Positions 1 through 64,000 of a stretch of 64,000 nt of DNA are shown here, one piece after another (within the stretch, counting starts at the first letter, position 1; the number at the start of each line of letters is the position of its first letter). The translations under genes and the position numbers were made by a program. The notes below the pieces were generated by a model, which was not told where the DNA came from, made no database searches, and saw nothing but the letters and a program-made list of their open reading frames with translations. The stretch spans positions 21,076 through 85,075 of the forward strand of contig JAZQYP010000065.1 in NCBI GenBank assembly GCA_045633625.1, given 5' to 3'. The DNA comes from Eubacteriales bacterium. Lineage in GTDB: Bacteria; Bacillota; Clostridia; Oscillospirales; CAG-272.

Positions 1-107
1 ACCTTAGCGCCCTCGGGAAGCTCTCTTGCGGGAACTGTCGCCTCATACTCCTCGGGAGTAAGAGTCACGTTCGGGAAAAGTAATTCTGCAAGTCTTTTTG
101 TGTCCAT
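1..107 (-). CDS. gltX: glutamate--tRNA ligase, first 35 codons only (rest lies left of the window)
   Basis: Minus-strand ATG at 107..105 with GAGGA upstream. The translation MDTKRLAELLFPNVTLTPEEYEATVPARELPEGAKV resembles, from memory, the N-terminal lead-in of long-form clostridial GltX that precedes the APSPTG/HIGH region. The HIGH motif is outside the window, so the call is tentative. Confidence 0.45.
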   Translation of the reverse strand, partial: MDTKRLAELLFPNVTLTPEEYEATVPARELPEGAK

Positions 108-135
108 TTTTTTATCCTCAATGTAAAATTTATTC

Positions 136-750
136 TTAAATTAAATATGCCGTGTTATCAAGTGCCGCGCCAAGAGTATTCTCTTTGCCGTGACCCGAAT
201 ATATGGTCAGCCTTGGGTCAAGCTCGCGTAGCTTTTTTAGTGAGTCCCTCATTTTCATAATATCGCCGCCGAAGAGGTCGCATCTGCCGTATCCGTCGGC
301 AAAAAGGGTGTCTCCCGTTATGAGCGCATCGCCCGCAAGGAAGCAGGAGGAGCCCTTTGTGTGTCCGGGGGTGTGAATGACGCGTATCTTTTTATCTCCA
401 AGCTCTATTTCGTTACCGTCGCGTAGCAGTCGCTCGGCGGGCTTATATCTTCTGTCCATTCCGAAAAAGGTGAAGAACGCGTTTTTGGTGCCGTCGGAGA
501 GCATCTCATCGTCAAGCTCGTGTATCATAGCGGGCGCGCCCGTCCTCTCTCTGAGAGTGTCAAGCGACATTATGTGGTCAAAATGTCCGTGGGTAAGAAG
601 CAACCCCTCTATCCTCGCGCCCTCCTTCTCGACCGCGCCGATGATAGCATCGCACGAGGCACTTGGGTCAACGATAAGAGCGTGAGTACCCGATATGAGA
701 GCATAGCAGTTTGACGCCCACGCCTCAGGCGCAATATTTATTATTTTCAT
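136..750 (-). CDS. MBL-fold metallo-hydrolase (glyoxalase II-like)
   Basis: The track ORF 136..756 starts at GTG; I trimmed it to the ATG at 750, which has a GGAGGTG RBS. It carries the HxHxDH zinc motif (LTHGHFDH) and a later HTPGHT. Confidence 0.85.
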   Translation of the reverse strand: MKIINIAPEAWASNCYALISGTHALIVDPSASCDAIIGAVEKEGARIEGLLLTHGHFDHIMSLDTLRERTGAPAMIHELDDEMLSDGTKNAFFTFFGMDRRYKPAERLLRDGNEIELGDKKIRVIHTPGHTKGSSCFLAGDALITGDTLFADGYGRCDLFGGDIMKMRDSLKKLRELDPRLTIYSGHGKENTLGAALDNTAYLI

Positions 751-826
751 ATACACCTCCGGCGTGCAAAGAAAAAATTATATTTCATTATATTATATCA
801 CAAAAGATGCGGCAAGTCTATAGCTT

Positions 827-1534
827 TTAGATAAAAAACAGACTTCCCGCATCAAAAAGTATACTATTTCCGAGGCTTACGCACTCTTTTTCGTGTTTTT
901 TGCAAAATTCTATTATCCTATGGGCATCCGGGTGCATAAAAATATCTCCGCAAAAATAGACCGCGTTATCCTTCTCGCCGCCACATCCGCCTATAAATCC
1001 CGTATCGTAGCCGTCAAGACGGATGCTTCCTGCCGATATAAGCAACACGTCCCCTCCGTGCTCAGAGACCGCCGAGGCAATGCCGCGGTCGGCTGTGACG
1101 ATGGCATTCTCGCTGATCTTGAGGGACGAGCATTTCGTATATCCTTGTCTGACGTTTACAATATTTATATTGCGCTCGCGCGCAAGGGAAACAAGCTCGC
1201 GTGACATTCCTTTTTCATATCCGTATAGAGTATTGCCAAGGAGCAGGGAATTAAACAGGATATCGTTTGGGTATTCGGGCGACGGTGTCTGGTCGGTAAG
1301 GCGAACAGTGTAGCCGAGCGCTTCTATTTTCTCAAAGCTCTCCCTTGCAATTGAAAAATATTCCCCTGTCGTAATACAAATGTCACCAAGAAAAAAGAGA
1401 AGCATATCGGGATGCGCCGATACACCGCGCTGTAAACGCTCATATCTGGGCATGGGTATTGTTTCGAAGCCTCTGTGTGCCAGCTCTTTTCGAGAGTGCT
1501 CGGGAAGCTCACACGAAACGACAACGTATTTCAT
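827..1534 (-). CDS. conserved hypothetical protein
   Basis: The track ORF 827..1546 is trimmed to the ATG at 1534 (GAGG 6 nt upstream). It has coding-like composition and lies on the same strand as its neighbours. I can name no motif. Confidence 0.65.
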   Translation of the reverse strand: MKYVVVSCELPEHSRKELAHRGFETIPMPRYERLQRGVSAHPDMLLFFLGDICITTGEYFSIARESFEKIEALGYTVRLTDQTPSPEYPNDILFNSLLLGNTLYGYEKGMSRELVSLARERNINIVNVRQGYTKCSSLKISENAIVTADRGIASAVSEHGGDVLLISAGSIRLDGYDTGFIGGCGGEKDNAVYFCGDIFMHPDAHRIIEFCKKHEKECVSLGNSILFDAGSLFFI

Positions 1535-1597
1535 AAAAAACCTCATAAAACAAAGAAGACAGACTTATGCCTGTCTTCTTTAGTACAATATTCAAAA

Positions 1598-1783
1598 TTA
1601 AACTCTGGTTACCTTGCCGGAACGAAGGCAGCGAGAACAAACCGCTACGGTCTTGGGTGTACCGTTAACAACTGCTCTTACCTTACGGATGTTGGGCTTC
1701 CAAGTTCTGTTTGTCTTGCGGTGAGAGTGGGAAACGGACTGACCGAAAACAACGCCTTTACCGCAGATACTGCATTTTGCCAT
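1598..1783 (-). CDS. rpmB: 50S ribosomal protein L28
   Basis: 61 aa, MAKCSICGKG...SHSHRKTNRTWKPN, which is the typical L28 sequence and size. Confidence 0.95.
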   Translation of the reverse strand: MAKCSICGKGVVFGQSVSHSHRKTNRTWKPNIRKVRAVVNGTPKTVAVCSRCLRSGKVTRV

Positions 1784-1856
1784 AATGACACCTCCTTATG
1801 TACTTTAGCACATATTTTCATAATTTTTTTAATTCAATATTCATAGAACGGTTAAC

Positions 1857-1885
1857 ATTATACCACAAAGAAAATCAAAATGCAA
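1857..1885 (-). promoter_or_regulatory. sigma-A type promoter for rpmB
   Basis: Minus strand: TTGCAT (1885..1880), a 17-nt spacer, then the extended -10 TGgTATAAT (1865..1857). Confidence 0.45.
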
Positions 1886-1934
1886 TAGTTTTTTTAGAAA
1901 AATAAATAAGAAATTAAAAAAAATTTAAAAATCC

Positions 1935-1963
1935 TTGACATAAGGGAAGAATTGTGGTATAAT
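1935..1963 (+). promoter_or_regulatory. sigma-A type promoter for rpsF-ssb-rpsR
   Basis: TTGACA (1935..1940), a 17-nt spacer, then TGgTATAAT (1955..1963). It is followed by a ~100-nt 5' UTR containing the hairpin ACGGGTCGG...CCGCCCGT (about 1975..2000). Confidence 0.55.
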
Positions 1964-2071
1964 ACCAATTCAGTACGGGTCGGATTTCGTAACCGCCCGT
2001 CTCCTTACCGCTCGTAAATTCTACTTTTATTTAATGCGTGCGGTCTTAATGTCCATAGGGAGGTGTAAAAC

Positions 2072-2476
2072 ATGGAAAAGGTAATCAATTCTTACGAAAG
2101 CCTGTTCATTGTTGACGTTTCAAAGGGTGAGGAAGTCACTGAAGCAGCTGTGAACAAGTTTACGTCCCTCATCGAGGCAAATGCCGAGGTTATCGACGTA
2201 GCAAAGTGGGGCAAGCGCCGTCTTGCATACCCCATCAACGATATGCCCGAGGGCTACTACGTAGTAGTAACCTTCAAGTCTGAGCCTGCATTCCCCGCAG
2301 AGTTCGAGCGTCTTGCAAACATTGACGAAGCAGTTCTTCGTTCGATGGTAATCAGACTCGAGTACGATGCAGCAGAGAAGGCAGCTAAGAAGGCAGCAGA
2401 GGCAGCCGAGAAGGCAGCAGCTGAGGCAGTTGTCGAGGAGACAGCTGTAGCAGAGACCGAAACAACCGAAGAGTAA
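2072..2476 (+). CDS. rpsF: 30S ribosomal protein S6
   Basis: The N-terminal YE..FIV...... and WGKRRLAYPI motifs are present. It has an acidic/Ala-rich C-terminal tail and an AGGGAGG RBS. Confidence 0.95.
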   Translation: MEKVINSYESLFIVDVSKGEEVTEAAVNKFTSLIEANAEVIDVAKWGKRRLAYPINDMPEGYYVVVTFKSEPAFPAEFERLANIDEAVLRSMVIRLEYDAAEKAAKKAAEAAEKAAAEAVVEETAVAETETTEE

Positions 2477-2499
2477 TGTCTTAATGGGAGGGTGCTATA

Positions 2500-2955
2500 A
2501 TGGCAAACTTTAACTTTAACAAGGTAATACTTGGTGGACGTCTTACAGCTGATCCTGAGCTCAAGCAGACGCAGACGGGTGTTGCAGTCGTTTCCTTCAG
2601 CATTGCGGTAAATCGCAGACCCTCAAGGGACGGAGCGCAGCAGACCGACTTCTTCAACGTAACTGCTTGGAGAGGCACAGCGGAGATAGTAACGAAGTAT
2701 TTCAAGAAGGGCTCTTCTATATGCGTCGTTGGAAGCATACAGAACCGTTCTTGGACTGACCAGCAGGGTCAGAAGCGTTACGCTACCGATATTATTGCCG
2801 ATGAGGTAAACTTCGTGGATAGCCGCGGAGAGTCCTCTGCCTCTGATGTACAGGGATATACGCCTGACGCATACAGCACACCCGCATTTTCTTCGACCCC
2901 TTCCTCAGCACCCAATTTTGAGGAAGTCGAATCTGACGACGATCTGCCCTTCTAA
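2500..2955 (+). CDS. ssb: single-stranded DNA-binding protein
   Basis: OB-fold N-terminus (NKVILGGRLTADPELK), a disordered tail, and the canonical acidic tip DDDLPF. Confidence 0.95.
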   Translation: MANFNFNKVILGGRLTADPELKQTQTGVAVVSFSIAVNRRPSRDGAQQTDFFNVTAWRGTAEIVTKYFKKGSSICVVGSIQNRSWTDQQGQKRYATDIIADEVNFVDSRGESSASDVQGYTPDAYSTPAFSSTPSSAPNFEEVESDDDLPF

Positions 2956-2991
2956 GCAGATCAAACACAACAATAACAGGAGGATATTAAA

Positions 2992-3246
2992 ATGGATAGA
3001 GCAGAAAACGCAGTACGCGCACAGCGTCCTATGATGCGTAGAAGAAAGAAAGTTTGCATCTTTTGTGCAGACAAGGTAGATTTCATTGATTACAAGGATT
3101 CTGCAAAGCTTCGCAAGTTCATCAGCGAGCGCGGCAAGATTCTTCCCAGAAGAATTTCCGGTACCTGCGCAAAGCATCAGCGTGAGCTTAACACAGCTAT
3201 CAAGCGTGCAAGACAGGTTGCTTTGCTTCCTTACGTAACCGACTAA
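2992..3246 (+). CDS. rpsR: 30S ribosomal protein S18
   Basis: [20 protein letters not shown] and [21 protein letters not shown] are the S18 signature. The rpsF-ssb-rpsR gene order is classical. Confidence 0.95.
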
Positions 3247-3270
3247 TTAAATATCTATCGGTAAAAAACA

Positions 3271-3298
3271 CGGTGGGCAATGCCCACCGAGTTTTTTT
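3271..3298. terminator. bidirectional rho-independent terminator (rpsR / cdd convergent)
   Basis: CGGTGGG-caatg-CCCACCG hairpin, flanked by an A-run on the left and T7 on the right. Confidence 0.7.
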
Positions 3299-3347
3299 AT
3301 TAAATATTAAGTCGGCGTTCCTGATACGTTCGTGTTTTTTGCTATAA

Positions 3348-3734
3348 TTATTTGTTAAGCCCGAAGCTATGCGGCAAAAGCTCACCGAGTGTGAGAACTT
3401 TTGCCTCTTTTTTGTCGTCCTCAAGAATTATTTTGAAATCGGGGGTGCAAAATTCCGCCATTACCTGACGGCAGATGCCACAGGGAAGGCAGGGTGCGGT
3501 ATCACCAACGACGGCAATAGCAGAGAAATCTCGCTCTCCTGCCGCCACAGCCGCAAAAATAGCCGAGCGCTCGGCGCAGTTTGTCGCTCCAAACGATGCG
3601 TTTTCAATGTTTGCGCCAAGATATACCTTGCCGTCTTTCGTGAGGAGTGCTGCGCCCACCGCAAAATGCGAGTAAGGCGAATACGAGTTTTCTTTTGCTT
3701 TATGTGCTAACTCCAAAAGCTCTTTATCAGTCAT
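3348..3734 (-). CDS. cdd: cytidine deaminase
   Basis: CAER..(zinc His/Cys-Ala-Glu) and PCGICRQ motifs. The track start at 3746 is trimmed to the ATG at 3734, with GGAGAG 4 nt upstream. The gene overlaps the deoB stop by 8 nt. Confidence 0.9.
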   Translation of the reverse strand: MTDKELLELAHKAKENSYSPYSHFAVGAALLTKDGKVYLGANIENASFGATNCAERSAIFAAVAAGERDFSAIAVVGDTAPCLPCGICRQVMAEFCTPDFKIILEDDKKEAKVLTLGELLPHSFGLNK

Positions 3735-4866
3735 TTTTCTCTCCAATTTTAAGATATTCCGAGATTTTTTCTGAAATTATATCAAATCCGTCGACCGTGC
3801 CGAGATTCTCGGGCGTCATACCTTTGCCGTAGACGATAAGCGGCACGTATTCGCGGGTGTGGTCGGTGGACGCGGTAAATGCGGGGTCACAGCCGTGGTC
3901 TGCGGTGATGATAAGCAGATCGTCCTCGCGCATTTTGGGCAAAAACGTGCCAAGCCACGCGTCAAATTCGTTCAGCGCGGCAGTATATCCGTCGACGTCG
4001 CGTCTGTGACCGTAAAGCATATCAAAATCAACAAGATTTATAAATGCAAGACCGCAGAAATCACGTGACACAAGCTCATCAGCCGCCGCCATACCCTCGG
4101 TATTAGAGTGAGTGGGGAGGTGATCGGTAAATCCGCGACCCGCGAAGATGTCGGAGATCTTGCCGACCGCTATCATGTCAAGTCCCGCCGCCTTTACCTT
4201 GTCGCAAAGGGTGTCGCAGGGCGGCTCAAGCGAGAAGTCGCGTCTGTTGCCTGTGCGGACAAATTTGCCGTTCTCGGTAATAAAGGGGCGCGCGATAACA
4301 CGTCCTACGCCGTACTTGCCCGTGAGAAGCCCTCTTGCCTTGCGGCATATCTCATAGAGCTCGTCGAGGGGAACAATCTCCTCGTGCGCGGCAACCTGAA
4401 AAACGCTGTCCGCCGAGGTGTATACTATCACCTTGCCGGACTTTACGTGCTCCTCGCCGTAGTCACGAATGACCGCCGTGCCCGAATACGTCTTGTTGCA
4501 AAGCACACCGCGGCCAATTTCTCGCTCAAATGCCTCTATGAGCTCGGCATCAAAGCCGTTCGGGAAGGTGGGCAGAGGTGAGTCCGATATGAAGCCCGCG
4601 ATCTCCCAGTGACCGATAGTGGTGTCCTTGCCTTGAGATAGCTCGCGAAGGCGCGCAACGGTGGCTCTCGGAGAGTCGGTATTTCCAAGGAAATATAAGC
4701 CGTCTATATTGCCGATGCCAAGGGAGACAAGATTTTTTATATTCAATTTTCCCGATTCCCACAGCGCTTTGAGGGTGTGCGCGCCTACGTCACCGAATTT
4801 TTCGGCATCGGGAGCTTCACCCGCTCCAACACTGTCAAGAACTATAAGAAAAACTCTTTTTTTCAT
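3727..4866 (-). CDS. deoB: phosphopentomutase
   Basis: N-terminus VFLIVLDSVGAGEAPDA, later TADHGCDP, about 390 aa: the alkaline-phosphatase superfamily DeoB signature. Confidence 0.93.
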   Translation of the reverse strand: MKKRVFLIVLDSVGAGEAPDAEKFGDVGAHTLKALWESGKLNIKNLVSLGIGNIDGLYFLGNTDSPRATVARLRELSQGKDTTIGHWEIAGFISDSPLPTFPNGFDAELIEAFEREIGRGVLCNKTYSGTAVIRDYGEEHVKSGKVIVYTSADSVFQVAAHEEIVPLDELYEICRKARGLLTGKYGVGRVIARPFITENGKFVRTGNRRDFSLEPPCDTLCDKVKAAGLDMIAVGKISDIFAGRGFTDHLPTHSNTEGMAAADELVSRDFCGLAFINLVDFDMLYGHRRDVDGYTAALNEFDAWLGTFLPKMREDDLLIITADHGCDPAFTASTDHTREYVPLIVYGKGMTPENLGTVDGFDIISEKISEYLKIGEKND

Positions 4867-4875
4867 TTGAATAAA

Positions 4876-5604
4876 TTATTCCATCGAGATAGCAGTCTCA
4901 AGCGCTATCTCCATCATTTCGCGGAAGGACGTCTGTCTTGCCTCGGAGTCAAGTGCCTCACCCGTTACAAGTGAGTCGGAAATCGTGCAGATCGCAAGCG
5001 CGCGCTTACCGAGACGTGCCGCGTTCATATAGAGCGCCGCCGCCTCCATCTCGACCGCAAGCACACCCATCTTCTGCCAGCCTGCCGTCACGTTCGGGTC
5101 GTCGTTATAGAAAACGTCGCTTGAGAAGAGCGCACCGACGTGGTGGGGAATAGCCTTCTTTTCGGCAATCTCAACCGCTGTGCGAAGAAGAGTGAAATCA
5201 GCCGCGGGAGAGAATGTGCCGCCAAGACGGTACTGCTCGCCGTAAGAGGAATTTGTGCAAGCCGACATACCGAAAACTACGTCGCGCACCTTGACGTTCT
5301 CCTGCATTGAGCCCGCCGAGCCTATGCGGATTATATTTTCAACACCGAAGAATGAGAAAAGCTCATAGCTGTATATGCCTATCGATGGCATACCCATGCC
5401 GCTTGCCATTACCGAGACACGCTTGCCCTTATAAGTGCCCGTGTAGCCCTGAATACCGCGCACGTTGTTGAAAAGTACCGCATTATCAAGGAAATTCTCC
5501 GCCACAAATTTTGCGCGCAGAGGGTCACCCGGCATAAGCACAGTCTTTGCTATGTCCTCGGGCGTCGCTTTTATATGAGGTGTGGGGTATAATTTATCAG
5601 TCAT
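4876..5604 (-). CDS. deoD: purine nucleoside phosphorylase, DeoD type
   Basis: MPGDPLRAKF, GMGMPS and EMEAAALY motifs; 242 aa. Confidence 0.93.
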   Translation of the reverse strand: MTDKLYPTPHIKATPEDIAKTVLMPGDPLRAKFVAENFLDNAVLFNNVRGIQGYTGTYKGKRVSVMASGMGMPSIGIYSYELFSFFGVENIIRIGSAGSMQENVKVRDVVFGMSACTNSSYGEQYRLGGTFSPAADFTLLRTAVEIAEKKAIPHHVGALFSSDVFYNDDPNVTAGWQKMGVLAVEMEAAALYMNAARLGKRALAICTISDSLVTGEALDSEARQTSFREMMEIALETAISME

Positions 5605-6264
5605 TTATTTTTCTCCTATGCTTTCATAAGGAATATGTACGATTGTATGACCGCAATTTAAGCAATCCGTACGCTCTTTGCTGTTCTTGGTGCCGCACAC
5701 AAGGCAACACGAGTGTTGTTTTTCTTCTTTTGTAACTACCAAAAGTTCATTAAACCCAAGAATATGGCATACTATATCCCCCTTAGTGAAAAGGTCAACA
5801 TAGTCGTCGATTTTTCCCTCAGAAGCAACTGCAAATCCTACGTGACTTCTTTGCCCAACAGATTTTGCCTTTATTTTCTTTAACTTGCCATTTGCCAATT
5901 TGACGTCTAATACAATAGTCTGTTTAGGGTGTGGATAAAATTCAGCTCCACCTGTGGTGTATGATCCTATCTCATCAATTATCTCCACAGAAATTATTTC
6001 ACCGCACCAAGATCTGTCGGTTATTAGAGTATGGACTTTGGATATAAAGAAGGGGAGAAGTATTGCTAACACAGAAAAAGCAATGATCGCGGGGGCATTA
6101 TCCCCTATACTTATATCCTTTGCGAGAAGAATGATCGCAAATATTGCTACAATTTCAAGAGTGATAAATGTTATAATTTTTTTTAGAATTTTATTTTTAT
6201 TTATTTTTTGGATATCGTTAGGTAAGGTTATAGTTTTTAATACGTTAGATAAACGATTCGACAT
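5605..6264 (-). CDS. hypothetical membrane protein with C-terminal zinc-ribbon
   Basis: The track ORF 5605..6330 runs into a palindromic repeat, so I trimmed it to the ATG at 6264 with GGAG 7 nt upstream. It has two hydrophobic helices and a C-terminal CxxC-x10-CxxC (CLVCGTKNSKERTDCLNCGH). Its stop abuts the deoD ATG. It is visibly AT-rich. Confidence 0.6.
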   Translation of the reverse strand: MSNRLSNVLKTITLPNDIQKINKNKILKKIITFITLEIVAIFAIILLAKDISIGDNAPAIIAFSVLAILLPFFISKVHTLITDRSWCGEIISVEIIDEIGSYTTGGAEFYPHPKQTIVLDVKLANGKLKKIKAKSVGQRSHVGFAVASEGKIDDYVDLFTKGDIVCHILGFNELLVVTKEEKQHSCCLVCGTKNSKERTDCLNCGHTIVHIPYESIGEK

Positions 6265-6303
6265 AATTTTCTCCAAAATTTTAATTGCGAAGTGTTTTAT
6301 GGC

Positions 6304-6423
6304 TCCCTTGTGTAAAGGGAGCTGTCGCAAAGCGACTGAGGGATTGTTTTTGTGCGAATGTGTTTATTATACAATCCCTCCGTCACGCCTTTTGGGCGCG
6401 CCACCTCCCTTTACACAAGGGAG
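6304..6423. repeat. nested palindromic intergenic element (REP/MITE-like)
   Basis: CTCCCTTGTGTAAAGGGAG (6304..6322) and its exact reverse complement CTCCCTTTACACAAGGGAG (6405..6423) form the outer arms. Each arm is itself a 7-bp/5-nt hairpin. The inner inverted pair is GAGGGATTGT (6338..6347) / ACAATCCCTC (6371..6380). Confidence 0.7.
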
Positions 6424-6464
6424 GCTGAAGCTGGTGAGGTCTGCTGTTTGTGGGAATAGATGAG

Positions 6465-7046
6465 TCAGTCCTTCTTTTCTCCTTCCATATAATAAGACGC
6501 TTCCATATCTGCTACGCAGAGCGAGAAGGCGAGAGGGAACATCTCAAGCGCGCGTCCAACCTGATTTGCATCCTCAGGACCCGAAAATCCCATATGGTAA
6601 CGGATAGCAAACGCCTCGTCGCGTGTGAGCTTCATATATCCCGAAATAATGTAGACCGACTTCTCACCGTGGCCGTAAGGAAGATTATCTTCAATTGTGT
6701 AATAAGGAACACTCTCCCAGATGCCGTTTTTCTTGACGTTTCGCATCTCTGTCTTATAGAAATTTACCTTGCACAAGTCGTGAAGAAGCGCAACTATAGC
6801 AACACTTTCATCAGAGAAGGAAAAACCGTACTTGTCGCGGAAGCGAGGACGCTTGACAAAATCGTCAAGGCACTCGTAGACGTTGAGGCTATGCTCAACA
6901 AGACCGCCCTCATACGCGCCGTGGTATCTCGTCGATGCGGGTGCTGTGAAAAAGTCGGATTTCATAATAAATTCAAGCAATTTATCAGCGCCCTCGCGCT
7001 TGATGCAGGCGTTGTATATTTCAATAAATTTTTCTCTGTTAGTCAT
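6465..7046 (-). CDS. HD-domain phosphohydrolase
   Basis: RYHGAYEGGLVEHSLNV ... LLHDLCK form the H..HD motif. The track start at 7061 is trimmed to the ATG at 7046 with a GAGGTG RBS. Confidence 0.8.
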   Translation of the reverse strand: MTNREKFIEIYNACIKREGADKLLEFIMKSDFFTAPASTRYHGAYEGGLVEHSLNVYECLDDFVKRPRFRDKYGFSFSDESVAIVALLHDLCKVNFYKTEMRNVKKNGIWESVPYYTIEDNLPYGHGEKSVYIISGYMKLTRDEAFAIRYHMGFSGPEDANQVGRALEMFPLAFSLCVADMEASYYMEGEKKD

Positions 7047-7120
7047 AGTCGCACCTCTCATATATTATTATCAATTATATTCTATCATATTATTTTTCGT
7101 TTTTCAATATTTTTCTTATC

Positions 7121-7149
7121 AAAAAAAGCCGACGGCAAATGCCGTCGGC
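7121..7149 (-). terminator. rho-independent terminator after the M15-like gene
   Basis: GCCGACGGC-aaat-GCCGTCGGC hairpin. The A7 run on the plus strand reads as a U-tract on the minus strand. Confidence 0.7.
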
Positions 7150-7154
7150 AATAA

Positions 7155-8093
7155 TTATTTTCTTACTGTTACGATAAATCCGCCCGCGTTGTCGCCACTG
7201 ATGGTCGTTCCGTTTTTAGAGGATGTCTTGATGACTGTCTCTCCCTCTGCATTAGCAGTTACGTAATAAATCTCATACGCTACGTTGCCTGCAGTCGCTT
7301 TTAACGGATTGTCCTTTGTATACGAGCGCACCTTTCCGACGTATTCCTCAAGGCAAAGATTGTTCTCGGTCATATACGTCGCGTGAGCCGTTCCAACGTA
7401 TCTGAAGGCGTTGTCAAAGTCGGAAACACCCGTGGTGCTTGATTTTGCCTCTGGATATCTGCTTATAAAGCCGTACTTATGCGCGTTTTTGTATATCCAA
7501 TCGTAGGCATTGTCCTGGCTTATCGATGCCGCCGAGCCACCGTAGGTTATCTCGAAAAGATTTCCCGTGTGAAAGTCGCTGTGACCGCCCTTTGTGGACG
7601 TGCCGAGCGCGTTCTGCGCGTCAAGGCTTCTGTATGCCGACCAGATATAAAGCTTTGTCGCCGCCGCTTTGTTCTCTGATTGCGCGTAGAAGTCCTCAAC
7701 CATCTTATTGAGTGCGGTGAGTGCCGCACGGGATGCCCTCATATCGGCATTTCTGAGTGTATAAAGAGGTGTTCCGTCAGCCGAGGGGATCTCGTTTGCC
7801 ATAGAAACAAGCTTTGACTCTGTGTTTACAGTAAAATCAAACGCCGCTGTGCCCTTGTTTATGACAAGCAGCTCGCCCTTCTTGGTGTCCTCGTATGTAA
7901 GTGTAAACTCACCCTTGCCGCCCGTGCCGCCGCCTATGACGTTCGGGGTATTGTCGGAGTGGGTTACCGATAACGTAATAAGGAGAGCTACCGCAACGAG
8001 AATTATGAGCGCCGCCGTTGCATATATCGATAAAACCGTAAGTCTTTTTATTTTGTTATCACCATTTCCGATATATTCACGTAAGCTCTTCAT
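7155..8093 (-). CDS. membrane-anchored VanY/M15B-like D,D-carboxypeptidase family protein (metal-ligand motifs look degenerate)
   Basis: N-terminal TM helix. The SAYRSLDAQ, WIYKNAHKYGFISRYP and FRYVG family blocks are present. The canonical SxHxxGxAxD and ExxH blocks are not intact (GHSDFHTGNLFE; FDNAF). Confidence 0.7.
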   Translation of the reverse strand: MKSLREYIGNGDNKIKRLTVLSIYATAALIILVAVALLITLSVTHSDNTPNVIGGGTGGKGEFTLTYEDTKKGELLVINKGTAAFDFTVNTESKLVSMANEIPSADGTPLYTLRNADMRASRAALTALNKMVEDFYAQSENKAAATKLYIWSAYRSLDAQNALGTSTKGGHSDFHTGNLFEITYGGSAASISQDNAYDWIYKNAHKYGFISRYPEAKSSTTGVSDFDNAFRYVGTAHATYMTENNLCLEEYVGKVRSYTKDNPLKATAGNVAYEIYYVTANAEGETVIKTSSKNGTTISGDNAGGFIVTVRK

Positions 8094-8136
8094 CGTTACT
8101 TAAGCTCTCCTTATCATATTTAGTTTTTAATTTTAA

Positions 8137-10278
8137 TTATTTTGCGTCCTTGATGGAGAAGTCCATACGGCCCTTCTTGTCAAGACCGATGTACTTAACT
8201 CTTACGCTGTCGCCAACGTTAATGCCTGCATCCTCAACCTTGTTGATTCTGCGGTCGCAGATCTTCGAGATGTGGACCATAGCCTCCTTGCCGGGAGCAT
8301 ACTCAACGAAGCATCCAACGTCCTCGTTAGGCTTGTCCTTGCTTGCGAGTATCTTAACTACTGTTGCGGGGTAGATGCAACCAACCTCGGGCTCGAAGCA
8401 GATAGCGTCGATCATAGCCTTAGCCGCTGCTGCGCTCTCACCGTTAACTGCCGCGATGCAGATAACGCCGTCATCGTTGATGTCGACCTTAGCGCCCGAC
8501 TCTGCAACGATCTTCTGAATTACAGATCCACCCTTACCGATAACCTCACGGATCTTGTCGGGATCGATCTTGAAGCTTGTCATCTTAGGAGCGTACTTCG
8601 AAACCTCAGCTCTGGGTGCCTCGATAGCCTTGAGAATTACCTCGTCGATGATATAGTCACGTCCCTCGTGAGTCTGCGCGAGAGCCGCCTTGATGATCTC
8701 GGGAGTAAGTCCGTCAACTTTAAGGTCCATCTGGATGGATGTGATACCCTTGTGAGTACCTGCTACCTTGAAGTCCATATCTCCGTAGAAGTCCTCAAGT
8801 CCCTGAATATCAAGCATGATATCCCAGCTTCCGTCCTCAGCGGTGATAAGACCGCAAGAAATACCTGCAACGGGAGCCTTTATCGGAACACCTGCGTCCA
8901 TAAGAGCAAGGGTAGATCCGCAAACGGAGCCCTGAGACGTCGAACCGTTAGAGGAAACTACGTCGGAAACGAGTCTGATTGCATAGGGGAACTCCTCGGG
9001 AGAGGGAAGTACGGGAATGAGCGAACGCTCTGCAAGTGCACCGTGACCGATCTCACGACGACCGGGGCTTCTTGTAGACTTAGCCTCACCGGTCGAGAAG
9101 CCGGGCATATTGTAGTGGTGCATATATCTCTTCTCGGTCTCGTTGTCGATACCGTCGAGCATCTGTGCCTCGGAGAGCATACCGAGAGTTGCAACTGTGA
9201 GGACCTGTGTCTGACCTCTTGTAAAGAGGCCCGAACCGTGAGTTCTGGGAAGAACGCCAACCTCAGAGCCAAGAGCTCTTATCTGGTTCATAGCACGTCC
9301 GTCAACACGCTTCTTGTCAACAAGGAGCCAACGGCGAACGATCTTCTTCTGGATCTTGTAGATGAGCTCCTCCATAATGGAAGCGATCTCGGGATACTCC
9401 TCCGAGAAGTGCTCGATGATTGCGTCCTTGATGGGCTCAACTCTCTCGTCACGGATGTTCTTGTCATCTGTGTCAAGTGCCTTCATCATATCAGCCTCGC
9501 AGAATGCGAAAACTGCGTCAAACATATCGTGATCGAGCTCGCAAGAGGGGTAATCGAACTTGGGCTTGCCGATCTCGTCGATTATAGCGTTAATGAAGCC
9601 GAGAAGGTCCTTGATCTCCTCGTGAGCCTTCATAATAGCCTCGTACATTGTGTCGTCGTCAACCTCGTTAGCGCCTGCCTCGATCATAACGACCTTCTCC
9701 ATAGAAGCCGCAACTGTGAGCTGAAGATCGCTCTTCTTCTGCTCCTCAGCGTTGGGGTTTACTACGAGCTTGCCGTCAACAAGACCCATAAATACGCCAC
9801 CGATAGGTCCGTTCCACGGAATATCGGAGATTGCGAGGGCGCACGATGCACCGATCATAGCGGTGATCTCGGGCGAGCAGTCGGGATCAACGGACATAAC
9901 TGTAAGCGTAAGAGCTACGTCGTTACGAAGATCCTTGGGGAAGAGGGGACGGATAGGTCTGTCGATAACTCTCGAGGTAAGAACAGCCTTCTCAGAGGGC
10001 TTGCCCTCACGCTTGAGGTAACCGCCGGGGATCTTACCTGCCGCATACATTCTCTCGTCGTAGTCAACGGAGAGGGGAAGGAAGTCGATACCGTCACGGG
10101 GCTTTGCGGATGCCGTAGCACAGCAAAGGATTACCGTGTCGCCGTAGCGAACGAGAACCGAGCCGTTTGCAAGACCTGCAACCTTGCCACTTTCGATAAC
10201 AAGGGGACGGCCTGCGAAGGTGTAATTGAACACCTTGTAGTTTTTGAAATTCATCTTTTCACTTTTGGTGATTGCCAT
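8137..10278 (-). CDS. pnp: polyribonucleotide nucleotidyltransferase (PNPase)
   Basis: Two RNase PH domains plus KH and S1 domains. The track start at 10326 is trimmed to the ATG at 10278 with a GGAGG RBS (MAITKSEK...). Confidence 0.97.
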   Translation of the reverse strand: MAITKSEKMNFKNYKVFNYTFAGRPLVIESGKVAGLANGSVLVRYGDTVILCCATASAKPRDGIDFLPLSVDYDERMYAAGKIPGGYLKREGKPSEKAVLTSRVIDRPIRPLFPKDLRNDVALTLTVMSVDPDCSPEITAMIGASCALAISDIPWNGPIGGVFMGLVDGKLVVNPNAEEQKKSDLQLTVAASMEKVVMIEAGANEVDDDTMYEAIMKAHEEIKDLLGFINAIIDEIGKPKFDYPSCELDHDMFDAVFAFCEADMMKALDTDDKNIRDERVEPIKDAIIEHFSEEYPEIASIMEELIYKIQKKIVRRWLLVDKKRVDGRAMNQIRALGSEVGVLPRTHGSGLFTRGQTQVLTVATLGMLSEAQMLDGIDNETEKRYMHHYNMPGFSTGEAKSTRSPGRREIGHGALAERSLIPVLPSPEEFPYAIRLVSDVVSSNGSTSQGSVCGSTLALMDAGVPIKAPVAGISCGLITAEDGSWDIMLDIQGLEDFYGDMDFKVAGTHKGITSIQMDLKVDGLTPEIIKAALAQTHEGRDYIIDEVILKAIEAPRAEVSKYAPKMTSFKIDPDKIREVIGKGGSVIQKIVAESGAKVDINDDGVICIAAVNGESAAAAKAMIDAICFEPEVGCIYPATVVKILASKDKPNEDVGCFVEYAPGKEAMVHISKICDRRINKVEDAGINVGDSVRVKYIGLDKKGRMDFSIKDAK

Positions 10279-10399
10279 TTTAATTCCTCCGTAAATTTTT
10301 ATTTTCGTTTCACGAAGGTTTAGCACTTAATTACAGCCCTCAGCGTAAGGGTCATAATTAACTGCTAATCCGTTCGTGAAGAGAACACTTGTTGGTTTA

Positions 10400-10445
10400 C
10401 AAAAATATGGAGTGAGGAGTAAGCATAAACTCAACTCTTCACTCC
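10400..10445 (-). terminator. rpsO terminator / rpsO-pnp attenuator hairpin
   Basis: Minus strand: GGAGTGAAGAGT-13 nt-ACTCCTCACTCC, followed by ATATTTTT. It lies between the rpsO stop and the pnp start. Confidence 0.6.
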
Positions 10446-10463
10446 ATCGTTTTGTATCAGAAA

Positions 10464-10730
10464 TTACTTTCTGATGCCGAGTCTTGCGATGATCGCACGG
10501 TAACGCTCGATATCTGTCTTCTGGAGGTAGTTAAGAAGGTTTCTTCTGTGACCTACCATCTTAAGAAGACCGCGGCGGCTGTGGTGATCCTTGTGGTTAG
10601 CCTTGAGGTGCTCGTTGAGCGTGTTGATTCTGTGTGTGAGAATCGCGATCTGTACCTCGGGCGAGCCTGTGTCACCTTCGTGAGTAGCATACTCAGCAAT
10701 GATTGCCTGCTTTTCGTCCTTAAGCATCAT
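10464..10730 (-). CDS. rpsO: 30S ribosomal protein S15
   Basis: [29 protein letters not shown] signature. The track GTG at 10742 is trimmed to the ATG at 10730 (AGGTG 9 nt upstream). Confidence 0.95.
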
Positions 10731-10840
10731 AATTTTTTTCACCTTTCTAAAAAATATTTATCAAAAAACTCAGCGATCGGCGGGTGAAATGTCGACTTGC
10801 GACCTTTGTCCGAAGACCGAGTTATCGATACGCAACGGGT

Positions 10841-10869
10841 ATTATACCATATATAATCATATTTGTAAA
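10841..10869 (-). promoter_or_regulatory. sigma-A type promoter for rpsO
   Basis: Minus strand: TTTACA (10869..10864), a 17-nt spacer, then TGgTATAAT (10849..10841). It leaves a ~100-nt 5' UTR. Confidence 0.5.
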
Positions 10870-10901
10870 GAGTTTTCATAAAATTTTTTACAAAAAAATC
10901 T

Positions 10902-11288
10902 CTATTTATCCGCTGTATGAGGTCTTTTTAGGAATCGTACGCATTTTTTCAGTGAGAAAAGACCCGCGACGGTAAGCATAGCACCAAATATCTTTCGCAG
11001 TATACTCTCGTCGATAACCCCCGAGAGATATGAGCCGATAAGCGCGCCCGCGACACCGCTTATTATCATAATTCCAAGTGCAAAGGTGAATATTTTTCTG
11101 CGGAGTAGGTGAACGGGCAAGGAAGCGCCCGCCGAGAAGAGAAAAAAGAGAAGATTTACTCCCTGTGCCTCAAGCTGAGGAGTGCCTTCAAAGAGTGTCA
11201 GATAAACCAAAAACAGACCGCCGCCCCCAACTCCGAGCCCCGAAAGAAGAGAGATGATAAATGCGGCCATCACCGAAAGCAGTACCAT
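10902..11288 (-). CDS. TauE/SafE (TSUP) family transporter, half-size C-terminal-type unit
   Basis: 128 aa, four hydrophobic segments, G-rich motif LSGLGVGGGGLF. Its start lies 1 nt after the stop of the upstream half. Confidence 0.75.
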   Translation of the reverse strand: MVLLSVMAAFIISLLSGLGVGGGGLFLVYLTLFEGTPQLEAQGVNLLFFLFSAGASLPVHLLRRKIFTFALGIMIISGVAGALIGSYLSGVIDESILRKIFGAMLTVAGLFSLKKCVRFLKRPHTADK

Positions 11289-11289
11289 A

Positions 11290-11685
11290 TTACTTCACCA
11301 TAAGAGAAATTCCCGAATAGACCATTATTCCCGAAAAAAGCGTGCGCAGAAGGGTGACGTTTATCTTGCCAAGCACAAAACCGCCTACAACGCCGCCTGC
11401 TATCGCGGGGATAAGGTAAACTCCAAAGCCGTCGAGTGATATATCTCCGCGCAAAAGGTAGCTGACAGTCGATATCACGCTCAGGGGAAGCATAACGCAT
11501 AGCGCGCTCGCAAAAACGTCTCTTGAGTCTGCCTCTGTGTCCTTGAGGAGCTTCGTCAGAACGAAAACGGCGACAATCCCACCGCCCGCCCCGAGAAGTC
11601 CGTTGGCAATGCCCGCAAGGAAGCCGCCGCCAATCAGAAGTAATAATTTTTTGCCCGAGTCCTTCATAAAAAATCTCTCTCCCAT
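11290..11685 (-). CDS. TauE/SafE (TSUP) family transporter, half-size N-terminal-type unit
   Basis: 131 aa, four hydrophobic segments, G-rich motif GLLGAGGGIV. An alternative start is the ATG at 11667. Confidence 0.75.
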   Translation of the reverse strand: MGERFFMKDSGKKLLLLIGGGFLAGIANGLLGAGGGIVAVFVLTKLLKDTEADSRDVFASALCVMLPLSVISTVSYLLRGDISLDGFGVYLIPAIAGGVVGGFVLGKINVTLLRTLFSGIMVYSGISLMVK

Positions 11686-11808
11686 ATAAAAAAATCTTGA
11701 AATTGCGGAAAAATTATGTTATACTAATTCTATAGTATATTATTGCCGATTACGGAAGAAAAGATACCACTATCATTTCCTTCTTTTTGGCATGACACGG
11801 AGGTCCTG

Positions 11809-14607
11809 ATGGCTAAAAACAAAGAAGAAGCTAAAAGTGTTAAAAAATACAAAGTGAAAAGAGAAGAGCCTCAGCGTGAGGAAAAAGTAAATAAACCAAA
11901 AAACGAAAAAAGTATGCCGAAAATTACAATTTTCGCAAAGATAGTTCCATATGCGTTAATGACGCTTGCCGTGATCCTCGCACTGTTCTTTATTATCGCA
12001 AGAGCCTTTAATTACGAGGAAGGCGTCGGTGTTGTCGGCGGTGCGTTGCAGGACTGGCTGTGCGGAATATTCGGCTTTGCGGCATTCTTATTGCCTGTGA
12101 TGATTTTTCATATTGGTCTTCGATGGTGCTTGTTTAATATCAAGTGCTCAAAGCTGTGCGAAAAAAACGAAAATGACGTAGATGAAGCTATAGGCGCGCG
12201 TCGCTTCGCGAGAATTCAAACGGTGACGTCCGTTCTCTTTGTTTTCTTCGTTTCGACGATAGTTGCCGTCATTAGTGACGGACACGAAAGCTTCGTTATT
12301 GCCGATATGTGGAATAACGCCGTCAATAATCTTGTGGGCGGCGGAGTTGCGGGAGGCATCATAGGATACGCCTTCAGCGCGGGTATTGGTGATATCCCGT
12401 CGATAATCTGCCTTGCGGTCCTTCTTGCCGTATCGGTGATTTTTATGATAGGACTGACACCCGACAGAATAGTCGATATGATACAAACGAAGCGCATAGA
12501 GAAAAAGGAAAGACGCGCCGCGGAGGCGGCAGAGCAGCTTCGTCTTGCCGCTGAGGCAGAGGCAGAGGCGCGCAAGCACAAAAACAGAATGGCTATGGCG
12601 CAAAAAAAGGAGCCTGAGGAGAGTGTGGTGAGCACAAAGATCGAGAAAAACGAGCCTCAGGACGAAGAGTATAGCGAGCCTGTGCTCCAGCCGATAAACT
12701 TCGATTCAGTCTATGCCGCGCCCTCAAATAAGCAAGAGGACGTTTACATAAGCATCGATGGCAAGGTGGTCTCTCTTGCCGAGGAAGAGTCCCCCGACGA
12801 GAAGGTGGGCGAGGACTTCGGTGGCGATCCTGTGTTTGATGCCGCTGAATTCAAGGGAATACAAAGCGTTCTCGACGGACTTGGCGTTGTAAAGCCCGAG
12901 GTTAAGCAGCCTGAGCCTGCGATCGTTGAGGAGTCCGACGACGTCGATATGCCCGATGAGGAGCTCGACGAGATCGACGAGCTTCGCGGCACGAACGAGC
13001 CCGAGCACATAAACCTCGGTCACCTGAAGAATGAAGAGCTTATAAATGAGTTTGCGGCGGTCGCTGCAGAGGAGGGAGCACAGGAGGTTGAGATAGTCAC
13101 GCCTTACGTCTTCCCGCCCATAGATATGCTTACAAAGAACCCGAACGCCGCCGAGGAGGACTACTCCGAGGAGCTTCAGGAGAATGCGCAGATACTTATG
13201 GAAACGCTCAAGAGCTTCAAGGTCTCCATCAGAGATATTTCCTACTCAAGAGGACCTACGATCACAAGATACGAGCTTCGTCCCGAGGCGGGAACGCGTG
13301 TTCGAGCGATAGCAAATCTTGTTGACGATATAGCTCTTAACCTTGCAACTACAGGTGTTCGTATAGAAGCGCCTATTCCCAACAAGCCCGCAGTGGGCAT
13401 AGAGGTCCCCAACAGAACGAGAGCTACCGTTTATTTGCGTGACCTTATCGAGAGCCCCAAATTCCTTGAGGCAAAGAGCCGTCTTACCGCTTGTCTTGGT
13501 ATGGACGTTGGCGGAAACCCGATAATTTTTGACGTTTCAAAGATGCCCCATCTGCTTATTGCGGGTGCTACGGGTATGGGTAAGTCGGTCTGCATCAATA
13601 CGATCATCGTAAGTATGCTCTATAAGGCAAAGCCCGACGAGCTCAAGCTTATCCTCATTGACCCCAAAAAGGTCGAGTTTACAATGTATAAGCACATTCC
13701 GCACCTCTACGCACCGATAGTCAGCGATCCTAAAAAGGCGGCGGGCGCACTTGCGTCGGCAGTTGCCGAAATGGAGCGCAGATTCGAGATGATCGAGGAC
13801 GTTGGAGTGCGTGATATTGCGGGCTATAATGCGGTTACCGAGAACGATCCCGAGAGAGAATTTATGCCGCAGATGGTAATAATCATCGACGAGCTTGCCG
13901 ATCTTATGATGACGGCACCCGACGAGGTCGAGTCCTCTATCTGCCGTCTTGCACAGAAGGCAAGAGCCGCGGGAATCCACATCATAATCGGTACGCAGAG
14001 ACCGTCCGTTGACGTAATTACGGGACTTCTCAAGGCAAATATACCCTCAAGAATAGCTTGTACCGTGGCGTCGCAGGTCGACTCGAGAACCATTCTTGAC
14101 ATTGCGGGAGCAGAGAAGCTCATAGGACGCGGAGATATGCTCTTTGCGCCCGTTGGAGCGTCAAAGCCGATGCGTGTTCAGGGTGCTTTTGTCAGTGAGT
14201 CGGAGGTCGAGCAGATCGTAACCTTTATACGCGATAACAACGCGGCAGGAAAGTTCAATGCAGAGTTCATCCATATGATAGACGAGAAGGCGGCAAGCGT
14301 TGGAATGGGCAAGAAGGGCGCACAGGGCGGCGCTATGGAGCCTATGGCTGACGCGGGCGACGGAGGAGACTCCAAGTTTGATCAGGCGGTCATTCTCGCA
14401 ATCGAGGAGGGCAAGATATCCACCTCTCTTATGCAGCGCAGACTCGGCGTTGGATACGGCAGAGCCGCAAAGATCATCGACGAGATGGAGGAGCGCGGAT
14501 ACGTCTCAAAGCCCGACGGCAACAAGCCGAGAAGGGTGCTTATTTCGATGGAGGAATATCAGCGCAGAAAAATGGAGAACGACGTCTACGACGAGGACGA
14601 AGAATAA
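11809..14607 (+). CDS. ftsK: DNA translocase FtsK/SpoIIIE
   Basis: The track TTG start at 11743 is trimmed to the ATG at 11809 with a GGAGG RBS. It has N-terminal TM helices, an acidic linker, Walker A GATGMGKS, Walker B IIIDELADL, and the gamma winged helix LMQRRLGVGYGRAAKIIDEME. Confidence 0.95.
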   Translation: MAKNKEEAKSVKKYKVKREEPQREEKVNKPKNEKSMPKITIFAKIVPYALMTLAVILALFFIIARAFNYEEGVGVVGGALQDWLCGIFGFAAFLLPVMIFHIGLRWCLFNIKCSKLCEKNENDVDEAIGARRFARIQTVTSVLFVFFVSTIVAVISDGHESFVIADMWNNAVNNLVGGGVAGGIIGYAFSAGIGDIPSIICLAVLLAVSVIFMIGLTPDRIVDMIQTKRIEKKERRAAEAAEQLRLAAEAEAEARKHKNRMAMAQKKEPEESVVSTKIEKNEPQDEEYSEPVLQPINFDSVYAAPSNKQEDVYISIDGKVVSLAEEESPDEKVGEDFGGDPVFDAAEFKGIQSVLDGLGVVKPEVKQPEPAIVEESDDVDMPDEELDEIDELRGTNEPEHINLGHLKNEELINEFAAVAAEEGAQEVEIVTPYVFPPIDMLTKNPNAAEEDYSEELQENAQILMETLKSFKVSIRDISYSRGPTITRYELRPEAGTRVRAIANLVDDIALNLATTGVRIEAPIPNKPAVGIEVPNRTRATVYLRDLIESPKFLEAKSRLTACLGMDVGGNPIIFDVSKMPHLLIAGATGMGKSVCINTIIVSMLYKAKPDELKLILIDPKKVEFTMYKHIPHLYAPIVSDPKKAAGALASAVAEMERRFEMIEDVGVRDIAGYNAVTENDPEREFMPQMVIIIDELADLMMTAPDEVESSICRLAQKARAAGIHIIIGTQRPSVDVITGLLKANIPSRIACTVASQVDSRTILDIAGAEKLIGRGDMLFAPVGASKPMRVQGAFVSESEVEQIVTFIRDNNAAGKFNAEFIHMIDEKAASVGMGKKGAQGGAMEPMADAGDGGDSKFDQAVILAIEEGKISTSLMQRRLGVGYGRAAKIIDEMEERGYVSKPDGNKPRRVLISMEEYQRRKMENDVYDEDEE

Positions 14608-14612
14608 AACCG

Positions 14613-14644
14613 GGCAGGCGGGTATCCGCCTGCCTTTCTTTTTT
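14613..14644 (+). terminator. rho-independent terminator after ftsK
   Basis: GGCAGGCGG-gtat-CCGCCTGCC followed by TTTCTTTTTT. Confidence 0.8.
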
Positions 14645-14713
14645 GCCTTGATATTCGCAAACAAATTGGGATTTATCGGTGTGTTGCATAGGCGGATAAA
14701 TGTTATTATTGTC

Positions 14714-14848
14714 CGTAGGGGAGGGGTCTGCCCTCCCGCCACAATCGATTTAGAAAAACAATCGAATAGCAATATAATTCAAGGTTTTTCCGTCTAACAA
14801 AGCAATCATTATTTGTTCGTTTTCGGGAGGGCAGACCCCTCCCCTACG
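14714..14848. repeat. palindromic intergenic element (REP/MITE-like), second type
   Basis: CGTAGGGGAGGGGTCTGCCCTCCCG (14714..14738) and its exact 25-nt reverse complement (14824..14848) are separated by 85 nt. Each arm contains its own GGGAGGG-gtctg-CCCTCCC hairpin. Confidence 0.7.
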
Positions 14849-15048
14849 ATCAAAAATAATGTTCTACTCCTTACATAACCCACCGACAAATCAAAATTTG
14901 AAATTAATGTTTTGGGCGGCGTAAAAATTCTCGGAGCGCGGGCGTATCTTTGCCCAAAATGAGCAGAATTTTTCTTTCATTATATATAATTGTGCAAAAC
15001 TCACAAAAACAACATGGAAAATTTGGCATATTTTCGAGTCGAAATAAC

Positions 15049-15077
15049 TTGCATTTTTATATAATGTATGGTACAAT
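15049..15077 (+). promoter_or_regulatory. promoter of array gene 1
   Basis: TTGCAT (15049..15054), a 17-nt spacer, then TGgTACAAT (15069..15077). Confidence 0.45.
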
Positions 15078-15132
15078 TACTTCGTACTATAGGCATAACT
15101 ATGCCAACAAATAAAAAAGTGAGGTTTTACTT

Positions 15133-18100
15133 ATGAAAAAACTAATTTCAATTGTATTAGTTGCTATGATGCTCCTCAGTGTGCTTCCTCTTGCAACTTT
15201 TGCAGACGAGTACTATGCCGGCGCGGCAGCAACAACTGCTCCTACGGCAGACGGTACGATTACAGCAGGAGAATATTTGTATTCAACGAATGTTCTTTCA
15301 AACGTTACGGAGAAGGGTGATCAGGGCAACGGTTGGATTGCATACACTCATAATCCCGGATCTGACTACTACTTCCGCGAGGGTCATTCTGCACAGATCT
15401 TCGTTGGATACGATGCAGATTACATTTACGTTGCTCTTAAGGTTGTGGATGCTCTTGATCATCCGCAGATGGTCATTGATATTAATGCAGACCCTACCTC
15501 CAAGGAGACCTTATATGTGCTTTACAGTGCTCGTAGCAATGCGGAGCATGCAAAGACAGCAAAGCGTGTTACAGACACACAGGTAAGCACAGATCTCGCT
15601 TGGGATGACGTTATTGCAGCATCCGGTGCATCTACAGCAGCAAACGGAGCTATGTATGACGGAGTTCTTGAACTTAAGATCAAGCGCTCTGCTATAAGCG
15701 ATACAGCTTTCGATACCATCGGACTTAGAGTTGGTGTTTGCACAGGTGGTAGCGGATTTTACGGTGAGGCTTATTGGGGAGATGATCCTACAACCTCCAC
15801 GATTCCCTACAAGGTAAGCGGCGGTTGGTGGCTTGAGCAGGCTGGTATGCATACTCTCAAGCTTTCCGAGGAGTCCGGTGCTCCCGCTCCCGCTCCTGTA
15901 TCTCCTACTGTTGACGGTGTTATCACAGCAGGTGAGTATGATGTAACTCGCACAGCTGATATCGCAGAGGATACTGCTGACTATGATTGGGTTGCTGATG
16001 ACACTATATGTGCTGTTGATGCCCCCTACTCGTATGGTGCTAGAAAGATAAGCTACCATTACTCTGTTTACGGCGATTATCTTTACGTCGCTGCAGTTCT
16101 TGAGACAACAGGCACATCCATGCTTGCTCGATTTGGCATTTCTGCTGATGAGTCGGCACTTGCCTATTCAGGAGCAAAAATGAACCAGATCAATCCCAAT
16201 GGTAGTACCTCCAAGGGTGCAGACACCACTTGGGAGTATGAAGAGGCAGCTGCAACAACTACAGCAGAGGGTGGTATTAATACATACGTATACGAGGGTA
16301 AGGTAGCACTTGCTGACCTTGGTACCGATTTGACAACCGTGTACGTAAAGGCTAGAGTTTACACTTCCGGTGATGGTTGCATTAACTATAACGACGTTAT
16401 CGTTGTTAACGAACCCGAATCTGATACAGAGTCCGATACTGAGACCGAGCCTGCTCCTACATATGATCCCTACGATCTTGGTGAGTACGGTCAGATAACT
16501 AACTACCTTGGCACAGCTTCCACTCCCACAGTTGACGGTAGCGTAGCTGACGGTGAGTACGGATGGTCTGCTTCTACTACCATTACGGATAACGTTGCAG
16601 CAGGCAGTGGCTTCCTTGTAAATGAATACGGTGCTGATAGTGTAACAGGCGTTGATCTCTACGCAGCATATGATGCTAATTATATTTATCTCACAGCTAT
16701 CATTTCCGATGCTGAGCCTGTAGGAAACGATTTCTGCTATTTTGACGTTGCGGTTGGCAATAGCATGAAGACTAACAACCTTGATATTTATATGCCTAAA
16801 TACGGCATTGGAGCACTTAAGGGCAATACCGAGGTATGGCTCAATGGTGCTCGCGCAGACGAGTACGTTGCAAGTGCAGTAGGCTCTGAGGCAAACGGAA
16901 AGCTTTGCTATGAGATAGCTCTCGATAGAGCTAAGCTTGAGACTCTTGCAGGTGAAAGCTTTGATAAGTTCTTCTTCAGCTTCCAGTACTATCTTTTTGC
17001 AAAGACAGAGCGTGGAATTTTCTACGGCTTTGAGGCAAGTGAGCTTGCCGGTGTTGTTGAAACAGCAACAAAGTACCCTGTATACTCTCACGTAATGGTT
17101 CTCGGTGAGGAGTCCGGCTCCGATACCGAGGCTCCCGCAGGTGAGCCCATTGACCTCACACAGTACGGTCAGCACGTGATCGATCTTACCGAGAAGAATA
17201 CTCCCACAGTTGACGGTACTATCGATAGCGACGAGTACAAGTACAGTGAAGGCGTTGCTACTTCAACAACAATTTGGGGTTCTGACGATATACAGGCTAC
17301 AACCTACTACTTCTCTTATGATGAAGAAAATCTCTACATTGCTGCTTACGTTAAAGACGGTGCTGAGCACAAAGAATGGCAAACAGGTCTCTTCATTACC
17401 GTTGGCGGAGATCCTACAGATATAGATGACGCATGGCGTATCTTCTTGACAAAGGCACAAGGCTCTGCAATCGAGCATTGGGAGATCGTTGACGGAGTTT
17501 GGGGTAGCAACCTCTTTAATAGTACTGACAAGGGTTATAAGTTCAGACAGAGCAACGTCGGTAGCGAGTACGTTTACGAGATAGCTCTCAATCGTGAGGA
17601 TTGGGGACTTACAGGTGATAGAGTATTCTTCACTGCCGCTGTTAACTCCGCTGCAGGATCTGACTTCTACGGCTTCGCTAATGCCGAGCTTGCAGGCGTT
17701 TATACACACCTCCAGAAGATCACAAACTTTGGCACAGATTACTACGTTTACCCGCACATGATCAAGTTCAGTGCAGTTGAGCCCGAGCCCGAGCCTCCTG
17801 TAGATATTCCTGATGCTGTTCCTGCTGATGGTCTTATCTCGGAAAACGAGTATGGTTGGACATCCGGATCCTACGACAGAAATACCGAGGTGCCCGGCGA
17901 GTTCTACGTCATTACACCTCATTCTGATACTGTAAATCATCACGCTCAGTGGTGGCTTGACTATGATGCACATTACCTCTACGTAGCATACAAGGAGAGA
18001 TCTGGATACAACACGACTGCACGTATCGACCTTAGTCCTAATGCAAATGCTGACGGCAAGGTTTCTATCGAATTCTCCTTTGATAGAGTTACTGCCAACG

Positions 18101-18924
18101 GCGCAAATACCGGATATGACATTCAGTCTGTAAAGGTTATTACCTATGCAGCTAACGGAACACCTACCGAGGTAGAGGTTTCTGACTATGTTGTTTCTTC
18201 CGTAGGTTCTTGGTGGGATGACAGTTCGAGAAACGTTAATACTGTTGAGTTCATCATCAGCCGTAGCGCTCTTGCAGCGTATGCAGGTATTGATAGCTTC
18301 AGCACTGTAGGTCTTAGAGGTTACTCCTTCTCGCAGCAGTCTGATCCTAACGACGGTTGGGCATCTAAGCCTGCAGCATCTATGTACGCAACCTATGGCG
18401 AGGGCTACCACACAATTGATCTCTTTGATCCTCACACATGTAAGACAGAGACTTGGGATGACATAACAGCTATTATACACCGTGGAAGTTGTGATATTTG
18501 CGGTGCGACGATAGAAGAAAATCATACCTTCGGAAGAGAGAGAACTCTCGTAGAGGCTACTTGCGTTGCGGGCGGCAGAATTGCAAAGACATGTACCATT
18601 TGTAGTTACGTATACAACAGAGCTACTGAGCCTAACCCCGATGCACACAACTACGTTGACGGCGTATGCACACTTTGTGAGGCGGCTGATCCCGAGGCAG
18701 AGACAACTCCTGTTGAGACAGAGCCTGCTGAGACAGAGCCTGTTGTAACAACTCCTGTTGAGACAAAGCCTGTTGAGACAACTCCCACAGAGACAACTCC
18801 TGTTGAGACAACTCCCGTTGTTGAGGAGGAGAAGGGTTGCGGATCTTCGATCGCAGCTCTCGCAGTTGCTCTCGTAGCTACTCTTGGAACTTGCGTAGTA
18901 TTCGCAGGCAAGAAGAGAGACTAA
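15133..18924 (+). CDS. GCG-tail surface protein paralog 1 of 7 (five modules + Cys/His-rich region + repeat linker + C-terminal TM tail)
   Basis: 1263 aa. Signal peptide MKKLISIVLVAMMLLSVLPLATFA. Five modules each open with ..P.(V/A)DG.I...EY (aa ~38, 258, 465, 691, 896). The Cys/His region spans aa 1101-1184. The linker repeats are PVETx. The tail is GCGSSIAALAVALVATLGTCVVFAGKKRD. Confidence 0.9.
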   Translation: MKKLISIVLVAMMLLSVLPLATFADEYYAGAAATTAPTADGTITAGEYLYSTNVLSNVTEKGDQGNGWIAYTHNPGSDYYFREGHSAQIFVGYDADYIYVALKVVDALDHPQMVIDINADPTSKETLYVLYSARSNAEHAKTAKRVTDTQVSTDLAWDDVIAASGASTAANGAMYDGVLELKIKRSAISDTAFDTIGLRVGVCTGGSGFYGEAYWGDDPTTSTIPYKVSGGWWLEQAGMHTLKLSEESGAPAPAPVSPTVDGVITAGEYDVTRTADIAEDTADYDWVADDTICAVDAPYSYGARKISYHYSVYGDYLYVAAVLETTGTSMLARFGISADESALAYSGAKMNQINPNGSTSKGADTTWEYEEAAATTTAEGGINTYVYEGKVALADLGTDLTTVYVKARVYTSGDGCINYNDVIVVNEPESDTESDTETEPAPTYDPYDLGEYGQITNYLGTASTPTVDGSVADGEYGWSASTTITDNVAAGSGFLVNEYGADSVTGVDLYAAYDANYIYLTAIISDAEPVGNDFCYFDVAVGNSMKTNNLDIYMPKYGIGALKGNTEVWLNGARADEYVASAVGSEANGKLCYEIALDRAKLETLAGESFDKFFFSFQYYLFAKTERGIFYGFEASELAGVVETATKYPVYSHVMVLGEESGSDTEAPAGEPIDLTQYGQHVIDLTEKNTPTVDGTIDSDEYKYSEGVATSTTIWGSDDIQATTYYFSYDEENLYIAAYVKDGAEHKEWQTGLFITVGGDPTDIDDAWRIFLTKAQGSAIEHWEIVDGVWGSNLFNSTDKGYKFRQSNVGSEYVYEIALNREDWGLTGDRVFFTAAVNSAAGSDFYGFANAELAGVYTHLQKITNFGTDYYVYPHMIKFSAVEPEPEPPVDIPDAVPADGLISENEYGWTSGSYDRNTEVPGEFYVITPHSDTVNHHAQWWLDYDAHYLYVAYKERSGYNTTARIDLSPNANADGKVSIEFSFDRVTANGANTGYDIQSVKVITYAANGTPTEVEVSDYVVSSVGSWWDDSSRNVNTVEFIISRSALAAYAGIDSFSTVGLRGYSFSQQSDPNDGWASKPAASMYATYGEGYHTIDLFDPHTCKTETWDDITAIIHRGSCDICGATIEENHTFGRERTLVEATCVAGGRIAKTCTICSYVYNRATEPNPDAHNYVDGVCTLCEAADPEAETTPVETEPAETEPVVTTPVETKPVETTPTETTPVETTPVVEEEKGCGSSIAALAVALVATLGTCVVFAGKKRD
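18706..18825 (+). repeat. 8 x 15-bp in-frame tandem repeat (T-P-V-E-T linker)
   Basis: ACTCCTGTTGAGACA and variants repeat head to tail inside array gene 1. Confidence 0.85.
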
Positions 18925-18952
18925 TTCGGAACTAACTGAATAAATACCTTAA

Positions 18953-18978
18953 GGGCGGCTCTTTGAGCCGCCCTTTTT
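18953..18978 (+). terminator. rho-independent terminator, array gene 1
   Basis: GGGCGGCTC-ttt-GAGCCGCCC plus T5. Confidence 0.85.
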
Positions 18979-19175
18979 GTGCGCTTTGTGTCGCGCGAGA
19001 GGGAATATGGCGAATGTATCACAAAATTTGCGTGGGATGGATGATATATGCTGATAAAGATCAATAGGGTGGCGTCCGGGCGCGTATATATATAATAAAT
19101 GAAGACTTTTGTATGCGGATGTGTGTCATTTTCAAAAAAGTGATATTTTTAATTGCTTTGACGGTCTTCTTATGC

Positions 19176-19204
19176 TTGACTTATCAATTTTGATGTGGTA
19201 AAAT
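19176..19204 (+). promoter_or_regulatory. promoter of array gene 2
   Basis: TTGACT (19176..19181), a 17-nt spacer, then TGgTAAAAT (19196..19204). Confidence 0.5.
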
Positions 19205-19254
19205 ATAATTGCAAGGATATTTTTATTCAAAATAAACAAAGAGAGGTAATTAAA

Positions 19255-20856
19255 ATGAAAAAAATCATTTCCATTATGCTTTGCGTATTTATGCTCCTTA
19301 GTGTAACGGCAGTTACCGCGTTTGCAGAGGACGAGGCAGTTGACAATTCGACTATCGACCTTACTACAAACGTCTCCGTTGCACCCGTTCTCGACGGTGT
19401 TATAAGCGATGGCGAGTATACCTACAACCACGGCGGAGAGCTCACAGGGGATATTCTCTGGGAATCCTTTGATGCTGATGGCATTCTTATTGGTGTTGAC
19501 ACGCCCTATACTGCAGGCTACCGCAGTGCAAAGTGGGCACTTGCTATTGACGACGACTATTTTTACGTCGCAATGGAGGTTAACAAGGTAGACGGTGCTG
19601 TTCCTCAGGCAGAATTTATGATCATGCGTAATAAGGTAGGACACCCCAACGACAGCTATGCCTTCAGAAATATAATCAAAGCTGACGGTACAACTGTAAA
19701 GGAAGCAAATGCAATATTCGGATTCGGTACAAACGATGCAACTGCTACAAATAACGGCGATACATACGTTTACGAGGGAAGAATCGCGCGCTCCGAGCTT
19801 GGACTTTCTGCTGATACTATTCACTTTATGAGCCGCGTATATTCTGACGACGGTGAGTGGGGAAGCTTCCTCCTCTTCGGATATGACGCTGAGTCTATGG
19901 CGATCAAGGTCACACCCTTGGCAGATGCGGCTGACGAGCCCGCTAAGGAATATTCAATAATGGATCTTGAGGCGTTTGGTCAGGCACACTGGGTCATCGC
20001 AGGCAAGGCCGAGGATGCTCCCATTGCCGACGGTATCGTTGAGGACGGCGAGTACACTCTTGTTGTAAAGGATATGGTGCCCGCTAACGATGATGCTGAT
20101 GACAGATTCTTCTGCATCGACCCTCAGGGACTTGACGTTGAGAACTTCAACCTCTACCTCAGCTATGATGACGATTACATCTACATAGGCGCCGAGGTTA
20201 TTGAGGACGAGATACTCGCTGGTGAGAACATCACCTTCCGTTTCGGTCTTGATCAGTACAACTTCGAGAAGAGAATAAACATAAAGTTTACTCACGGCGG
20301 TGCTCCTGAGAGTGACAATGCCGAGGCATTTGCTACAGAGCTTATCGACGGTGGAATCTCCTACGAGATCGTTATCAAGAGAACGGCTATGACCGATTAT
20401 CTTGGCTATGAGAGCAACGACGACATCAAGGAGTTCGCTCTTCAGATCGTAATGGGTGATGACCGTGATGAGGTTAACCATCCTGAGCTTTGGCCTGAGA
20501 TGTGGTTCGGCTGTGCTGTTCCCGGCGGCTTTGAGGGACTTGCAAGCAGCGCAGAGGCAGCAGAGTCTGAGGGTAAGCTTTGGGGCTTTATGGGACACCG
20601 TATGCCTCACGTAATGGTTCTCGGTGACGTTTCTGATGCTCCCGCAACAGAGCCCGCAGAGACCGAGCCTGCAGAGACTGAGCCCGCAGATACCGAGCCC
20701 GCAGAGACAACTCCCACAGAGAGTGCTCCTGCAGACACAACCGCACCCGACGCTCCCGCTGAAGAGAGCGGATGCGGCGCATCGGTTGCAGCAGTGGCTA
20801 TCGCTCTCGTTGCGGTACTTGGCACTTGCACAGTATTCGTAAATAAGAGAAGATAA
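19255..20856 (+). CDS. GCG-tail surface protein paralog 2 of 7 (module order B-A)
   Basis: The track start at 19195 is trimmed to the ATG at 19255 (GAGAGG RBS). Signal peptide MKKIISIMLCVFMLLSVTAVTAFA. A B-type module (VAPVLDGVISDGEYT) is followed by an A-type module (FGQAHWVIAGKAEDAPIADGIVEDGEYTL). The linker is AETEP. The tail is GCGASVAAVAIALVAVLGTCTVFVNKRR. Confidence 0.9.
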   Translation: MKKIISIMLCVFMLLSVTAVTAFAEDEAVDNSTIDLTTNVSVAPVLDGVISDGEYTYNHGGELTGDILWESFDADGILIGVDTPYTAGYRSAKWALAIDDDYFYVAMEVNKVDGAVPQAEFMIMRNKVGHPNDSYAFRNIIKADGTTVKEANAIFGFGTNDATATNNGDTYVYEGRIARSELGLSADTIHFMSRVYSDDGEWGSFLLFGYDAESMAIKVTPLADAADEPAKEYSIMDLEAFGQAHWVIAGKAEDAPIADGIVEDGEYTLVVKDMVPANDDADDRFFCIDPQGLDVENFNLYLSYDDDYIYIGAEVIEDEILAGENITFRFGLDQYNFEKRINIKFTHGGAPESDNAEAFATELIDGGISYEIVIKRTAMTDYLGYESNDDIKEFALQIVMGDDRDEVNHPELWPEMWFGCAVPGGFEGLASSAEAAESEGKLWGFMGHRMPHVMVLGDVSDAPATEPAETEPAETEPADTEPAETTPTESAPADTTAPDAPAEESGCGASVAAVAIALVAVLGTCTVFVNKRR

Positions 20857-20866
20857 AAATAATTCA

Positions 20867-20892
20867 GGGCGACTCAATGAGTCGCCCTTTTT
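20867..20892 (+). terminator. rho-independent terminator, array gene 2
   Basis: GGGCGACTC-aat-GAGTCGCCC plus T5. Confidence 0.85.
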
Positions 20893-20945
20893 GTGTGTTT
20901 TAGTCGAAAAATTTTCGGTATAATACCCAAAAACAAAACAAAAAG

Positions 20946-21002
20946 ATTGGTTAGTTTGAAGGGCTAAAAAGCCTTGATTTGTTTTCTTATTTATGTTAAA
21001 AT
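20946..21002 (+). promoter_or_regulatory. promoter of array gene 3 with conserved upstream box
   Basis: ATTGGTTAGTTTGA box (20946..20959) starts 28 nt before the -35 TTGATT (20974..20979). A 17-nt spacer precedes TGtTAAAAT (20994..21002). Confidence 0.55.
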
Positions 21003-21050
21003 AATATATCAGATAAAATTATTTATCAAAAATAGAAAAGAGGTAAAAAA

Positions 21051-22013
21051 ATGAAAAAAATTATTTCTATGATGCTTTGCGCTATTATGCTTCTGAGCGT
21101 AATGGCTCTTGCTACCTTTGCTGAGGATTACTCCATAATGGAGCTCCGTGATTTCGGTCAGCAGCACTGGGTTATCGAGGGTAAGGCCGAGGATGCTCCC
21201 ATTGCCGACGGTATTATCGAGGATGGCGAGTATACTCTTGTAGTTGAGGGTATGGATCCTTTCAATGACGACTCTGATGACAGATTCTTCTGTATCGACC
21301 CTCAGGCTCTTGACGTTGAGAACTTCAACCTCTACCTTTCCTACGATGACGAGTATTTGTATGTTGGTGCACGAGTAAAAGAGCCCGAAACGCTTAATGG
21401 TGAGGGAATCAGCTTCTACTTCAGCTGCAACCCCAAGGATATGCACGACGGAATATCTATCAGCTATCAGTTTGGCGGTGCTCCCAACACATCGGAGGCA
21501 GAAGCATTTGCTACCGAGCAGGATGGAGACGAAATAACCTATGAGATCGTTATCAGAAGAACGATGCTCGTCGACTATATGGGCTATGAGGACGTTGACG
21601 ATATCAAGGAGTTTGCACTTCTTATCGTTATGGGTGACGACCGCGATCCTGAGAATTTCCCCGATCTTTGGCCCGAGATGTGGTTCGGATGTGCTGTTTC
21701 CGGCGACTATGAGGGACTTGCAAGCAGTCAGGAGGCTGCGGCGGCTGAGGGTAAGATCTATGGAAGAGCAAAGACCCGTTTCCCCCACGTAATGATCCTT
21801 GGTGATGCTCCTGCAGAGACCGAGCTTGCAGAGACAACTCCCGCAGAGACAACTCCCGCGGAGACAACCCCCGCAGAGACCGAGCCCGCAGATACAACTA
21901 CCCCCGATGCTCCCGTAGCAGAGAACGGATGCGGCGCATCTATAGCGGCAGTTGCAGTAGCACTTGTTGCAGTACTTGGCACTTGCACGGTATTCGTAAA
22001 TAAGAGAAGATAA
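21051..22013 (+). CDS. GCG-tail surface protein paralog 3 of 7 (single A-type module)
   Basis: 320 aa, with signal peptide, FGQQHWVIEGKAEDAPIADGIIEDGEYTL, FPHVMILGD, an AETTP linker and the tail GCGASIAAVAVALVAVLGTCTVFVNKRR. Confidence 0.9.
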   Translation: MKKIISMMLCAIMLLSVMALATFAEDYSIMELRDFGQQHWVIEGKAEDAPIADGIIEDGEYTLVVEGMDPFNDDSDDRFFCIDPQALDVENFNLYLSYDDEYLYVGARVKEPETLNGEGISFYFSCNPKDMHDGISISYQFGGAPNTSEAEAFATEQDGDEITYEIVIRRTMLVDYMGYEDVDDIKEFALLIVMGDDRDPENFPDLWPEMWFGCAVSGDYEGLASSQEAAAAEGKIYGRAKTRFPHVMILGDAPAETELAETTPAETTPAETTPAETEPADTTTPDAPVAENGCGASIAAVAVALVAVLGTCTVFVNKRR

Positions 22014-22023
22014 AAATAATTCA

Positions 22024-22050
22024 GGGCGACTCATTGAGTCGCCCTTTTTA
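22024..22050 (+). terminator. rho-independent terminator, array gene 3
   Basis: GGGCGACTC-att-GAGTCGCCC plus T5. Confidence 0.85.
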
Positions 22051-22104
22051 TTTTTTTCAAAAAGCAAAAGTTTTGGGAAATGTACCCAAAAACAAAATCG
22101 AAAG

Positions 22105-22161
22105 ATTGGTTAGTTTGAGGTGTCAAAAAGTCTTGATTTGAGCTCCTTTTTGTGTTAAAAT
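22105..22161 (+). promoter_or_regulatory. promoter of array gene 4 with conserved upstream box
   Basis: ATTGGTTAGTTTGA (22105..22118) starts 28 nt before TTGATT (22133..22138). A 17-nt spacer precedes TGtTAAAAT (22153..22161). Confidence 0.55.
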
Positions 22162-22208
22162 AATGTATCAGATAAAATATTTATCAAAAAATAAGAGAGG
22201 TAATAAAA

Positions 22209-23189
22209 ATGAAAAAAATTATTGCAGTTGCGCTTTCTGCGGTAATGCTTTTGAGCGTAATGGCTCTCGGAGTATTTGCAGAGGGTTATTCGTTTTCTGA
22301 TCTTGAGGATTTTGGTCAGCTGTCTTGGGTAATCGAGGGAAAGACTGAGAATGCCCCCATTGCCGACGGTATCATTGAGGAGGGTGAATATACCCTTGAG
22401 GTAAAGGATATGGATCCTTACAATGACGATGCTGATGATAAATTCTTCTGTATTGATCCGCAGGCACTTGACATTGAGAACTTCAGCCTTTATTTCAGCT
22501 ATGATGATGATTATATTTATCTCGGTGCTGAGGTAACAGAGTCCGAGACGCTTGACGGTGAGGCTATTTGTTTCCGTATTTACAGTAACTCCTTCGACAC
22601 GTATGAGGGCATTGAGATAAGCTATGCATACGGCGGCGTACCCAATACATCCGAGGCAGAGGCATTCTGCACAGAAAAGGATGGAGACGTTGTTACATAC
22701 GAGATGGTCATCAGAAGAACGCTTCTTTCCGACTATATCGGTGCTGATGACGTTGATGACGTAAAGGAATTTTTCCTTCTCGTTTGTATGAGTGATGACC
22801 GCGACCAGGAGAATTTCCCTGAGCTTTGGCCTGAGGTGTGGTTTGCATGCAAGACCCCCAGCGGATTTGAGGGAATTGCAAGCGCAAGAGAAGCCGCAGA
22901 GGCAGAGGGTAAGCTTTGGGGACGTGGCCCCAGCCACAACCGTTTCCCCCACGTAATGATCCTTGGTGATGCTCTAGAGACCGAGCCTGCAGATACAACT
23001 CCCGCAGAGACAACTCCTGCAGATACAACACCTGCGCAGACAACTCCCACAGAGAGTGCTCCCGTAGATACAACTACTCCTGATGCTCCCGTAGCAGAGA
23101 GCGGATGCGGCGCATCTGTAGCGGCAGTTGCAGTAGCACTTGTTTCGGCACTTGGACTCTGTGTTACCGTTGTTTCGAAAAAGAGATAA
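22209..23189 (+). CDS. GCG-tail surface protein paralog 4 of 7 (single A-type module)
   Basis: 326 aa, with the same architecture as the others. The tail is GCGASVAAVAVALVSALGLCVTVVSKKR. Confidence 0.9.
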   Translation: MKKIIAVALSAVMLLSVMALGVFAEGYSFSDLEDFGQLSWVIEGKTENAPIADGIIEEGEYTLEVKDMDPYNDDADDKFFCIDPQALDIENFSLYFSYDDDYIYLGAEVTESETLDGEAICFRIYSNSFDTYEGIEISYAYGGVPNTSEAEAFCTEKDGDVVTYEMVIRRTLLSDYIGADDVDDVKEFFLLVCMSDDRDQENFPELWPEVWFACKTPSGFEGIASAREAAEAEGKLWGRGPSHNRFPHVMILGDALETEPADTTPAETTPADTTPAQTTPTESAPVDTTTPDAPVAESGCGASVAAVAVALVSALGLCVTVVSKKR

Positions 23190-23202
23190 TTAAAAACAAA
23201 AA

Positions 23203-23230
23203 GCAAGACAGCACGCTGTCTTGCTTTTTT
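23203..23230 (+). terminator. rho-independent terminator, array gene 4
   Basis: GCAAGACAG-cacg-CTGTCTTGC plus T6. This terminator sequence differs from those of the other cassettes. Confidence 0.85.
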
Positions 23231-23250
23231 GTGCTTATTAGACAAAAAAC

Positions 23251-23307
23251 ATTGTATAGTTTGACGAGAGAGATTTTCTTGAAATTGACGTAATCTCGTG
23301 ATATAAT
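23251..23307 (+). promoter_or_regulatory. promoter of array gene 5 with conserved upstream box
   Basis: ATTGTATAGTTTGA (23251..23264) starts 28 nt before TTGAAA (23279..23284). A 17-nt spacer precedes TGaTATAAT (23299..23307). Confidence 0.5.
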
Positions 23308-23351
23308 TATAGAGGCGATATTTTTATTAAAAAATAAGAGAGGTAATAAAA

Positions 23352-24350
23352 ATGAAAAAAATTATTTCTATTGTGCTTTGTGCAGTAATGCTTATGAGCA
23401 TGATGATGCTTGGAGTATATGCTAATACTTACAAGCTCAATGAATTTGAAGAATTTGGCCAGCAGAAGTGGGTTGTTGAGGGAAAGACTGAGAATGCCCC
23501 CCTTGCCGACGGTATCATTGAGGAGGGTGAGTACACCCTTGAGGTAAAGGATATGGATCCTTACAATGACGATGCAGATGACAGATTCTACTGTATTGAC
23601 CCCTTTGCGCTTGACGTTGAGAATTTCAGCCTTTATTTCAGCTATGATGACGATTACATTTATATCGGTGCCGAGGTAACAGAGTCCGAGACTCTTGACG
23701 GCGAGAAAATAAAGTTCTGGGTCATATACGATTACCACAATGCGCACAACAACGGAATTGCTGTAGAGTACGTATACGGTGGAACTCCTAACACCTCCGA
23801 GGCAGAGGCATTCTGCACCGAACAGGATGGCGACACGATCACCTATGAGCTTATCATCAGAAGAACCCTTCTTTCCGACTATATCGGCGCTGATGACGTT
23901 GATGATGTAAAGGAATTCTTCCTTCTTATGTGCCTGAGCGACGACCGCGACATTGAAAACGCTCCTGACGCATGGCCGGAGATGTGGATCGGTTGTAGAG
24001 TTCCCAAGGGATTTGAGGGAATAGCAACCAGTGGTGAGACTGCTGAGGAAGAGGGCAAGATCTACGGAACAGGTCCTGACCGTAACCGTTTGCCTCACAC
24101 CTTGGTTCTTGGTGATGCTCCCGAGACAGAGCCTGCAGATACAACTCCCGCAGATACCACCCCTGCAGACACAACTCCCGCAGACACAACCCCTGCAGAC
24201 ACAACTCCCACAGAGAGTGCTCCCGCAGATACAGCTACACCCGATGCTCCCGCAGAGGAGGGCGGATGCGGTGCATCTGTAGCGGCAGTGGCTGTTGCAC
24301 TTGTTGCAATGCTTGGCACTTGCACAGTATTTGTAAATAAGAGAAGATAA
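23352..24350 (+). CDS. GCG-tail surface protein paralog 5 of 7 (single A-type module)
   Basis: 332 aa, with the same architecture as the others. The linker is ADTTP x5. The tail is GCGASVAAVAVALVAMLGTCTVFVNKRR. Confidence 0.9.
   Translation: MKKIISIVLCAVMLMSMMMLGVYANTYKLNEFEEFGQQKWVVEGKTENAPLADGIIEEGEYTLEVKDMDPYNDDADDRFYCIDPFALDVENFSLYFSYDDDYIYIGAEVTESETLDGEKIKFWVIYDYHNAHNNGIAVEYVYGGTPNTSEAEAFCTEQDGDTITYELIIRRTLLSDYIGADDVDDVKEFFLLMCLSDDRDIENAPDAWPEMWIGCRVPKGFEGIATSGETAEEEGKIYGTGPDRNRLPHTLVLGDAPETEPADTTPADTTPADTTPADTTPADTTPTESAPADTATPDAPAEEGGCGASVAAVAVALVAMLGTCTVFVNKRR
24135..24209 (+). repeat. 5 x 15-bp in-frame tandem repeat (A-D-T-T-P linker)
   Basis: GCAGAyACmACyCCy repeats head to tail inside array gene 5. 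Confidence 0.85.
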
Positions 24351-24360
24351 AAATGAATTT

Positions 24361-24386
24361 GGGCGGCTCACCGAGCCGCCCTTTTT
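24361..24386 (+). terminator. rho-independent terminator, array gene 5
   Basis: GGGCGGCTC-acc-GAGCCGCCC plus T5. Confidence 0.85.
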
Positions 24387-24426
24387 GCTTTATATTAGGT
24401 AATATACACAAAAATAAAACAAAAAA

Positions 24427-24483
24427 ATTGTTTAGTTTGAAGGGCAATAAAGCCTTGATTTGTACACTTTATTGTGGTAAAAT
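24427..24483 (+). promoter_or_regulatory. promoter of array gene 6 with conserved upstream box
   Basis: ATTGTTTAGTTTGA (24427..24440) starts 28 nt before TTGATT (24455..24460). A 17-nt spacer precedes TGgTAAAAT (24475..24483). Confidence 0.55.
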
Positions 24484-24533
24484 ATGAATATGGATAATTT
24501 TATTATTCAAAATAACAAAAAGAGGTAACGAAA

Positions 24534-25526
24534 ATGAAAAAAATTATTTCTATGATGCTTTGCGCTCTTATGCTTCTGAGCGTAATGACTCTTTCCGCTT
24601 TTGCTGAGGACTATACTTTAGCAGAGCTTAAGGATTACGGTCAGCACGTAATTACACTTACTGAAAATACACTGCCTATCCTTGACGGTGTTATCGATGA
24701 TGGTGAGTATGCTTACTCTGAGAGCGTTTCAAAAGAGACAACCATTTACGGCACAGACAATATTACCGCTACAACCTACCACTTCTCGTATGATGAAGAG
24801 TTTCTTTACGTTGCCGGCGTTGTCAACGATGCAAGTGAGCACGTAAATTACGTAAATGCTCTTTGGCTCTACATTAGCGGAGATGTTACCGATCTCGACA
24901 ACGCATGGAGAATCTACATGACAAAAATGAACCGTGATAACGTAGAGCACTGGAAGATCGTTGATAGCATTTCCTCTTCGAATATGTGGAATCCTATCGA
25001 TTCGAAGAACCCCAGCGGCTACACTCACGGTCTTGCAGATAAGTACTATGAGTTCTGCCAGAACTTTGTAGACGGCGTTTATACTTACGAGATCGCTCTT
25101 GACCGTGAGGATTGGGGCTTGACAGGCGATAAGATGTTCATCGCTCTTGGTGCTGCATCGTCTGACGGAACGGACGTTTACGGATTTAAGAATGAAGAGC
25201 TTTTCAACATTTCGGCAGGTCTTAATTCTAACTCTAATGACTTTAATTACGGTGTATATATGCACCTTCTTGAGTTTGCAGCAGACGGTGCTGTTGAGAC
25301 AGAGCCCGCAGAGACTGAGCCTGCAGAGACTGAGCCCGCAGAGACAGAGCCCGCTGAGACTGAGCCTGCAGAGACTGAGCCTGCAGAGACAACTCCTGTA
25401 GAGACTGAGCCCGCAGAGACTGAGCCCGTAGCAGAGGGTGGATGTGGCGCATCTGTAGCAGCAGTAGCAGTTGCACTTGTTGCAATGCTCGGCACTTGCG
25501 TAGCGTTCGTAAATAAGAGAAGATAA
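24534..25526 (+). CDS. GCG-tail surface protein paralog 6 of 7 (single module related to module 4 of paralog 1)
   Basis: 330 aa. YGQHVITLTENTLPILDGVIDDGEYAYSE...TTYHFSYDEEFLYVA parallels paralog 1 aa ~677-738. The linker is ETEPA x9. The tail is GCGASVAAVAVALVAMLGTCVAFVNKRR. Confidence 0.9.
   Translation: MKKIISMMLCALMLLSVMTLSAFAEDYTLAELKDYGQHVITLTENTLPILDGVIDDGEYAYSESVSKETTIYGTDNITATTYHFSYDEEFLYVAGVVNDASEHVNYVNALWLYISGDVTDLDNAWRIYMTKMNRDNVEHWKIVDSISSSNMWNPIDSKNPSGYTHGLADKYYEFCQNFVDGVYTYEIALDREDWGLTGDKMFIALGAASSDGTDVYGFKNEELFNISAGLNSNSNDFNYGVYMHLLEFAADGAVETEPAETEPAETEPAETEPAETEPAETEPAETTPVETEPAETEPVAEGGCGASVAAVAVALVAMLGTCVAFVNKRR
25296..25430 (+). repeat. 9 x 15-bp in-frame tandem repeat (E-T-E-P-A linker)
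   Basis: GAGACwGAGCCyGCw repeats nine times head to tail inside array gene 6. Confidence 0.9.
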
Positions 25527-25538
25527 AAAAACGATTTA

Positions 25539-25565
25539 GGGCGGCTTATCGAGCCGCCCTTTTTT
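25539..25565 (+). terminator. rho-independent terminator, array gene 6
   Basis: GGGCGGCT-tatcg-AGCCGCCC plus T-run. Confidence 0.85.
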
Positions 25566-25701
25566 GTATAAATTTGTACACAAAATGTATAAAGAAAAAT
25601 TTTCGGGCTTAAATCTATTGCTTTGTTTGGTAAAATATGATAAAATACGAATATAACAAGCCCAAAGGTTAGTTAATTTTTTTGAAAAAGAGGTAAGCAA
25701 A

Positions 25702-27345
25702 ATGAAAAAGATAATTTCAATCGTGCTTTGTGCTATGATGCTCCTCGGTGTTGCGTCGGTGTCGGCATTTGCCGCAGACGTTCCCGATGATGCGACTGCT
25801 CTCGGTGATTTCGGACAGAAACACTTTTATGCAGGTCCTGAGGTAGAAAGTGCTCCTACGATCGACGGTGTAGTAGAGGACGGAGAGTATACTCTTGAGA
25901 TCCTCAATATGAGACCCGAGGACGATGCTATCGATGACAGATTCTTCGTTATCGATATTTGCGACGTAGAGTTTGTTAATATCTACGCAGCACAGGATTT
26001 CGATTTTCTATATTTTGCAGTTGAGGTAAAGGACCCTTCATTCGTTCACCACGATGCAGTTTCCTTTTCGCTCGGCGTTCATGAGAATATCGACTCTTCG
26101 CTTATGTTTGCGACGAGATTCAACGATATTCCCGATGACACGAATATGACTATCAATCTTGAAGAGCTTTCAAAGACTGCTGAGGATCCGGGTAACCCCT
26201 ACGCAGCCGGTGATATAGTTGACCGTACAGGTGAGACCTATGACTTTATTGGAGCAAAGGGACTCTCCTATAACGAGGAAACTCAGGTTGCTACTTATGA
26301 GATAGCTGTCAGCCGTATGATGCTTGAAACCGAGGCAGACGATCTTCTTGAGAAGATCTTCCTCCGTGTTGTTATCAGCATGAGAAATGAGGCAGGCGAG
26401 CTTGGAACCATCTGGTTTGGCTTCAGAGGGGACGGTGCAGACCTTCGCGCCAAGCACCACTCGTACATCAGCCGTTTCCCCCACGTTCTCTATCTTATAG
26501 ACGGAGAGGGTGACGAGGACTACGTTGTCAAGGAAGTAGAGAAGGACAACACAATGTGGCCTCAGATCGACTTCACGGAAAAGGTTTCCACCGCTCCCGT
26601 TGTCGACGGCGTTATAGGCGAGAGTGAGTACACTCATACATATTCATCAGACCTTACAGAGAGTGCTGACGGTTGGGCATTTATTGATGAGAACAATATG
26701 ATGCGCGCTGCCGATGCCGCTTATGCAAAGGGACTTCGCAGTGTAAGCTGGAGCCTTGCAAGAGATAATGATTTCCTCTACATTGCCACTTCGATTAAGA
26801 CAACCGGTGCGGCTCCCATAGCGCAGTTCCAGATCACTAAGAGACAGGATACGGCTTCTTATCCTATGGCAAACATAACTGCCGACGGTTCGGCTGATGA
26901 GGGAAATGCTGTTTGGGATTTTGCAGAGGCAAAGGCTTCTAACGACGGCACAACTTACGTATATGAGGCTAAGATAGCACTTGACGATATTGGCGACAAT
27001 CTTGATAAGGTGTTTGTTCTTGGCAGAGCATATCTTGACGAGGGCTTCGTGTTGTTTGGACTCAATGAGGATCCTCTTGGCGGTGTTTGTGGATTCAGAG
27101 CAGGATTCAACGGACTTCAGACAACTCCTCCCGAGACAGAGCCTGCAGAGACTGAGCCCGCAGAGACCGAGCCCACAGAGACCGAGCCTGCAGAGACAAC
27201 TCCCACAGAGAGTGCTCCCGCAGATACAACTACACCCGATGCTCCCGTAGCAGAGGGCGGATGTGGCGCATCTGTAGCAGCAGTAGCAGCTGCACTTGTT
27301 GCAATGCTCGGCACTTGCGTAGCATTCGTAAATAAGAGAAGATAA
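25702..27345 (+). CDS. GCG-tail surface protein paralog 7 of 7 (module order A-B)
   Basis: 547 aa. A divergent A-type module (FGQKHFYAGPEVESAPTIDGVVEDGEYTL...DDRFFVID) is followed by a B-type module (STAPVVDGVIGESEYT...GTTYVYEAKIALDDIG). The tail is GCGASVAAVAAALVAMLGTCVAFVNKRR. Confidence 0.9.
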   Translation: MKKIISIVLCAMMLLGVASVSAFAADVPDDATALGDFGQKHFYAGPEVESAPTIDGVVEDGEYTLEILNMRPEDDAIDDRFFVIDICDVEFVNIYAAQDFDFLYFAVEVKDPSFVHHDAVSFSLGVHENIDSSLMFATRFNDIPDDTNMTINLEELSKTAEDPGNPYAAGDIVDRTGETYDFIGAKGLSYNEETQVATYEIAVSRMMLETEADDLLEKIFLRVVISMRNEAGELGTIWFGFRGDGADLRAKHHSYISRFPHVLYLIDGEGDEDYVVKEVEKDNTMWPQIDFTEKVSTAPVVDGVIGESEYTHTYSSDLTESADGWAFIDENNMMRAADAAYAKGLRSVSWSLARDNDFLYIATSIKTTGAAPIAQFQITKRQDTASYPMANITADGSADEGNAVWDFAEAKASNDGTTYVYEAKIALDDIGDNLDKVFVLGRAYLDEGFVLFGLNEDPLGGVCGFRAGFNGLQTTPPETEPAETEPAETEPTETEPAETTPTESAPADTTTPDAPVAEGGCGASVAAVAAALVAMLGTCVAFVNKRR

Positions 27346-27356
27346 AAAATTATTCA

Positions 27357-27384
27357 GGGCGGCTCTATGGGCCGCCCTTTGTTA
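27357..27384 (+). terminator. rho-independent terminator, array gene 7
   Basis: GGGCGGC-tctatgg-GCCGCCC followed by TTTGTT; the U-tract is weaker than in the other cassettes. Confidence 0.7.
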
Positions 27385-27402
27385 CTTTTTTTGTGAAAAC
27401 TA

Positions 27403-27431
27403 TTGACAAATAGAAAAAAAGATAGTAAAAT
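27403..27431 (+). promoter_or_regulatory. promoter of the ilvA T-box leader
   Basis: TTGACA (27403..27408), a 17-nt spacer, then TAAAAT (27426..27431). Confidence 0.55.
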
Positions 27432-27437
27432 CAAGTA

Positions 27438-27686
27438 AAGCGTTGATGGGAAGCGGTACGGAGAAGGCTTTTTCAGAGAGCCGTCGGTTGCTGTGAGACG
27501 GTAAGGTGCTCCGCTACTAAATCATCCCAGAGTCGCCGTCGAAACCGATGGGAAGTAGAGCGGCGCGTCATCCCGCGTTAAGGGAGAGCGTATGATAGTG
27601 CGCAGTGAGTGGTCAGTTTGACAAACGGAGTGGTACCGCGGAGAATTTTTCGTCTTCGTCTCTATTATGAGACGGAGATTTTTTGT
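27438..27686 (+). promoter_or_regulatory. T-box riboswitch leader (probable Ile specifier AUC)
   Basis: AGAGA box at 27475..27479. T-box core GAGTGGTACCGCG at 27628..27640. Terminator CGTCTC-tattat-GAGACG plus T-run at 27657..27685. The specifier loop ends ...AAATCA before the helix TCCC, putting ATC at 27521..27523. Confidence 0.8.
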
Positions 27687-27719
27687 TTATATAAGGCTTT
27701 ATTTGAAAGGAAATTAGTT

Positions 27720-28919
27720 ATGCTTACACTTGATAAGGTATATCAGGCGTCATATGCGCTAAAGGACGTAATACGCGAGACAGCACTTATTCCGTCCCCC
27801 AAGATAAACCCCGAATGCGAGGTTTACCTCAAGACCGAAAATCTTCAGGTCACGGGCTCCTTTAAGGTCAGGGGCGCGGGATATATGATATCTCAGCTCA
27901 CCGACGAGGAGAAGGCAAGGGGAGTTATAGCATGCTCTGCGGGAAATCACGCGCAGGGAGTAGCACTCGCATCTCAAAAATACGGAATAAAGGCAGTCAT
28001 TTGTCTTCCTGATGGCGCGCCTATCTCTAAGGTCGAGGCGACAAAGAGCTATGGTGCTGAGGTCGTTATGGTTCCCGGCGTTTATGATGATGCGTATAAC
28101 CACGCTCTCAAGCTTCGCGACGAGATAGGATATACATTTGTTCACCCCTTTGACGATGATAACGTCATAGCCGGTCAGGGAACTATAGGACTTGAGATAC
28201 TTAACGAGCTAAAGGACGTTGATGCGGTCGTCGTTCCTGTCGGTGGCGGTGGACTGATCTCGGGCATCGCCTTTGTTGTAAAGCACCTCGCGCCTCACGT
28301 CAAGGTCTACGGCGTTCAGGCAAAGGGAGCTCCGAGTATGTATAACTCGATAATGGACAAAAAAATAGAAAGACTTTCCTCGGTGTCGACCATCGCCGAC
28401 GGAATTGCCGTAAAGCAGCCGGGAGAGAACACCTTCGCCCTCTGCTCAAAATACGTCGACGAGATAGTCACCGTCAGCGAGGACGAGATCTCTACGGCAA
28501 TTCTCACACTTATCGAGCAACACAAGATGATCGCCGAGGGCGCGGGCGCGGTGTCTGTTGCCGCAGTTATGTTTGACAAGCTTCCCATAAAGGATAAAAA
28601 GGTAGTCTGCGTTGTGTCGGGCGGTAATATTGACGTTACCATTCTCTCGCGCGTTATCGAGCGAGGACTTCTTACATCGGGCAGAACGTGCAACCTTTGC
28701 ATTGAGCTTATGGATAAGCCCGGACAGCTTCAAAGGGTTTCTACGATCATCGCAAAGCTTGGTGCAAACGTTATTTCGGTACATCACGAGAGAGCGAGCG
28801 AGACCAAGGACATAAACGGTTGCTTCCTTCGTCTTGTGCTTGAGACCAAGAATTACGAGCATATAAAGGACATAGCTCTTGCACTTGAGGCAGAGGGATT
28901 TAAGATAGTTTCATATTAA
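27720..28919 (+). CDS. ilvA: threonine ammonia-lyase (threonine dehydratase)
   Basis: The track start at 27609 (non-ATG, inside the T-box leader) is trimmed to the ATG at 27720. It has the PLP lysine motif SFKVRGA, GNHAQG, GGGGLISG, and a C-terminal ACT-like domain. Confidence 0.9.
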   Translation: MLTLDKVYQASYALKDVIRETALIPSPKINPECEVYLKTENLQVTGSFKVRGAGYMISQLTDEEKARGVIACSAGNHAQGVALASQKYGIKAVICLPDGAPISKVEATKSYGAEVVMVPGVYDDAYNHALKLRDEIGYTFVHPFDDDNVIAGQGTIGLEILNELKDVDAVVVPVGGGGLISGIAFVVKHLAPHVKVYGVQAKGAPSMYNSIMDKKIERLSSVSTIADGIAVKQPGENTFALCSKYVDEIVTVSEDEISTAILTLIEQHKMIAEGAGAVSVAAVMFDKLPIKDKKVVCVVSGGNIDVTILSRVIERGLLTSGRTCNLCIELMDKPGQLQRVSTIIAKLGANVISVHHERASETKDINGCFLRLVLETKNYEHIKDIALALEAEGFKIVSY

Positions 28920-28931
28920 AGGAGAAAAATT

Positions 28932-29303
28932 ATGGAAAAGGTATATACAAAGAACGCACCCGAGGCGATAGGACCTTACTCGCAGGCTGTGAAGTGTGGC
29001 AATCTTGTTTTTACGTCGGGTCAGATAGCGATCAATCCCGCGACTGCCGAGGTCGAGGCAAAGACTATCGAGGAGCAGACCGAGCAGGTATGCAAGAATC
29101 TCTCGGCAGTGCTTGAGGCGGCGGGAGCTTCGATGGAAAAAGTGGTAAAGACTACCTGCTTCCTTGCGGATATGGCGGACTTTGCGGCGTTCAACGGAGT
29201 CTATGCAAAGTACTTCGTTTCAAAGCCTGCGCGCTCCTGTGTAGCGGCTAAAGCACTCCCCAAGGGCGTGCTCGTTGAGGTCGAGGTCATAGCAGAGCTG
29301 TAA
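28932..29303 (+). CDS. ridA: RidA family reactive enamine/imine deaminase
   Basis: 123 aa with the YjgF/RidA pattern (APEAIGPYSQA ... ARSCVAAKALPKGVLVEVEVIA). It lies directly downstream of ilvA. Confidence 0.9.
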   Translation: MEKVYTKNAPEAIGPYSQAVKCGNLVFTSGQIAINPATAEVEAKTIEEQTEQVCKNLSAVLEAAGASMEKVVKTTCFLADMADFAAFNGVYAKYFVSKPARSCVAAKALPKGVLVEVEVIAEL

Positions 29304-29399
29304 TGCTACATATTATTATATATAATATGTAAAAAAGCCTTATAAAGTCGCCAAAATTCGTCAATTTGCACATAAATACAAAAATATATTTATATTATA

Positions 29400-29428
29400 T
29401 TGACAAAGGACGTATTTAGTGGTAAAAT
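29400..29428 (+). promoter_or_regulatory. promoter of the ilvB operon T-box leader
   Basis: TTGACA (29400..29405), a 17-nt spacer, then TGgTAAAAT (29420..29428). Confidence 0.6.
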
Positions 29429-29434
29429 ACTTTT

Positions 29435-29706
29435 AATCAATTAAAAGCGATAAAGGGAATCAGTAGCTTGACGTGCTTTTTCAGAAACCTGACGGGTGAT
29501 GCGAGTCAGGATTGTGCCCGAGTGAAACTCCTCCCCGAGCTTCTGCCCGAAGACAGCTGTTGCGTAGGCGCAGACGGAATGTCACCGTTATCTTTGACAG
29601 CTTCACTGATGGGTGAAGGATGAGGTGGCTGATTTTTCAGCAAAAAGAGTGGTACCGCAGAGTTCTATATGACCTTTGTCTCTTAATTGAGATAAAGGTC
29701 TTTTTT
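29435..29706 (+). promoter_or_regulatory. T-box riboswitch leader (probable Leu specifier CUC)
   Basis: T-box core GAGTGGTACCGCA at 29647..29659. Terminator GACCTTTGTCTC-ttaatt-GAGATAAAGGTC plus T6 at 29671..29706. The candidate specifier is GAAACTCC, with CTC at 29528..29530; the alternative reading is ACU. Confidence 0.8.
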
Positions 29707-29755
29707 GCTTATTTTGAATTTATGCTCCGATATTTTCGGAAAACAGGAGGAAGAA

Positions 29756-31414
29756 ATGATATTAAACGGTTCGGAAATACTTGTAAACGTTCTGCTCGAG
29801 CAGGGTGTTGACACCGTCTTTGGCTACCCCGGAGGCGCGGTGCTCAATATCTACGATGCGCTTTACAAGTACAGTGATAAAGTAACGCATATTATGACGG
29901 CGCACGAGCAGGGAGCTGCTCACGCGGCTGACGGATATGCAAGAGCTACAGGCAAAACGGGTGTCGTTATTGCCACAAGCGGTCCCGGTGCTACAAATCT
30001 CGTAACGGGAATCGCAACGGCTTATATGGACAGTGTTCCTATGGTAGCGATAACGGGTAACGTGGCAACCCCTCTTATCGGATGCGATAGCTTCCAAGAG
30101 GTATATATTGCGGGAATCACGATGCCTATAACCAAGCACAATTTCGTCGTTCGAAAGGTCGAGGAGCTTGCAGATACTCTCCGTCAGGCATTTGAGATAG
30201 CGGCGAGCGGACGTCCCGGACCCGTGCTTGTTGATATTCCCAAGGACGTAACTGCAAACAAGACAAGCTATGAGCCCCAGGTGGCAAAGAAAATAGAAAG
30301 ACGTGCCGACATAGTCGGCGACGTCGGGGAGATAGCAGAGCTTATCAACCGCGCCGAGAGACCCTTTATTTATTTTGGTGGCGGTGTAAAGATCTCTGAG
30401 GCTGGCGACGAGCTTCGCGCGCTTATCGAGAAGGCAGACATTCCCGCGGCATACACGCTTATGGCGGCAGGTGTTCTTGGCTACGGCGAGAGAAACAACC
30501 TCGGACTTATGGGAATGCACGGAAACTACTCGGCAAACAGTGCGGCAAACAGAAGCGACCTTATGATCGCCATCGGAACGCGCTTCAGCGACAGAGTTGC
30601 GCTTAATGCCAACAAGTTTGGTCATAACTCGAAGATAGTTCATATAGATATCGACCCCGGTGAGATAAATAAGATAATCGTGGCTGATTACAGCATCGTA
30701 GGTGACGTCAAAGTTGTTCTTACCGAGCTTCTGAAGCACGTAAAGCCCGCAGTGCACGAGCATTGGCACGAGAAGATAGAGAAGTGGAAGAGGGACGATT
30801 ATCACCCCGAAAGTGTAGAGGGAATGCTCAAGCCCCACGACGTTATCGGAATTGCCTGTGAGAAGGCGGGTGAGGATGCGATATTCGTCACCGACGTCGG
30901 TCAGCATCAGATGTGGGCGGCGCAGTATCTTCGTCACGTAAAGCCCCGCAACTTCCTCACAAGCGGCGGTCTTGGCACAATGGGCTACGGCTACGGCGCG
31001 GCGATCGGTGCTAAGGTAGCGTGTCCCGACGTTCCCGTAATTCACTTTACCTCGGACGGCTCCTTCCATATGAATATGAACGAGGTCTGCACGGCGGTAA
31101 GCTACAAGATCCCCGTTATCTCGGTAATTCTTAACAATCAGGTTCTCGGTATGGTAAGACAGTGGCAGGGCGCTTTCTACGACAGAAGGTTTTCCTCAAG
31201 TGAGCCCGAGAGGGTGACCGACTACGTAAAGGTAGCCGAAGCATTTGGCGGTACGGCATTCAGATGCAACACTCCCGAGGAGTTCCGCGAGGCTATGGAT
31301 AAGGCTCTTAAGTGCGAGGGGCCCGTCTGGATAGAATGTCCTATCGACCGTGAGGAAAAGGTGCTCCCGATGATCCCCTCGGGCGGCACGGTTCACGATA
31401 CGGTCTTCAAATAA
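29756..31414 (+). CDS. ilvB: acetolactate synthase large subunit
   Basis: The track TTG start at 29705 is trimmed to the ATG at 29756 with an AGGAGG RBS. It is a ThDP enzyme (GYPGGAVL; GGLGTMGYG...SDGSF.MN). Confidence 0.93.
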   Translation: MILNGSEILVNVLLEQGVDTVFGYPGGAVLNIYDALYKYSDKVTHIMTAHEQGAAHAADGYARATGKTGVVIATSGPGATNLVTGIATAYMDSVPMVAITGNVATPLIGCDSFQEVYIAGITMPITKHNFVVRKVEELADTLRQAFEIAASGRPGPVLVDIPKDVTANKTSYEPQVAKKIERRADIVGDVGEIAELINRAERPFIYFGGGVKISEAGDELRALIEKADIPAAYTLMAAGVLGYGERNNLGLMGMHGNYSANSAANRSDLMIAIGTRFSDRVALNANKFGHNSKIVHIDIDPGEINKIIVADYSIVGDVKVVLTELLKHVKPAVHEHWHEKIEKWKRDDYHPESVEGMLKPHDVIGIACEKAGEDAIFVTDVGQHQMWAAQYLRHVKPRNFLTSGGLGTMGYGYGAAIGAKVACPDVPVIHFTSDGSFHMNMNEVCTAVSYKIPVISVILNNQVLGMVRQWQGAFYDRRFSSSEPERVTDYVKVAEAFGGTAFRCNTPEEFREAMDKALKCEGPVWIECPIDREEKVLPMIPSGGTVHDTVFK

Positions 31415-31429
31415 GAAGGAGGGAAGAGT

Positions 31430-31924
31430 ATGAAAAAACAGTGTATGGTAGTCCTCGTTGACAACAACGCGGGTGTTCTTGCAAGAATTTCTTCTCTTTT
31501 CGTGCAGAGAGGATTTAATATTGACTCTCTTACGGTTTCATCGACCGATGACCCGAAGATATCGCGTATTACAGTAACCACTACGGGTGACGCGAGAACC
31601 TTCAGCCAGATAATGAAGCAGACGGCAAAGCTTACCGAGGCAAGACTTGTTTTCCCCATTGAGCCCTTCGTCAGCCTGCTTCGTGAGCTGCTCCTTGTAA
31701 AGTTCTCGACCGAGAACACCGACTCCGAGAAGCTCAAGAGCATAATCGAGGATTACGGCGCAAAGATAGTCGACATATCAAGCGGCTGCTTCGTTGCAGA
31801 GCTTACGGGTAACCCCGACAAGATCGACGATTTCCTTGATGCAGTAAAGCCCTACGAGATGCTTGAGATGTGCCGCACGGGTGCTACAGCACTTGAGCGC
31901 GGTAAGGTCTCTTACGATATTTGA
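31430..31924 (+). CDS. ilvN: acetolactate synthase small (regulatory) subunit
   Basis: 164 aa with an N-terminal ACT domain ([29 protein letters not shown]). Confidence 0.9.
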
Positions 31925-31961
31925 TCTATTTAAAAAATTTAATTTTAAGGAGAATATAAAA

Positions 31962-32972
<1,011 letters not shown>

Positions 32973-32983
32973 TTATTTTCATT

Positions 32984-33005
32984 GGGAAGCCCCGAGGGGC
33001 TTCCC
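32984..33005 (+). other. GC-rich hairpin after ilvC without U-tract (possible processing/stabiliser or weak internal terminator)
   Basis: GGGAAGCCCC-ga-GGGGCTTCCC. It is followed by AAGAAAG, not a T-run. Confidence 0.4.
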
Positions 33006-33044
33006 AAGAAAGATTTATATCGCTATACAGAAGGAGTAAGGATA

Positions 33045-33680
33045 ATGAAATCTAAAAAGAATAATAGAATAATAAAGATGGTCGAGCTCGCAATGCTCGT
33101 GGCACTCGTAATAGTTCTTCAGTTGCTTGGATCGGTCATAAAGATCGGCCCCTTGCCTATGTCCTTTGTTCTCGTACCGATAGTTATCGGCGCGTGTATG
33201 CTGGGTGCTAAGGAAGGCGCGTTGCTTGGCGGTGTATTCGGCGTTATCACTATGATAATGGGAATCGCGGGAATTGATTCTTTCTCTTATCTTCTGTTTT
33301 CCGCAAACCCCGCATGGTTTATAATCATCTGCTTGCTCAAAGCAATTATGGCAGGCTTTGTATCGGGGCTTGTATATCGCGGACTTGGAAAGCTTTTCGG
33401 TGAGAAATACGTTTACCTCAAGACCGTGCTTGCATCCATTACCGCGCCTATAGTTAACACGGGAATATTCGTTGTTGGAATGCTTCTTTTCTTCTTCGAG
33501 ACAATGGAAGGACTTCCCGCAATGTTTCCTGATGCGTTTGGACAGTATGAGAGTGCAGTAAGCCTTGTATTTATTGGCCTTGCAGGACTTAACTTCGTAG
33601 GAGAGTTCCTCGTAAACCTTATACTCTCTCCTGCAATCGTAAGAATTATTGACGTAGTTAAAAAGAAGATCAAGATATAA
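33045..33680 (+). CDS. ECF-transporter S (substrate-capture) component-like membrane protein, substrate unknown
   Basis: The track start at 32982 is trimmed to the ATG at 33045 (AAGGAG RBS). It is 211 aa with ~6 hydrophobic helices and a short basic N-terminus, which is the general look of ECF S components. No ATPase or T component lies nearby. Confidence 0.5.
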   Translation: MKSKKNNRIIKMVELAMLVALVIVLQLLGSVIKIGPLPMSFVLVPIVIGACMLGAKEGALLGGVFGVITMIMGIAGIDSFSYLLFSANPAWFIIICLLKAIMAGFVSGLVYRGLGKLFGEKYVYLKTVLASITAPIVNTGIFVVGMLLFFFETMEGLPAMFPDAFGQYESAVSLVFIGLAGLNFVGEFLVNLILSPAIVRIIDVVKKKIKI

Positions 33681-33711
33681 ATTTTAGATTTAACAGTTTA
33701 GGAGAAAAATT

Positions 33712-35376
33712 ATGGCACTTCGTTCCGAAAACGTAACAAAGGGCGCAGAGAGAGCGCCGAACAGAAGTCTGTTTTATGCGATGGGATACACAAAGGAGGA
33801 GCTTGAGCGTCCTCTTATCGGTGTTGTCAGCGCACATAGTGAGATAGTACCCGGACATATACATCTTGATAAGATCGCCGATGCAGTAAAGGCTGGTATC
33901 AGAATGGCGGGTGGTACGCCCGTGCTCATACCCGCTATCGGCGTGTGCGACGGAATTGCTATGGGACATATTGGAATGAAGTATTCGTTAGCTTCTCGTG
34001 AGCTTATTTGCGACAGTGTTGAGACGATGACTATGGCTCATCAGCTTGACGGTCTTGTTCTCGTGCCCAACTGCGACAAGATCGTTCCCGGAATGGTAAT
34101 GGCGGCGGTCAGAATGAATATCCCCGCAGTCGTTTGCTCGGGTGGTCCTATGCTCGCGGGCACGTATAACGGCGAGGAGGTCAGCCTCTCGAAGATGTTC
34201 GAGGCGGTTGGCGCATATAAGGCGGGAATGATAGACTCCTGCAAGCTTGAGGAGTGCGAGCAGGGAGTATGTCCCGGTTGCGGCTCTTGCGCGGGAATGT
34301 ACACCGCAAACTCTATGAACTGTCTTTGCGAGGCGATAGGAATAGCTCTCCCCGGAAACGGAACTATCCCCGCAGTTTCAAACAAGAGAATAATGCTCGC
34401 AAAGCACGCGGGCATGGCGATTATGGAGCTTGTCGAGAAGAATATCACGGCAAGAGACATTATAAACGAAAAATCTATTACTAACGCTCTCGCTTGCGAT
34501 ATGGCGCTTGGATGCAGCTCAAACAGCGTGCTTCATCTTCTCGCTATCGCAAACGAGGCGGGCGTACACCTTGACCTCTCGCTCTTCAACAAGATGAGCG
34601 AGAAGACTCCTAACCTTTGTCACCTCGCTCCCGCAGGTCCTACACATATGCAGGACCTTGACGCGGCGGGCGGTATCAGAGCCGTTCAGGCAGAGCTTCT
34701 TGCGGCAGGTCATCTTGACGGCACGGCACTCACCGTTACGGGCAAGACAGTTGAGGAGAACGTAGCGGGTGCAAGGATACTTAATACGAACTCTATCCGT
34801 CCCGTGTCAGATCCCTACAGCAAGACGGGCGGAATTCAGATACTTTGGGGCAATATCGCGCAGAACGGCTGTGTTGTAAAGAGAAGCGCGGTCGCTCCCG
34901 AGATGCTTTGTCACGAGGGACCTGCAAGAGTATTTAACTCGGAGGACGAGGCTATTGCCGCAATTTATGCGGGCAAGATAACCCACGGTGACGTAGTTGT
35001 TATTCGCTATGAGGGACCCAAGGGTGGCCCCGGAATGCGCGAGATGCTCAATCCCACGTCAGCCCTTGCCGGTATGAAGCTTGACAAGACTGTAGCGCTT
35101 ATTACCGACGGACGTTTCTCGGGTGCTTCGCGTGGCGCTTCTATCGGTCACGTATCTCCTGAGGCGGCAGACGGTGGAAATATTGGTCTAATTGAGGAAG
35201 GGGATATCATTGCAATTGATATTCCTGCGGCATCAATAAACGTTAAGGTCAGTGACGAGGTGCTTGCAGAAAGACGCGCTAAGTACGTCTCACCCGAGCC
35301 CAATATAAAGACAGGCTGGCTCGCCCGCTATGCTAGATACGTCAGCGGTGCAGAGAACGGCGCGATTATGAAATAA
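33712..35376 (+). CDS. ilvD: dihydroxy-acid dehydratase
   Basis: [25 protein letters not shown] and TDGRFSG motifs; 554 aa. Confidence 0.95.
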
Positions 35377-35393
35377 AATCGAAAGGTCATCCT

Positions 35394-37064
35394 ATGAATA
35401 ACGCAAGCAAATATACAAGACAGTATTATCCCGCTCCGAAGGCGACGCCTTTGTGGGCAGAGAGAAATTATATAGAAAAGCCGCCCGTGTGGTGCTCGGT
35501 AGACCTGCGTGACGGTAATCAGGCGCTTATTATCCCTATGAGCCTTGACGAGAAGCTTGAGTTCTTCAAGCTCCTTGTGAAAATCGGCTTCAAGGAGATA
35601 GAGGTGGGATTTCCCGCGGCATCTGAGACCGAATATAACTTCCTTCGTACACTTATCGAGAAGGATCTTATCCCCGATGACGTAAAGGTTCAGGTACTCA
35701 CACAGTCAAGAGAGCATATAATCAAAAAGACGTTTGAGAGCCTTAAGGGCGCGAAGAATGCTATCGTTCATCTCTACAATTCGACCTCGGTGCCCCAGCG
35801 TGAGCAGGTATTTAAGAAGTCGAAGCAGGAGATACTCGATATCGCAGTTGAGGGCGCAAAGCTCTTTAACAAATACAAGGAGGAGCTTGGTGTAAACTAT
35901 ACCTTCGAGTATTCTCCCGAGTCCTTTACCTGTACCGAGCCCGAGTTTGCGCTTGAGGTGTGCAACGCGGTGCTTGATATATGGAAGCCCACGGCAGAGA
36001 ACAAGGTTATAATCAACCTTCCCGTAACCGTGCAGGTCTCTATGCCTCACGTTTACGCAAATCAGATACAGTACATGAGTGAGAATCTCAAGTACCGTGA
36101 GAACGTAATAATCTCCCTCCACCCCCACAATGACCGCGGATGCGCTGTGGCGGACGCCGAGATGGGTCTGCTTGCGGGCGGTGACAGAATTGAGGGAACG
36201 CTTTTCGGCAACGGAGAGAGAACGGGTAACGTAGATATCGTAACTCTCGCGCTCAATATGTACTCGCAGGGTGTTGAGCCGGGGCTTGATTTTTCGGATA
36301 TGCCCGCGGTTACAGACCTTTATGAGAGAGTAACGAGAATGCACGTTTATGACCGCACGCCCTATGCGGGCAAGCTCGTTTTCGCGGCATTCTCGGGCTC
36401 GCATCAGGATGCGATTGCCAAGGGTATGCACTACAGAGAAGAGCGCGATCCGAGATACTGGACAGTTCCTTACCTTCCTATCGACCCCGAGGATCTCGGA
36501 CGTGTTTACGAGAGCGACGTTATTCGTATCAACTCGCAGTCGGGCAAGGGTGGAATCGGCTATCTGCTTGAGCATTTCTATGGCTACAGCATTCCGTCGG
36601 CTATGCGCGAGACCGTTGGATATACCATCAAATCTATTTCCGACCACTCACACAAGGAGCTTCTTCCCGAAGAGGTACACGAGGCATTCCTTCGCGAGTT
36701 CGTTAATATCGAGAGCCCCGTCAAGCTTGACGATTACCACTTCGTAAGAAGCGTTGACAGAATGAAGGCAATGCTTACCGTTGAGGTAAACGGAGAGATC
36801 AAGGATATCTCGGCATTCGGTAACGGACGTCTTGATGCGGTCAGCAATGCGCTCAAGAAGTCGCTTGGCATTGAGTACACAAACCTTACGTATACCGAGC
36901 ACGCGCTCACGGCAGAGTCAAGCTCGAAGGCTGTAACCTACGTAAGTATAACCTTCCCCGACGGAAAAGCGTCTTGGGGCGTTGGTGTTCACGACGATAT
37001 TATTTCGGCATCCATCAATGCGCTTATTTCTGCAATAAACAGAAAGCTTTTGGCGGATAAATAA
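35394..37064 (+). CDS. leuA: 2-isopropylmalate synthase (long LeuA form)
   Basis: VDLRDGNQ, HPHNDRG and a C-terminal LeuA dimerisation/regulatory domain; 556 aa. Confidence 0.93.
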   Translation: MNNASKYTRQYYPAPKATPLWAERNYIEKPPVWCSVDLRDGNQALIIPMSLDEKLEFFKLLVKIGFKEIEVGFPAASETEYNFLRTLIEKDLIPDDVKVQVLTQSREHIIKKTFESLKGAKNAIVHLYNSTSVPQREQVFKKSKQEILDIAVEGAKLFNKYKEELGVNYTFEYSPESFTCTEPEFALEVCNAVLDIWKPTAENKVIINLPVTVQVSMPHVYANQIQYMSENLKYRENVIISLHPHNDRGCAVADAEMGLLAGGDRIEGTLFGNGERTGNVDIVTLALNMYSQGVEPGLDFSDMPAVTDLYERVTRMHVYDRTPYAGKLVFAAFSGSHQDAIAKGMHYREERDPRYWTVPYLPIDPEDLGRVYESDVIRINSQSGKGGIGYLLEHFYGYSIPSAMRETVGYTIKSISDHSHKELLPEEVHEAFLREFVNIESPVKLDDYHFVRSVDRMKAMLTVEVNGEIKDISAFGNGRLDAVSNALKKSLGIEYTNLTYTEHALTAESSSKAVTYVSITFPDGKASWGVGVHDDIISASINALISAINRKLLADK

Positions 37065-37076
37065 GGAGATATAATT

Positions 37077-38336
37077 ATGGCAATGACAATGACACAAAAG
37101 ATCCTCGCGCACAAGGCAGGACTTGAGTCGGTAAGAGCGGGTCAGCTCATAATGGCAAAGCTTGACCTCGTTCTCGGTAATGATATAACCTCCCCCGTGG
37201 CTATAAACGAGTTCAACAAGAACGGCTTTGAGGGTGTGTTTGATAAATCAAAGATCGCGATGGTAATGGACCACTTCGCGCCCAATAAGGACATCAAGGC
37301 GGCAGAGCAGTGCAAGCAGTGCAGACTCTTTGCAAAGCGCTTTGATATCGATAATTATTACGACGTTGGCGAGATGGGCATTGAGCACGCGCTTCTCCCC
37401 GAAAAGGGACTCGTGGCTCCCGGTGAATGCGTTATCGGCGCTGACTCGCATACCTGCACCTACGGTGCGCTCGGCGCATTCTCCACAGGAGTGGGAAGCA
37501 CCGATATGGCGGCGGGAATGGCAACGGGCAAGGCTTGGTTCAAGGTTCCCTCGGCGATAAAATTCAACCTCACGGGCGCTCTTCAGCCTATGGTTTCGGG
37601 TAAGGACGTGATCCTTTACATAATCGGCAAGATCGGCGTTGACGGCGCGCTTTACAAGTCTATGGAGTTCACAGGAGAGGGACTTAAGTCGCTTTCTATA
37701 GACGATAGACTCTGTATGGCTAATATGGCTATCGAGGCGGGTGCCAAGAACGGAATTTTTGAGGTTGACGAGATAACCCTCGCTTACGTTGGCGAGCGCG
37801 TGAGCCGTGAATATAAAGTATTCAAGGCAGACGAGGACGCAGAGTATGACGAGGTTATTGATATTGACCTCTCTGCGATCGAGCCTACTGTTGCTTGTCC
37901 TCATCTTCCCGAAAACACGAAGAACGCGGCTGAGCTTGTGGATATTTGTCCCGATCAGGTCGTTATCGGCTCTTGCACAAACGGACGCATCTCCGATATG
38001 CGTGCGGCGGCAGAAATTATGCGCGACAAGCACGTGGCAAAGGGAATTCGTTGCATAGTTATCCCCGCAACACAGAAGATATACAAGGAATGCATCAAGG
38101 AAGGATATATTGACATTTTCATAGACGCGGGCTGTGTCGTATCCACCCCCACCTGCGGACCTTGCCTTGGCGGTTATATGGGAATCCTTGCGGCTGATGA
38201 GATAGCTGTGGCAACCACCAACCGTAACTTTGTCGGACGTATGGGACACGTAACGTCAAAAATTTATCTTGCAAGCCCCGAGGTAGCGGCGGCAACTGCA
38301 ATTACGGGACACATCTGTGACCCCAGAGAGCTTTGA
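37077..38336 (+). CDS. leuC: 3-isopropylmalate dehydratase large subunit
   Basis: Aconitase-family Fe-S ligand blocks ([21 protein letters not shown]). Confidence 0.95.
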
Positions 38337-38349
38337 GAGGAGGCAGAAT

Positions 38350-38832
38350 ATGGTACAGGGAAGAATTCACAAGTACGGAGATAACGTCGATACCGACGTA
38401 ATTATCCCCGCGCGTTACCTCAATACTGCCGACCATAAGGAGCTCGCGTCGCACTGTATGGAGGACATTGACAAGGATTTCGTAAAGAAGGTAAAGGACG
38501 GCGATATAATGGTGGGCGGTGCTAACTTCGGTTGCGGCTCGTCGCGTGAGCATGCGCCGATAGCAATTAAGAATTCGGGTATCTCCTGCGTAATTGCGGC
38601 AACCTTTGCAAGAATCTTCTATAGAAACTCGATAAATATAGGACTTGCAATTCTTGAGTGCCCCGAGGCAAGTGAGAGAATAGAGAACGGTGATGAGGTG
38701 TCTATCGATTTTGATACGGGAATCATCACAAATCTTACCAAAAACGAGACATATAAGGCAGAGCCTTTTCCTGAGTTTGTCAAGAATATAATAGCCTCTG
38801 ACGGACTCCTCAATTCCTTGAAGAAAGCGTGA
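38350..38832 (+). CDS. leuD: 3-isopropylmalate dehydratase small subunit
   Basis: The track start at 38317 is trimmed to the ATG at 38350. It has [15 protein letters not shown] and [13 protein letters not shown]. Confidence 0.93.
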
Positions 38833-38836
38833 AAAT

Positions 38837-39907
38837 ATGAACAAGAAAATTACTGTGCTTCGCGGCGACGGAATAGGACCCGAGATAGTAAGCGAGGCAA
38901 TAAAGGTGCTTCAGGCGGTAGCAGAGAAATACGGACATACCTTTGAGTATACCGAGGTAGATATCGGCGGTTGCTCGATAGATAAATACGGTGTGCCGAT
39001 AACGAAAGAGGGAATGGAGAAGTGTAAGGCGGCAGACAGTGTACTGCTTGGCGCGGTTGGCGGTCCCAAGTGGGATAACGTAGACCCCTCGGTACGTCCA
39101 GAGAAGGCACTTCTTGCCGTTCGCAAGGAGTTAAATCTTTTCGCAAATCTTCGCCCCACAAAGCTTTTCCCCCAGCTTGCTGATTCCTCGCCCTTAAAGC
39201 AGGAGATAGTCGGTAACGGAATCGATCTTATGATCGTTCGTGAGCTTACGGGTGGTATTTACTTTGGCGCAAGACGCACCGAGACAGTTGGCGGAGAGAA
39301 GGTCGCTACAGACGAGATGACGTACTCCGAGAGTGAGATAGAGCGCATCGGTCGCGTGGCATTCGAGAGCGCTCGCAAACGCGGCAAGAGACTCGCATCT
39401 GTCGACAAGGCAAACGTGCTTGATTCCTCAAGACTCTGGCGCGCGACAATGCACCGTCTTGCTGAGGAGTACACCGACGTTGAGTACAGCGACATTCTTG
39501 TTGACAACACGGCAATGCAGCTCATAAAGAACCCCTCGCAGTTTGACGTTATCGTTACCGAGAATATGTTCGGTGACATACTCTCCGACGAGGCAAGTAT
39601 GCTCACGGGCTCTATCGGAATGATGCCCTCGGCATCTCTTTCCGACACAACTCTCGGTATGTACGAGCCCATTCACGGCTCAGCACCCGACATTGCGGGA
39701 ATGGATATCGCAAACCCCATAGGCACTATAATGTCGGCGGCTATGATGCTTCGCTTCTCCTTTGATATGCCTCGCGAGGCTGACGCTATCGAGGCGGCAG
39801 TGAACAAGGCTCTTGATGACGGTTACCGTACGGGTGACATCATGCAGGAGGGCGCGAAGAAGGTAAAGTGCTCCGAGATGGGTAGCATCATTGCGGCAAA
39901 TATTTGA
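38837..39907 (+). CDS. leuB: 3-isopropylmalate dehydrogenase
   Basis: [12 protein letters not shown] and [14 protein letters not shown] blocks; 356 aa. Confidence 0.95.
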
Positions 39908-39922
39908 AAGTGAGGGAATAAT

Positions 39923-40993
39923 ATGCTAAATATCAGATACGAGCTTGTAGAAAATAGAAAAGAGAAGCCTGATTTTAATAAACTCGGCTTTGGAAAATAT
40001 TTTACCGACCATATGTTCATTATGGACTATACCGAGGGTAAGGGCTGGCACGACGCGAGAATAGTTCCTTACGGACCTCTCATGCTTGATCCCGCGTGTA
40101 TGGTATTCCACTATGCGCAGGAGATGTTTGAGGGACTTAAGGCATACAGAACTCCCGACGGTACTATTCAGCTTTTCAGACCCGACAAGAATATTGAGAG
40201 AATGAACAACACAAACGAGCGTCTTTGCATACCTCGTCTCGAGCCCGCCGACGTCCTTGACGCTATCAAGGCGGTAGTGGCGGTTGAGGAGGATTGGGTA
40301 CCGAACGTCGAGGGCACGTCCCTTTACATTCGTCCCTTCATCATCGCGACCGACGTTCAGCTTGGCGTTCACCCCTCGCATACCTATAAGTTTATGATAA
40401 TCCTCTCGCCCGTCGGCGCATACTATGCAGAGGGAATAAAGCCTGTTAAGATATTCGTTGAGAACGAGTACGTAAGAGCCGTAAAGGGCGGCACGGGCTT
40501 TGCAAAGGTTGGCGGAAACTACGCGTGCAGCCTTATCGGTCAGAAAAAGGCAGAACAGATGGGATATTCGCAGGTGCTCTGGCTTGACGGTATTGAGCAC
40601 AAGTACATCGACGAGGTAGGTGCGATGAACGTGTTCTTCGTCATCGACGGAGTAGTGGTCACCCCCTCGCTTGCAGAGGGAAGCATTCTTCCCGGCGTTA
40701 CCCGCGCATCCTGCATTCAGCTCCTTCGTGATATGGGCTACACAGTTGAAGAGAGAAAGCTCTCTATTAGCGAGGTAGAGAAGGCTTATGCCGACGGCAA
40801 GCTCGACGAGGCATTCGGCACAGGCACTGCGGCAGTTGTCTCTCCCATGGGACTTCTTGACAATGGCAAGGACAAGATGGTGATAAACAACGGCGAGATA
40901 GGACCTATCGCGCAGAAGCTCTACGACACCCTCACAGGCATTCAGTGGGGCAAGGTCGAGGATAAGTATTCTTGGACTGTTAAGGTTAAATAA
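39923..40993 (+). CDS. ilvE: branched-chain amino acid aminotransferase
   Basis: Class IV aminotransferase of the 356-aa long form (FEGLKAYR, GGTGFAKVGGNY, GTGTAAVVSP). Confidence 0.92.
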   Translation: MLNIRYELVENRKEKPDFNKLGFGKYFTDHMFIMDYTEGKGWHDARIVPYGPLMLDPACMVFHYAQEMFEGLKAYRTPDGTIQLFRPDKNIERMNNTNERLCIPRLEPADVLDAIKAVVAVEEDWVPNVEGTSLYIRPFIIATDVQLGVHPSHTYKFMIILSPVGAYYAEGIKPVKIFVENEYVRAVKGGTGFAKVGGNYACSLIGQKKAEQMGYSQVLWLDGIEHKYIDEVGAMNVFFVIDGVVVTPSLAEGSILPGVTRASCIQLLRDMGYTVEERKLSISEVEKAYADGKLDEAFGTGTAAVVSPMGLLDNGKDKMVINNGEIGPIAQKLYDTLTGIQWGKVEDKYSWTVKVK

Positions 40994-41002
40994 AAAAGAG
41001 AA

Positions 41003-41023
41003 GCGCGGGGCATAGCCCCGCGC
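41003..41023. terminator. hairpin between convergent ilvE and LRR lipoprotein genes
   Basis: GCGCGGGG-catag-CCCCGCGC. The flanking A/T runs are short, so it is a plausible shared terminator. Confidence 0.55.
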
Positions 41024-41027
41024 TCTA

Positions 41028-42830
41028 TTATTCTGTTGGTTTTACATAGTCATAAACTATTGTATATGTACCATTGGCTGTATTCGATCCTGCTCTAAAA
41101 TCCCAATCCATTGACTTTTCTATTGTATTCCATTCTTCTTCGGTTCCTTCGTAATTTATTACAGATAGATTCCAACAAGCGCCAAAAGCGTCTAACTTTA
41201 TTCTTCTAAGAGTCTTGGGAAGAGTTATACTCGCTAAATTGTCACAATGCTGAAAAGCTTCGGAATTTATTGTTTCAGTTCCGCTTTCTATAATGATGCT
41301 AGTGAGACTGTCACAACTTGAAAAAGCTTGTGAGTATATTTCTTTTATACTAGAAGGAATAACAATTTCTTTTAGATTATCACAATCAAAGAATAATTCC
41401 TTGCTGATGTCAGTATCACCATATGGAATTCTTATGTATTCGAGAGAGTCACAATTATAAAATGCACCCGGTCCAAGATATGTTATTTTATCAGGCATAT
41501 CAACAGTATTCAGATTTATACATCCCTTGAATGCATATGATTCTATTTCTCTTATGTCATTATGTAAAGTAATGCTTGTTATATTTATGCAATCTTTGAA
41601 AGCGGACGAACCTATTGTTGTTACAGGTTTGCCTTCATATGTGTAAGGAATTACAACCTCAGTTGCTGTTCCTGTATAGTCTGTTATACTGTATTCGGTG
41701 TTTTTTATAAGAGTGAAAATAAGACCTTCAGTGTAATATTCAGGATCTCTATTATCACATCCTGAGCATAAACCGTTAATATAATTATGGTCAAGTGCCG
41801 AACCTTCGTCAGTTATCGTGTCCGTTTCATCACATTCTGTTCTGTCACATTCAGCAGTCTTCGTTCCGTCTTCGGTACAGGATGCATCGTTATTTGATAT
41901 ATAATTTGTAAAGCTGTGACCAAGTGCCGAACCTTCGTCAGCCACAGTATCAGTTTCGTTACATTCGTCTCTGTCACACGTTGCGGTCTTTGTACCGTCG
42001 AAACAGGATGCATCGTTATTTGATACATAATCTGTGAAGATATGACCAGCAGAATTTTCATCAGTTACAGTGTTTGTTTCATCACATCCATCTCTGTCGC
42101 ATTCAGCGGTCTTTGTTCCGTCTTCTGCGCAAGTTGCATCATTGTTCGACACGTAGTTTGTGAAGCTGTGACCGCTTCCCGTATTTTCGTCGGTTACAGT
42201 GTCTGTTTCATCACATTCGTTTCTGTCGCACGTTGCAGTCTTTGTGCCGTCGAGACATGTTGCATCGTTATTTGATACATAGTCTGCGAAGATATGACCA
42301 GCAGAATTTTCATCAGTTATAGTGTCTGTTTCATCACATCCAGCTCTGTCGCATTCAGCGGTTTTTGTCCCGTCTTCCGTGCAGGTTGCATCGTTATTCG
42401 ACACATAATTTGTGAAGTTATGACCATTAGCGCAAGGATCTACAGGAACAGCGGGAGTACTACCGCCTCCTCCGCCAGCGGGAGCACCTCCTCCGCCTCC
42501 TCCGGGAACGATCGGAGCTTCAGTTTCGGTTTCAGTCTCGGTTTCAGTCTCGGTTTCAGTCACGGTTTCAGTTTCAGTTTCGGTTTCAGTTTCGGTTTCA
42601 GTCTCAGTTTCAGTCTCAGTTTCCGTTTGAGTCTCGGTTTCGGGTTCAACGGTTTCAGTTACCGATACCTCAACTTCTTCTGTTTCACTTTCGCTCGTCT
42701 CACTTTCGGGGGCGACTGTCGCTTTTTCGGTATCATTCGACTCAACGTCAATATCAGTGTTTTCATTACACGCGATAAGGGCAACCGTGAGAACAAGGCA
42801 TACTGCAATCAAAGCGATAAATTTTTTCAT
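41028..42830 (-). CDS. lipoprotein with (TE)n acidic repeat, Gly-rich spacer, His-Cys3 mini-domain repeats and C-terminal BspA-type leucine-rich repeats
   Basis: Lipobox LIAC (MKKFIALIAVCLVLTVALIAC). The (TE)n run is followed by GGGGGGAPAGGGGG and five and a half ~41-43-aa repeats, GH.F..Y.SNNDA.C..DGTKTA.CDR..C.ET.T. The C-terminal repeats follow the pattern I..I...AF..C..L..I.IP. Confidence 0.88.
   Translation of the reverse strand: MKKFIALIAVCLVLTVALIACNENTDIDVESNDTEKATVAPESETSESETEEVEVSVTETVEPETETQTETETETETETETETETETETVTETETETETETETEAPIVPGGGGGGAPAGGGGGSTPAVPVDPCANGHNFTNYVSNNDATCTEDGTKTAECDRAGCDETDTITDENSAGHIFADYVSNNDATCLDGTKTATCDRNECDETDTVTDENTGSGHSFTNYVSNNDATCAEDGTKTAECDRDGCDETNTVTDENSAGHIFTDYVSNNDASCFDGTKTATCDRDECNETDTVADEGSALGHSFTNYISNNDASCTEDGTKTAECDRTECDETDTITDEGSALDHNYINGLCSGCDNRDPEYYTEGLIFTLIKNTEYSITDYTGTATEVVIPYTYEGKPVTTIGSSAFKDCINITSITLHNDIREIESYAFKGCINLNTVDMPDKITYLGPGAFYNCDSLEYIRIPYGDTDISKELFFDCDNLKEIVIPSSIKEIYSQAFSSCDSLTSIIIESGTETINSEAFQHCDNLASITLPKTLRRIKLDAFGACWNLSVINYEGTEEEWNTIEKSMDWDFRAGSNTANGTYTIVYDYVKPTE
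41751..42425 (-). repeat. tandem coding repeats (His-Cys3 units; 252-bp two-unit higher-order period)
   Basis: The protein repeats alternate two subtypes. The nucleotide period is visible because the antisense track ORFs at 42042 and 42294 begin with the same 16 residues, exactly 252 nt apart. Confidence 0.85.
42519..42641 (-). repeat. 6-bp (Thr-Glu)n coding microsatellite-like repeat
   Basis: GAAACy/GAGACT units encode ETETQ(TE)10TV(TE)6. Confidence 0.85.
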
Positions 42831-42847
42831 GATTCCTTTCTCCTTTG

Positions 42848-42880
42848 AAAATAAAAAAGTGCGCAGCCGAAGCTACGCAC
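42848..42880 (-). terminator. intrinsic terminator inside the 5' leader of the LRR lipoprotein gene
   Basis: Minus strand: GUGCGUAGC-UUCG-GCUGCGCAC, a 9-bp stem with a UUCG tetraloop (42880..42859). It is followed by UUUUUUAUUUU (42858..42848), then the RBS AAAGGAGAAAGG and the ATG at 42830. Confidence 0.7.
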
Positions 42881-42903
42881 GAAAAAATGGTAGCTCCAAT
42901 TGC

Positions 42904-43015
42904 TGCGACACAAATGACTTTTATACCGCTTAAATAAGCGTACGAAAAGGGAGCGTACATTTTTATCTAAAACAAAAATGTACACTTATTCAACGGTATA
43001 TTCACTTGTGTCGCA
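42904..43015 (-). promoter_or_regulatory. structured 5' leader RNA (candidate riboswitch/attenuator aptamer-like domain), class unknown
   Basis: Nested helices on the minus strand. P1 pairs 43015..43003 with 42916..42904 (13 bp). P2 pairs 43000..42994 with 42928..42922 (7 bp). P3 pairs 42990..42983 with 42940..42933 (8 bp). The apical hairpin pairs 42982..42974 with 42964..42956. The element begins at the predicted TSS. Confidence 0.45.
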
Positions 43016-43020
43016 AGTCT

Positions 43021-43049
43021 ATTATATCACAAAAAAATTTTTTTGTAAA
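43021..43049 (-). promoter_or_regulatory. promoter of the LRR lipoprotein leader
   Basis: Minus strand: TTTACA (43049..43044), a 17-nt spacer, then TGaTATAAT (43029..43021). Confidence 0.55.
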
Positions 43050-43178
43050 TAGTTTTTTCTTTATATATGTATCATTGATTGAATGCAAAAAAATACAGAA
43101 AAAATATAAATCAATATATTTATAAAATTTAAGTACTATTTTATAAACATAAAAGCCTTACTCCTACGGCATTTTTTG

Positions 43179-43207
43179 TTTACAAAACGTAAAAAGTGTG
43201 TTATAAT
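43179..43207 (+). promoter_or_regulatory. promoter of the 43236 gene
   Basis: TTTACA (43179..43184), a 17-nt spacer, then TGtTATAAT (43199..43207). Confidence 0.5.
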
Positions 43208-43235
43208 AAAATAAACTTACGAAAGGAGAGCCGCG

Positions 43236-43817
43236 ATGATAATTTGGTACATAATTTTACTTCTTGCCGTACTGTCGCTTATATTTTGGCAATATATCCG
43301 CGCGGCGATCTCAAGGATCATTACCTACCGCGAGGTAAAGAAGATATGTCAGGCGGGTAAGATAGATATTAAGCTGATGAATGGCTCCTTTGCCTTCGCA
43401 AAGAACAAAAACGATGGCTTTGATTTTATCCTAAAGATCGGGAACACCGTTCTGCCTGTCAAATTTTATTCGGCGCTCTCAACACGCGATACGGCATACA
43501 TAGACCCGCGCGGACGTGTTTGTGTCAGAGGAATATATCGCAAGCCGCTCTCGCGTAGCGGCAGAGCCGAGGGTCAGGCGGTTAAGCGCTTTTATAGACT
43601 CCCGTCTATGAAGATCCGTAAGGATATCATTTCGAAGGAATACAAGATCTATCCCGTATTTCTCAACGAGCCACCCTTCAAGTCGGTAAAGCTCGTTGAC
43701 AAGGCGGGTAAGACCACCGACATATTTGACACAAGCGGCGTCGTTGCAGGCTGCAGATGGCTTGAAAAGGAAACGTTTTTGTCGCTTATAATGGCTAGCG
43801 TTAAGAAAAAACAATAA
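43236..43817 (+). CDS. hypothetical protein with N-terminal TM helix
   Basis: 193 aa with an AAAGGAGAG RBS and a hydrophobic N-terminus (IIWYIILLLAVLSLIFW). I recognised no motif. Confidence 0.6.
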   Translation: MIIWYIILLLAVLSLIFWQYIRAAISRIITYREVKKICQAGKIDIKLMNGSFAFAKNKNDGFDFILKIGNTVLPVKFYSALSTRDTAYIDPRGRVCVRGIYRKPLSRSGRAEGQAVKRFYRLPSMKIRKDIISKEYKIYPVFLNEPPFKSVKLVDKAGKTTDIFDTSGVVAGCRWLEKETFLSLIMASVKKKQ

Positions 43818-43823
43818 AATTCA

Positions 43824-43850
43824 AGCGGTGAGCATCTGCTCACCGCTTTT
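43824..43850. terminator. terminator between convergent genes
   Basis: AGCGGTGAGC-atct-GCTCACCGCT plus TTT. Confidence 0.7.
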
Positions 43851-43864
43851 ATAATAACGATAGG

Positions 43865-44620
43865 CTATATTTCATTTTCGATATGAGACTGATACAGTCG
43901 AAAAAACGAGCTGTAGCTTTCGTAACCGACACTCATTGCCGCGACTGTACGTGGTGTGCCTTCCTTTATCAGCTTACACGCAAGAGCAAGCTTTTTTTGC
44001 AAAATATATTGCTTAGGTGAAATATTCATTTTTTGCTCAAACAAATGGCTAAATGAGGATTTTGAGCGTGCTGTGTGCCTTGCAAGGTCGTCAAGCAGGA
44101 TCTTTTCTCCTAAATGAAGGTCAATATATTGCAATGCTTTTTGTAAAAATTCGTCAGTCTCGGCTATTTCGGGAAGCTTGCTATCATGCAAAAGATCGTA
44201 AAAGGTTTCAATGATCAAGCTGTTTACAAGCGGAGCGTAAAATTGCTTATTCTCCATTTTGCAACGCTCTTTGATCTTTTCAAGATTTTGCGAGAATCCG
44301 ATCATAGCTCCACGGGTGATCCTCAAAAATTCTTCCTTAAGCACGTCGGGTATTTCATCAATGCCAAATTGTACTGTAATTCTACGGTATATACACTTCT
44401 CGTTTGTGTTTACCGAATGGTAAAAAAGCGGGGGGATAATGATGCATTGGTTTTTTATCAAGCGGTAATTTTGGCCTTCGAGCACAACGGTAATATCGCC
44501 GTCTATCACGCCTATCATTTCGTATTGCGAATGACAATGCTTTTCCCATAATATAGGCTGATCTATCTCGCTTTCTATGTATTCAAGATTAAATGCATCG
44601 GTTTTGAAGTCATACGTCAT
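43865..44620 (-). CDS. AraC family transcriptional regulator
   Basis: N-terminal cupin-like domain plus a C-terminal double HTH (LDDLARHTARSKSSFSHLFEQKMNISPKQYI..KL..A). It is divergent from the 44749 operon. Confidence 0.88.
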   Translation of the reverse strand: MTYDFKTDAFNLEYIESEIDQPILWEKHCHSQYEMIGVIDGDITVVLEGQNYRLIKNQCIIIPPLFYHSVNTNEKCIYRRITVQFGIDEIPDVLKEEFLRITRGAMIGFSQNLEKIKERCKMENKQFYAPLVNSLIIETFYDLLHDSKLPEIAETDEFLQKALQYIDLHLGEKILLDDLARHTARSKSSFSHLFEQKMNISPKQYILQKKLALACKLIKEGTPRTVAAMSVGYESYSSFFRLYQSHIENEI

Positions 44621-44748
44621 ATCCTCACCGCCTTTCTTGGCTTATTATATCATAAGCTTGCAAGAAATGCAATGAAAAATGCAAAGATTATTATTTATAT
44701 ATCCTTTACTTTATGGTAAAATGTAATAAATAAAGGGAAGGTGAAAAA

Positions 44749-45942
44749 ATGATTGAAGGATCTTTTAGAATAGGAAATAAAGAAATTTGCAACCGAATAG
44801 TGCTGCAGCCGATGGAGGGCTGTGACTGCAATGCTGACGGAAGCCCCAGCGAGCTTACGGAGAAAAAATACATCAAGGCGGCGAAAAGTGGGGCGGGCAC
44901 CGTTTGGTTTGAGGCTAATGCGGTTTGCCCTGAGGGCAGAACAAATCCAAGGCAAATGATGCTGACAAGAGATAATTTGCCCGCGTTCAAGGCGCTTCTT
45001 GAAAAAATGAGACGCATCGCGAAGGATGAGTGTGGTATAAGTCAGATATATATTCTTCAGCTTACGCATTCGGGCAGACAAAGTATCGTGCCAATGATCG
45101 CATACCGTCACCCGATTTACGAGGAGAGACGAGCGGTCAGTGATGAAAATATTGTCAGCGACGAGTATCTCGACACACTTGCCGAGAAATATGCCGAATC
45201 GGCGCGCTTGGCAGTTGAGGCCGGTTTTGACGGGGTTGACGTAAAATCCTGTCACGGATATCTTTTTCAGGAGCTTTTGTCAGCCTTCACAAGAGAGGGA
45301 CGTTACGGTGGAAGCTTTGAGAATCGGGTAAGACTGTATTTGGATTGCTTCAGGGCGGTAAAAAATGCTATTCCGTCAAATATACTGCTGACAAGTCGTC
45401 TTAGTGTCTCCGATATGGTGCCGTATCCCTTTGGCTTTGGTACAACGGAGGACAACATACTCGATTTTGAGGAGCCCGACCGTCTGATCACGGTGCTTGT
45501 TAACGAAGGACTGCAGATGCTTAACGTAACTGTAGGAAATCCTTATTATAATCCGCACGTTAATCGTCCATACCGAAAAGGAGGATATGAGCCGCCCGAG
45601 TCTTCTGCTACGGGACTTGAGCGCTTTGAAATAATTGAGAAGCATATAAAGGAAAAATTCCCGGGGCTATGCGTGGTCGCCTCAGGCCTTTCATATTACA
45701 GAAGCGAGCTTTTCGAGAAATCGGAGCAGCTGCTTGCCGACGGTATTTGCGATCTTGTTGGCTATGGAAGAATGTGGATCGCGTACCCGAGCTTTTATAT
45801 GGATTTTAAGCGCGGAGAGTTTGACGCAAAAAAATGCTGTCTTACTTGCTCAAAATGCACGACACTGATGCGAAGTAAACAGGTGTCGGGGTGTGCAGTA
45901 TTCAATGAATACTACAGAGAGCTTTTGAAAACGGTTGAGTAA
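44749..45942 (+). CDS. NADH:flavin oxidoreductase (Old Yellow Enzyme-like TIM barrel)
   Basis: NRIVLQPME ... AGFDGVDVKSCHGYLFQELLS, the typical OYE family block. Confidence 0.75.
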   Translation: MIEGSFRIGNKEICNRIVLQPMEGCDCNADGSPSELTEKKYIKAAKSGAGTVWFEANAVCPEGRTNPRQMMLTRDNLPAFKALLEKMRRIAKDECGISQIYILQLTHSGRQSIVPMIAYRHPIYEERRAVSDENIVSDEYLDTLAEKYAESARLAVEAGFDGVDVKSCHGYLFQELLSAFTREGRYGGSFENRVRLYLDCFRAVKNAIPSNILLTSRLSVSDMVPYPFGFGTTEDNILDFEEPDRLITVLVNEGLQMLNVTVGNPYYNPHVNRPYRKGGYEPPESSATGLERFEIIEKHIKEKFPGLCVVASGLSYYRSELFEKSEQLLADGICDLVGYGRMWIAYPSFYMDFKRGEFDAKKCCLTCSKCTTLMRSKQVSGCAVFNEYYRELLKTVE

Positions 45943-45968
45943 AATTTATAAAAAGGAGCCATATATCT

Positions 45969-47780
45969 ATGTTCAAGAGATTTTTGGAGCAACATTCTTT
46001 TGCTGAGTATAAATTCAGGTCAGATATTTATCCGACGGTTGACGACCGTGCGTTTTGGGAGGAATTTCAGAATCCCGACTGTATAAAGGAAGCCGAGAGG
46101 GAGATCGATTTCGCTTGGCCGACTATTAAGGCAACCGATTTTATGGAGTTCAAAAAGAGCGGAAACCGTGTCATTATGGAAAATCCTCATTTTGCTCGCC
46201 GCGATCATCTGACACTATTTGCAATAGCTGAGCTGCAGGAGAATAAGGGACGCTTTATTCCGCAGATCGTAAACGGTATATTTGCGATCTGCGAGGAGAC
46301 CTATTGGGGACTGTCGGCGCATTGGCCTTATAGGGCATACGAGTTCGGAAACGTTCCAAGAGTTGACGAGCCCTACATAGATCTTTTTGCGGCTGAAACT
46401 GCGGAGCATCTTGCGATGATCTCGTCATTGCTTCGTGAGAGATTGACCGAGTTTTGTCCTGAAATACTTGACCGTATAGATTACGAGATTGAGAGAAGGA
46501 TCAAGGTGCCTTATCTGACGCATCGCGATTGGGATTGGATGGGATATCATCGCGCAGTTGGTAACTGGAATACGTGGATACTCTCAAATCTTCTTACCGT
46601 CTTTTTACTTACCGAGAAAAACGAGCAGAGGCTTCATAGAGCACTAAAGAAGATGTTTACCGAGATACAGGTCTATTACAATGGCGTTCCCGAGGACGGC
46701 GGCTGTGACGAGGGACCTGACTATTGGAGCAGAGCAGGATATTCCTTGTTCGATTTTGTTCGCCAGATAAAGCTTGCGACCGACGGAGAGCTTGACCTCT
46801 TCGACGATGAAAAGCTCGGACTTATTGCGGCATATCTCAAGAAGGCGCATATGGTTTCCGATCTCTTTGTAAACGTGGCGGACGCGCACGCGTCGGGGCA
46901 TGCCTCGATGTTCCCGGGACTTTTTGCTTTTGCAAGAGAAACGAAGCAAGAGGAGCTTATGAATTTCAGCGCCGCCGCCTATGATGCGGGAAAGGCAAGC
47001 TTCAGAAAACTTGTTCATACTGTCCGCAATATGCGAATACTTATTGACAGCTCTTGCTTTTTGAAGGAGATAGAGAGCTATTCCTTTACGCAACCCATCC
47101 ACGGCGCGCTTGAGCTTTTGCCAAGTATGCAGCTAGCCGTGCTCAGAGAGGGAGAGTGGGCTCTTTCCGTCAAGGGCGGACACAACAACGAGCGCCATAA
47201 TCACAATGACGTAGGAAGCATTACCTTGTACGAAGGAACGACACCCGTGCTCGTTGACGTTGGTATAGGCATCTATTCGAGATTTACCTTTGATATTGAT
47301 ACCCGTTATACGATGGTTCCGTGGACACGCTCGCGCAACCACAATCTTCCCGAGATAAACGGTGTAGAGCAAAAATTCGGTGCGGAATTTCGCGCAGATA
47401 AATTTGATGTAAAGGCGGGAAGGGCGCAGCTTTCCTTTGCCGATGCATATCCGTCGGACGCGGGAATCAAAAAGCTTGAAAGGGATATTACACTTTTTGA
47501 GGACGGAATGAGCTTTACCGATCACTTCACCTTTGCCGACACAAAAATGAGTAAGGTGAGTGAGGTGCTTGTGAGTGCGTTGCCCGTTCGCGTCGAGAAC
47601 GGTGTGGCTGTGATCGGTGAGCACTACAAAGTCAGTGCCGACTGCGGCACGGTCGCAACGGAATTTTTGCCGTTTGAGGATACTCGCCTTGAATACGATT
47701 GGAAGTGCAAGGGTGTGACCAGAATCACATTTAACGTTGAGAACGTTGAAAGTATAACTGTAAGAGTTGAAAAAATATAA
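45969..47780 (+). CDS. heparinase II/III-like protein (polysaccharide-lyase fold), no signal peptide
   Basis: 603 aa. It has an alpha/alpha-toroid-like N-terminal half and a GGHNNERHNHNDVGS block, typical of the heparinase II/III C-terminal domain. The N-terminus MFKRFLEQHSF is not a signal peptide. Confidence 0.6.
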   Translation: MFKRFLEQHSFAEYKFRSDIYPTVDDRAFWEEFQNPDCIKEAEREIDFAWPTIKATDFMEFKKSGNRVIMENPHFARRDHLTLFAIAELQENKGRFIPQIVNGIFAICEETYWGLSAHWPYRAYEFGNVPRVDEPYIDLFAAETAEHLAMISSLLRERLTEFCPEILDRIDYEIERRIKVPYLTHRDWDWMGYHRAVGNWNTWILSNLLTVFLLTEKNEQRLHRALKKMFTEIQVYYNGVPEDGGCDEGPDYWSRAGYSLFDFVRQIKLATDGELDLFDDEKLGLIAAYLKKAHMVSDLFVNVADAHASGHASMFPGLFAFARETKQEELMNFSAAAYDAGKASFRKLVHTVRNMRILIDSSCFLKEIESYSFTQPIHGALELLPSMQLAVLREGEWALSVKGGHNNERHNHNDVGSITLYEGTTPVLVDVGIGIYSRFTFDIDTRYTMVPWTRSRNHNLPEINGVEQKFGAEFRADKFDVKAGRAQLSFADAYPSDAGIKKLERDITLFEDGMSFTDHFTFADTKMSKVSEVLVSALPVRVENGVAVIGEHYKVSADCGTVATEFLPFEDTRLEYDWKCKGVTRITFNVENVESITVRVEKI

Positions 47781-47794
47781 ACGAGGAAGCTGAT

Positions 47795-48526
47795 ATGAAG
47801 ATTGCAATAGTGACGGGCGTGCTTGGCGGTATAGGAAAAGAAACTGCACTTAAGCTGTGCGCCTCAGGTTATTCGGTTGTCGGTATGGACGTGCTTGACG
47901 TCACGGATCTTTCCGAATTCAAGACATATGATTTTACATACGTAAAGGTCGATCTTGCCGATGCGGATTCGCGCGAAATGCTTGTAAGAACTGCGCGCGA
48001 GAAGGGAAGCATTTCGGTGCTTGTCAACGTGGCGGGTGTTGCGCCCAAGGTGCGACGTGATATTCTCGAGATGACCGAGGAAAGCTACGATTTCGTTATG
48101 GGGATAAATACAAAGGGGACGCTGTTTTTGACGCAGATGGTGGCAAAGCTAATGGTTGAGCAAGGAAAGGGCGGCTCTATCGTTAATATCTCCTCTTGTT
48201 CGGCATACACAAGCTCAACAAGCAGAGGAGAATATTGTATCTCCAAGGCGGGAGTTTCTATGATAACCAAGCTGTTTGCCGACAGACTCGCAAGTGAGGG
48301 TATCACTGTGAACGAGATCTGTCCCGGTATCATTGCCACAGGAATGACAGCGGCGGTTAAGGAAAAATATGACAATCTTATTGCGGGAGGTCTCGTACCG
48401 CTCGGCCGTTGGGGACAGCCCGATGATATCGCTAAAGCCGTTGTTGCGCTTTGTGATGGAACGTTTGGTTATACTACGGGACAGTCCTTCATACTTGACG
48501 GAGGAATGCATATAAGAAAGCTATGA
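47795..48526 (+). CDS. SDR family oxidoreductase
   Basis: TGVLGGIG dinucleotide motif and a YxxxK catalytic motif (YCISKAG); 243 aa. Confidence 0.88.
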   Translation: MKIAIVTGVLGGIGKETALKLCASGYSVVGMDVLDVTDLSEFKTYDFTYVKVDLADADSREMLVRTAREKGSISVLVNVAGVAPKVRRDILEMTEESYDFVMGINTKGTLFLTQMVAKLMVEQGKGGSIVNISSCSAYTSSTSRGEYCISKAGVSMITKLFADRLASEGITVNEICPGIIATGMTAAVKEKYDNLIAGGLVPLGRWGQPDDIAKAVVALCDGTFGYTTGQSFILDGGMHIRKL

Positions 48527-50322
48527 AAGAAAGATACCATACTCTGATTATAGGAACGGGCTGTGCGGGATTTAACGCAGCCGATAAGCTTTACGACCTC
48601 GGTGTTAGGGACATAGCCATCGTAACCGAGGGGCGTTTTATGGGTACGTCGAGAAATACAGGCAGCGATAAGCAGACCTACTACAAGCTCTCACTTTGCG
48701 GCTCTGACGGTGACAGCGTGCGCAAAATGGCTGACACTCTCTATTCGGGTGGCGGTGTTATGGGTGAACACGCGCTTTGTGAGGCGGCGTATTCGGCGCG
48801 TTGTTTTATGCGCCTTGTAGAGCTTGGAGTTCCTTTTCCTACAAACGAGTACGGCGAATATGCCGGATACAAAACCGACCACGATCCGAGAACGAGAGCC
48901 ACGTCCTGCGGTCCTCTTACCTCAAAATATATGACAGAGGCATTGGAACGTTCTGTTTTATCGAAAAATATCGAGATAATAGACTTCCAAAGGGTCGTTA
49001 AAATCATTACGGAGAATAACACCGTTACGGGTATTGCCTGTGTTAATACGGTAACGGGAGAATTATCGGTGATCGCTTGTCAAAACGTAATACTTTGTAC
49101 GGGCGGCCCTGCTGGTATTTACAAAAATACCGTTTATCCCGAGAGTCAGCACGGCGCAACCGGACTTGCCATTGATGCAGGAGCAATGCTCTCGAATATG
49201 GAGGAGTGGCAGTATGGCATTGCCAGCACGAAATTCCGTTGGAATCTGTCGGGTACCTATCAGCAGGTATTGCCAAGATACGTTTCGGTGGATGTGAATG
49301 GCGAGGAGCGCGAATTTCTTTATGACGCGCTGGGAGATGAGTCGCTGAGTCTTATATTTCTCAAGGGTTATCAATGGCCCTTTGATACGAGAAAAACAAG
49401 CGGATCCTCGAAAATAGACCTGCTCGTTGCCGATGAAATAAAAAAGGGGAATCGGGTTTATCTCGATTTTCTGAATAACCCGCGAGGGCTCGAGCAAGGA
49501 TTTGAGGTTCTTTCAAATGAAGCCTACGACTATCTTGAGCGATCGGGTGCGCTCTTCGGTACGCCTATCGAGCGTCTTAAAAAAATGAACGTAGGTGCTA
49601 TCGAGCTTTATGCCGATCACGGGATCGATCTTTATACCGAGGTTTTGGAGATCGCAGTTTGTGCACAGCATTGCAACGGAGGTGTTGCTGTAGACGGACA
49701 TTGGCAAAGTGACGTGCACGGATTATACGTTGCGGGTGAGGCTGCGGGCACTTTTGGCGTTTACCGTCCGGGTGGAAGTGCGCTTAACTCTACGCAGGTA
49801 GGCAGCTTGAGGGCGGCAGAGCATATAGCAAAAAAGAAGATCTTTGCTACCTTGGCGCCGTCTTACACACTGCCCACTATACAATACGGCATATCGAATA
49901 TAGAAAAAATGAGAAATGAGCTCAGGTCTGAGATGAGCTGTGTCGCAGATTTTGATAGAAGCACTGAAGGAATGAGATCTCTTTTCGATAAGCTCAACAA
50001 GCTGTATGAGAATTTCTTTGAGACGGTTGTAATTGAAGATAAGTCTCAGGTAGCCGATCTTTTTAAGCTTTATGATATGGTGCAAACTCAACGGGCAACT
50101 ATCTCCGCTATGCTTTGCTCAGCAGAGAGCATAGGAACCCACGGATCAGCATTTGTTGATCGTGCATTGGTACGGATTGGTGATGAGGTGAGAAAAACGC
50201 GCACCTTGACTAAGGGAGTTCTTTCGTATATGGACAATATCTCTCCTATGCCCGATGCTGAGCTTTGGTTTGAGACGTTGCTTGCGAGAAAGAAAGAGGA
50301 GATGGAACGTGAAGAAAAGTAA
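48523..50322 (+). CDS. FAD-dependent oxidoreductase (fumarate reductase/L-aspartate oxidase-like flavoprotein)
   Basis: The N-terminus IIGTGCAGFNAA provides GxGxxG. VAGEAAGTFGVYRPGGSALNSTQV is the FRD/SDH flavoprotein block. Its start overlaps the upstream stop (ATGA). Confidence 0.75.
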   Translation: MKERYHTLIIGTGCAGFNAADKLYDLGVRDIAIVTEGRFMGTSRNTGSDKQTYYKLSLCGSDGDSVRKMADTLYSGGGVMGEHALCEAAYSARCFMRLVELGVPFPTNEYGEYAGYKTDHDPRTRATSCGPLTSKYMTEALERSVLSKNIEIIDFQRVVKIITENNTVTGIACVNTVTGELSVIACQNVILCTGGPAGIYKNTVYPESQHGATGLAIDAGAMLSNMEEWQYGIASTKFRWNLSGTYQQVLPRYVSVDVNGEEREFLYDALGDESLSLIFLKGYQWPFDTRKTSGSSKIDLLVADEIKKGNRVYLDFLNNPRGLEQGFEVLSNEAYDYLERSGALFGTPIERLKKMNVGAIELYADHGIDLYTEVLEIAVCAQHCNGGVAVDGHWQSDVHGLYVAGEAAGTFGVYRPGGSALNSTQVGSLRAAEHIAKKKIFATLAPSYTLPTIQYGISNIEKMRNELRSEMSCVADFDRSTEGMRSLFDKLNKLYENFFETVVIEDKSQVADLFKLYDMVQTQRATISAMLCSAESIGTHGSAFVDRALVRIGDEVRKTRTLTKGVLSYMDNISPMPDAELWFETLLARKKEEMEREEK

Positions 50323-51070
50323 ATACAGCTTGGGGATCGTATCTGTTTCATTCAGAGGATATACTCCGAGAGAAATATTGGAAATAACGAAAAAAGCGGG
50401 GCTTTCCTGTATCGAATGGGGAAGTGATATCCACGCGCCTCATAACGATTTGCCTCGCTTGTATGAAATATCCGAGATGCAAAAGGAATACGGCATTTTT
50501 TGCTCGTCTTACGGAACTTATTTTCGCCTGGGCGTGACCCCGATAGGTGAATTGGAGAGCTATATAAGGGCGGCAAAAATTCTTGGTACTACGGTTCTTC
50601 GCCTTTGGGGAGGAGAAAAAAGCGGATCGCAAATGACGAATGAGGAGAAGTGTGAGATGCTGTCAGCTTGTCGTAAAGCTGCCGAAATAGCAGAGAAAAA
50701 TGAGGTAACGCTTTGCCTCGAATGTCATAAAAAAACGATCACAGAGGATCCTGACGATGCGGCTTGGCTGATGAGAGAGGTTGGCTCGCCACGTTTTCGT
50801 ATGTATTGGCAACCATTTCAATGGCAAAGTATAGCTCAAAACGTCGAAAATGCAAAAAAGATATCTTCCTTTGCCGAGCATATTCACGTTTTTAATTGGA
50901 AGGGAGAAGAAAAGCTCCCCTTGTCAGAGTCAATAACAGAGTGGCGTAGGTACCTTGAGCAGTTTTCGGCAACGCATACTCTCTTGCTCGAATTTATGCC
51001 AAAAGGAACTCTCGATGAGCTGTCGTGCGAGGCTGACGCACTTAGATTGATAATAGGAGAAAAAATATGA
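50309..51070 (+). CDS. sugar phosphate isomerase/epimerase (xylose isomerase-like TIM barrel)
   Basis: The track start at 50255 lies inside the previous gene, so I chose the GTG at 50309 with AGGAG 7 nt upstream. The LCLECHKKT and RMYWQP blocks are typical of AP-endonuclease-2/TIM family proteins. Confidence 0.7.
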   Translation: MKKSKYSLGIVSVSFRGYTPREILEITKKAGLSCIEWGSDIHAPHNDLPRLYEISEMQKEYGIFCSSYGTYFRLGVTPIGELESYIRAAKILGTTVLRLWGGEKSGSQMTNEEKCEMLSACRKAAEIAEKNEVTLCLECHKKTITEDPDDAAWLMREVGSPRFRMYWQPFQWQSIAQNVENAKKISSFAEHIHVFNWKGEEKLPLSESITEWRRYLEQFSATHTLLLEFMPKGTLDELSCEADALRLIIGEKI

Positions 51071-52068
51071 ATGCCATATTTCTTTGCGAAGAATCGGATA
51101 AAATATTTGAGGTTTTTGATCTGTCGGTCCGAACAAGGCTTTCGGAGCTTGTGAAAATAGAAGAAAAAATTTACACAAAGGCAGACGTCTTAGGCGACCC
51201 AGATCGATTTGTGGGAGTTGAATTTGTGTTCTCTACGTGGGATATGCCCGTGTTTTCCGAGGAGGAGATAAGGGCAACGCTCCCGTCGCTCAAATGCATC
51301 TTCTACGGTGCGGGAACAGTGCAAAGATTTGCCCGTCCCTTCCTTGCGTCGGGGGTCAAGGTGTTTTCGTCTTGGGCGGCTAATGCCGTTCCCGTAGCGG
51401 AGATGACGGTAGCACAGATCATACTTTCAAACAAAGGATATTTTCTTAGCAATAGGCTTTATCACCGCGAGGGCAGGGATTCTGCAAGAAGAGCATTTGA
51501 GATATGTCGCGGGAACTACGGTGAAACTGTGGGAATAATCGGTGCGGGAATGATAGGCAAGCTTGTAATAAAAATGCTCAAAGAGTATAACCTCAAGGTG
51601 CTTGTTTTCGATCCCTTCCTGCCCGATGACAAAGCCACCGAGCTTGGTGTTAAGAAATGCTCACTTGAGGAGCTTTTTGAGCGATCCTTCGTTGTGTCAA
51701 ATCATCTTGCGCATAACCCTCAAACCGTGGGAATGCTAAATTATGAGCTCTTCTCAAAAATGAGAGAGAATGCCGTTTTCATAAACACGGGCAGAGGCGC
51801 ACAGGTGGTGGAGGACGATCTTGTCCGCGTGCTTTCGGAGCGCTCCGACCTAACGGCACTTCTTGACGTGACTTACCCAGAGCCTCCCGCAGAATCGCAT
51901 CCCTTTTATACCTTGGAAAATTGCCTTATGACCCCGCATATTGCGGGAAGTGCAGGCGATGAGGTAGCGAGAATGGGAGAATTTATGCTTTGCGAGCTTG
52001 AAGCGTATCTTTCGGGTGAAGCTACTAAATATGAGGTGAGCGAGGAAATGCTGAGGACCATGGCATAG
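51067..52068 (+). CDS. D-isomer-specific 2-hydroxyacid dehydrogenase family protein
   Basis: GIIGAGMIGK Rossmann motif, plus NTGRGAQV and TPHIAGS. Its start overlaps the upstream stop (ATGA). Confidence 0.85.
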   Translation: MNAIFLCEESDKIFEVFDLSVRTRLSELVKIEEKIYTKADVLGDPDRFVGVEFVFSTWDMPVFSEEEIRATLPSLKCIFYGAGTVQRFARPFLASGVKVFSSWAANAVPVAEMTVAQIILSNKGYFLSNRLYHREGRDSARRAFEICRGNYGETVGIIGAGMIGKLVIKMLKEYNLKVLVFDPFLPDDKATELGVKKCSLEELFERSFVVSNHLAHNPQTVGMLNYELFSKMRENAVFINTGRGAQVVEDDLVRVLSERSDLTALLDVTYPEPPAESHPFYTLENCLMTPHIAGSAGDEVARMGEFMLCELEAYLSGEATKYEVSEEMLRTMA

Positions 52069-52072
52069 GAAT

Positions 52073-53767
52073 GTGAAAATGAAGGAAAAATACATAGAAT
52101 TAATGGAAAAAGCTCTTTCCGCTTACACGGACGAGCATATATTGCGATATTTTAACGACGTTAAGACAAACGGACTTAAGGAGCACGGCTTTCCGCGCCT
52201 TACGGCAAATATCGGAATACTTATAGCGCACGGCAGACGAAAGGATCTCTTGCAGATATTTCTTGAGATGATGAGCTTTTGCTGCAGGACGATACCCAAG
52301 GTCAAGGCGGCAAATAATTTTTCGGTAAGAGAAATAATAAGCTGTATTTTTGAGATCGAACGCGCTTGTGTAGTTGATAGCGCGATGACGGCTCAATGGC
52401 GGGATGACCTTGCATCAATTAAAATAGAGGATACATATAATGCATACGCGAGGACGCCTGATGACCTTGTTCGTAACTGGGCATTATTTACCGCGCTTAG
52501 CGAATACTTCAGAGAAAAGGCGGGGCTTTGCGATTCACGTGAATTTGTTGAGCTTCAGCTTTGCCAGCAGCAAAAATGGTTTGACGAAAACGGAATGTAC
52601 TGTGATGAGGAGGACAGTGAAGACCATCAGCCCATCATGTACGATCATGCCCCGCGTGGCTTGCTATCCCTTTTGCTTGATCAAGGATATAGGGGAAGAT
52701 ATTTTGTCGCTATTGACGAAAAGCTGAAAATGGCGGGGCTTTTGACGCTCAAAATGCAATCTCCGAACGGTGAGATGGCTTTTGGCGGAAGAAGTAACCA
52801 ATTTGTGCTTAATGAGCCGTGGATGATAGCCGTGCTCGAATACGAAGCAAAGCGATACAATAGAGAGGGAAATAAAGAGCTTGCGGCGCGTTTTAAGGCG
52901 GCAAGTGCACGCGCACTTGCGGTAACCGAGGAATGGCTGAAAAAAGAGCCGATCCGACATACCAAAAACCGTTTTGCTACCGAAACTCAATACGGATGCG
53001 AAAAATATGCCTATTTTGATAAGTATATGATCACGGTTGCTTCAAATCTATACGTGGATTATCTCATATGTGACGATACGATCCCTTATGAGGAGTGCGA
53101 TGATCTTGATACCTGCGTGGCAGAAACGAGCCGATATTTTCATAAGCTTTTTATGAAATCGGGTGGATACGGCGCTCAGCTCGATCTTGGCGCCGATCCC
53201 GAATACGATGCCAACGGCCTTGGCAGAGTTCACCGCATCGGAGCACCTTCGGCAATTTGCTTGTCGTGTCCCTGTCCCCCAAGACCCGCTTACGTTGTTG
53301 ATATCCCCGAGCCTTTTGCTTTCTCGCTTTCATCGGCAATAGAAACTGATGGGGTGTGGCATTTTGGCGCGGAGGAGGGCTGCACCTATGAGCTCATAGA
53401 GCATACATCCTACGAAAATTCTGCCACGGCAAGAGTAGCTTGCTGTTTTGGTAATAAAAAAATACAGGAAGAATATTACGTTAGTCGCGACGGAATCGAA
53501 GTGACTGTTTTGGGTGAAGGAAAGCTTGGATATGCATTGCCCGCATTCTGTTTTGACGGAGAAGAATATACCCAAATATCGGTAGATGAGCATTCACTAA
53601 GCATATTTTACAATGGATGGGTATGTCGCTATACTACAAGCGGAAAAATTACAGAGCTTGATAGAATTGCGGCAAACCGTAACGGTCATTACCGTGCTTT
53701 TGTGGCGGAGGGTAGGGATAGCTTTAATGTGAAGATAGAGATTGAAAATTCCGATCAAAGTCATTAA
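52073..53767 (+). CDS. hypothetical protein, 564 aa (possibly a second lyase/glycosidase-like alpha-toroid + beta-sandwich protein)
   Basis: Last gene of the tightly packed operon, with no signal peptide. The fold guess rests only on length and on composition similar to the 45969 product. Confidence 0.55.
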   Translation: MKMKEKYIELMEKALSAYTDEHILRYFNDVKTNGLKEHGFPRLTANIGILIAHGRRKDLLQIFLEMMSFCCRTIPKVKAANNFSVREIISCIFEIERACVVDSAMTAQWRDDLASIKIEDTYNAYARTPDDLVRNWALFTALSEYFREKAGLCDSREFVELQLCQQQKWFDENGMYCDEEDSEDHQPIMYDHAPRGLLSLLLDQGYRGRYFVAIDEKLKMAGLLTLKMQSPNGEMAFGGRSNQFVLNEPWMIAVLEYEAKRYNREGNKELAARFKAASARALAVTEEWLKKEPIRHTKNRFATETQYGCEKYAYFDKYMITVASNLYVDYLICDDTIPYEECDDLDTCVAETSRYFHKLFMKSGGYGAQLDLGADPEYDANGLGRVHRIGAPSAICLSCPCPPRPAYVVDIPEPFAFSLSSAIETDGVWHFGAEEGCTYELIEHTSYENSATARVACCFGNKKIQEEYYVSRDGIEVTVLGEGKLGYALPAFCFDGEEYTQISVDEHSLSIFYNGWVCRYTTSGKITELDRIAANRNGHYRAFVAEGRDSFNVKIEIENSDQSH

Positions 53768-53802
53768 AGAGCGAACCTAAAAACAAAAATATCCAAAAAG
53801 CC

Positions 53803-53831
53803 TTGAATAATGTTCGTAGTTGTGATAAAAT
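53803..53831 (+). promoter_or_regulatory. promoter of the DtxR-type regulator gene
   Basis: TTGAAT (53803..53808), a 17-nt spacer, then TGaTAAAAT (53823..53831). Confidence 0.5.
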
Positions 53832-53871
53832 AAATCACAGATACAAAATAAAAAAGAAAGGCAGGGATAGT

Positions 53872-54246
53872 ATGTCACGTACAACGGAATCGCTTGAGAT
53901 GTATCTTGAAACAATACTCGTGCTTGAAAATACCTTGGGAAAGGTGCGCTCCATCGACGTGGCTCACAAGACCGGATACTCCAAGCCCAGTATCAGCCGT
54001 GCTATGAAGCTTCTTGTAAACGATTTTTGCATTGAGATAGATGGCGACGGACATATTACGCTTACCGAAAAGGGTAAGGACATCGCGCAAAAGATATTTG
54101 AGCGTCACAAGGTGATTAGCGAGTTCTTTGTGTCAATTGGTGTTAGCGAGGATAATGCGACCGAGGATGCTTGCCGTATCGAGCACGTCATTAGCGACGA
54201 GAGCTTTGACTGCCTGCGCAGATATATCGAAAAAGATAAAAAATAA
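53872..54246 (+). CDS. DtxR/MntR family metal-dependent transcriptional regulator
   Basis: The track start at 53803 is trimmed to the ATG at 53872. It has ESLEMYLETI, the winged HTH SIDVAHKTGYSKPSISRAMKLL, and the metal/dimerisation helix (RHKVISEFF...ATEDACRIEHV). 124 aa. Confidence 0.85.
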   Translation: MSRTTESLEMYLETILVLENTLGKVRSIDVAHKTGYSKPSISRAMKLLVNDFCIEIDGDGHITLTEKGKDIAQKIFERHKVISEFFVSIGVSEDNATEDACRIEHVISDESFDCLRRYIEKDKK

Positions 54247-54256
54247 GAAAAAAGTG

Positions 54257-54285
54257 TTGACAAAGCACTAAAAAGTGAGTATAAT
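54257..54285 (+). promoter_or_regulatory. promoter of the trpB T-box leader
   Basis: TTGACA (54257..54262), a 17-nt spacer, then TATAAT (54280..54285). Confidence 0.6.
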
Positions 54286-54291
54286 GCTTTT

Positions 54292-54564
54292 ATAAACCTA
54301 TGAATAAGAGTAGTAGCCATCGAAATTTTGTTTTCAGAGAGTCGCGGGTGCTGTGAGCGCGATAGCAAGACCTTGGTGAATGGACTTATGAGGGCGGAGC
54401 GAGAAGCGATAGCTTGTTAGTAGCCGACGGGAAGCCTATCCGTTACAAATGGCGGCGCATAGAGTGCGCAGAGTGGGCGATATTCGCCAAGCCGGGTGGT
54501 ACCGCAGGATAATTTTTAGATATTTTCCTGTCCCTGCATTAGCAGGGACAGGATTTTGTTTTTT
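54292..54564 (+). promoter_or_regulatory. T-box riboswitch leader, Trp specifier (UGG)
   Basis: AGAGA box. Specifier loop GAA-TGG-A, with TGG at 54381..54383 just before the lower helix CTTAT. T-box core GGGTGGTACCGCA at 54494..54506. Terminator CCTGTCCCTGC-atta-GCAGGGACAGG plus T-run at 54527..54564. Confidence 0.85.
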
Positions 54565-54575
54565 GGAGGTTTTAT

Positions 54576-55793
54576 ATGAAATTTAACGGCGTTGATTTTG
54601 ACACATATTTTAATAATTACCCCGACAATAACGGATATTTTGGAGCATACGGAGGCTGCTATATTTCCGACGAGCTTAAGGCGGCTATGAAGGAGATTAC
54701 CGACGCGTATTTCTCAATCTGTCAATCCCGCAAGTTTATCAGCGAGCTTCGCAGAATTCGTAAGGAATTTCAGGGCAGACCCACGCCTATAAGCCACCTT
54801 GAGAGACTCTCAAATTCGCTTGGCAACGTTCAGCTTTATGCTAAGCGTGAGGACCTTAACCACACGGGCGCGCACAAGCTCAATCACTGTATGGGTGAAG
54901 CACTTCTTGCAAAGTATATGGGCAAGAAGAAGGTCATCGCCGAGACGGGAGCAGGTCAGCACGGAGTGGCGCTTGCAACAGCGGCGGCATATTTCGGTCT
55001 TGAGTGCGATATTTATATGGGTACTGTCGACATCGCAAAGCAGGCGCCCAACGTCGCAAGAATGAAGATTCTCGGCGCTAACGTAGTTGAGGTAAAGCAC
55101 GGACTTGCAACGCTTAAAGAGGCGGTTGACGCGGCTTTCGAGGCATATGCAAGAGAGTACAAGGACGCTATCTACTGCATAGGCTCTGTAGTCGGCCCTC
55201 ACCCCTTTCCTATGATGGTAAGAGACTTCCAGCAGGTAGTTGGAATTGAGGCAAGAGAGCAGTTTATCGAGATGACGGGACACCTTCCCACTGCTATCAC
55301 CGCTTGTGTTGGCGGCGGCTCGAACTCGGCAGGATTTTTCTCGGGCTTCTTAAACGACCCCGTTGACATTTACGGCGTTGAGCCTCTTGGACGCGGTGAG
55401 AAGCTTGGTGACCACGCGGCAAGCCTTAAATACGGTACAGAGGGAATTATGCACGGATTTAACAGCATAATGCTCAAGGACGAGAACGGCGAGCCCGCGC
55501 CTGTATATTCGGTCGCAAGCGGACTTGACTATCCTTCGTCGGGTCCTGAGCACGCATTCCTTCACACCATCGGCAGAGTTAAGTACGACGCGATAGGCGA
55601 TGACGACACCATTGACGCATTCTTCAAGCTCTCGCGTATGGAGGGAATCATTCCCGCTATTGAGTCGAGCCACGCGGTAGCTCACGCAATTAAGCTTGCA
55701 AAGGAAATGGACCACGGCTCAATTCTCATCTGTCTCTCGGGCAGAGGCGATAAGGATATGGACTATATCATCCAGAATTACGGAATAAGATAA
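54576..55793 (+). CDS. trpB: tryptophan synthase beta chain-like PLP enzyme (stand-alone TrpB)
   Basis: [15 protein letters not shown] carries the PLP lysine. [10 protein letters not shown] and GGGSNSAG are also present. 405 aa. No trpA or other trp genes are adjacent. Confidence 0.85.
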
Positions 55794-55800
55794 AAAATAA

Positions 55801-55826
55801 GCCTTCTCCGACGGAGAAGGCTTTTC
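55801..55826 (+). terminator. rho-independent terminator after trpB
   Basis: GCCTTCTCC-gac-GGAGAAGGC plus TTTT. Confidence 0.8.
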
Positions 55827-55829
55827 TTA

Positions 55830-55858
55830 TTGACTGTCGTAGAAATGTATGATAAAAT
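55830..55858 (+). promoter_or_regulatory. promoter of the sigma factor operon
   Basis: TTGACT (55830..55835), a 17-nt spacer, then TGaTAAAAT (55850..55858). Confidence 0.5.
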
Positions 55859-55947
55859 ATTTTTAGGAAAATTTTTTATTTTCTTGAAACCTTTTTCATT
55901 TTTTTGCGACTTATTGGATAGAAGCCCAATAAGGAACGGAGGGCAAG

Positions 55948-56502
55948 ATGGAAGATTATAAGATCGTTGACCTGTATTGGCAACGCTCGGAGGACGCCAT
56001 AAAAGAGACCGACGCAAAGTACGGCAGAATGCTCAAGGGCATTTCGCTTTCCTTTGTTGAGGTCATCGAGGATGCAGAGGAGTGCCTTAACGACACCTAC
56101 CTTGCGGCGTGGCAGAGCATGCCAAGTGAGAGACCCGTGTATCTCGGCGCGTTTCTCTCAAGGATCATTCGCTCACTCTCGATAGACCGCTATCGCGCGC
56201 GACACTCAAAGAAGCGCGGCGGCGTGGCGGCACTGTGCGAGGAGCTGACCGATTGTATCCCTGACACTATGAGTGTTGAAACTGAATACGATAACTCCCG
56301 TCTTGCTGACACACTAAACCGCTTCGTTGAGTCACTTGACGAAGAGAGGCGGTATATCTTCATAAGAAGATATTATTACTCGGATGCTATCGACACGATA
56401 GCAGACAAACTCGGCTCGGGTGTCGGAAGAATAAAAACGATTCTTCACCGACTTCGTAAGGAGCTAAAGAAAATTCTTGAGGAAGGGGGGATCGCGATAT
56501 GA
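55948..56502 (+). CDS. sigma-70 family RNA polymerase sigma factor (ECF-like, regions 2 and 4 only)
   Basis: 184 aa. Region 2 is ECLNDTYLAAWQ...RIIRSLSIDRYR and the region 4 HTH is IDTIADKLGSGVGRIKTILHRLRKELK. Confidence 0.85.
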   Translation: MEDYKIVDLYWQRSEDAIKETDAKYGRMLKGISLSFVEVIEDAEECLNDTYLAAWQSMPSERPVYLGAFLSRIIRSLSIDRYRARHSKKRGGVAALCEELTDCIPDTMSVETEYDNSRLADTLNRFVESLDEERRYIFIRRYYYSDAIDTIADKLGSGVGRIKTILHRLRKELKKILEEGGIAI

Positions 56503-57170
56503 GAGCGGAAAAACTTAATAGTGCAGAGAAGCTTCTCGACGCGATAGGCGATATCGATCCGCGATTTATCGCCGAGGCAGAGGCAGTCCCCGATATCAAG
56601 AAAAAGCGCTTTATCTTGCCGAGGAAGACAGTAAACGCCCTTGCGGGTGCGCTTGCCTTTGTATTCGTTATCTTCGGTGTGTCTATTGCCCTCTTTAACG
56701 GAGGAATTGATGCCGATATGGCGCCCGAGGATGACAAGTCTGCTATGGACGTGCTTGAGCACGAGACTGCGGCGAAGGATGAGAGTATCACTCTCGGTGA
56801 GCTTATCGTATCGGTGCAGAACGACACAAGCATCAGTACGGTGGCGGCGGAGGACATCGAGTTCTTTGACGACACCATAAGGATAATCTGGTGCTACGAG
56901 GGGGACGAGAAATACCGCGTGGTAAGTGTCCCTGCCTCGAAGAATTCAGAGCTTCTTCTCGGTATCGAGAGGCTTAAGACCGCACCAAAAACAACAAATA
57001 CGGGCGAAATGCCCTATGCTATCTGGATCTGTCTTGAGGACGGAAGGGTAATAACCCCCTACCTTGAGTGGTCGGACGGCAACGTTGGCTATGCAGAGCT
57101 GTTCGAGTATTCACCCGAGATAGAACCGAGCAGTGCATTTACAGAGCTTATTAACGAAATCATTAGTTAA
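56499..57170 (+). CDS. single-pass membrane protein, putative cognate anti-sigma factor
   Basis: Its start overlaps the sigma gene stop (ATGA). It has a cytoplasmic N-terminus, one TM helix (LAGALAFVFVIFGVSIALF) and an extracytoplasmic domain. The function is assigned by position only. Confidence 0.55.
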   Translation: MRAEKLNSAEKLLDAIGDIDPRFIAEAEAVPDIKKKRFILPRKTVNALAGALAFVFVIFGVSIALFNGGIDADMAPEDDKSAMDVLEHETAAKDESITLGELIVSVQNDTSISTVAAEDIEFFDDTIRIIWCYEGDEKYRVVSVPASKNSELLLGIERLKTAPKTTNTGEMPYAIWICLEDGRVITPYLEWSDGNVGYAELFEYSPEIEPSSAFTELINEIIS

Positions 57171-57178
57171 GAAAGGAA

Positions 57179-58828
57179 ATGAGAAAAATGAAAAAGGGTA
57201 TTATTTCGATTTTATTGATGGTTGCAATGTTATTTTCACTCGCATCGTGCGGTGCGACAATGAGCGACGCCGAGAGTATGGCACCTATGGACGGCGGATT
57301 TTCGGGCTTGTTCCCGAACAAGAGCGATGCTGTTTATAATTATGGCATGAGTGCTGACGAGGCGATAACCGGCGTGACTGTGGGGACACAGGGAACAGTT
57401 ATGGATACTGAAGCAGAGCTTACAGTACCTGGCGAGGTGCCTGAATATGGCTTTGTTGGCGATCCTATGGATTACTACAAGCTTATTGAAAACCCCTTTA
57501 TAGACGCATCTAAGGAAGACACGTCCACCTTCTCGGCAGACGTTGACACGGCGTCCTATGCATACTTCCGCAAGCTCGTACAGCAGGGATATGGTCTCTC
57601 TGAGCTTATGGCAACGGCAGGGCATTCGCTTCGCACCGAGGAAATGATAAACTATTTTGATTATGGCTACGATGCACCCGCAGAGGGCGAGCTTTTCTCA
57701 AAGACGATGCAGGTAGCACCTTGTCCTTGGAATCAGAGCAATATGCTTTTGGTGCTTGGTCTTGAGGCGGTAGAGGCACCCATTGCCGCAAGAAACAACC
57801 TCGTATTCCTTATCGACGTTTCGGGCTCTATGCGCTCTGCTGATAAGCTTGAGCTTCTCAAGAAGGCGTTCACCTATCTTGTAGAGAATATTGGCAATGA
57901 TGACGTCATCTCTATCGTCACCTATGCGGGCGAGGAGAGAGTAGTGCTTGAGGGCTGCTCGGGCGCAAAGAAGGATAAGATCCTGAAAGCTGTAAGATCA
58001 CTTGAGTCGCAGGGCTCGACAAACGGCGAGGCGGGTCTTAAGAGAGCGTATCAGATAGCAGAGAAGTACTATATCGAGGGTGGAAATAACCGCATAATTA
58101 TGGCGTCTGACGGAGACCTCAACGTTGGTATCTCCTCGGTTGACGGCATAAAGGCACTTGTTGAGGAAAAGCGTGATGCGGGCGTATTTATGTCGGTGCT
58201 CGGCTTTGGCACAGGCAACTACAAGGACGATAAGATGGAGACTATCGCCGACTGCGGAAACGGAGTTTACTATTATATCGATAGCGAGATCGAGGCAGAG
58301 AAGATATTTGGCGCCGAGCTTTTCTCAACGCTCTATACAGTCGCAAAGGACGTAAAGCTTCAGCTCACCTTCAACTCCGACGTGGTCGCGGCATACAGAC
58401 TTATAGGCTATGAGAACAGACTCCTCGCCAACGAGGATTTTGAGAATGATACTAAGGACGCGGGCGAGCTTGGCTCGGGTCACTCGGTAACGGTCTGCTA
58501 CGAGCTTATTTTCAAAGAAAGTGAAGCTGAAGAAGCAACCAAGCCCTCGGGTGAGCTTGTTAAGCTGTCTGTAAGATACAAGCAGCCTGACGGCATCAAG
58601 AGCGATCTTGAGGAGAGATCGTTTGGTATGGAGGTATGCACCGATAGACCTACCGATAACTTTAAGTTTATTTCTGCGGTTATCGAGACCTCTATGATAC
58701 TCCACGAGAGCGAGTATATTGGTGACATCGGTCTTGACAACGTGCTTGATACGCTGGATTCTATCGAGCTTGACGACGAATACAAGGAGCAGTTCAAGGT
58801 TCTTATAAAGGGGCTTATGAAAAACTGA
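57179..58828 (+). CDS. VWA-domain lipoprotein (YfbK-like)
   Basis: Lipobox LASC, the N-terminal box STFSADVDTASYAYFR, the MIDAS motif DVSGSM, and a C-terminal extension. 549 aa. Confidence 0.82.
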   Translation: MRKMKKGIISILLMVAMLFSLASCGATMSDAESMAPMDGGFSGLFPNKSDAVYNYGMSADEAITGVTVGTQGTVMDTEAELTVPGEVPEYGFVGDPMDYYKLIENPFIDASKEDTSTFSADVDTASYAYFRKLVQQGYGLSELMATAGHSLRTEEMINYFDYGYDAPAEGELFSKTMQVAPCPWNQSNMLLVLGLEAVEAPIAARNNLVFLIDVSGSMRSADKLELLKKAFTYLVENIGNDDVISIVTYAGEERVVLEGCSGAKKDKILKAVRSLESQGSTNGEAGLKRAYQIAEKYYIEGGNNRIIMASDGDLNVGISSVDGIKALVEEKRDAGVFMSVLGFGTGNYKDDKMETIADCGNGVYYYIDSEIEAEKIFGAELFSTLYTVAKDVKLQLTFNSDVVAAYRLIGYENRLLANEDFENDTKDAGELGSGHSVTVCYELIFKESEAEEATKPSGELVKLSVRYKQPDGIKSDLEERSFGMEVCTDRPTDNFKFISAVIETSMILHESEYIGDIGLDNVLDTLDSIELDDEYKEQFKVLIKGLMKN

Positions 58829-58845
58829 TCTCTTAAGGGGGATTT

Positions 58846-60108
58846 ATGAAATTAAAGGCTGTTATAGGTTTTGTTTGCTTGGCGCTGACACTTGCTATGT
58901 GCTTAAATCTTGCGGGTTGCACCGTGGTACATGCCGAGGATCTTATGGAAGACGTGATACCCTCGGCGGTGACGGGCAAGGTGGCTGACGATGATTTTCG
59001 CGAGTCGCAGATGGAGCTTTCGGTAAAGCTCTTCCGTGCGATGAGCGAGGCAAGCGAAGAGAAGAACGTGCTTATCTCTCCCTTGTCAATTGAACTTGCG
59101 CTCGCTATGACGGCGAATGGCGCAAAGGGTGAGACGCTTGACGAGATGCAGACTCTTCTTGGCGGAGATATTACAATCGACGAGCTTAACGAGTATCTTT
59201 ATTCCTACGTGAATTCCTTGCCCTCGGGGGAAAAATACAGGGTGGATATTGCGAATTCCATTTGGATACGCGACGAGGAGGGAAGGCTCACGGTAGAGGA
59301 TAGCTTCCTAAAGAAGAATGCCGACTATTACGGCGCGGCGGCTTACAAAGCGCCCTTTGATAACTCAACCGTGCGCGACATCAACAATTGGGTCAAAAAG
59401 AACACCGACGGAATGATAGACAAGGTGATAGACGAGATACCCTATGATGCGATAATGTACCTCATAAACGCGCTCGTTTTTGAGGCGGAGTGGCAGGATA
59501 TCTACGAGCGCACCGAAATATACGACGGAGTTTTTACAACCGAGACGGGTGAGGAGCGCGACGTTGAGATGATGTTCTCGTCAGAGTCAAAATTCTTTGA
59601 GACCGAGAACGCAAAGGGCTTTTTCAAGAACTACAAGGATGCAAAATACAGCTTTGTGGGAATATTGCCTGACGAGGATATAACACTTGACGAGTATATA
59701 GCCTCTCTTGACGGCGAGGAGCTTCTCGCGATGCTTGATGGTGCGGAGAACGGTATGGTAAACGTTGATCTTCCCAAGTTCGAATATGAATATGAGCTTG
59801 AAATGAATGACGTTTTAAAATCTCTCGGTATGCCCACGGCATTTGATTCTCAGAATGCCGATTTTACGGGTATTGGCAGATCGATATATGACAATATCTT
59901 TATCGGCAACGTGCTTCACAAGACTCACATTCGCGTTGACGAAAGGGGAACAAAGGCGGGCGCTGTGACGGTCATCGAGATGCTCGATTGTGGCGCGGCA
60001 ATGCCACCTCTTACCATCACGCTAGACAGACCCTTTATGTATATGATAATCGACAATGAAACAAACCTTCCCATATTTATGGGCGCGGTTAGAGACATCG
60101 GTAAATAA
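58846..60108 (+). CDS. serpin family protease inhibitor, lipoprotein
   Basis: Lipobox LAGC, ISPLSIELALAM, the hinge ERGTKAGAVT, and LDRPFMYMIID near the C-terminus. 420 aa. Confidence 0.85.
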   Translation: MKLKAVIGFVCLALTLAMCLNLAGCTVVHAEDLMEDVIPSAVTGKVADDDFRESQMELSVKLFRAMSEASEEKNVLISPLSIELALAMTANGAKGETLDEMQTLLGGDITIDELNEYLYSYVNSLPSGEKYRVDIANSIWIRDEEGRLTVEDSFLKKNADYYGAAAYKAPFDNSTVRDINNWVKKNTDGMIDKVIDEIPYDAIMYLINALVFEAEWQDIYERTEIYDGVFTTETGEERDVEMMFSSESKFFETENAKGFFKNYKDAKYSFVGILPDEDITLDEYIASLDGEELLAMLDGAENGMVNVDLPKFEYEYELEMNDVLKSLGMPTAFDSQNADFTGIGRSIYDNIFIGNVLHKTHIRVDERGTKAGAVTVIEMLDCGAAMPPLTITLDRPFMYMIIDNETNLPIFMGAVRDIGK

Positions 60109-60146
60109 AGTACAAATTAAAAAATGTTGGGTAGATTTATTGATAA

Positions 60147-61034
60147 ATGGAGAGGAGGTATATTAATAAATTTATGACAAAATATTGTTTGAGTTTTATA
60201 TGTATTGCGATAGTTTTGAGCTTAATTAGTTGCGACAATGTTTTGGATGGAAGTTATAATGATGATGTTTCAATGAATAGTGAAGCTGCTTCCTCAGAAA
60301 CACAAGCAAATGAAACTGAATTGCTTAAAAATATTATGCATACTGATTGGCATATCAAACCTATCGAAATACTGTCGAAAGAATTAGAAATTGAGATCAT
60401 TTCTCGTTATCTTGAAGATGTTCCTGCAGAGGAGGGGATATCGGTGGAAGACATATCCTTGAGATTTTACGGAACTTATGGAGACGCGTATGTAATGTTC
60501 ATAGATAATCCTTATCTTGAGCATATGGAGATTTTATGTCAAGATGATATTGGTGATTATTCATTTAGATATACTAATTCCCAAACTCTTGTAGTGTATT
60601 ATAATGGTGATTTTTTTTCATTGCCTCAAGCATCTGAGAAAGGTATTATTGAGGATGATGATATTTGGGAATTATATAAACGGTATGTTGGGGAAGATAT
60701 AAAAAATCAATATGTTAAAAATGTACTTGTGAGCAAGGATAACTATACAACTCAAGATATAAAAATACGTGCTTATGGTGGCTTTTTTACAGAGAGACAA
60801 TATAACACTGATATGTGGTTCATTTTTGTAGATGTCAATGATATTTTATATGATAATGTTGCTACAATAGAAAAAGTATGCGGGTATGAATTTAAGTATC
60901 CAACATCTCAACAATTGTTGATATATTATGAATATCAGTTTTACACAGTTTCTGATGCATATTCTAATGGATATATAGATAATAATGCGGTGAAGTTTGT
61001 GTACGAGGCTTATATGAGTAATATTAATAAATAG
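60147..61034 (+). CDS. hypothetical lipoprotein with internal duplication, AT-rich gene
   Basis: Lipobox LISC; an alternative start is the ATG at 60174. Two similar halves (..YSFRYTNSQTLVVYYNGDFFSL.. and ..YEFKYPTSQQLLIYYEYQFYTV..). Its composition is much more AT-rich than the flanking genes. Confidence 0.65.
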   Translation: MERRYINKFMTKYCLSFICIAIVLSLISCDNVLDGSYNDDVSMNSEAASSETQANETELLKNIMHTDWHIKPIEILSKELEIEIISRYLEDVPAEEGISVEDISLRFYGTYGDAYVMFIDNPYLEHMEILCQDDIGDYSFRYTNSQTLVVYYNGDFFSLPQASEKGIIEDDDIWELYKRYVGEDIKNQYVKNVLVSKDNYTTQDIKIRAYGGFFTERQYNTDMWFIFVDVNDILYDNVATIEKVCGYEFKYPTSQQLLIYYEYQFYTVSDAYSNGYIDNNAVKFVYEAYMSNINK

Positions 61035-61252
61035 AGACTATAGTTGTTGTATTGTTCTTCAAAGACTTCAAAAGATTTGCATATAACTTGTAATCTATAT
61101 CAAAGGTTTTACTATATCCTGCCTGTTTATCCTATCAAAACAAAAGATGATCAATTATCAGAAATTTTTGATCTGCCTTTTGTTAATTATCCAAATAAAT
61201 TTACAGATACTTTTGAGGCAGAATAATATTAGCAAACACTGTTGTGTATAAA

Positions 61253-61284
61253 GAGCAGCTTCTCTTATAAAAGAGAAGCTGCTC
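61253..61284. terminator. bidirectional terminator (pepF / lipoprotein gene convergent)
   Basis: GAGCAGCTTCTCTT-ataa-AAGAGAAGCTGCTC, a 14-bp stem with T/A-rich flanks on both sides. Confidence 0.75.
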
Positions 61285-61297
61285 CTATATTTTATGC

Positions 61298-63097
61298 TTA
61301 TTTCTTGTTGTAGATCTCTCTGAACTGAGCTATTGCCGAAGCAAAGTCCTCGATAGCGCCGTTTACTACCTCGGGATCGGTCATATCGATCTCAGCGACA
61401 AGGAGGCTCTCAAGAGGAGACTTCGAGCCACCGCACTTAAGGAAGTCGATGTACTTCGAGATATAAGCCTCGCCCTCTGTCTCTATGCGCTTAACGATAG
61501 CGGAAGCGGCAGAGATGCAGGTAGCGTACTTATAAACGTAGAAGCAGGTGTAGAAGTGGGGGATACGCGACCACTCGTAAGCGATCTGCTTGTCGCAGGT
61601 AACGTCCTTGCCGAAGTAACGCTTAACGAGCTTGTAGTAGTGCTTCTTGATAACGTCAGCAGTAAGGGGCTGACCCTTCTCGCACATAGCGTGCATATCT
61701 CTCTCAAACTCTGCAAACATTGTCTGGCGGTAGAGAGTACCCTTGTAGGTCTCCATAAGCTGATTGAGAATGTAGAGCTTCTCGCTGTCACTCTTGCACT
61801 CTGCGAGCTTGCGGTGAGCAAGAAGAAGCTCGTTTACAGTTGACGCAACCTCTGCAACGAAGATTGTGTAGTTCGAGTTGTGGGGCTCGTTGTACTTTGT
61901 TGAGAAGTAGGTGTGCATCGAGTGACCTGCCTCGTGAGCGAGGGTGGAGACGTCATCGAGCTTGTTTGTGAAGTTAAGAAGGATATAGGGCTCAGTTCCG
62001 GGAACGCCCGAGGAGAACGCGCCGCCGCGCTTGCCGCGAGCGGGGAATACGTCTACCCAGCCCTTCTCGGTAAGTCCTGCACGAAGAGCATCGGAATATT
62101 CCTTGCCGAAGATCTCTGCGGTCTTAAGAACCTCGTCAACTGCCTCCTCATATGTGTAGGAGTTGTCAAGCTCGCCGATAAGGGGAGCATAGATGTCATA
62201 GAGGTGGAGGTGGTCAACGCCAAGCACCTCGCGCTTGAGCTCATAGTAATCGTAGAGGGCGGGAAGTCCCTTGTGTACCGAGTCAATGAGGTTGTTGTAG
62301 ATAACGGGAGTTACCTCGTCACGCGCGGTGGACGCGGTGATAGAGTTCTTGTAATTTCTGACCTTTGCATTGGTCGTAGACTCCTTAACGCGCGCCTCGT
62401 AGAGATTTGCAAAGGTGTTTGCGAACTGCTCATAGGTCTTGTAGATGGTACGGAATGCATTTGCGCGAACAGTTCTGTTCTTGCTCATAAGATACATAAC
62501 GTAGTTTGTGTCGGTAAGCTCAACAAGCTTGCCCTCTTCGTTGCGGATCTTGCCAAAGCGAAGGTCGGCATTTGCGAAGATAGAACGGATGCCGCCGTGA
62601 GAGCCGAGGGCATTCTGCATCTTGGAAAGAAGCACCTCACACTCGTCGGAGAGCACGTGGGGCTTCTCGCGGAGTGTAAGCTCTATCATTCTTCTGAAGG
62701 TCTCAAGCTTCGGGCATTCCTCAAACCACTTGTCGATTGTCTCCTTGTCGAGCTTGAGAAGGTAGGGGGATACGAACCACGAAACAGTTCCTGCCTCGAT
62801 AGCAAGGCTTCTTACTCTCGAATCGAGTGCCTGATACGCGTTGTTTGCGCTCTCAACCGAGAAGTTAAGAGATGCATACTGCCAAAGCTTTTCGATTATT
62901 GCCTCAACCTCGGTCATAGCAGAGAGAGTTTCAAAGAGGTTCTCGCCGCTCTTTGTCATAGTCTTTTCAAACTTTGCAAATTCCTTGAGCTTCTTCTGTG
63001 CTGCCACGTAATCAGCCTCAAAAGCCGCCTGATCCTTGTAGATGACCGTGAGGTCCCATTTGTACTTTTGGTCGATGTCTTTTCTTTCGAGTACCAT
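61298..63097 (-). CDS. pepF: oligoendopeptidase F (M3B)
   Basis: 599 aa with the zinc motif HEAGHSMH and the characteristic M3B length and N-terminus (DLTVIYKD...). Confidence 0.92.
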   Translation of the reverse strand: MVLERKDIDQKYKWDLTVIYKDQAAFEADYVAAQKKLKEFAKFEKTMTKSGENLFETLSAMTEVEAIIEKLWQYASLNFSVESANNAYQALDSRVRSLAIEAGTVSWFVSPYLLKLDKETIDKWFEECPKLETFRRMIELTLREKPHVLSDECEVLLSKMQNALGSHGGIRSIFANADLRFGKIRNEEGKLVELTDTNYVMYLMSKNRTVRANAFRTIYKTYEQFANTFANLYEARVKESTTNAKVRNYKNSITASTARDEVTPVIYNNLIDSVHKGLPALYDYYELKREVLGVDHLHLYDIYAPLIGELDNSYTYEEAVDEVLKTAEIFGKEYSDALRAGLTEKGWVDVFPARGKRGGAFSSGVPGTEPYILLNFTNKLDDVSTLAHEAGHSMHTYFSTKYNEPHNSNYTIFVAEVASTVNELLLAHRKLAECKSDSEKLYILNQLMETYKGTLYRQTMFAEFERDMHAMCEKGQPLTADVIKKHYYKLVKRYFGKDVTCDKQIAYEWSRIPHFYTCFYVYKYATCISAASAIVKRIETEGEAYISKYIDFLKCGGSKSPLESLLVAEIDMTDPEVVNGAIEDFASAIAQFREIYNKK

Positions 63098-63118
63098 AAT
63101 ATATCTCCTTATAATAAA

Positions 63119-64000
63119 TTAATTACATTCTTCGGTTATAAAGCGGAGCACACCTGCCGACCATCCGTGGCACAGGCTGTGACGGAAGCCGCGGTAGCAG
63201 TATGCGCCAAGGTCGCCGTGAATATCGCGCTCATTCTTCTTTGGAAGTCTTGTTATGGGGGCGCTGTTTTCTACCCAAGCCATATCGAAATCCTCAAAGA
63301 AGGTCGTCGCTCCCATATCAAGCATAGCACCGTAGTAGGTCTTCATCATATCTATCGCCGCCGCCTTATCAAAGGACGCTACAGCCTTTAGTATATAATA
63401 GCTCATAAAGGTGGACATACCCTTCGCGCCACCCTCGGTGAGCAGTGCCTTGTCGGCGTCATCAAGCTCCGTCGCAAAGAATTTAAGAGCCGCAACCTGC
63501 TTCATTTCGTGTACGCATATTTCCTTTTTCATAAGACGGTCAAGAAGCTCTTTTGCTTTTGCGGTGTCGCGCCCAAACGCACCGAGAAGCTCTATAGCCG
63601 CTTTTGCCGCCATAATATTTATCGCTCTTGCGCCCTCTGTCTCATCGGATTTATGGCGCGTTGCCCAATCCACAAAATACGAAGGGTAGTGCATCTCGCC
63701 ATTCTCATCAACGTTTGCGAGGAAAAGGTCAATAAGTCCCTCTGCATAGTCAAGCTGCGCCTCGGCAAAATCACGCGCCCCCGTGTATTTATAATAGTCG
63801 GACACGATAATGAGCCACCACATCGAGTACATAGGGAAGCGGTTCATAAAGGCGGGCAGGGGAGTCTGATCTTTTACAAATTCAAGTGAGCGCTCGATAA
63901 CGTATAGTCTACCGTAAAGAGCTGTCAGCGCCAGCATTTCGGGGTGAACGTCGCCCACCCAAACGAGTCTGTCGCGCTTGATGCCGTCCCAAAGATAGTC
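63119..64000 (-). CDS. six-hairpin glycoside hydrolase, alpha-L-rhamnosidase (GH78)-like, 5'-truncated by window edge
   Basis: The reading frame stays open to position 64000 (..DYLWDGIKRDRLVWVGDVHPEM..). The RDRxxWxGD block and the C-terminal SLCHGWSAG are typical of the GH78 catalytic domain. Confidence 0.5.
   Translation of the reverse strand, partial: DYLWDGIKRDRLVWVGDVHPEMLALTALYGRLYVIERSLEFVKDQTPLPAFMNRFPMYSMWWLIIVSDYYKYTGARDFAEAQLDYAEGLIDLFLANVDENGEMHYPSYFVDWATRHKSDETEGARAINIMAAKAAIELLGAFGRDTAKAKELLDRLMKKEICVHEMKQVAALKFFATELDDADKALLTEGGAKGMSTFMSYYILKAVASFDKAAAIDMMKTYYGAMLDMGATTFFEDFDMAWVENSAPITRLPKKNERDIHGDLGAYCYRGFRHSLCHGWSAGVLRFITEECN

Follow-up and report, generated by a model that had tools for sequence, protein, structure and literature searches.

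A tandem array of seven genes (15133 to 27345, + strand) in the window, the whole 64-kb stretch of DNA that was analyzed, encodes proteins that all end in a conserved, modular C-terminal domain of 28 to 30 residues. This domain, modeled by none of the libraries used and here named GCG-CTERM, is also found at the end of some 160 further protein families, partly unrelated to each other, from uncultured gut-type Firmicutes. Because it matches no described sorting signal, it is likely to be a novel tag for surface anchoring or sorting.

A seven-gene array with a shared C-terminal tail

In each product of the array, a signal peptide is followed by one to five CBM9-like beta-sandwich modules, a spacer of 30 to 43 residues rich in Thr, Glu, Pro, and Ala, and the tail.

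15133 to 18924, + strand: gene 1, 1263 aa (P0060 in the tail-profile match list); signal peptide, ~5 CBM9-like modules, Cys-rich module, spacer, tail
19255 to 20856, + strand: gene 2, 533 aa (P0008); 2 CBM9-like modules, 38-aa spacer, tail
21051 to 22013, + strand: gene 3, 320 aa (P0006); 1 CBM9-like module, spacer, tail
22209 to 23189, + strand: gene 4, 326 aa (P0002); 1 CBM9-like module, spacer, tail
23352 to 24350, + strand: gene 5, 332 aa (P0001); CBM9-like beta-sandwich, spacer, tail helix
24534 to 25526, + strand: gene 6, 330 aa (P0027); 1 divergent CBM9-like module, (ETEPA)n spacer, tail
25702 to 27345, + strand: gene 7, 547 aa (P0020); 2 CBM9-like modules, spacer, tail

In gene 1, P-x-x-D-G-x-I-x-x-x-E-Y motifs lie at residues 37, 258, 465, and 691, with a variant near residue 905, and the spacer is 42 aa of T/E/P/V. 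Gene 2 most likely starts at the ATG at 19255 (MKKIISIML...) rather than at the GTG at 19195 given in the mechanical ORF list.

The AF2 model of the gene 5 product has a beta-sandwich (residues ~35 to 255, pLDDT 83), a disordered spacer (256 to 305), and a single continuous tail helix (307 to 331). The best PDB matches of this passenger are CBM9 structures (7nwn, 7nwo, and 1i82; Foldseek E values of 2e-6 to 3e-5, TM-scores of 0.58 to 0.65 on the target), with which it has the N-terminal strand motif P-x-x-D-G-x-I-x-x-G-E-Y in common. However, sequence identity to CBM9 and the wider DOMON-like beta-sandwiches is only ~10%, the Pfam CBM9 model has no match in the passenger, and the array modules, unlike CBM9, have no attached glycoside hydrolase. 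The CBM9-like passengers in the window are probably glycan binding.

A terminator-like hairpin lies 3' of every array gene, which suggests that each is transcribed as a separate unit. Sequences resembling promoters were also found.

18952 to 18974, + strand: intrinsic-terminator-like hairpin after gene 1
20866 to 20888, 22023 to 22045, and 23198 to 23229: equivalent hairpins after genes 2 to 4
24361 to 24381, 25538 to 25560, and 27356 to 27378: equivalent hairpins after genes 5 to 7
19176, 20974, 22133, and 24455: promoter-like TTGAYW-N17-TAAAAT
23279: promoter-like TTGAAA-N17-TATAAT

All seven tails described in the initial annotation are present and in frame with long ORFs.

18835 to 18921, + strand: tail 1, GCGSSIAALAVALVATLGTCVVFAGKKRD
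20770 to 20853, + strand: tail 2, GCGASVAAVAIALVAVLGTCTVFVNKRR
21927 to 22010, + strand: tail 3, GCGASIAAVAVALVAVLGTCTVFVNKRR
23103 to 23186, + strand: tail 4, GCGASVAAVAVALVSALGLCVTVVSKKR, the most divergent of the seven (LGLC)
24264 to 24347, + strand: tail 5, GCGASVAAVAVALVAMLGTCTVFVNKRR
25440 to 25523, + strand: tail 6, GCGASVAAVAVALVAMLGTCVAFVNKRR
27259 to 27342, + strand: tail 7, GCGASVAAVAAALVAMLGTCVAFVNKRR

The three-part layout proposed for them was borne out: a Cys signature (G-C-G-[AS]-S) is followed by a hydrophobic transmembrane (TM) helix containing L-G-[TL]-C and by a basic cluster (K-[KR]-R), with a low-complexity spacer in front. Of the supposed KRR end, the basic cluster stands but the invariance does not, the observed form being [NSG]-K-[KR]-R(-D). 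The L-G-[TL]-C of the helix contains another conserved Cys, exactly 18 residues downstream of the first. A six-frame search of the 64 kb for GCG motifs that precede a hydrophobic stretch and lie no more than 45 codons from a stop returned exactly these seven tails, and a degenerate 60-nt tail pattern matched six of the seven, compared to none in 100 shuffles.

Distribution and conservation of the tail

When a 33-position tail profile was searched against 1.84 billion representative proteins, matches fell into 164 clusters (50% identity) from many samples. Among the 150 matches listed, all but one false positive were at the extreme C terminus, without indels, and with 25 to 35 residues from Cys to end. 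The possibility that the tail occurs only in this one array is ruled out by these clusters, by the C-terminal position of the listed matches, and by several unrelated passengers. The consensus is (Thr/Glu/Ala/Pro-rich spacer)-G-C-G-[GSA]-[ST]-[VI]-x-x-x-[GA]-[VIL]-A-L-V-A-[AT], continuing directly as L-G-T-C-[TA]-x-F-V-x-K-K-[KR]-[ED]-[D]-end; many tails start with G-G-C-G. In the sequences that the profile itself selected, from which the conservation figures are drawn, the boundary Cys is the only invariant residue (C0, 100%), followed by G16 (98%), G-1 (97%), K24 (95%), L15 (94%), A10 (93%), and C18 (93%). Within the helix, the half on the inner-leaflet side (A-L-V-A-x-L-G-T-C-x-x-F) is the most strongly conserved, and the conservation wraps around the helix. 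Thr makes up 19.5% of the region upstream.

Tail-bearing proteins are exported through Sec and come from a group of uncultured anaerobes of Firmicutes type; 120 of the 132 that are at least 250 aa long have an N-terminal signal peptide. Three T-box leaders were found, along with SpoIVB on a relative's contig, from which we infer that the organism is a monoderm Firmicute. Across organisms, identity is ~67% in the tail, 44% in the signal peptide, and ~20% in the passenger. This disparity, together with tail subtypes that track orthologs, led us to reject the earlier explanation, in which the tails are plain anchors that still resemble each other after a recent duplication. For example, the VVFAGKKRD ending of gene 1-type tails is also seen in P0053, P0056, and P0072. 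Orthologous arrays with tails are present in other organisms (L001, seven genes; L015, five genes).

Unrelated passengers include Metallophos with Pur_ac_phosph_N, DUF4886, LTD (lamin-tail), Exo_endo_phos, Flg_new, and LRR_5 (BspA-LRR), and at least 12 mini-proteins have no passenger at all, only a lipoprotein signal, linker, and tail. Because 101 of 120 passengers belong to one BLAST-linked superfamily, the modularity of the tail rests on a minority of members. There are several tail proteins per genome: a protein combining Exo_endo_phos with a CBM9-like module (P0052) is encoded on the same 206,693-bp contig as the seven-gene array, and two tail-bearing phosphatases lie side by side in locus L018.

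A processed signal or a retained anchor

From the sequence features of the tail, we infer that it is a sorting signal. The explanation given somewhat better than even chances is that the exported tail is recognized at its boundary Cys by a membrane enzyme, the Cys is modified, the helix is removed, and the passenger is left tethered. After Sec export, the hydrophobic segment would act as a stop-transfer helix, leaving passenger and spacer outside, G-C-G at the membrane's outer boundary, and the K/R cluster in the cytoplasm. Recognition of helix and boundary Cys would fall to a dedicated membrane-embedded enzyme encoded elsewhere in the genome. If MYXO-, JDVT-, Synerg-, and CGP-CTERM are a guide, this Cys would receive a modification, probably a lipid, and a CPBP/Rce1-type intramembrane protease (or, as a second candidate, one of rhomboid type) would then cut the helix off just after the Cys, so that the CBM9-like protein would be tethered to the surface by a wall-spanning stalk of 30 to 43 residues.

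In signals of the Cys-CTERM class, the signature carries an invariant Cys and adjoins the TM helix without a spacer; residues within the helix are conserved, the upstream region is Thr rich, the end is basic, and the housekeeping enzymes are encoded away from their targets (Haft 2023, 10.1101/2023.06.07.544157). The tail appears to share the features of this class, which we count in favor of a processed signal. Cleavage of MYXO-CTERM by MrtX needs the Cys (Guo, Haft & Wall 2025, PMC11980579).

The main competing explanation, a serious one to which we assign a distinctly lower probability, is that the tail is a type I anchor that is retained and never cleaved, its conserved helix docking the proteins to one another or to some fixed partner in the membrane. 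The docking surface would be the small-residue A/G pattern, L-G-T-C, and F, with the Cys residues serving in disulfides, S-acylation, or simple interface packing. The continuous helix of the gene 5 model agrees with this, as does the failure to find an enzyme gene: sortase, CPBP, rhomboid, and exosortase genes are all missing from the window, as initially reported, and from five other neighborhoods, and no candidate enzyme gene was seen close to homologs in L001, L012, L014, L015, L017, and L018. The second Cys, five to six residues from the cytoplasmic end, is not needed by a cleavage-only model, and all four described Cys-CTERM signals lack one at this place; together with the peak of conservation in this inner half, it would be just as compatible with a lasting pairing of helices. 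However, the sole invariant residue is the outer-boundary Cys, in a G-C-G abutting the helix, which is a hallmark of processed Cys-CTERM signals, and passenger-less mini-proteins are hard to see as structural anchors. The contrast in identity between tail and ectodomain is also rare in ordinary TM anchors, although a specific partner could explain it.

Known signal models and duplication

It is improbable that the tail is a divergent form of a described signal (Firmicu-CTERM/XrtG, MYXO-, Synerg-CTERM, GlyGly-CTERM/rhombosortase, or LPXTG-type). The comparison envisaged at the outset, with Firmicu-, MYXO-, Synerg-, GlyGly-, and PEP-CTERM models, gave no match for the tail, and LPXTG-type models gave none either. 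None of the seven full proteins, seven tails, and 25 diverse tails reached an NCBIfam or Pfam curated cutoff (CTERM, LPXTG, or other), and the CTERM domain models (TIGR03901, TIGR04564, TIGR04145, GlyGly, and PEP) were not listed even at an E value of ≤10. What speaks for a described signal is the frequent G-G-C-G start and weak sub-threshold similarity of the TM helix and basic end to strep_LAETG (E value, 0.0067), NPQTN (0.027), Gram_pos_anchor (0.075), and the tails of the MYXO-CTERM-anchored families MXAN_2561 (0.022) and MXAN_5453 (0.025). Against it, Pro, DP, C-G-P, and LPXTG-like motifs are all missing from the tail, whose signature runs into the helix without a spacer, and the exosortase G-glycosyltransferase cassette of Firmicu-CTERM does not adjoin the genes.

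The idea that tail similarity only reflects gene conversion or recent tandem duplication within this array, with no function of its own, is refuted by the spread of the profile matches, the orthologous arrays, and the unrelated passengers. The array genes are tandem paralogs, and tails 6 and 7, 98% identical in DNA between flanks of only ~50%, suggest a local conversion patch, but the other window tail pairs are 58 to 89% identical, with a synonymous excess (171 synonymous and 121 nonsynonymous codon differences over all 21 pairs), and the seven tails are not DNA copies of each other.

Comparison with known systems

Like LPXTG-type signals (Pfam PF00746; NPXTG, LAETG, and NPQTN variants), GCG-CTERM combines a wall-spanning low-complexity stalk, a hydrophobic segment, and a K/R-rich end, often KKKED, and the weak HMM similarity covers that part. 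In contrast, its signature is Cys based, without an LPXTG-like pentapeptide or a signature-helix spacer, and its scores are far under the cutoffs. Firmicu-CTERM (TIGR04145), the partner of exosortase G, is likewise a C-terminal sorting domain reported in Firmicutes, but no tail matches its model or any exosortase-type signal model. Firmicu-CTERM is described as occurring on a single target encoded next to XrtG and a pair of glycosyltransferases (PMC12854382), whereas GCG-CTERM arrays comprise five to seven targets among housekeeping genes with no exosortase nearby.

Synerg-CTERM (TIGR04564), JDVT-CTERM, and CGP-CTERM (TIGR04288), with the CPBP enzymes MrtS, MrtJ, and MrtA, respectively, resemble GCG-CTERM in an invariant Cys where the TM segment begins, a signature rich in Ser and Gly, conserved residues within the helix, and an upstream Thr-rich, probably glycosylated region (26% T in CGP-CTERM versus 19.5% in GCG-CTERM). 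They occur in different taxa and have no HMM match to GCG-CTERM, which lacks the invariant Pro in the Leu-rich helix of Synerg-CTERM, the D-P before the helix and single Cys of JDVT-CTERM (GCG-CTERM has more than one Cys), and the C-G-P and 20-residue length of CGP-CTERM.

MYXO-CTERM (TIGR03901), with the Rce1-like CPBP enzyme MrtX, differs in an adjacent second Cys (GCGC), which in GCG-CTERM lies 18 residues on, within the helix (L-G-T-C), and in an Arg-rich rather than a Lys-rich end often finishing E-D. Its hosts are Myxococcota, whereas those of GCG-CTERM are of Firmicutes type (T-box leaders and a relative's SpoIVB), for which we expect no outer membrane or T2SS step. The two are alike in being tripartite domains of ~30 residues at the extreme C terminus, with a Gly-Cys-Gly-type signature whose invariant Cys abuts a TM helix free of charged residues and Pro, a basic cytoplasmic end, many targets per genome with varied passengers, and an enzyme encoded, or in GCG-CTERM presumably encoded, away from those targets.

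Seven tandem genes encode the same C-terminal tail

ORF analysis of the window revealed seven genes in tandem (15133-27345, +). Each product begins with a Sec-type signal peptide (MKKIISI.LCA.MLLSV....FAE), continues with one to five modules that open with P-x-x-D-G-x-I-x-x-G-E-Y, and passes through a spacer of 30 to 43 residues of T/E/P/A/D repeats into a short C-terminal tail, referred to here as GCG-CTERM. The initial annotation had placed this tail on all seven proteins, and a six-frame search (GCG, a stop within 45 codons, then a hydrophobic stretch) recovered exactly these seven in the window and none besides. Their G-C-G motifs start at the following positions:

18835, +, tail 1
20770, +, tail 2
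21927, +, tail 3
23103, +, tail 4
24264, +, tail 5
25440, +, tail 6
27259, +, tail 7

A degenerate DNA pattern matched six of the seven tails and nothing in 100 shuffles. A terminator hairpin follows every array gene, promoter-like sites precede five of them, and ATG 19255 is most likely the true start of gene 2.

At the DNA level, the array tails are not simple copies of one another. Nucleotide identity between pairs is 58 to 89%, tails 6 and 7 excepted, and codon differences over the 21 tail pairs comprise 171 synonymous and 121 nonsynonymous changes. Tails 6 (25440-25523, +) and 7 (27259-27342, +) differ at 2 of 84 nucleotides (98% identity), whereas identity falls to only about 50% in the flanks (60 nt before and 80 nt after the tail). 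The passengers also differ in length (330 versus 547 aa for the products of genes 6 and 7). This pair looks like the result of a short gene-conversion patch limited to the tail.

Distribution and conservation of the tail

Among 5.8 billion clustered proteins, the product of gene 5 (23352-24350, +; 332 aa) has only 39 relatives, none of them named; the tail is present in 38, and the remaining one is truncated. When a 33-position tail profile (A3) was searched against 1.84 billion representatives, 164 clusters were found at an E value of ≤1e-3, 33 of them at ≤1e-10. The match formed the extreme C terminus in all but one of the 150 profile matches listed, the lone exception, cluster P0040, being rejected as a false positive. 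Tail proteins among these 150 matches ranged from 42 to 2441 residues in length, and, P0040 apart, the distance from Cys to the end in the matches listed was 25 to 35 residues. The initial annotation had reasoned that a tail confined to one array would speak against a sorting signal; the profile instead found 164 clusters, with the tail C-terminal in the matches listed and on several unrelated passengers. The feature is real and reaches wider than the window could reveal.

Other searches covered narrower ground. The corrected tail DNA pattern matched eight short metagenome contigs (five true tails and three chance matches), the gene 5 protein found no relative in genome contigs, and tblastn against plasmids gave no match. 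A tail-plus-spacer profile (A2) produced no scoring match in a word-index protein search, in which the candidates probably reflected the low-complexity spacer.

The 161 distinct tails could be aligned without a single indel and follow a tripartite layout of G-C-G-[GSA]-[ST], about 20 hydrophobic residues, and K-K-[KR]. Beyond position 24, tails finish with K-[KR]-(E/D)-(D). The 40-residue stretch preceding the tail is rich in T (19.5%), E (18.7%), A (16%), and P (13%).

Residue frequencies in 161 distinct tails (Cys = position 0; frequencies are inflated, as the sequences were chosen by the profile itself)
Position -1: G, 97%
Position 0: C, 100%
Position 1: G, 85%
Position 3: S or T, 86%
Position 4: V or I, 98%
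Position 10: A, 93%
Position 11: L, 89%
Position 12: V, 83%
Position 13: A, 88%
Position 15: L, 94%
Position 16: G, 98%
Position 17: T, 79%
Position 18: C, 93%
Position 21: F, 86%
Position 24: K, 95%

Passenger domains

Although Pfam, including its CBM9 model, matched none of the seven array proteins at the sequence level, the gene 5 passenger is predicted to adopt a CBM9 beta-sandwich fold. The AF2 model (pLDDT 83, 31 aligned sequences) consists of a beta-sandwich over residues ~35 to 255, a disordered spacer, and a single helix at residues 307 to 331 that begins immediately after the Cys. In a Foldseek search of the PDB with this model, the top matches were family 9 carbohydrate-binding modules (7nwn, 7nwo, and 1i82_A; E values of 2e-6 to 3e-5; TM scores of 0.58 to 0.65 on the target), followed by DOMON-like sandwiches.

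An N-terminal signal peptide is present in 120 of 132 long tail proteins. Among 120 tail proteins whose passengers have 100 residues or more, 101 join the gene 5 superfamily by BLAST single linkage and the other 19 form ten separate groups, so that a minority of members carries the evidence for modularity. Unrelated passengers identified by Pfam are Metallophos with Pur_ac_phosph_N, DUF4886, a lamin-tail domain (LTD), Exo_endo_phos, Flg_new, and BspA-type LRR_5. Several tail proteins with unrelated passengers occur per genome, as in a sorting-signal system. Two tail-bearing purple-acid-phosphatase-like proteins lie side by side on contig L018. P0052 is encoded on the same 206,693-bp contig as the array, outside the window, so this genome holds at least eight tail proteins. 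P0052 consists of an Exo_endo_phos domain (residues 61 to 312), Cys-rich modules, one CBM9-like module, the spacer, and the tail GCGGSVAAIGVALVAILGTCTVFVSKKK.

At least 12 clusters are passenger-less mini-proteins of 62 to 126 residues (P0042, P0044, P0061, P0068, P0070, P0074, P0080, P0106, P0109, P0111, P0123, P0126, and P0168), built from a lipoprotein signal peptide with a lipobox Cys, a T/E/A/P linker, and the GCG tail. All come from contigs of less than 1 kb. Such proteins, if genuine, would have a tether at each end, and they may represent the smallest substrates of the presumed sorting machinery.

A separate Cys-rich module, resembling a BspA lipoprotein repeat, precedes the gene 1 spacer (18400-18700, +) and also occurs in P0052. 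The window itself encodes a BspA-type LRR lipoprotein:

41028-42830, -, BspA-type LRR lipoprotein with lipobox LIAC and a (TE)n run

In this protein, a 45-residue module containing Cys (GH.F.NYVSNNDA.C.EDGTKTAECDR..CDETDT) is repeated about seven times; the module gave no Pfam match.

Genomic context and search for a sorting enzyme

Outside the array, the window contains housekeeping genes. PNPase, a split TauE pair, and FtsK lie upstream; ilvA, ridA, ilvBNC, an ECF-S component, and then ilvD, leuACDB, and ilvE lie downstream. Further on are the BspA-LRR lipoprotein, an AraC-regulated sugar-acid cluster, an ECF sigma/VWA/serpin group, and peptidase M3. Features of this surrounding DNA are as follows:

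10902-11288, -, ORF of 128 aa matching the C-terminal half of TauE/SafE
11290-11685, -, adjacent ORF of 131 aa matching the same half
27434-27660, T-box leader upstream of ilvA
29441-29686, T-box leader upstream of the ilvB operon
54291-54538, T-box leader upstream of a trpB-like PALP gene
55948-60108, row of ECF sigma factor, putative anti-sigma protein (one TM segment), VWA/YfbK_C protein, and serpin
60147-61034, lipoprotein-like ORF of 295 aa with an internal duplication and no family match

The three T-box leaders, each at or above the Rfam gathering score, together with SpoIVB on a relative's contig, point to Firmicutes. The GTG at 27609 listed as the ilvA start falls within the first leader, and the real start is probably an ATG near 27717. 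The TauE/SafE half-ORFs represent either a natural half-transporter pair or a duplicated or split gene. Serpins are uncommon in bacteria, although some gut Clostridia have them; the one here is full length (420 aa; Pfam E value of 1e-88). The lipoprotein-like ORF sits in the region of lowest GC (0.376 over 60001-62000).

In a hydropathy scan of the window, FtsK, the ECF-S component, and TauE were the only polytopic membrane proteins, and the earlier statement that no sorting enzyme is encoded there therefore stands. Sortase, CPBP, rhomboid, and exosortase genes were also absent from the six other neighborhoods that were read and from the contexts of P0021, P0026, P0038, P0039, P0003, P0068, P0149, and P0191. 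Such absence from target neighborhoods is expected of housekeeping sorting enzymes (Haft, 10.1101/2023.06.07.544157), and it gives no positive evidence.

Orthologous tandem arrays were found on two contigs from other metagenomes. One (L001; L001/L020 are from JGI 3300031555) carries seven tail genes followed, a few genes later, by ilvA and ridA, the order also seen in the window, and the other (L015; Logan SRR27608062) has five. Since gene copy and module numbers vary between organisms, the paralogue array expands and contracts. The only uncharacterized polytopic protein found adjoining tail genes is on L018 (3915-5309), directly upstream of two tail-bearing purple-acid-phosphatase-like genes. 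This 464-aa protein is predicted to contain about 10 TM segments, finishes C-terminally in (EEAPVA)n, and has no Pfam match; because it was not seen in other neighborhoods, it is probably unrelated.

Interpretation of the tail

GCG-CTERM is a conserved, modular, strictly C-terminal domain of 28 to 30 residues. It comprises an invariant boundary Cys, a TM helix containing a conserved L-G-T-C, and a Lys/Arg end, and a Thr-rich stalk precedes it on exported proteins whose passengers differ. It represents a new family within a known kind of system, for which a mechanism can plausibly be proposed. By analogy with known tags, we lean toward a tail that would serve both as a stop-transfer anchor and as a recognition element for a membrane-embedded enzyme; for such an enzyme, a CPBP type is more likely than a rhomboid type. 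A fuller proposal is that GCG-CTERM marks an unrecognized sorting pathway in Gram-positive Clostridia of the gut or rumen type, in which the Cys is modified and the helix is removed by a dedicated intramembrane enzyme. This we put forward tentatively, at less than even probability. The boundary Cys would receive a lipid or another modification, either a rhomboid or a CPBP/Rce1-like "clostridial myxosortase" would cut away the helix, and the surface proteins would end up C-terminally lipid anchored or wall linked. The strictly spaced second Cys, in L-G-T-C, could act in recognition or in an acyl or thioester intermediate.

The main rival reading is a type I anchor that is retained and docks to a fixed partner through its helix. 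In its inner half, the helix is conserved on all sides, and this feature and the second Cys suit a retained anchor at least as well as a cleaved signal, and we regard this rival as possible, if on the improbable side.

That the tail belongs to an already described family is very improbable. The seven full proteins, their tails alone, and 25 diverse tails of relatives were searched against NCBIfam release 20 and Pfam at an E value of ≤10. No query approached a curated cutoff, and the confident match to a described CTERM model for which the initial annotation had proposed an HMM check was found for none of the 7 proteins or the 7 + 25 tails. The strongest matches were at noise level and covered only the helix and basic end: strep_LAETG (E value of 0.0067), NPQTN (0.027), Gram_pos_anchor (0.075), and Rumino_NPXTG (0.44), all far under their cutoffs, and the C-terminal ends of two MYXO-CTERM-anchored families (0.02 to 0.03, with cutoffs of 150 to 500 bits). 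At this threshold, MYXO-CTERM (TIGR03901) was absent for full proteins and tails alike, GlyGly-CTERM, CGP-CTERM, and PEP-CTERM models were absent from the results, and Synerg-CTERM (TIGR04564) gave no match. Firmicu-CTERM (TIGR04145) also gave no match, the presence of this model in the NCBIfam copy searched being unconfirmed; another TIGR sorting-signal model, TIGR03068, did appear in the NCBIfam results. Current libraries hold no model of the GCG tail.

Similarity through repeats or recent duplication, the latter part of the simpler alternative in the initial annotation (a plain type I anchor kept similar by duplication), is effectively excluded: in an independent alignment of 31 full-length homologues, which shows the same conservation as the profile-selected tails, identity was 67% in the tail versus 20% in the passenger and 44% in the signal peptide, and tail subtypes follow orthology, the gene 1 subtype (...CVVFAGKKRD) recurring in P0053, P0056, and P0072. 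This tracking of orthology argues for long-term purifying selection on the tail rather than homogenization within one genome.

C-terminal sorting tags decide which proteins a bacterium shows on its surface, and to our knowledge the discovery of every new tag so far has brought another sorting enzyme to light (sortase, exosortase, archaeosortase, rhombosortase, and myxosortase). Modeling the 161 distinct tails would allow annotation of a few hundred surface proteins now listed as "hypothetical" in uncultured anaerobes of the gut or rumen, among them CBM9-like binders, phosphatases, nucleases, and LRR adhesins, and would supply a clean query for locating the partner enzyme via phylogenetic profiling. 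If the sorting-pathway reading is true, the Cys-CTERM/CPBP paradigm would reach monoderms, beyond diderm bacteria and archaea; should the tail prove to be a retained anchor, its intramembrane interaction motif would still be unusually conserved.

Comparison with known sorting systems

LPXTG-type signals (PF00746 and NCBIfam variants) consist of an LPXTG-like pentapeptide, a spacer, and a helix, an arrangement that the GCG tail lacks. A variant sortase motif was likewise rejected, the tail having neither T-G nor spacer. A lipobox reading of L-G-[TSA]-C was rejected because, with N-out/C-in topology, the motif lies at the cytoplasmic end of the helix, on the wrong side for Lgt. Firmicu-CTERM is described for one target encoded next to exosortase G and a pair of glycosyltransferases (PMC12854382); no such arrangement lies beside the tail genes, whose neighbors include FtsK, ilvA, ridA, MscL, and GDPD.

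Among Cys-containing signals, CGP-CTERM has Cys-Gly-Pro in about 20 residues in Thermococcales, whereas the GCG tail has C-G-[GSA] in 28 to 30 residues in a bacterial context. JDVT-CTERM has only one Cys, a Leu-rich helix preceded by D-P in nearly every case, and one target beside its enzyme; the GCG tail has two Cys residues, no D-P, an Ala/Val-rich helix, and target arrays without an enzyme. Synerg-CTERM has an invariant Pro in a Leu-rich TM stretch, while in the 161 tails Pro is outside the five commonest residues at every tabulated position. MYXO-CTERM has an invariant Cys, often in GCGC, and a helix free of charged residues and Pro; the GCG tail has an invariant Cys in G-C-G and a clean helix, with its second Cys at +18, not +2. 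MYXO-CTERM is limited to Myxococcota (10.1101/2023.06.07.544157), unlike the Firmicutes-type context of the GCG tail, and its cleavage by MrtX is Cys dependent (PMC11980579).

GCG-CTERM brings the Cys-tag logic into a Firmicutes-type lineage and adds a second, strictly spaced intramembrane Cys. The nearest known logic is that of the Cys-containing CTERM group (MYXO, JDVT, Synerg, and CGP), in which the Cys abuts the helix, conserved residues lie within the helix, and the enzyme is a CPBP/Rce1-type intramembrane protease.

Follow-up and report, generated by a model that had tools for sequence, protein, structure and literature searches.

The PyrR-controlled pyr leaders of Bacillus subtilis are built from layered, mutually exclusive hairpins in the 5' leader: when the 5' strand of the antiterminator is sequestered, the terminator forms. 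Several copies occur per genome. In transcriptional pseudoknot OFF riboswitches (such as the preQ1-I, SAM-II/V, fluoride, ZTP, and c-di-GMP-II types), an internal or apical loop of the upstream fold captures the 3' tail, in competition with an expression platform whose last element is an intrinsic terminator. T-box leaders, which are multi-copy in Firmicutes, combine a long 5' stem with a choice between terminator and antiterminator. In antisense attenuation and immunity systems (the pT181/pIP501 countertranscripts; the c4 RNA of phages P1 and P7, acting on its own downstream message), an RNA-RNA helix sets leader termination, with element-specific covarying recognition sequences, a YUNR-like loop, and carriage by phages and mobile elements. 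The lambda PR'-tR' region (6S RNA, antiterminator Q) is a phage arrangement of a strong constitutive promoter, a short structured transcript, and a gating terminator. As we read it, the leader that we describe here shares these features.

We analyzed this leader in a 64,000-nucleotide stretch of DNA (the window). It is a widespread structured leader RNA that stands in front of many unrelated accessory genes of gut Clostridia and phages, and it is listed by no Rfam family. On balance, we favor the view that the region is a portable cassette whose RNA would act in cis as a multi-state transcription attenuator.

Anatomy of the leader

All elements lie on the minus strand, at the positions given, as checked against the window. 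A sigma-70-type promoter (43021–43049) consists of TTTACA (43049–43044), a 17-nt spacer, TG (43029–43028), and TATAAT (43026–43021); 11/12 consensus positions are matched, in addition to the TG extension. An earlier note had placed these elements here with a transcription start (TSS) near 43014, and the promoter lies exactly there, with a predicted TSS at about G43014. The transcript would open with the 5' strand of the closing helix P1 (UGCGACACAAGUGA, 43002–43015), which pairs with UCAUUUGUGUCGCA (42904–42917), a strand that is also complementary to the terminator 3' strand. Within P1 are nested P2 (UAUACCG, 42994–43000, with CGGUAUA, 42922–42928) and P3 (AAUAAGUG, 42983–42990, with CGCUUAUU, 42933–42940). 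The full 3' strand of P3, GUACGCUUAUU (42933–42943), includes a second GUAC copy, and P3 extends when R2 is released. Folding places an apical hairpin, P4, at the top of this rod, with R1 (UACAUUUUU, 42974–42982) as its 5' strand. R2 (AAAAAUGUACGCUCC, 42950–42964), made of an A-run, the first GUAC, and GCUCC, has either R1 or the linker as its partner. The two GUAC copies on the 3' side of the apical hairpin are what the earlier reader had seen as two competing hairpins. The closing helix, the nested helices, and the apical hairpins are all present as that reader drew them, and the 185-nt leader folds at -69.1 kcal/mol versus -38.4 ± 4.0 for shuffles (z = -7.7; 0/200 as good).

Hairpin P4 is followed by the remainder of an unpaired pyrimidine tract (CUUUUC, 42944–42949). 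A terminator search flagged P4 and this tract as terminator-like, and the U-tract is conserved in the family: it may be a pause site. Downstream of the rod, a conserved unpaired linker (GCAAUU, 42898–42903; RCAA in 96–99% of the family) leads into the switch strand L23 (GGAGCUACCAUUUUUU, 42882–42897), whose partner is R2 or the terminator 5' half. The UUCG-capped terminator that had been proposed ahead of the ribosome-binding site (RBS) is indeed there: the hairpin GUGCGUAGC-UUCG-GCUGCGCAC (42859–42880; 9 pairs, 6 G-C; -15.7 kcal/mol) runs in the sequence directly into U6AU4 (42848–42858), the layout of an intrinsic terminator (a G+C-rich hairpin with a U-tract directly 3'). The RBS GGAG (42843–42840) and the start codon ATG (42830–42828), together spanning 42828–42843, belong to the cargo gene (41028–42830), which encodes a 600-aa lipoprotein with BspA-type leucine-rich repeats (LRR_5, E = 3.5e-57) and an N-terminal lipobox, LIAC.

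A multi-copy cassette family

The leader had been called an orphan. It belongs instead to a multi-copy family, with six copies in its own genome (2.05 Mb), hundreds elsewhere, and further members on phage contigs. Candidate cultured carriers are Ruminococcus sp. JL13D9 (NZ_CP162392, copy near 361.1 kb), Lachnospiraceae bacterium AM48-27BH, and Clostridia bacterium UC5.1-1D2. The family was found in 35/36 congeners, with up to 14 copies per genome, in 9/24 other families of the order, and on >120 genome contigs and >100 IMG/VR viral contigs. Of the loci collected with a sequence pattern, a covariance model (model R1) confirmed 98/100 in genomes and almost all of 100 in viruses. Independent copies from other genomes reach 45–138 bits against this model, whereas the 166 bits of the window copy, which seeded the model, are so by construction.

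The leader is a portable cassette family with fixed promoter and RBS geometry. The order is constant: an extended -10 sigma-70 promoter, the leader 5 nt later, the terminator, an RBS, and an unrelated cargo. Among 139 non-redundant members, 123 match at least 5/6 positions of the -10 box, 129 carry the TG extension, 120 have a 17-nt spacer, and in 127 the distance from the -10 box to the start of the leader model is exactly 5 nt. A Shine-Dalgarno sequence plus an ORF directly downstream was found in 111/140 leaders. The hallmarks that define the family are the promoter with extended -10, 5 nt upstream; P1 (UGCNACACAA / UUGUGUNGCA); the A-run and pyrimidine tract; the RCAA linker; the GGAG..U5 switch strand; the GUGCG..CGCAC terminator; and an RBS directly after it. 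The window copy has them all. The conserved leader ends are TGCNACACAA / TTGTGTNGCA, and UUUGGU is conserved in the apical loop just 5' of the A-run, a motif that we take to resemble the YUNR loops of antisense RNAs. In a long class of about 215 nt, in which one arm of a three-way junction carries the A-run in its hairpin loop, complementarity between R2 and the linker is kept. The cargo consists of unrelated accessory genes with no common metabolic theme. Some copies stand in tandem and can then share one code, and in one phage a member lies within a replication and nucleotide-metabolism module.

All four helices covary. The earlier note had suggested a covariation check on relatives, and it bears the helices out: in the covariance-model alignment, which is fitted to the model, rod cells are paired in 92.2% versus 73.8% after shuffling, with compensatory changes at 32/40 pairs, although the sequences fall into subfamilies and the independent compensatory events are therefore fewer than the sequences. 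Pairing drops to 30–51% once the partners are slid. Helices 2 and 3 show compensatory changes at every pair; the inner helices can differ wholly in sequence between copies and still pair. Position 4 of P1 covaries with its partner (GC 56, UA 20, CG 15, AU 8), and because the pattern with which loci were gathered dictates part of P1, its invariance in alignments A3 and A4 is to some extent built in. The compensatory changes recur at five further loci of the own genome and at hundreds elsewhere. In 113 leaders below 80% identity, cognate strands were compared with permuted partners, and the positive controls P1 and terminator gave z = -20.6 and z = -21.9; the cognate partner of R1 ranked among the top 10% in 64% of leaders.

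We then asked whether the leader resembles anything described. As the earlier note held, it shows no known riboswitch consensus: an Rfam 15 scan (4227 models) of both strands of 42000–44000 matched no family, even at E values up to 10. The best match, mir-5014, scored 25 bits against a gathering score of 101 and reflects a generic long hairpin; the rest was noise. The T-box model (RF00230) and the PyrR site had no match in the region, where there is also no T-box sequence or specifier loop, and the cargo is an LRR lipoprotein rather than a pyrimidine gene. In the 94.9%-complete genome, CsrA and Hfq were not found, ANTAR had no match (the control search was silent too), and NusG is encoded by one gene only, so there is no LoaP-type paralogue. 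A leader peptide was rejected, there being no conserved start codon: AUG, GUG, or UUG is frequent after the linker GGAG in the family, but it sits too near the GGAG and is missing from the window copy. A trans partner for the conserved 5' strand was rejected as well, with no meaningful extra copies of TTGTGTNGCA or of the linker motif in the own genome; the additional matches lie in coding sequence and are due to chance. A full-text literature search gave no description of the family, which large catalogues of candidate RNAs (PMC8040213, PMC10690425) may contain.

Alternative pairings and a proposed attenuator model

The strands beyond the rod have alternative partners. The earlier note had proposed two antiterminator pairings. 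One of them joins GGAGCUAC to the 5' strand and loop of the terminator, and it covaries: in the 113 non-redundant leaders, the linker pairs with its cognate terminator 5' half at -12.5 kcal/mol versus -9.2 when swapped (z = -13.0). An alternative helix on a terminator strand, conserved or covarying in homologues, is what defines an attenuator in general, and the family has one. For the other, between the 3' strands of P1 and the terminator, the complementarity held up (about -10.3 kcal/mol, conserved) but covariation is very slight (z = -3.9), and it is relevant only with P1 open. In that case both antiterminator pairings merge and beat the terminator by 4.4 kcal/mol on average (window copy, -26.6 kcal/mol). 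Pairing of the P1 5' strand with the terminator 5' strand was rejected (no cognate advantage, z = -0.5).

A further helix of about 15 bp joins the linker to the apical A-run/pyrimidine (GCUCC) segment. This covarying pairing was absent from the earlier note. Cognate R2 and L23 pair at -15.5 kcal/mol versus -10.2 for permuted partners (z = -16.1; window copy, -12.3), and negative-control pairings gave z of about 0, all in the same 113 leaders. Beside the A-run and U-run, positions pair in 88/76/77/72% of cases versus 52/53/60/55% after shuffling, with several pair types.

We next compared the energies of the competing states. The antiterminator gains -13.7 ± 2.6 and the terminator -14.8 ± 1.8; forcing the terminator costs 1.6 ± 2.0 kcal/mol, so the two are near-isoenergetic. 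Only 25% of leaders have the terminator in their MFE structure, and secondary structure alone puts the antiterminator first and predicts read-through. Releasing R2 costs 3.7 kcal/mol in the window copy (family, 5.8 ± 2.6); it is cheap because P3 re-pairs with the second GUAC copy. A free-standing anti-antiterminator with the rod fully opened was rejected, lying 20.7 kcal/mol above the MFE.

Taken together, these results suggest the following model. Transcription would start at the first base pair of the long rod (P1, P2, P3, and the apical hairpin P4). The switch strand would be the 16–20-nt linker after the rod: GGAGC, a variable "code," and U5-6. Paired with the terminator's 5' half and loop, it would form the antiterminator and allow read-through; paired with R2 (A-run/GUAC/GCUCC, at the top of the rod; about 15 bp), it would form an anti-antiterminator that frees the terminator, and transcription would end 18 nt upstream of the start codon. 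R1 would mask R2 in P4, and the duplicated GUAC would let P3 slide for a cheap release. The U-run between linker and terminator is probably a pause that sets the decision window. As for the trigger, we favor a factor or kinetic parameter that alters how R1 and the linker compete for R2. Termination, read-through, and the TSS are predictions. We infer three points: conditional termination, formation of the linker-R2 helix in cis, and a default OFF state. The cis helix amounts to a pseudoknot that would have to span the rod (about 34 bp) with only about 6 nt of linker, which calls for a sharp bend in the rod.

Could the leader be a genuine riboswitch, with rod, apical loop, and linker pseudoknot forming an aptamer for a small molecule or ion that stabilizes either the linker-R2 helix (OFF) or the P4 hairpin (ON)? 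We find this rather unlikely in either version. The layout does recall pseudoknot-type transcriptional riboswitches, the many copies are at times in tandem, some unpaired positions show conservation (RCAA 3' of P1 and UUUGGU in the apical loop), the balance between antiterminator and terminator is poised, and the family is present in phage genomes, where some second-messenger riboswitches occur. But conservation lies almost wholly in strands with alternative partners and not in junctions, the rod is almost entirely paired and offers few candidate pocket nucleotides, and the cargo has no shared metabolic theme. In about 240 instances the "aptamer" never comes with another expression platform; a modular aptamer was rejected, since no copy has a translational platform in place of the terminator and the exceptions are degenerate copies. 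The suggestion that the closing helix works as a classic OFF switch fails on stability: at 14 bp (12–14 bp in the family) within a rod of about -45 kcal/mol, P1 is much too stable for its formation to hinge on a ligand. Of the original proposal of a riboswitch or attenuator, the terminator/antiterminator choice in a promoter-proximal leader stands and the OFF switch driven by the closing helix does not. A second-messenger signal, also raised earlier, is unlikely in the case of c-di-GMP because the 94.9%-complete genome has no match to GGDEF (PF00990), a search whose control was positive in 8/14 reference genomes. The c-di-GMP-I and -II riboswitches (RF01051, RF01786) had no match in the region or in the whole genome, the latter a weak negative, with the RF01051 control genomes silent. 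Still less probable, to our mind, is a constitutive cassette that senses nothing, in which the 5' rod protects the mRNA from 5' exonucleases and a balanced terminator damps a very strong promoter and insulates the gene. The rod begins at +1, which is the geometry of known 5' stabilizers in Firmicutes; the cassette is re-used ahead of unrelated cargo, no effector was found, and a few degenerate copies lack parts of the terminator. However, a fixed attenuator needs neither an antiterminator nor an anti-antiterminator, and both covary as strongly as the structural helices; this reading also offers no account of the duplicated GUAC, which allows a helix to slide, or of an antiterminator that is isoenergetic with the terminator.

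The steric problem of the cis pseudoknot would vanish if the terminated leader (about 165 nt, protected at both ends) acted in trans, its exposed R2 pairing with nascent linkers of the same or like-coded cassettes and forcing termination. The result would be an autogenous, dosage-dependent repression, and a phage or mobile element arriving in a naive cell would set off a burst of expression. Near-consensus extended -10 promoters and stable 5' and 3' hairpins suit an abundant small RNA, the R2:linker code is variable and covarying, the apical loop carries the YUNR-like motif, and there is the member in the phage replication and nucleotide-metabolism module. The six copies of the own genome form two code groups that cross-pair internally, and for this reason they show no sign of enforced code orthogonality. 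That codes are non-orthogonal within a genome and can be shared by tandem copies speaks against the trans reading; R2 is also mostly masked by R1 in the short class, and dosage sensing would be of little gain to chromosomal single-copy cargo. We regard it as improbable. A selfish repeated palindrome (MITE or REP-like) with no function at the RNA level is by far the least credible explanation. It would account for the multiple copies at many unrelated loci and in mobile DNA and for conserved ends that resemble terminal inverted repeats. Yet MITE or REP-type elements have free orientation, no relation to promoters or ORFs, and conservation of their terminal repeats only. Here there is always a single orientation, a fixed 5-nt gap after the promoter, and an RBS and ORF directly after the terminator, which contradicts the scenario under which the earlier note would have withdrawn its proposal. 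Moreover, interior helices stay paired despite fully different sequence between copies, the linker:terminator covariation reaches outside the palindrome, and the own genome has no copies inside genes or in random orientation.

Significance and relation to known systems

If the attenuator reading is right, uncultured Oscillospirales of gut and rumen have, in common with their phages, a plug-in regulatory module listed in no catalogue we searched. In each community member the module would control dozens of genes for surface, membrane, and small proteins, among them BspA-type LRR lipoproteins, probable mediators of adhesion. Its trigger, once found, would reveal an undescribed regulon and signal in a dominant gut bacterial group, and would also yield a natural transcription switch that is portable and has a pairing "code" open to programming. 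Each cassette might even be key and lock at once, the R2 loop of an abundant end-protected terminated leader acting in trans on like-coded nascent linkers, but we give this little credence. Were it true, the module would address itself and act as a dosage or "entry" switch: a gene of a phage or mobile element would fire briefly on reaching a naive cell, chromosomal copies would be kept at a set level, and cassettes that share a code would form cross-regulated groups.

How does the family differ from the systems that it resembles? Unlike T-box leaders, it has no T-box sequence or specifier loop and its cargo is unrelated to amino-acid metabolism. As to lambda Q, no Q-like gene was seen in association with the family, and the covarying alternative RNA pairings favor an RNA switch over an antiterminator bound to DNA or RNA polymerase. 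In contrast to the antisense and c4 systems, both partners lie on one sense transcript; a promoter search saw no antisense promoter within the window leader, and no Rfam c4 model matched. Pseudoknot riboswitches have models, none of which matches the window leader, and the family shows neither a ligand pocket nor a conserved junction core; its tail-loop helix, about 15 bp long, carries a "code" that varies and covaries, and its closing helix is 12–14 bp. Compared with the pyr leaders, the family has no PyrR binding-loop motif, no Rfam PyrR match, and no pyrimidine cargo. It adds a fourth layer, in which R1 masks R2, and its anti-antiterminator is a long-range helix across the rod rather than a local hairpin. 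The chain of strands with two partners each (R1, R2, linker, terminator 5' half, terminator 3' half, P1 3' strand) is unusual among attenuators, and so is the promoter, which, in contrast to that of the pyr leaders, belongs to the conserved unit itself.

The leader and its relatives

In the window, the leader lies on the minus strand behind a promoter (TTTACA at 43049-43044, a 17-nt spacer and TGaTATAAT to 43021) that matches 11 of 12 consensus positions and carries the TG extension; its position predicts a transcript start near G43014. The RNA folds into a rod of nested helices: P1 (14 bp, 43015-43002 with 42917-42904), P2 (UAUACCG/CGGUAUA), P3 (AAUAAGUG/CGCUUAUU) and P4, an A/U-rich apical hairpin with an unpaired pyrimidine tract on its 3' side. 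Between the rod and a strong terminator (hairpin 42880-42859, tail U6AU4) lie 22 nt of linker; the RBS and the start codon (ATG at 42830) come next. The promoter, helices, terminator and RBS listed in the earlier note are all present on this strand. The 185-nt leader has an MFE of -69.1 kcal/mol (z = -7.7 versus dinucleotide shuffles). Its cargo, the ORF behind it, is a 600-aa lipoprotein with BspA-type leucine-rich repeats, and the neighbours are ordinary chromosomal genes (class IV aminotransferase, AraC regulator, OYE reductase). A further promoter, near consensus and with an extended -10 (43179-43207, plus strand), diverges from the leader promoter towards a 193-aa ORF with no Pfam match (43236-43817, plus strand). 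Just upstream of this divergent pair, a strong terminator of 11 pairs (43823-43848, minus strand) closes the AraC-family regulator gene (43865-44620).

The earlier note took the leader for an orphan, which it is not. BLAST found three further copies (69-74% identity) in its own assembly (2.05 Mb, 77 contigs, 94.9% complete), and all four share the promoter, an initial UGCNACACAA, nested helices, linker, GUGCG..CGCAC terminator, RBS and ORF. We built a covariance model, R1, on these four copies. It detected six full leaders in the own genome and matched 35 of 36 congeners, with up to 14 copies per genome (tandem in some); of 24 further families in the order, 9 gave matches. Searches of public genomes and of IMG/VR with a degenerate DNA pattern yielded at least 120 genome contigs and at least 108 viral contigs. 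Of 100 genome loci scored with the model, 98 were confirmed, as were nearly all of 100 viral loci. Among the matching genomes listed, record titles include Oscillospiraceae, Acutalibacteraceae, Ruminococcaceae, Ruminococcus, Dysosmobacter and others, the sources are human, ruminant, rabbit and horse gut, and three are isolates. The earlier note had recognised no riboswitch consensus; likewise, no Rfam 15 family matched the leader region even at E = 10, and we found no description of the family in the literature searched.

The promoter geometry is conserved. Among 139 non-redundant leaders having upstream sequence, the -10 hexamer matches at 5/6 positions or better in 123, the TG extension occurs in 129, the spacer is 17 nt in 120, and exactly 5 nt separate the -10 from the model start in 127. 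Of 140 leaders, 111 have an SD and an ORF directly after the terminator. Cargo genes vary widely, and most of their proteins lack a Pfam match: 10 of 106 are BspA-type LRR proteins, 5 of 106 carry DUF4839, and Listeria-Bacteroides repeat proteins, ABC ATPases, XRE regulators, DUF6809 and zinc ribbons account for three each; a lipobox is found in 25 of 111. The leader is part of a cassette, and the promoter belongs to the conserved unit.

Some loci carry tandem arrays of 2-4 complete promoter-leader-terminator cassettes ~280-650 bp apart (L036, G035:C48 295-1384; G023:C27 8376-10140; G049:C8 61293-61667). At L036, three cassettes are followed by nothing but an SD and an AUG-UAG start-stop, and copies 2 and 4 have identical linker codes (the variable stretch). 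In the own genome, G+C-rich palindromic blocks (e.g. tgtaggggcg...cgcccctaca) lie directly upstream of two cassettes, L004 (G000:C12 ~1775-1850, minus strand) and L002 (G000:C53 ~1300-1360). The two are also alike upstream of the -35, a sequence similarity that suggests duplication as larger units. Another own-genome copy, L009 (G000:C19:7546-7709, minus strand), has no recognisable RBS or ORF within ~100 nt past the terminator and may be a stand-alone or decaying cassette.

Phages also carry the leader. Positions 1-11021 of viral contig L164 (IMGVR_UViG_3300045988_044268) are a true phage region encoding a helicase, MazG, anaerobic ribonucleotide reductase NrdD/NrdG, an exonuclease and an RNA-polymerase-like gene (phrog_4291). 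Its leader (7882-8057) precedes phrog_29396, a function-unknown family that is also the cargo in many other viral contigs. Degenerate or rearranged copies occur in viral contigs L193 (2822-2952), L186 (4313-4455) and L209 (4548-4767); among such copies, some lack the terminator 3' half, and at one locus two copies overlap on opposite strands.

Covariation of the rod and the linker

In an alignment of 102 genome hits, which is fitted to the covariance model, standard pairs fill 92.2% of the cells versus 73.8% when shuffled, double changes occur at 32 of 40 pairs, and sliding the partners by 1-3 columns drops pairing to 30-51%. An unbiased search among relatives showed that the conserved part of P1 also varies with compensation (UGCCAAACAA with UUGUUUGGCG, UACCACGCAA with UUGCGUGGUA).

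For the alternative pairings, we parsed 113 leaders (<80% identical) into R1 (the apical 5' strand, distinct from the model), R2 (A-run, variable stretch and GCUCC), linker L and terminator halves T5 and T3. Duplex energies of cognate strands were then set against those obtained when the partner came from another leader. The positive controls behaved as such: cognate versus permuted energies were -17.2 and -12.2 kcal/mol for P1 (z = -20.6) and -15.8 and -10.5 for the terminator (z = -21.9). R2:L (-15.5 versus -10.2, z = -16.1) and the antiterminator L:T5 (-12.5 versus -9.2, z = -13.0) gave comparable signals, and the negative controls R2:T3 (-5.3 versus -5.4, z = +0.2) and L:P1a, with the P1 5' strand (-3.4 versus -3.4, z = -0.9), gave none. 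Next to the A-run/U-run boundary, pairing over the first four positions reaches 88, 76, 77 and 72% of leaders versus 52, 53, 60 and 55% when shuffled, with several pair types at each. Thus, the linker has two covarying partners, R2 and T5. The pairing of the P1 3' strand with T3 proposed in the earlier note retains conserved complementarity (-10.3 kcal/mol) and shows very little covariation (z = -3.9). P1a:T5, also tried, had no cognate advantage (-6.3 versus -6.2, z = -0.5).

Energetics and geometry

Across the family, the rod contributes -44.9 ± 5.1 kcal/mol and the antiterminator a further -13.7 ± 2.6, with -14.8 ± 1.8 for the terminator. A structure with the terminator imposed lies just 1.6 ± 2.0 kcal/mol above the MFE, so the two outcomes are predicted to be poised. 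With P1 open, its 3' strand would lengthen the antiterminator, which would beat the terminator by 4.4 ± 3.3 kcal/mol (1.8 with that strand shuffled). Freeing R2 from R1 takes only 5.8 ± 2.6 kcal/mol, and a second GUAC(GC) block allows a longer P3 that is predicted to turn the rod top into a large loop displaying R2. Any pseudoknot penalty ignored, rod, R2:L and terminator together would be 10.8 ± 4.8 kcal/mol more stable than rod plus antiterminator; with a fully open rod, R2:L is 20.7 kcal/mol less stable than the MFE structure.

Geometry is the weak point of a cis reading. In the short class, the linker exits the base of a ~34-bp rod with R2 at its top, so that a cis R2:L helix could form only if the rod bent sharply at its A-rich internal loops. 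The same R2:L complementarity is kept in the long class (~215 nt). There, R2 sits in a 7-bp hairpin (GAAUUUG/CAAAUUC) with the A-run in the loop; this hairpin is one arm of a three-way junction, which makes fold-back onto the linker plausible. Long leaders (L272-L291, congeners) also have a small extra hairpin (AGGGUA-ACUA-UACCCU, then U5-6) on the junction and very high sequence conservation within the genus.

Proposed mechanism and known devices

From the family, its geometry, the covariation and the calculated energies we infer, as the probable reading, that the leader is a cis-acting conditional attenuator with the linker as switch strand. Pairing with T5 would form the antiterminator and allow transcription of the gene; pairing with R2, for which R1 competes, would lock the linker away and let the terminator form. 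A conserved U5-6 run (then CG) in the antiterminator loop, exactly between both choices, is likely a pause site. We think that the resting state is OFF, given near-consensus promoters and accessory cargo. A signal would favour R1:R2 or otherwise release the linker. The own genome (94.9% complete) has no GGDEF domain, CsrA or Hfq and a single NusG; lack of the GGDEF domain makes c-di-GMP an unlikely trigger. Searches there for c-di-GMP-I and -II riboswitches and for ANTAR gave no match, with the controls for RF01051 and ANTAR silent as well. No leader peptide is conserved, and the conserved 5' strand has no extra complement elsewhere in the own genome.

We consider a small-molecule riboswitch rather unlikely: conservation lies in the strands with alternative partners, not in junctions, and the expression platform is never exchanged among ~240 copies. 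Action of the terminated leader in trans on like-coded cassettes would remove the steric problem of the cis helix. It would also suit strong promoters, an RNA protected at both ends, the phage use and the UUUGGU apical loop, which we take to be YUNR-like. However, codes within the own genome are not orthogonal, and we judge trans action improbable. We give as little credit to a constitutive stabiliser with a leaky terminator, which leaves the covarying antiterminator and anti-antiterminator unexplained. A selfish palindrome is contradicted by fixed orientation, fixed context and compensated interiors.

The conditional attenuator that we favour is closest in logic to PyrR-type three-layer attenuators and pseudoknot-type OFF riboswitches, with some flavour of antisense-RNA attenuation. 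No membership test assigned it to a named family; the kind of device is known and the family itself uncatalogued. Unusual are the promoter inside the unit, alternative pairing in four layers with a variable code, and the spread over chromosomes, mobile elements and phages.
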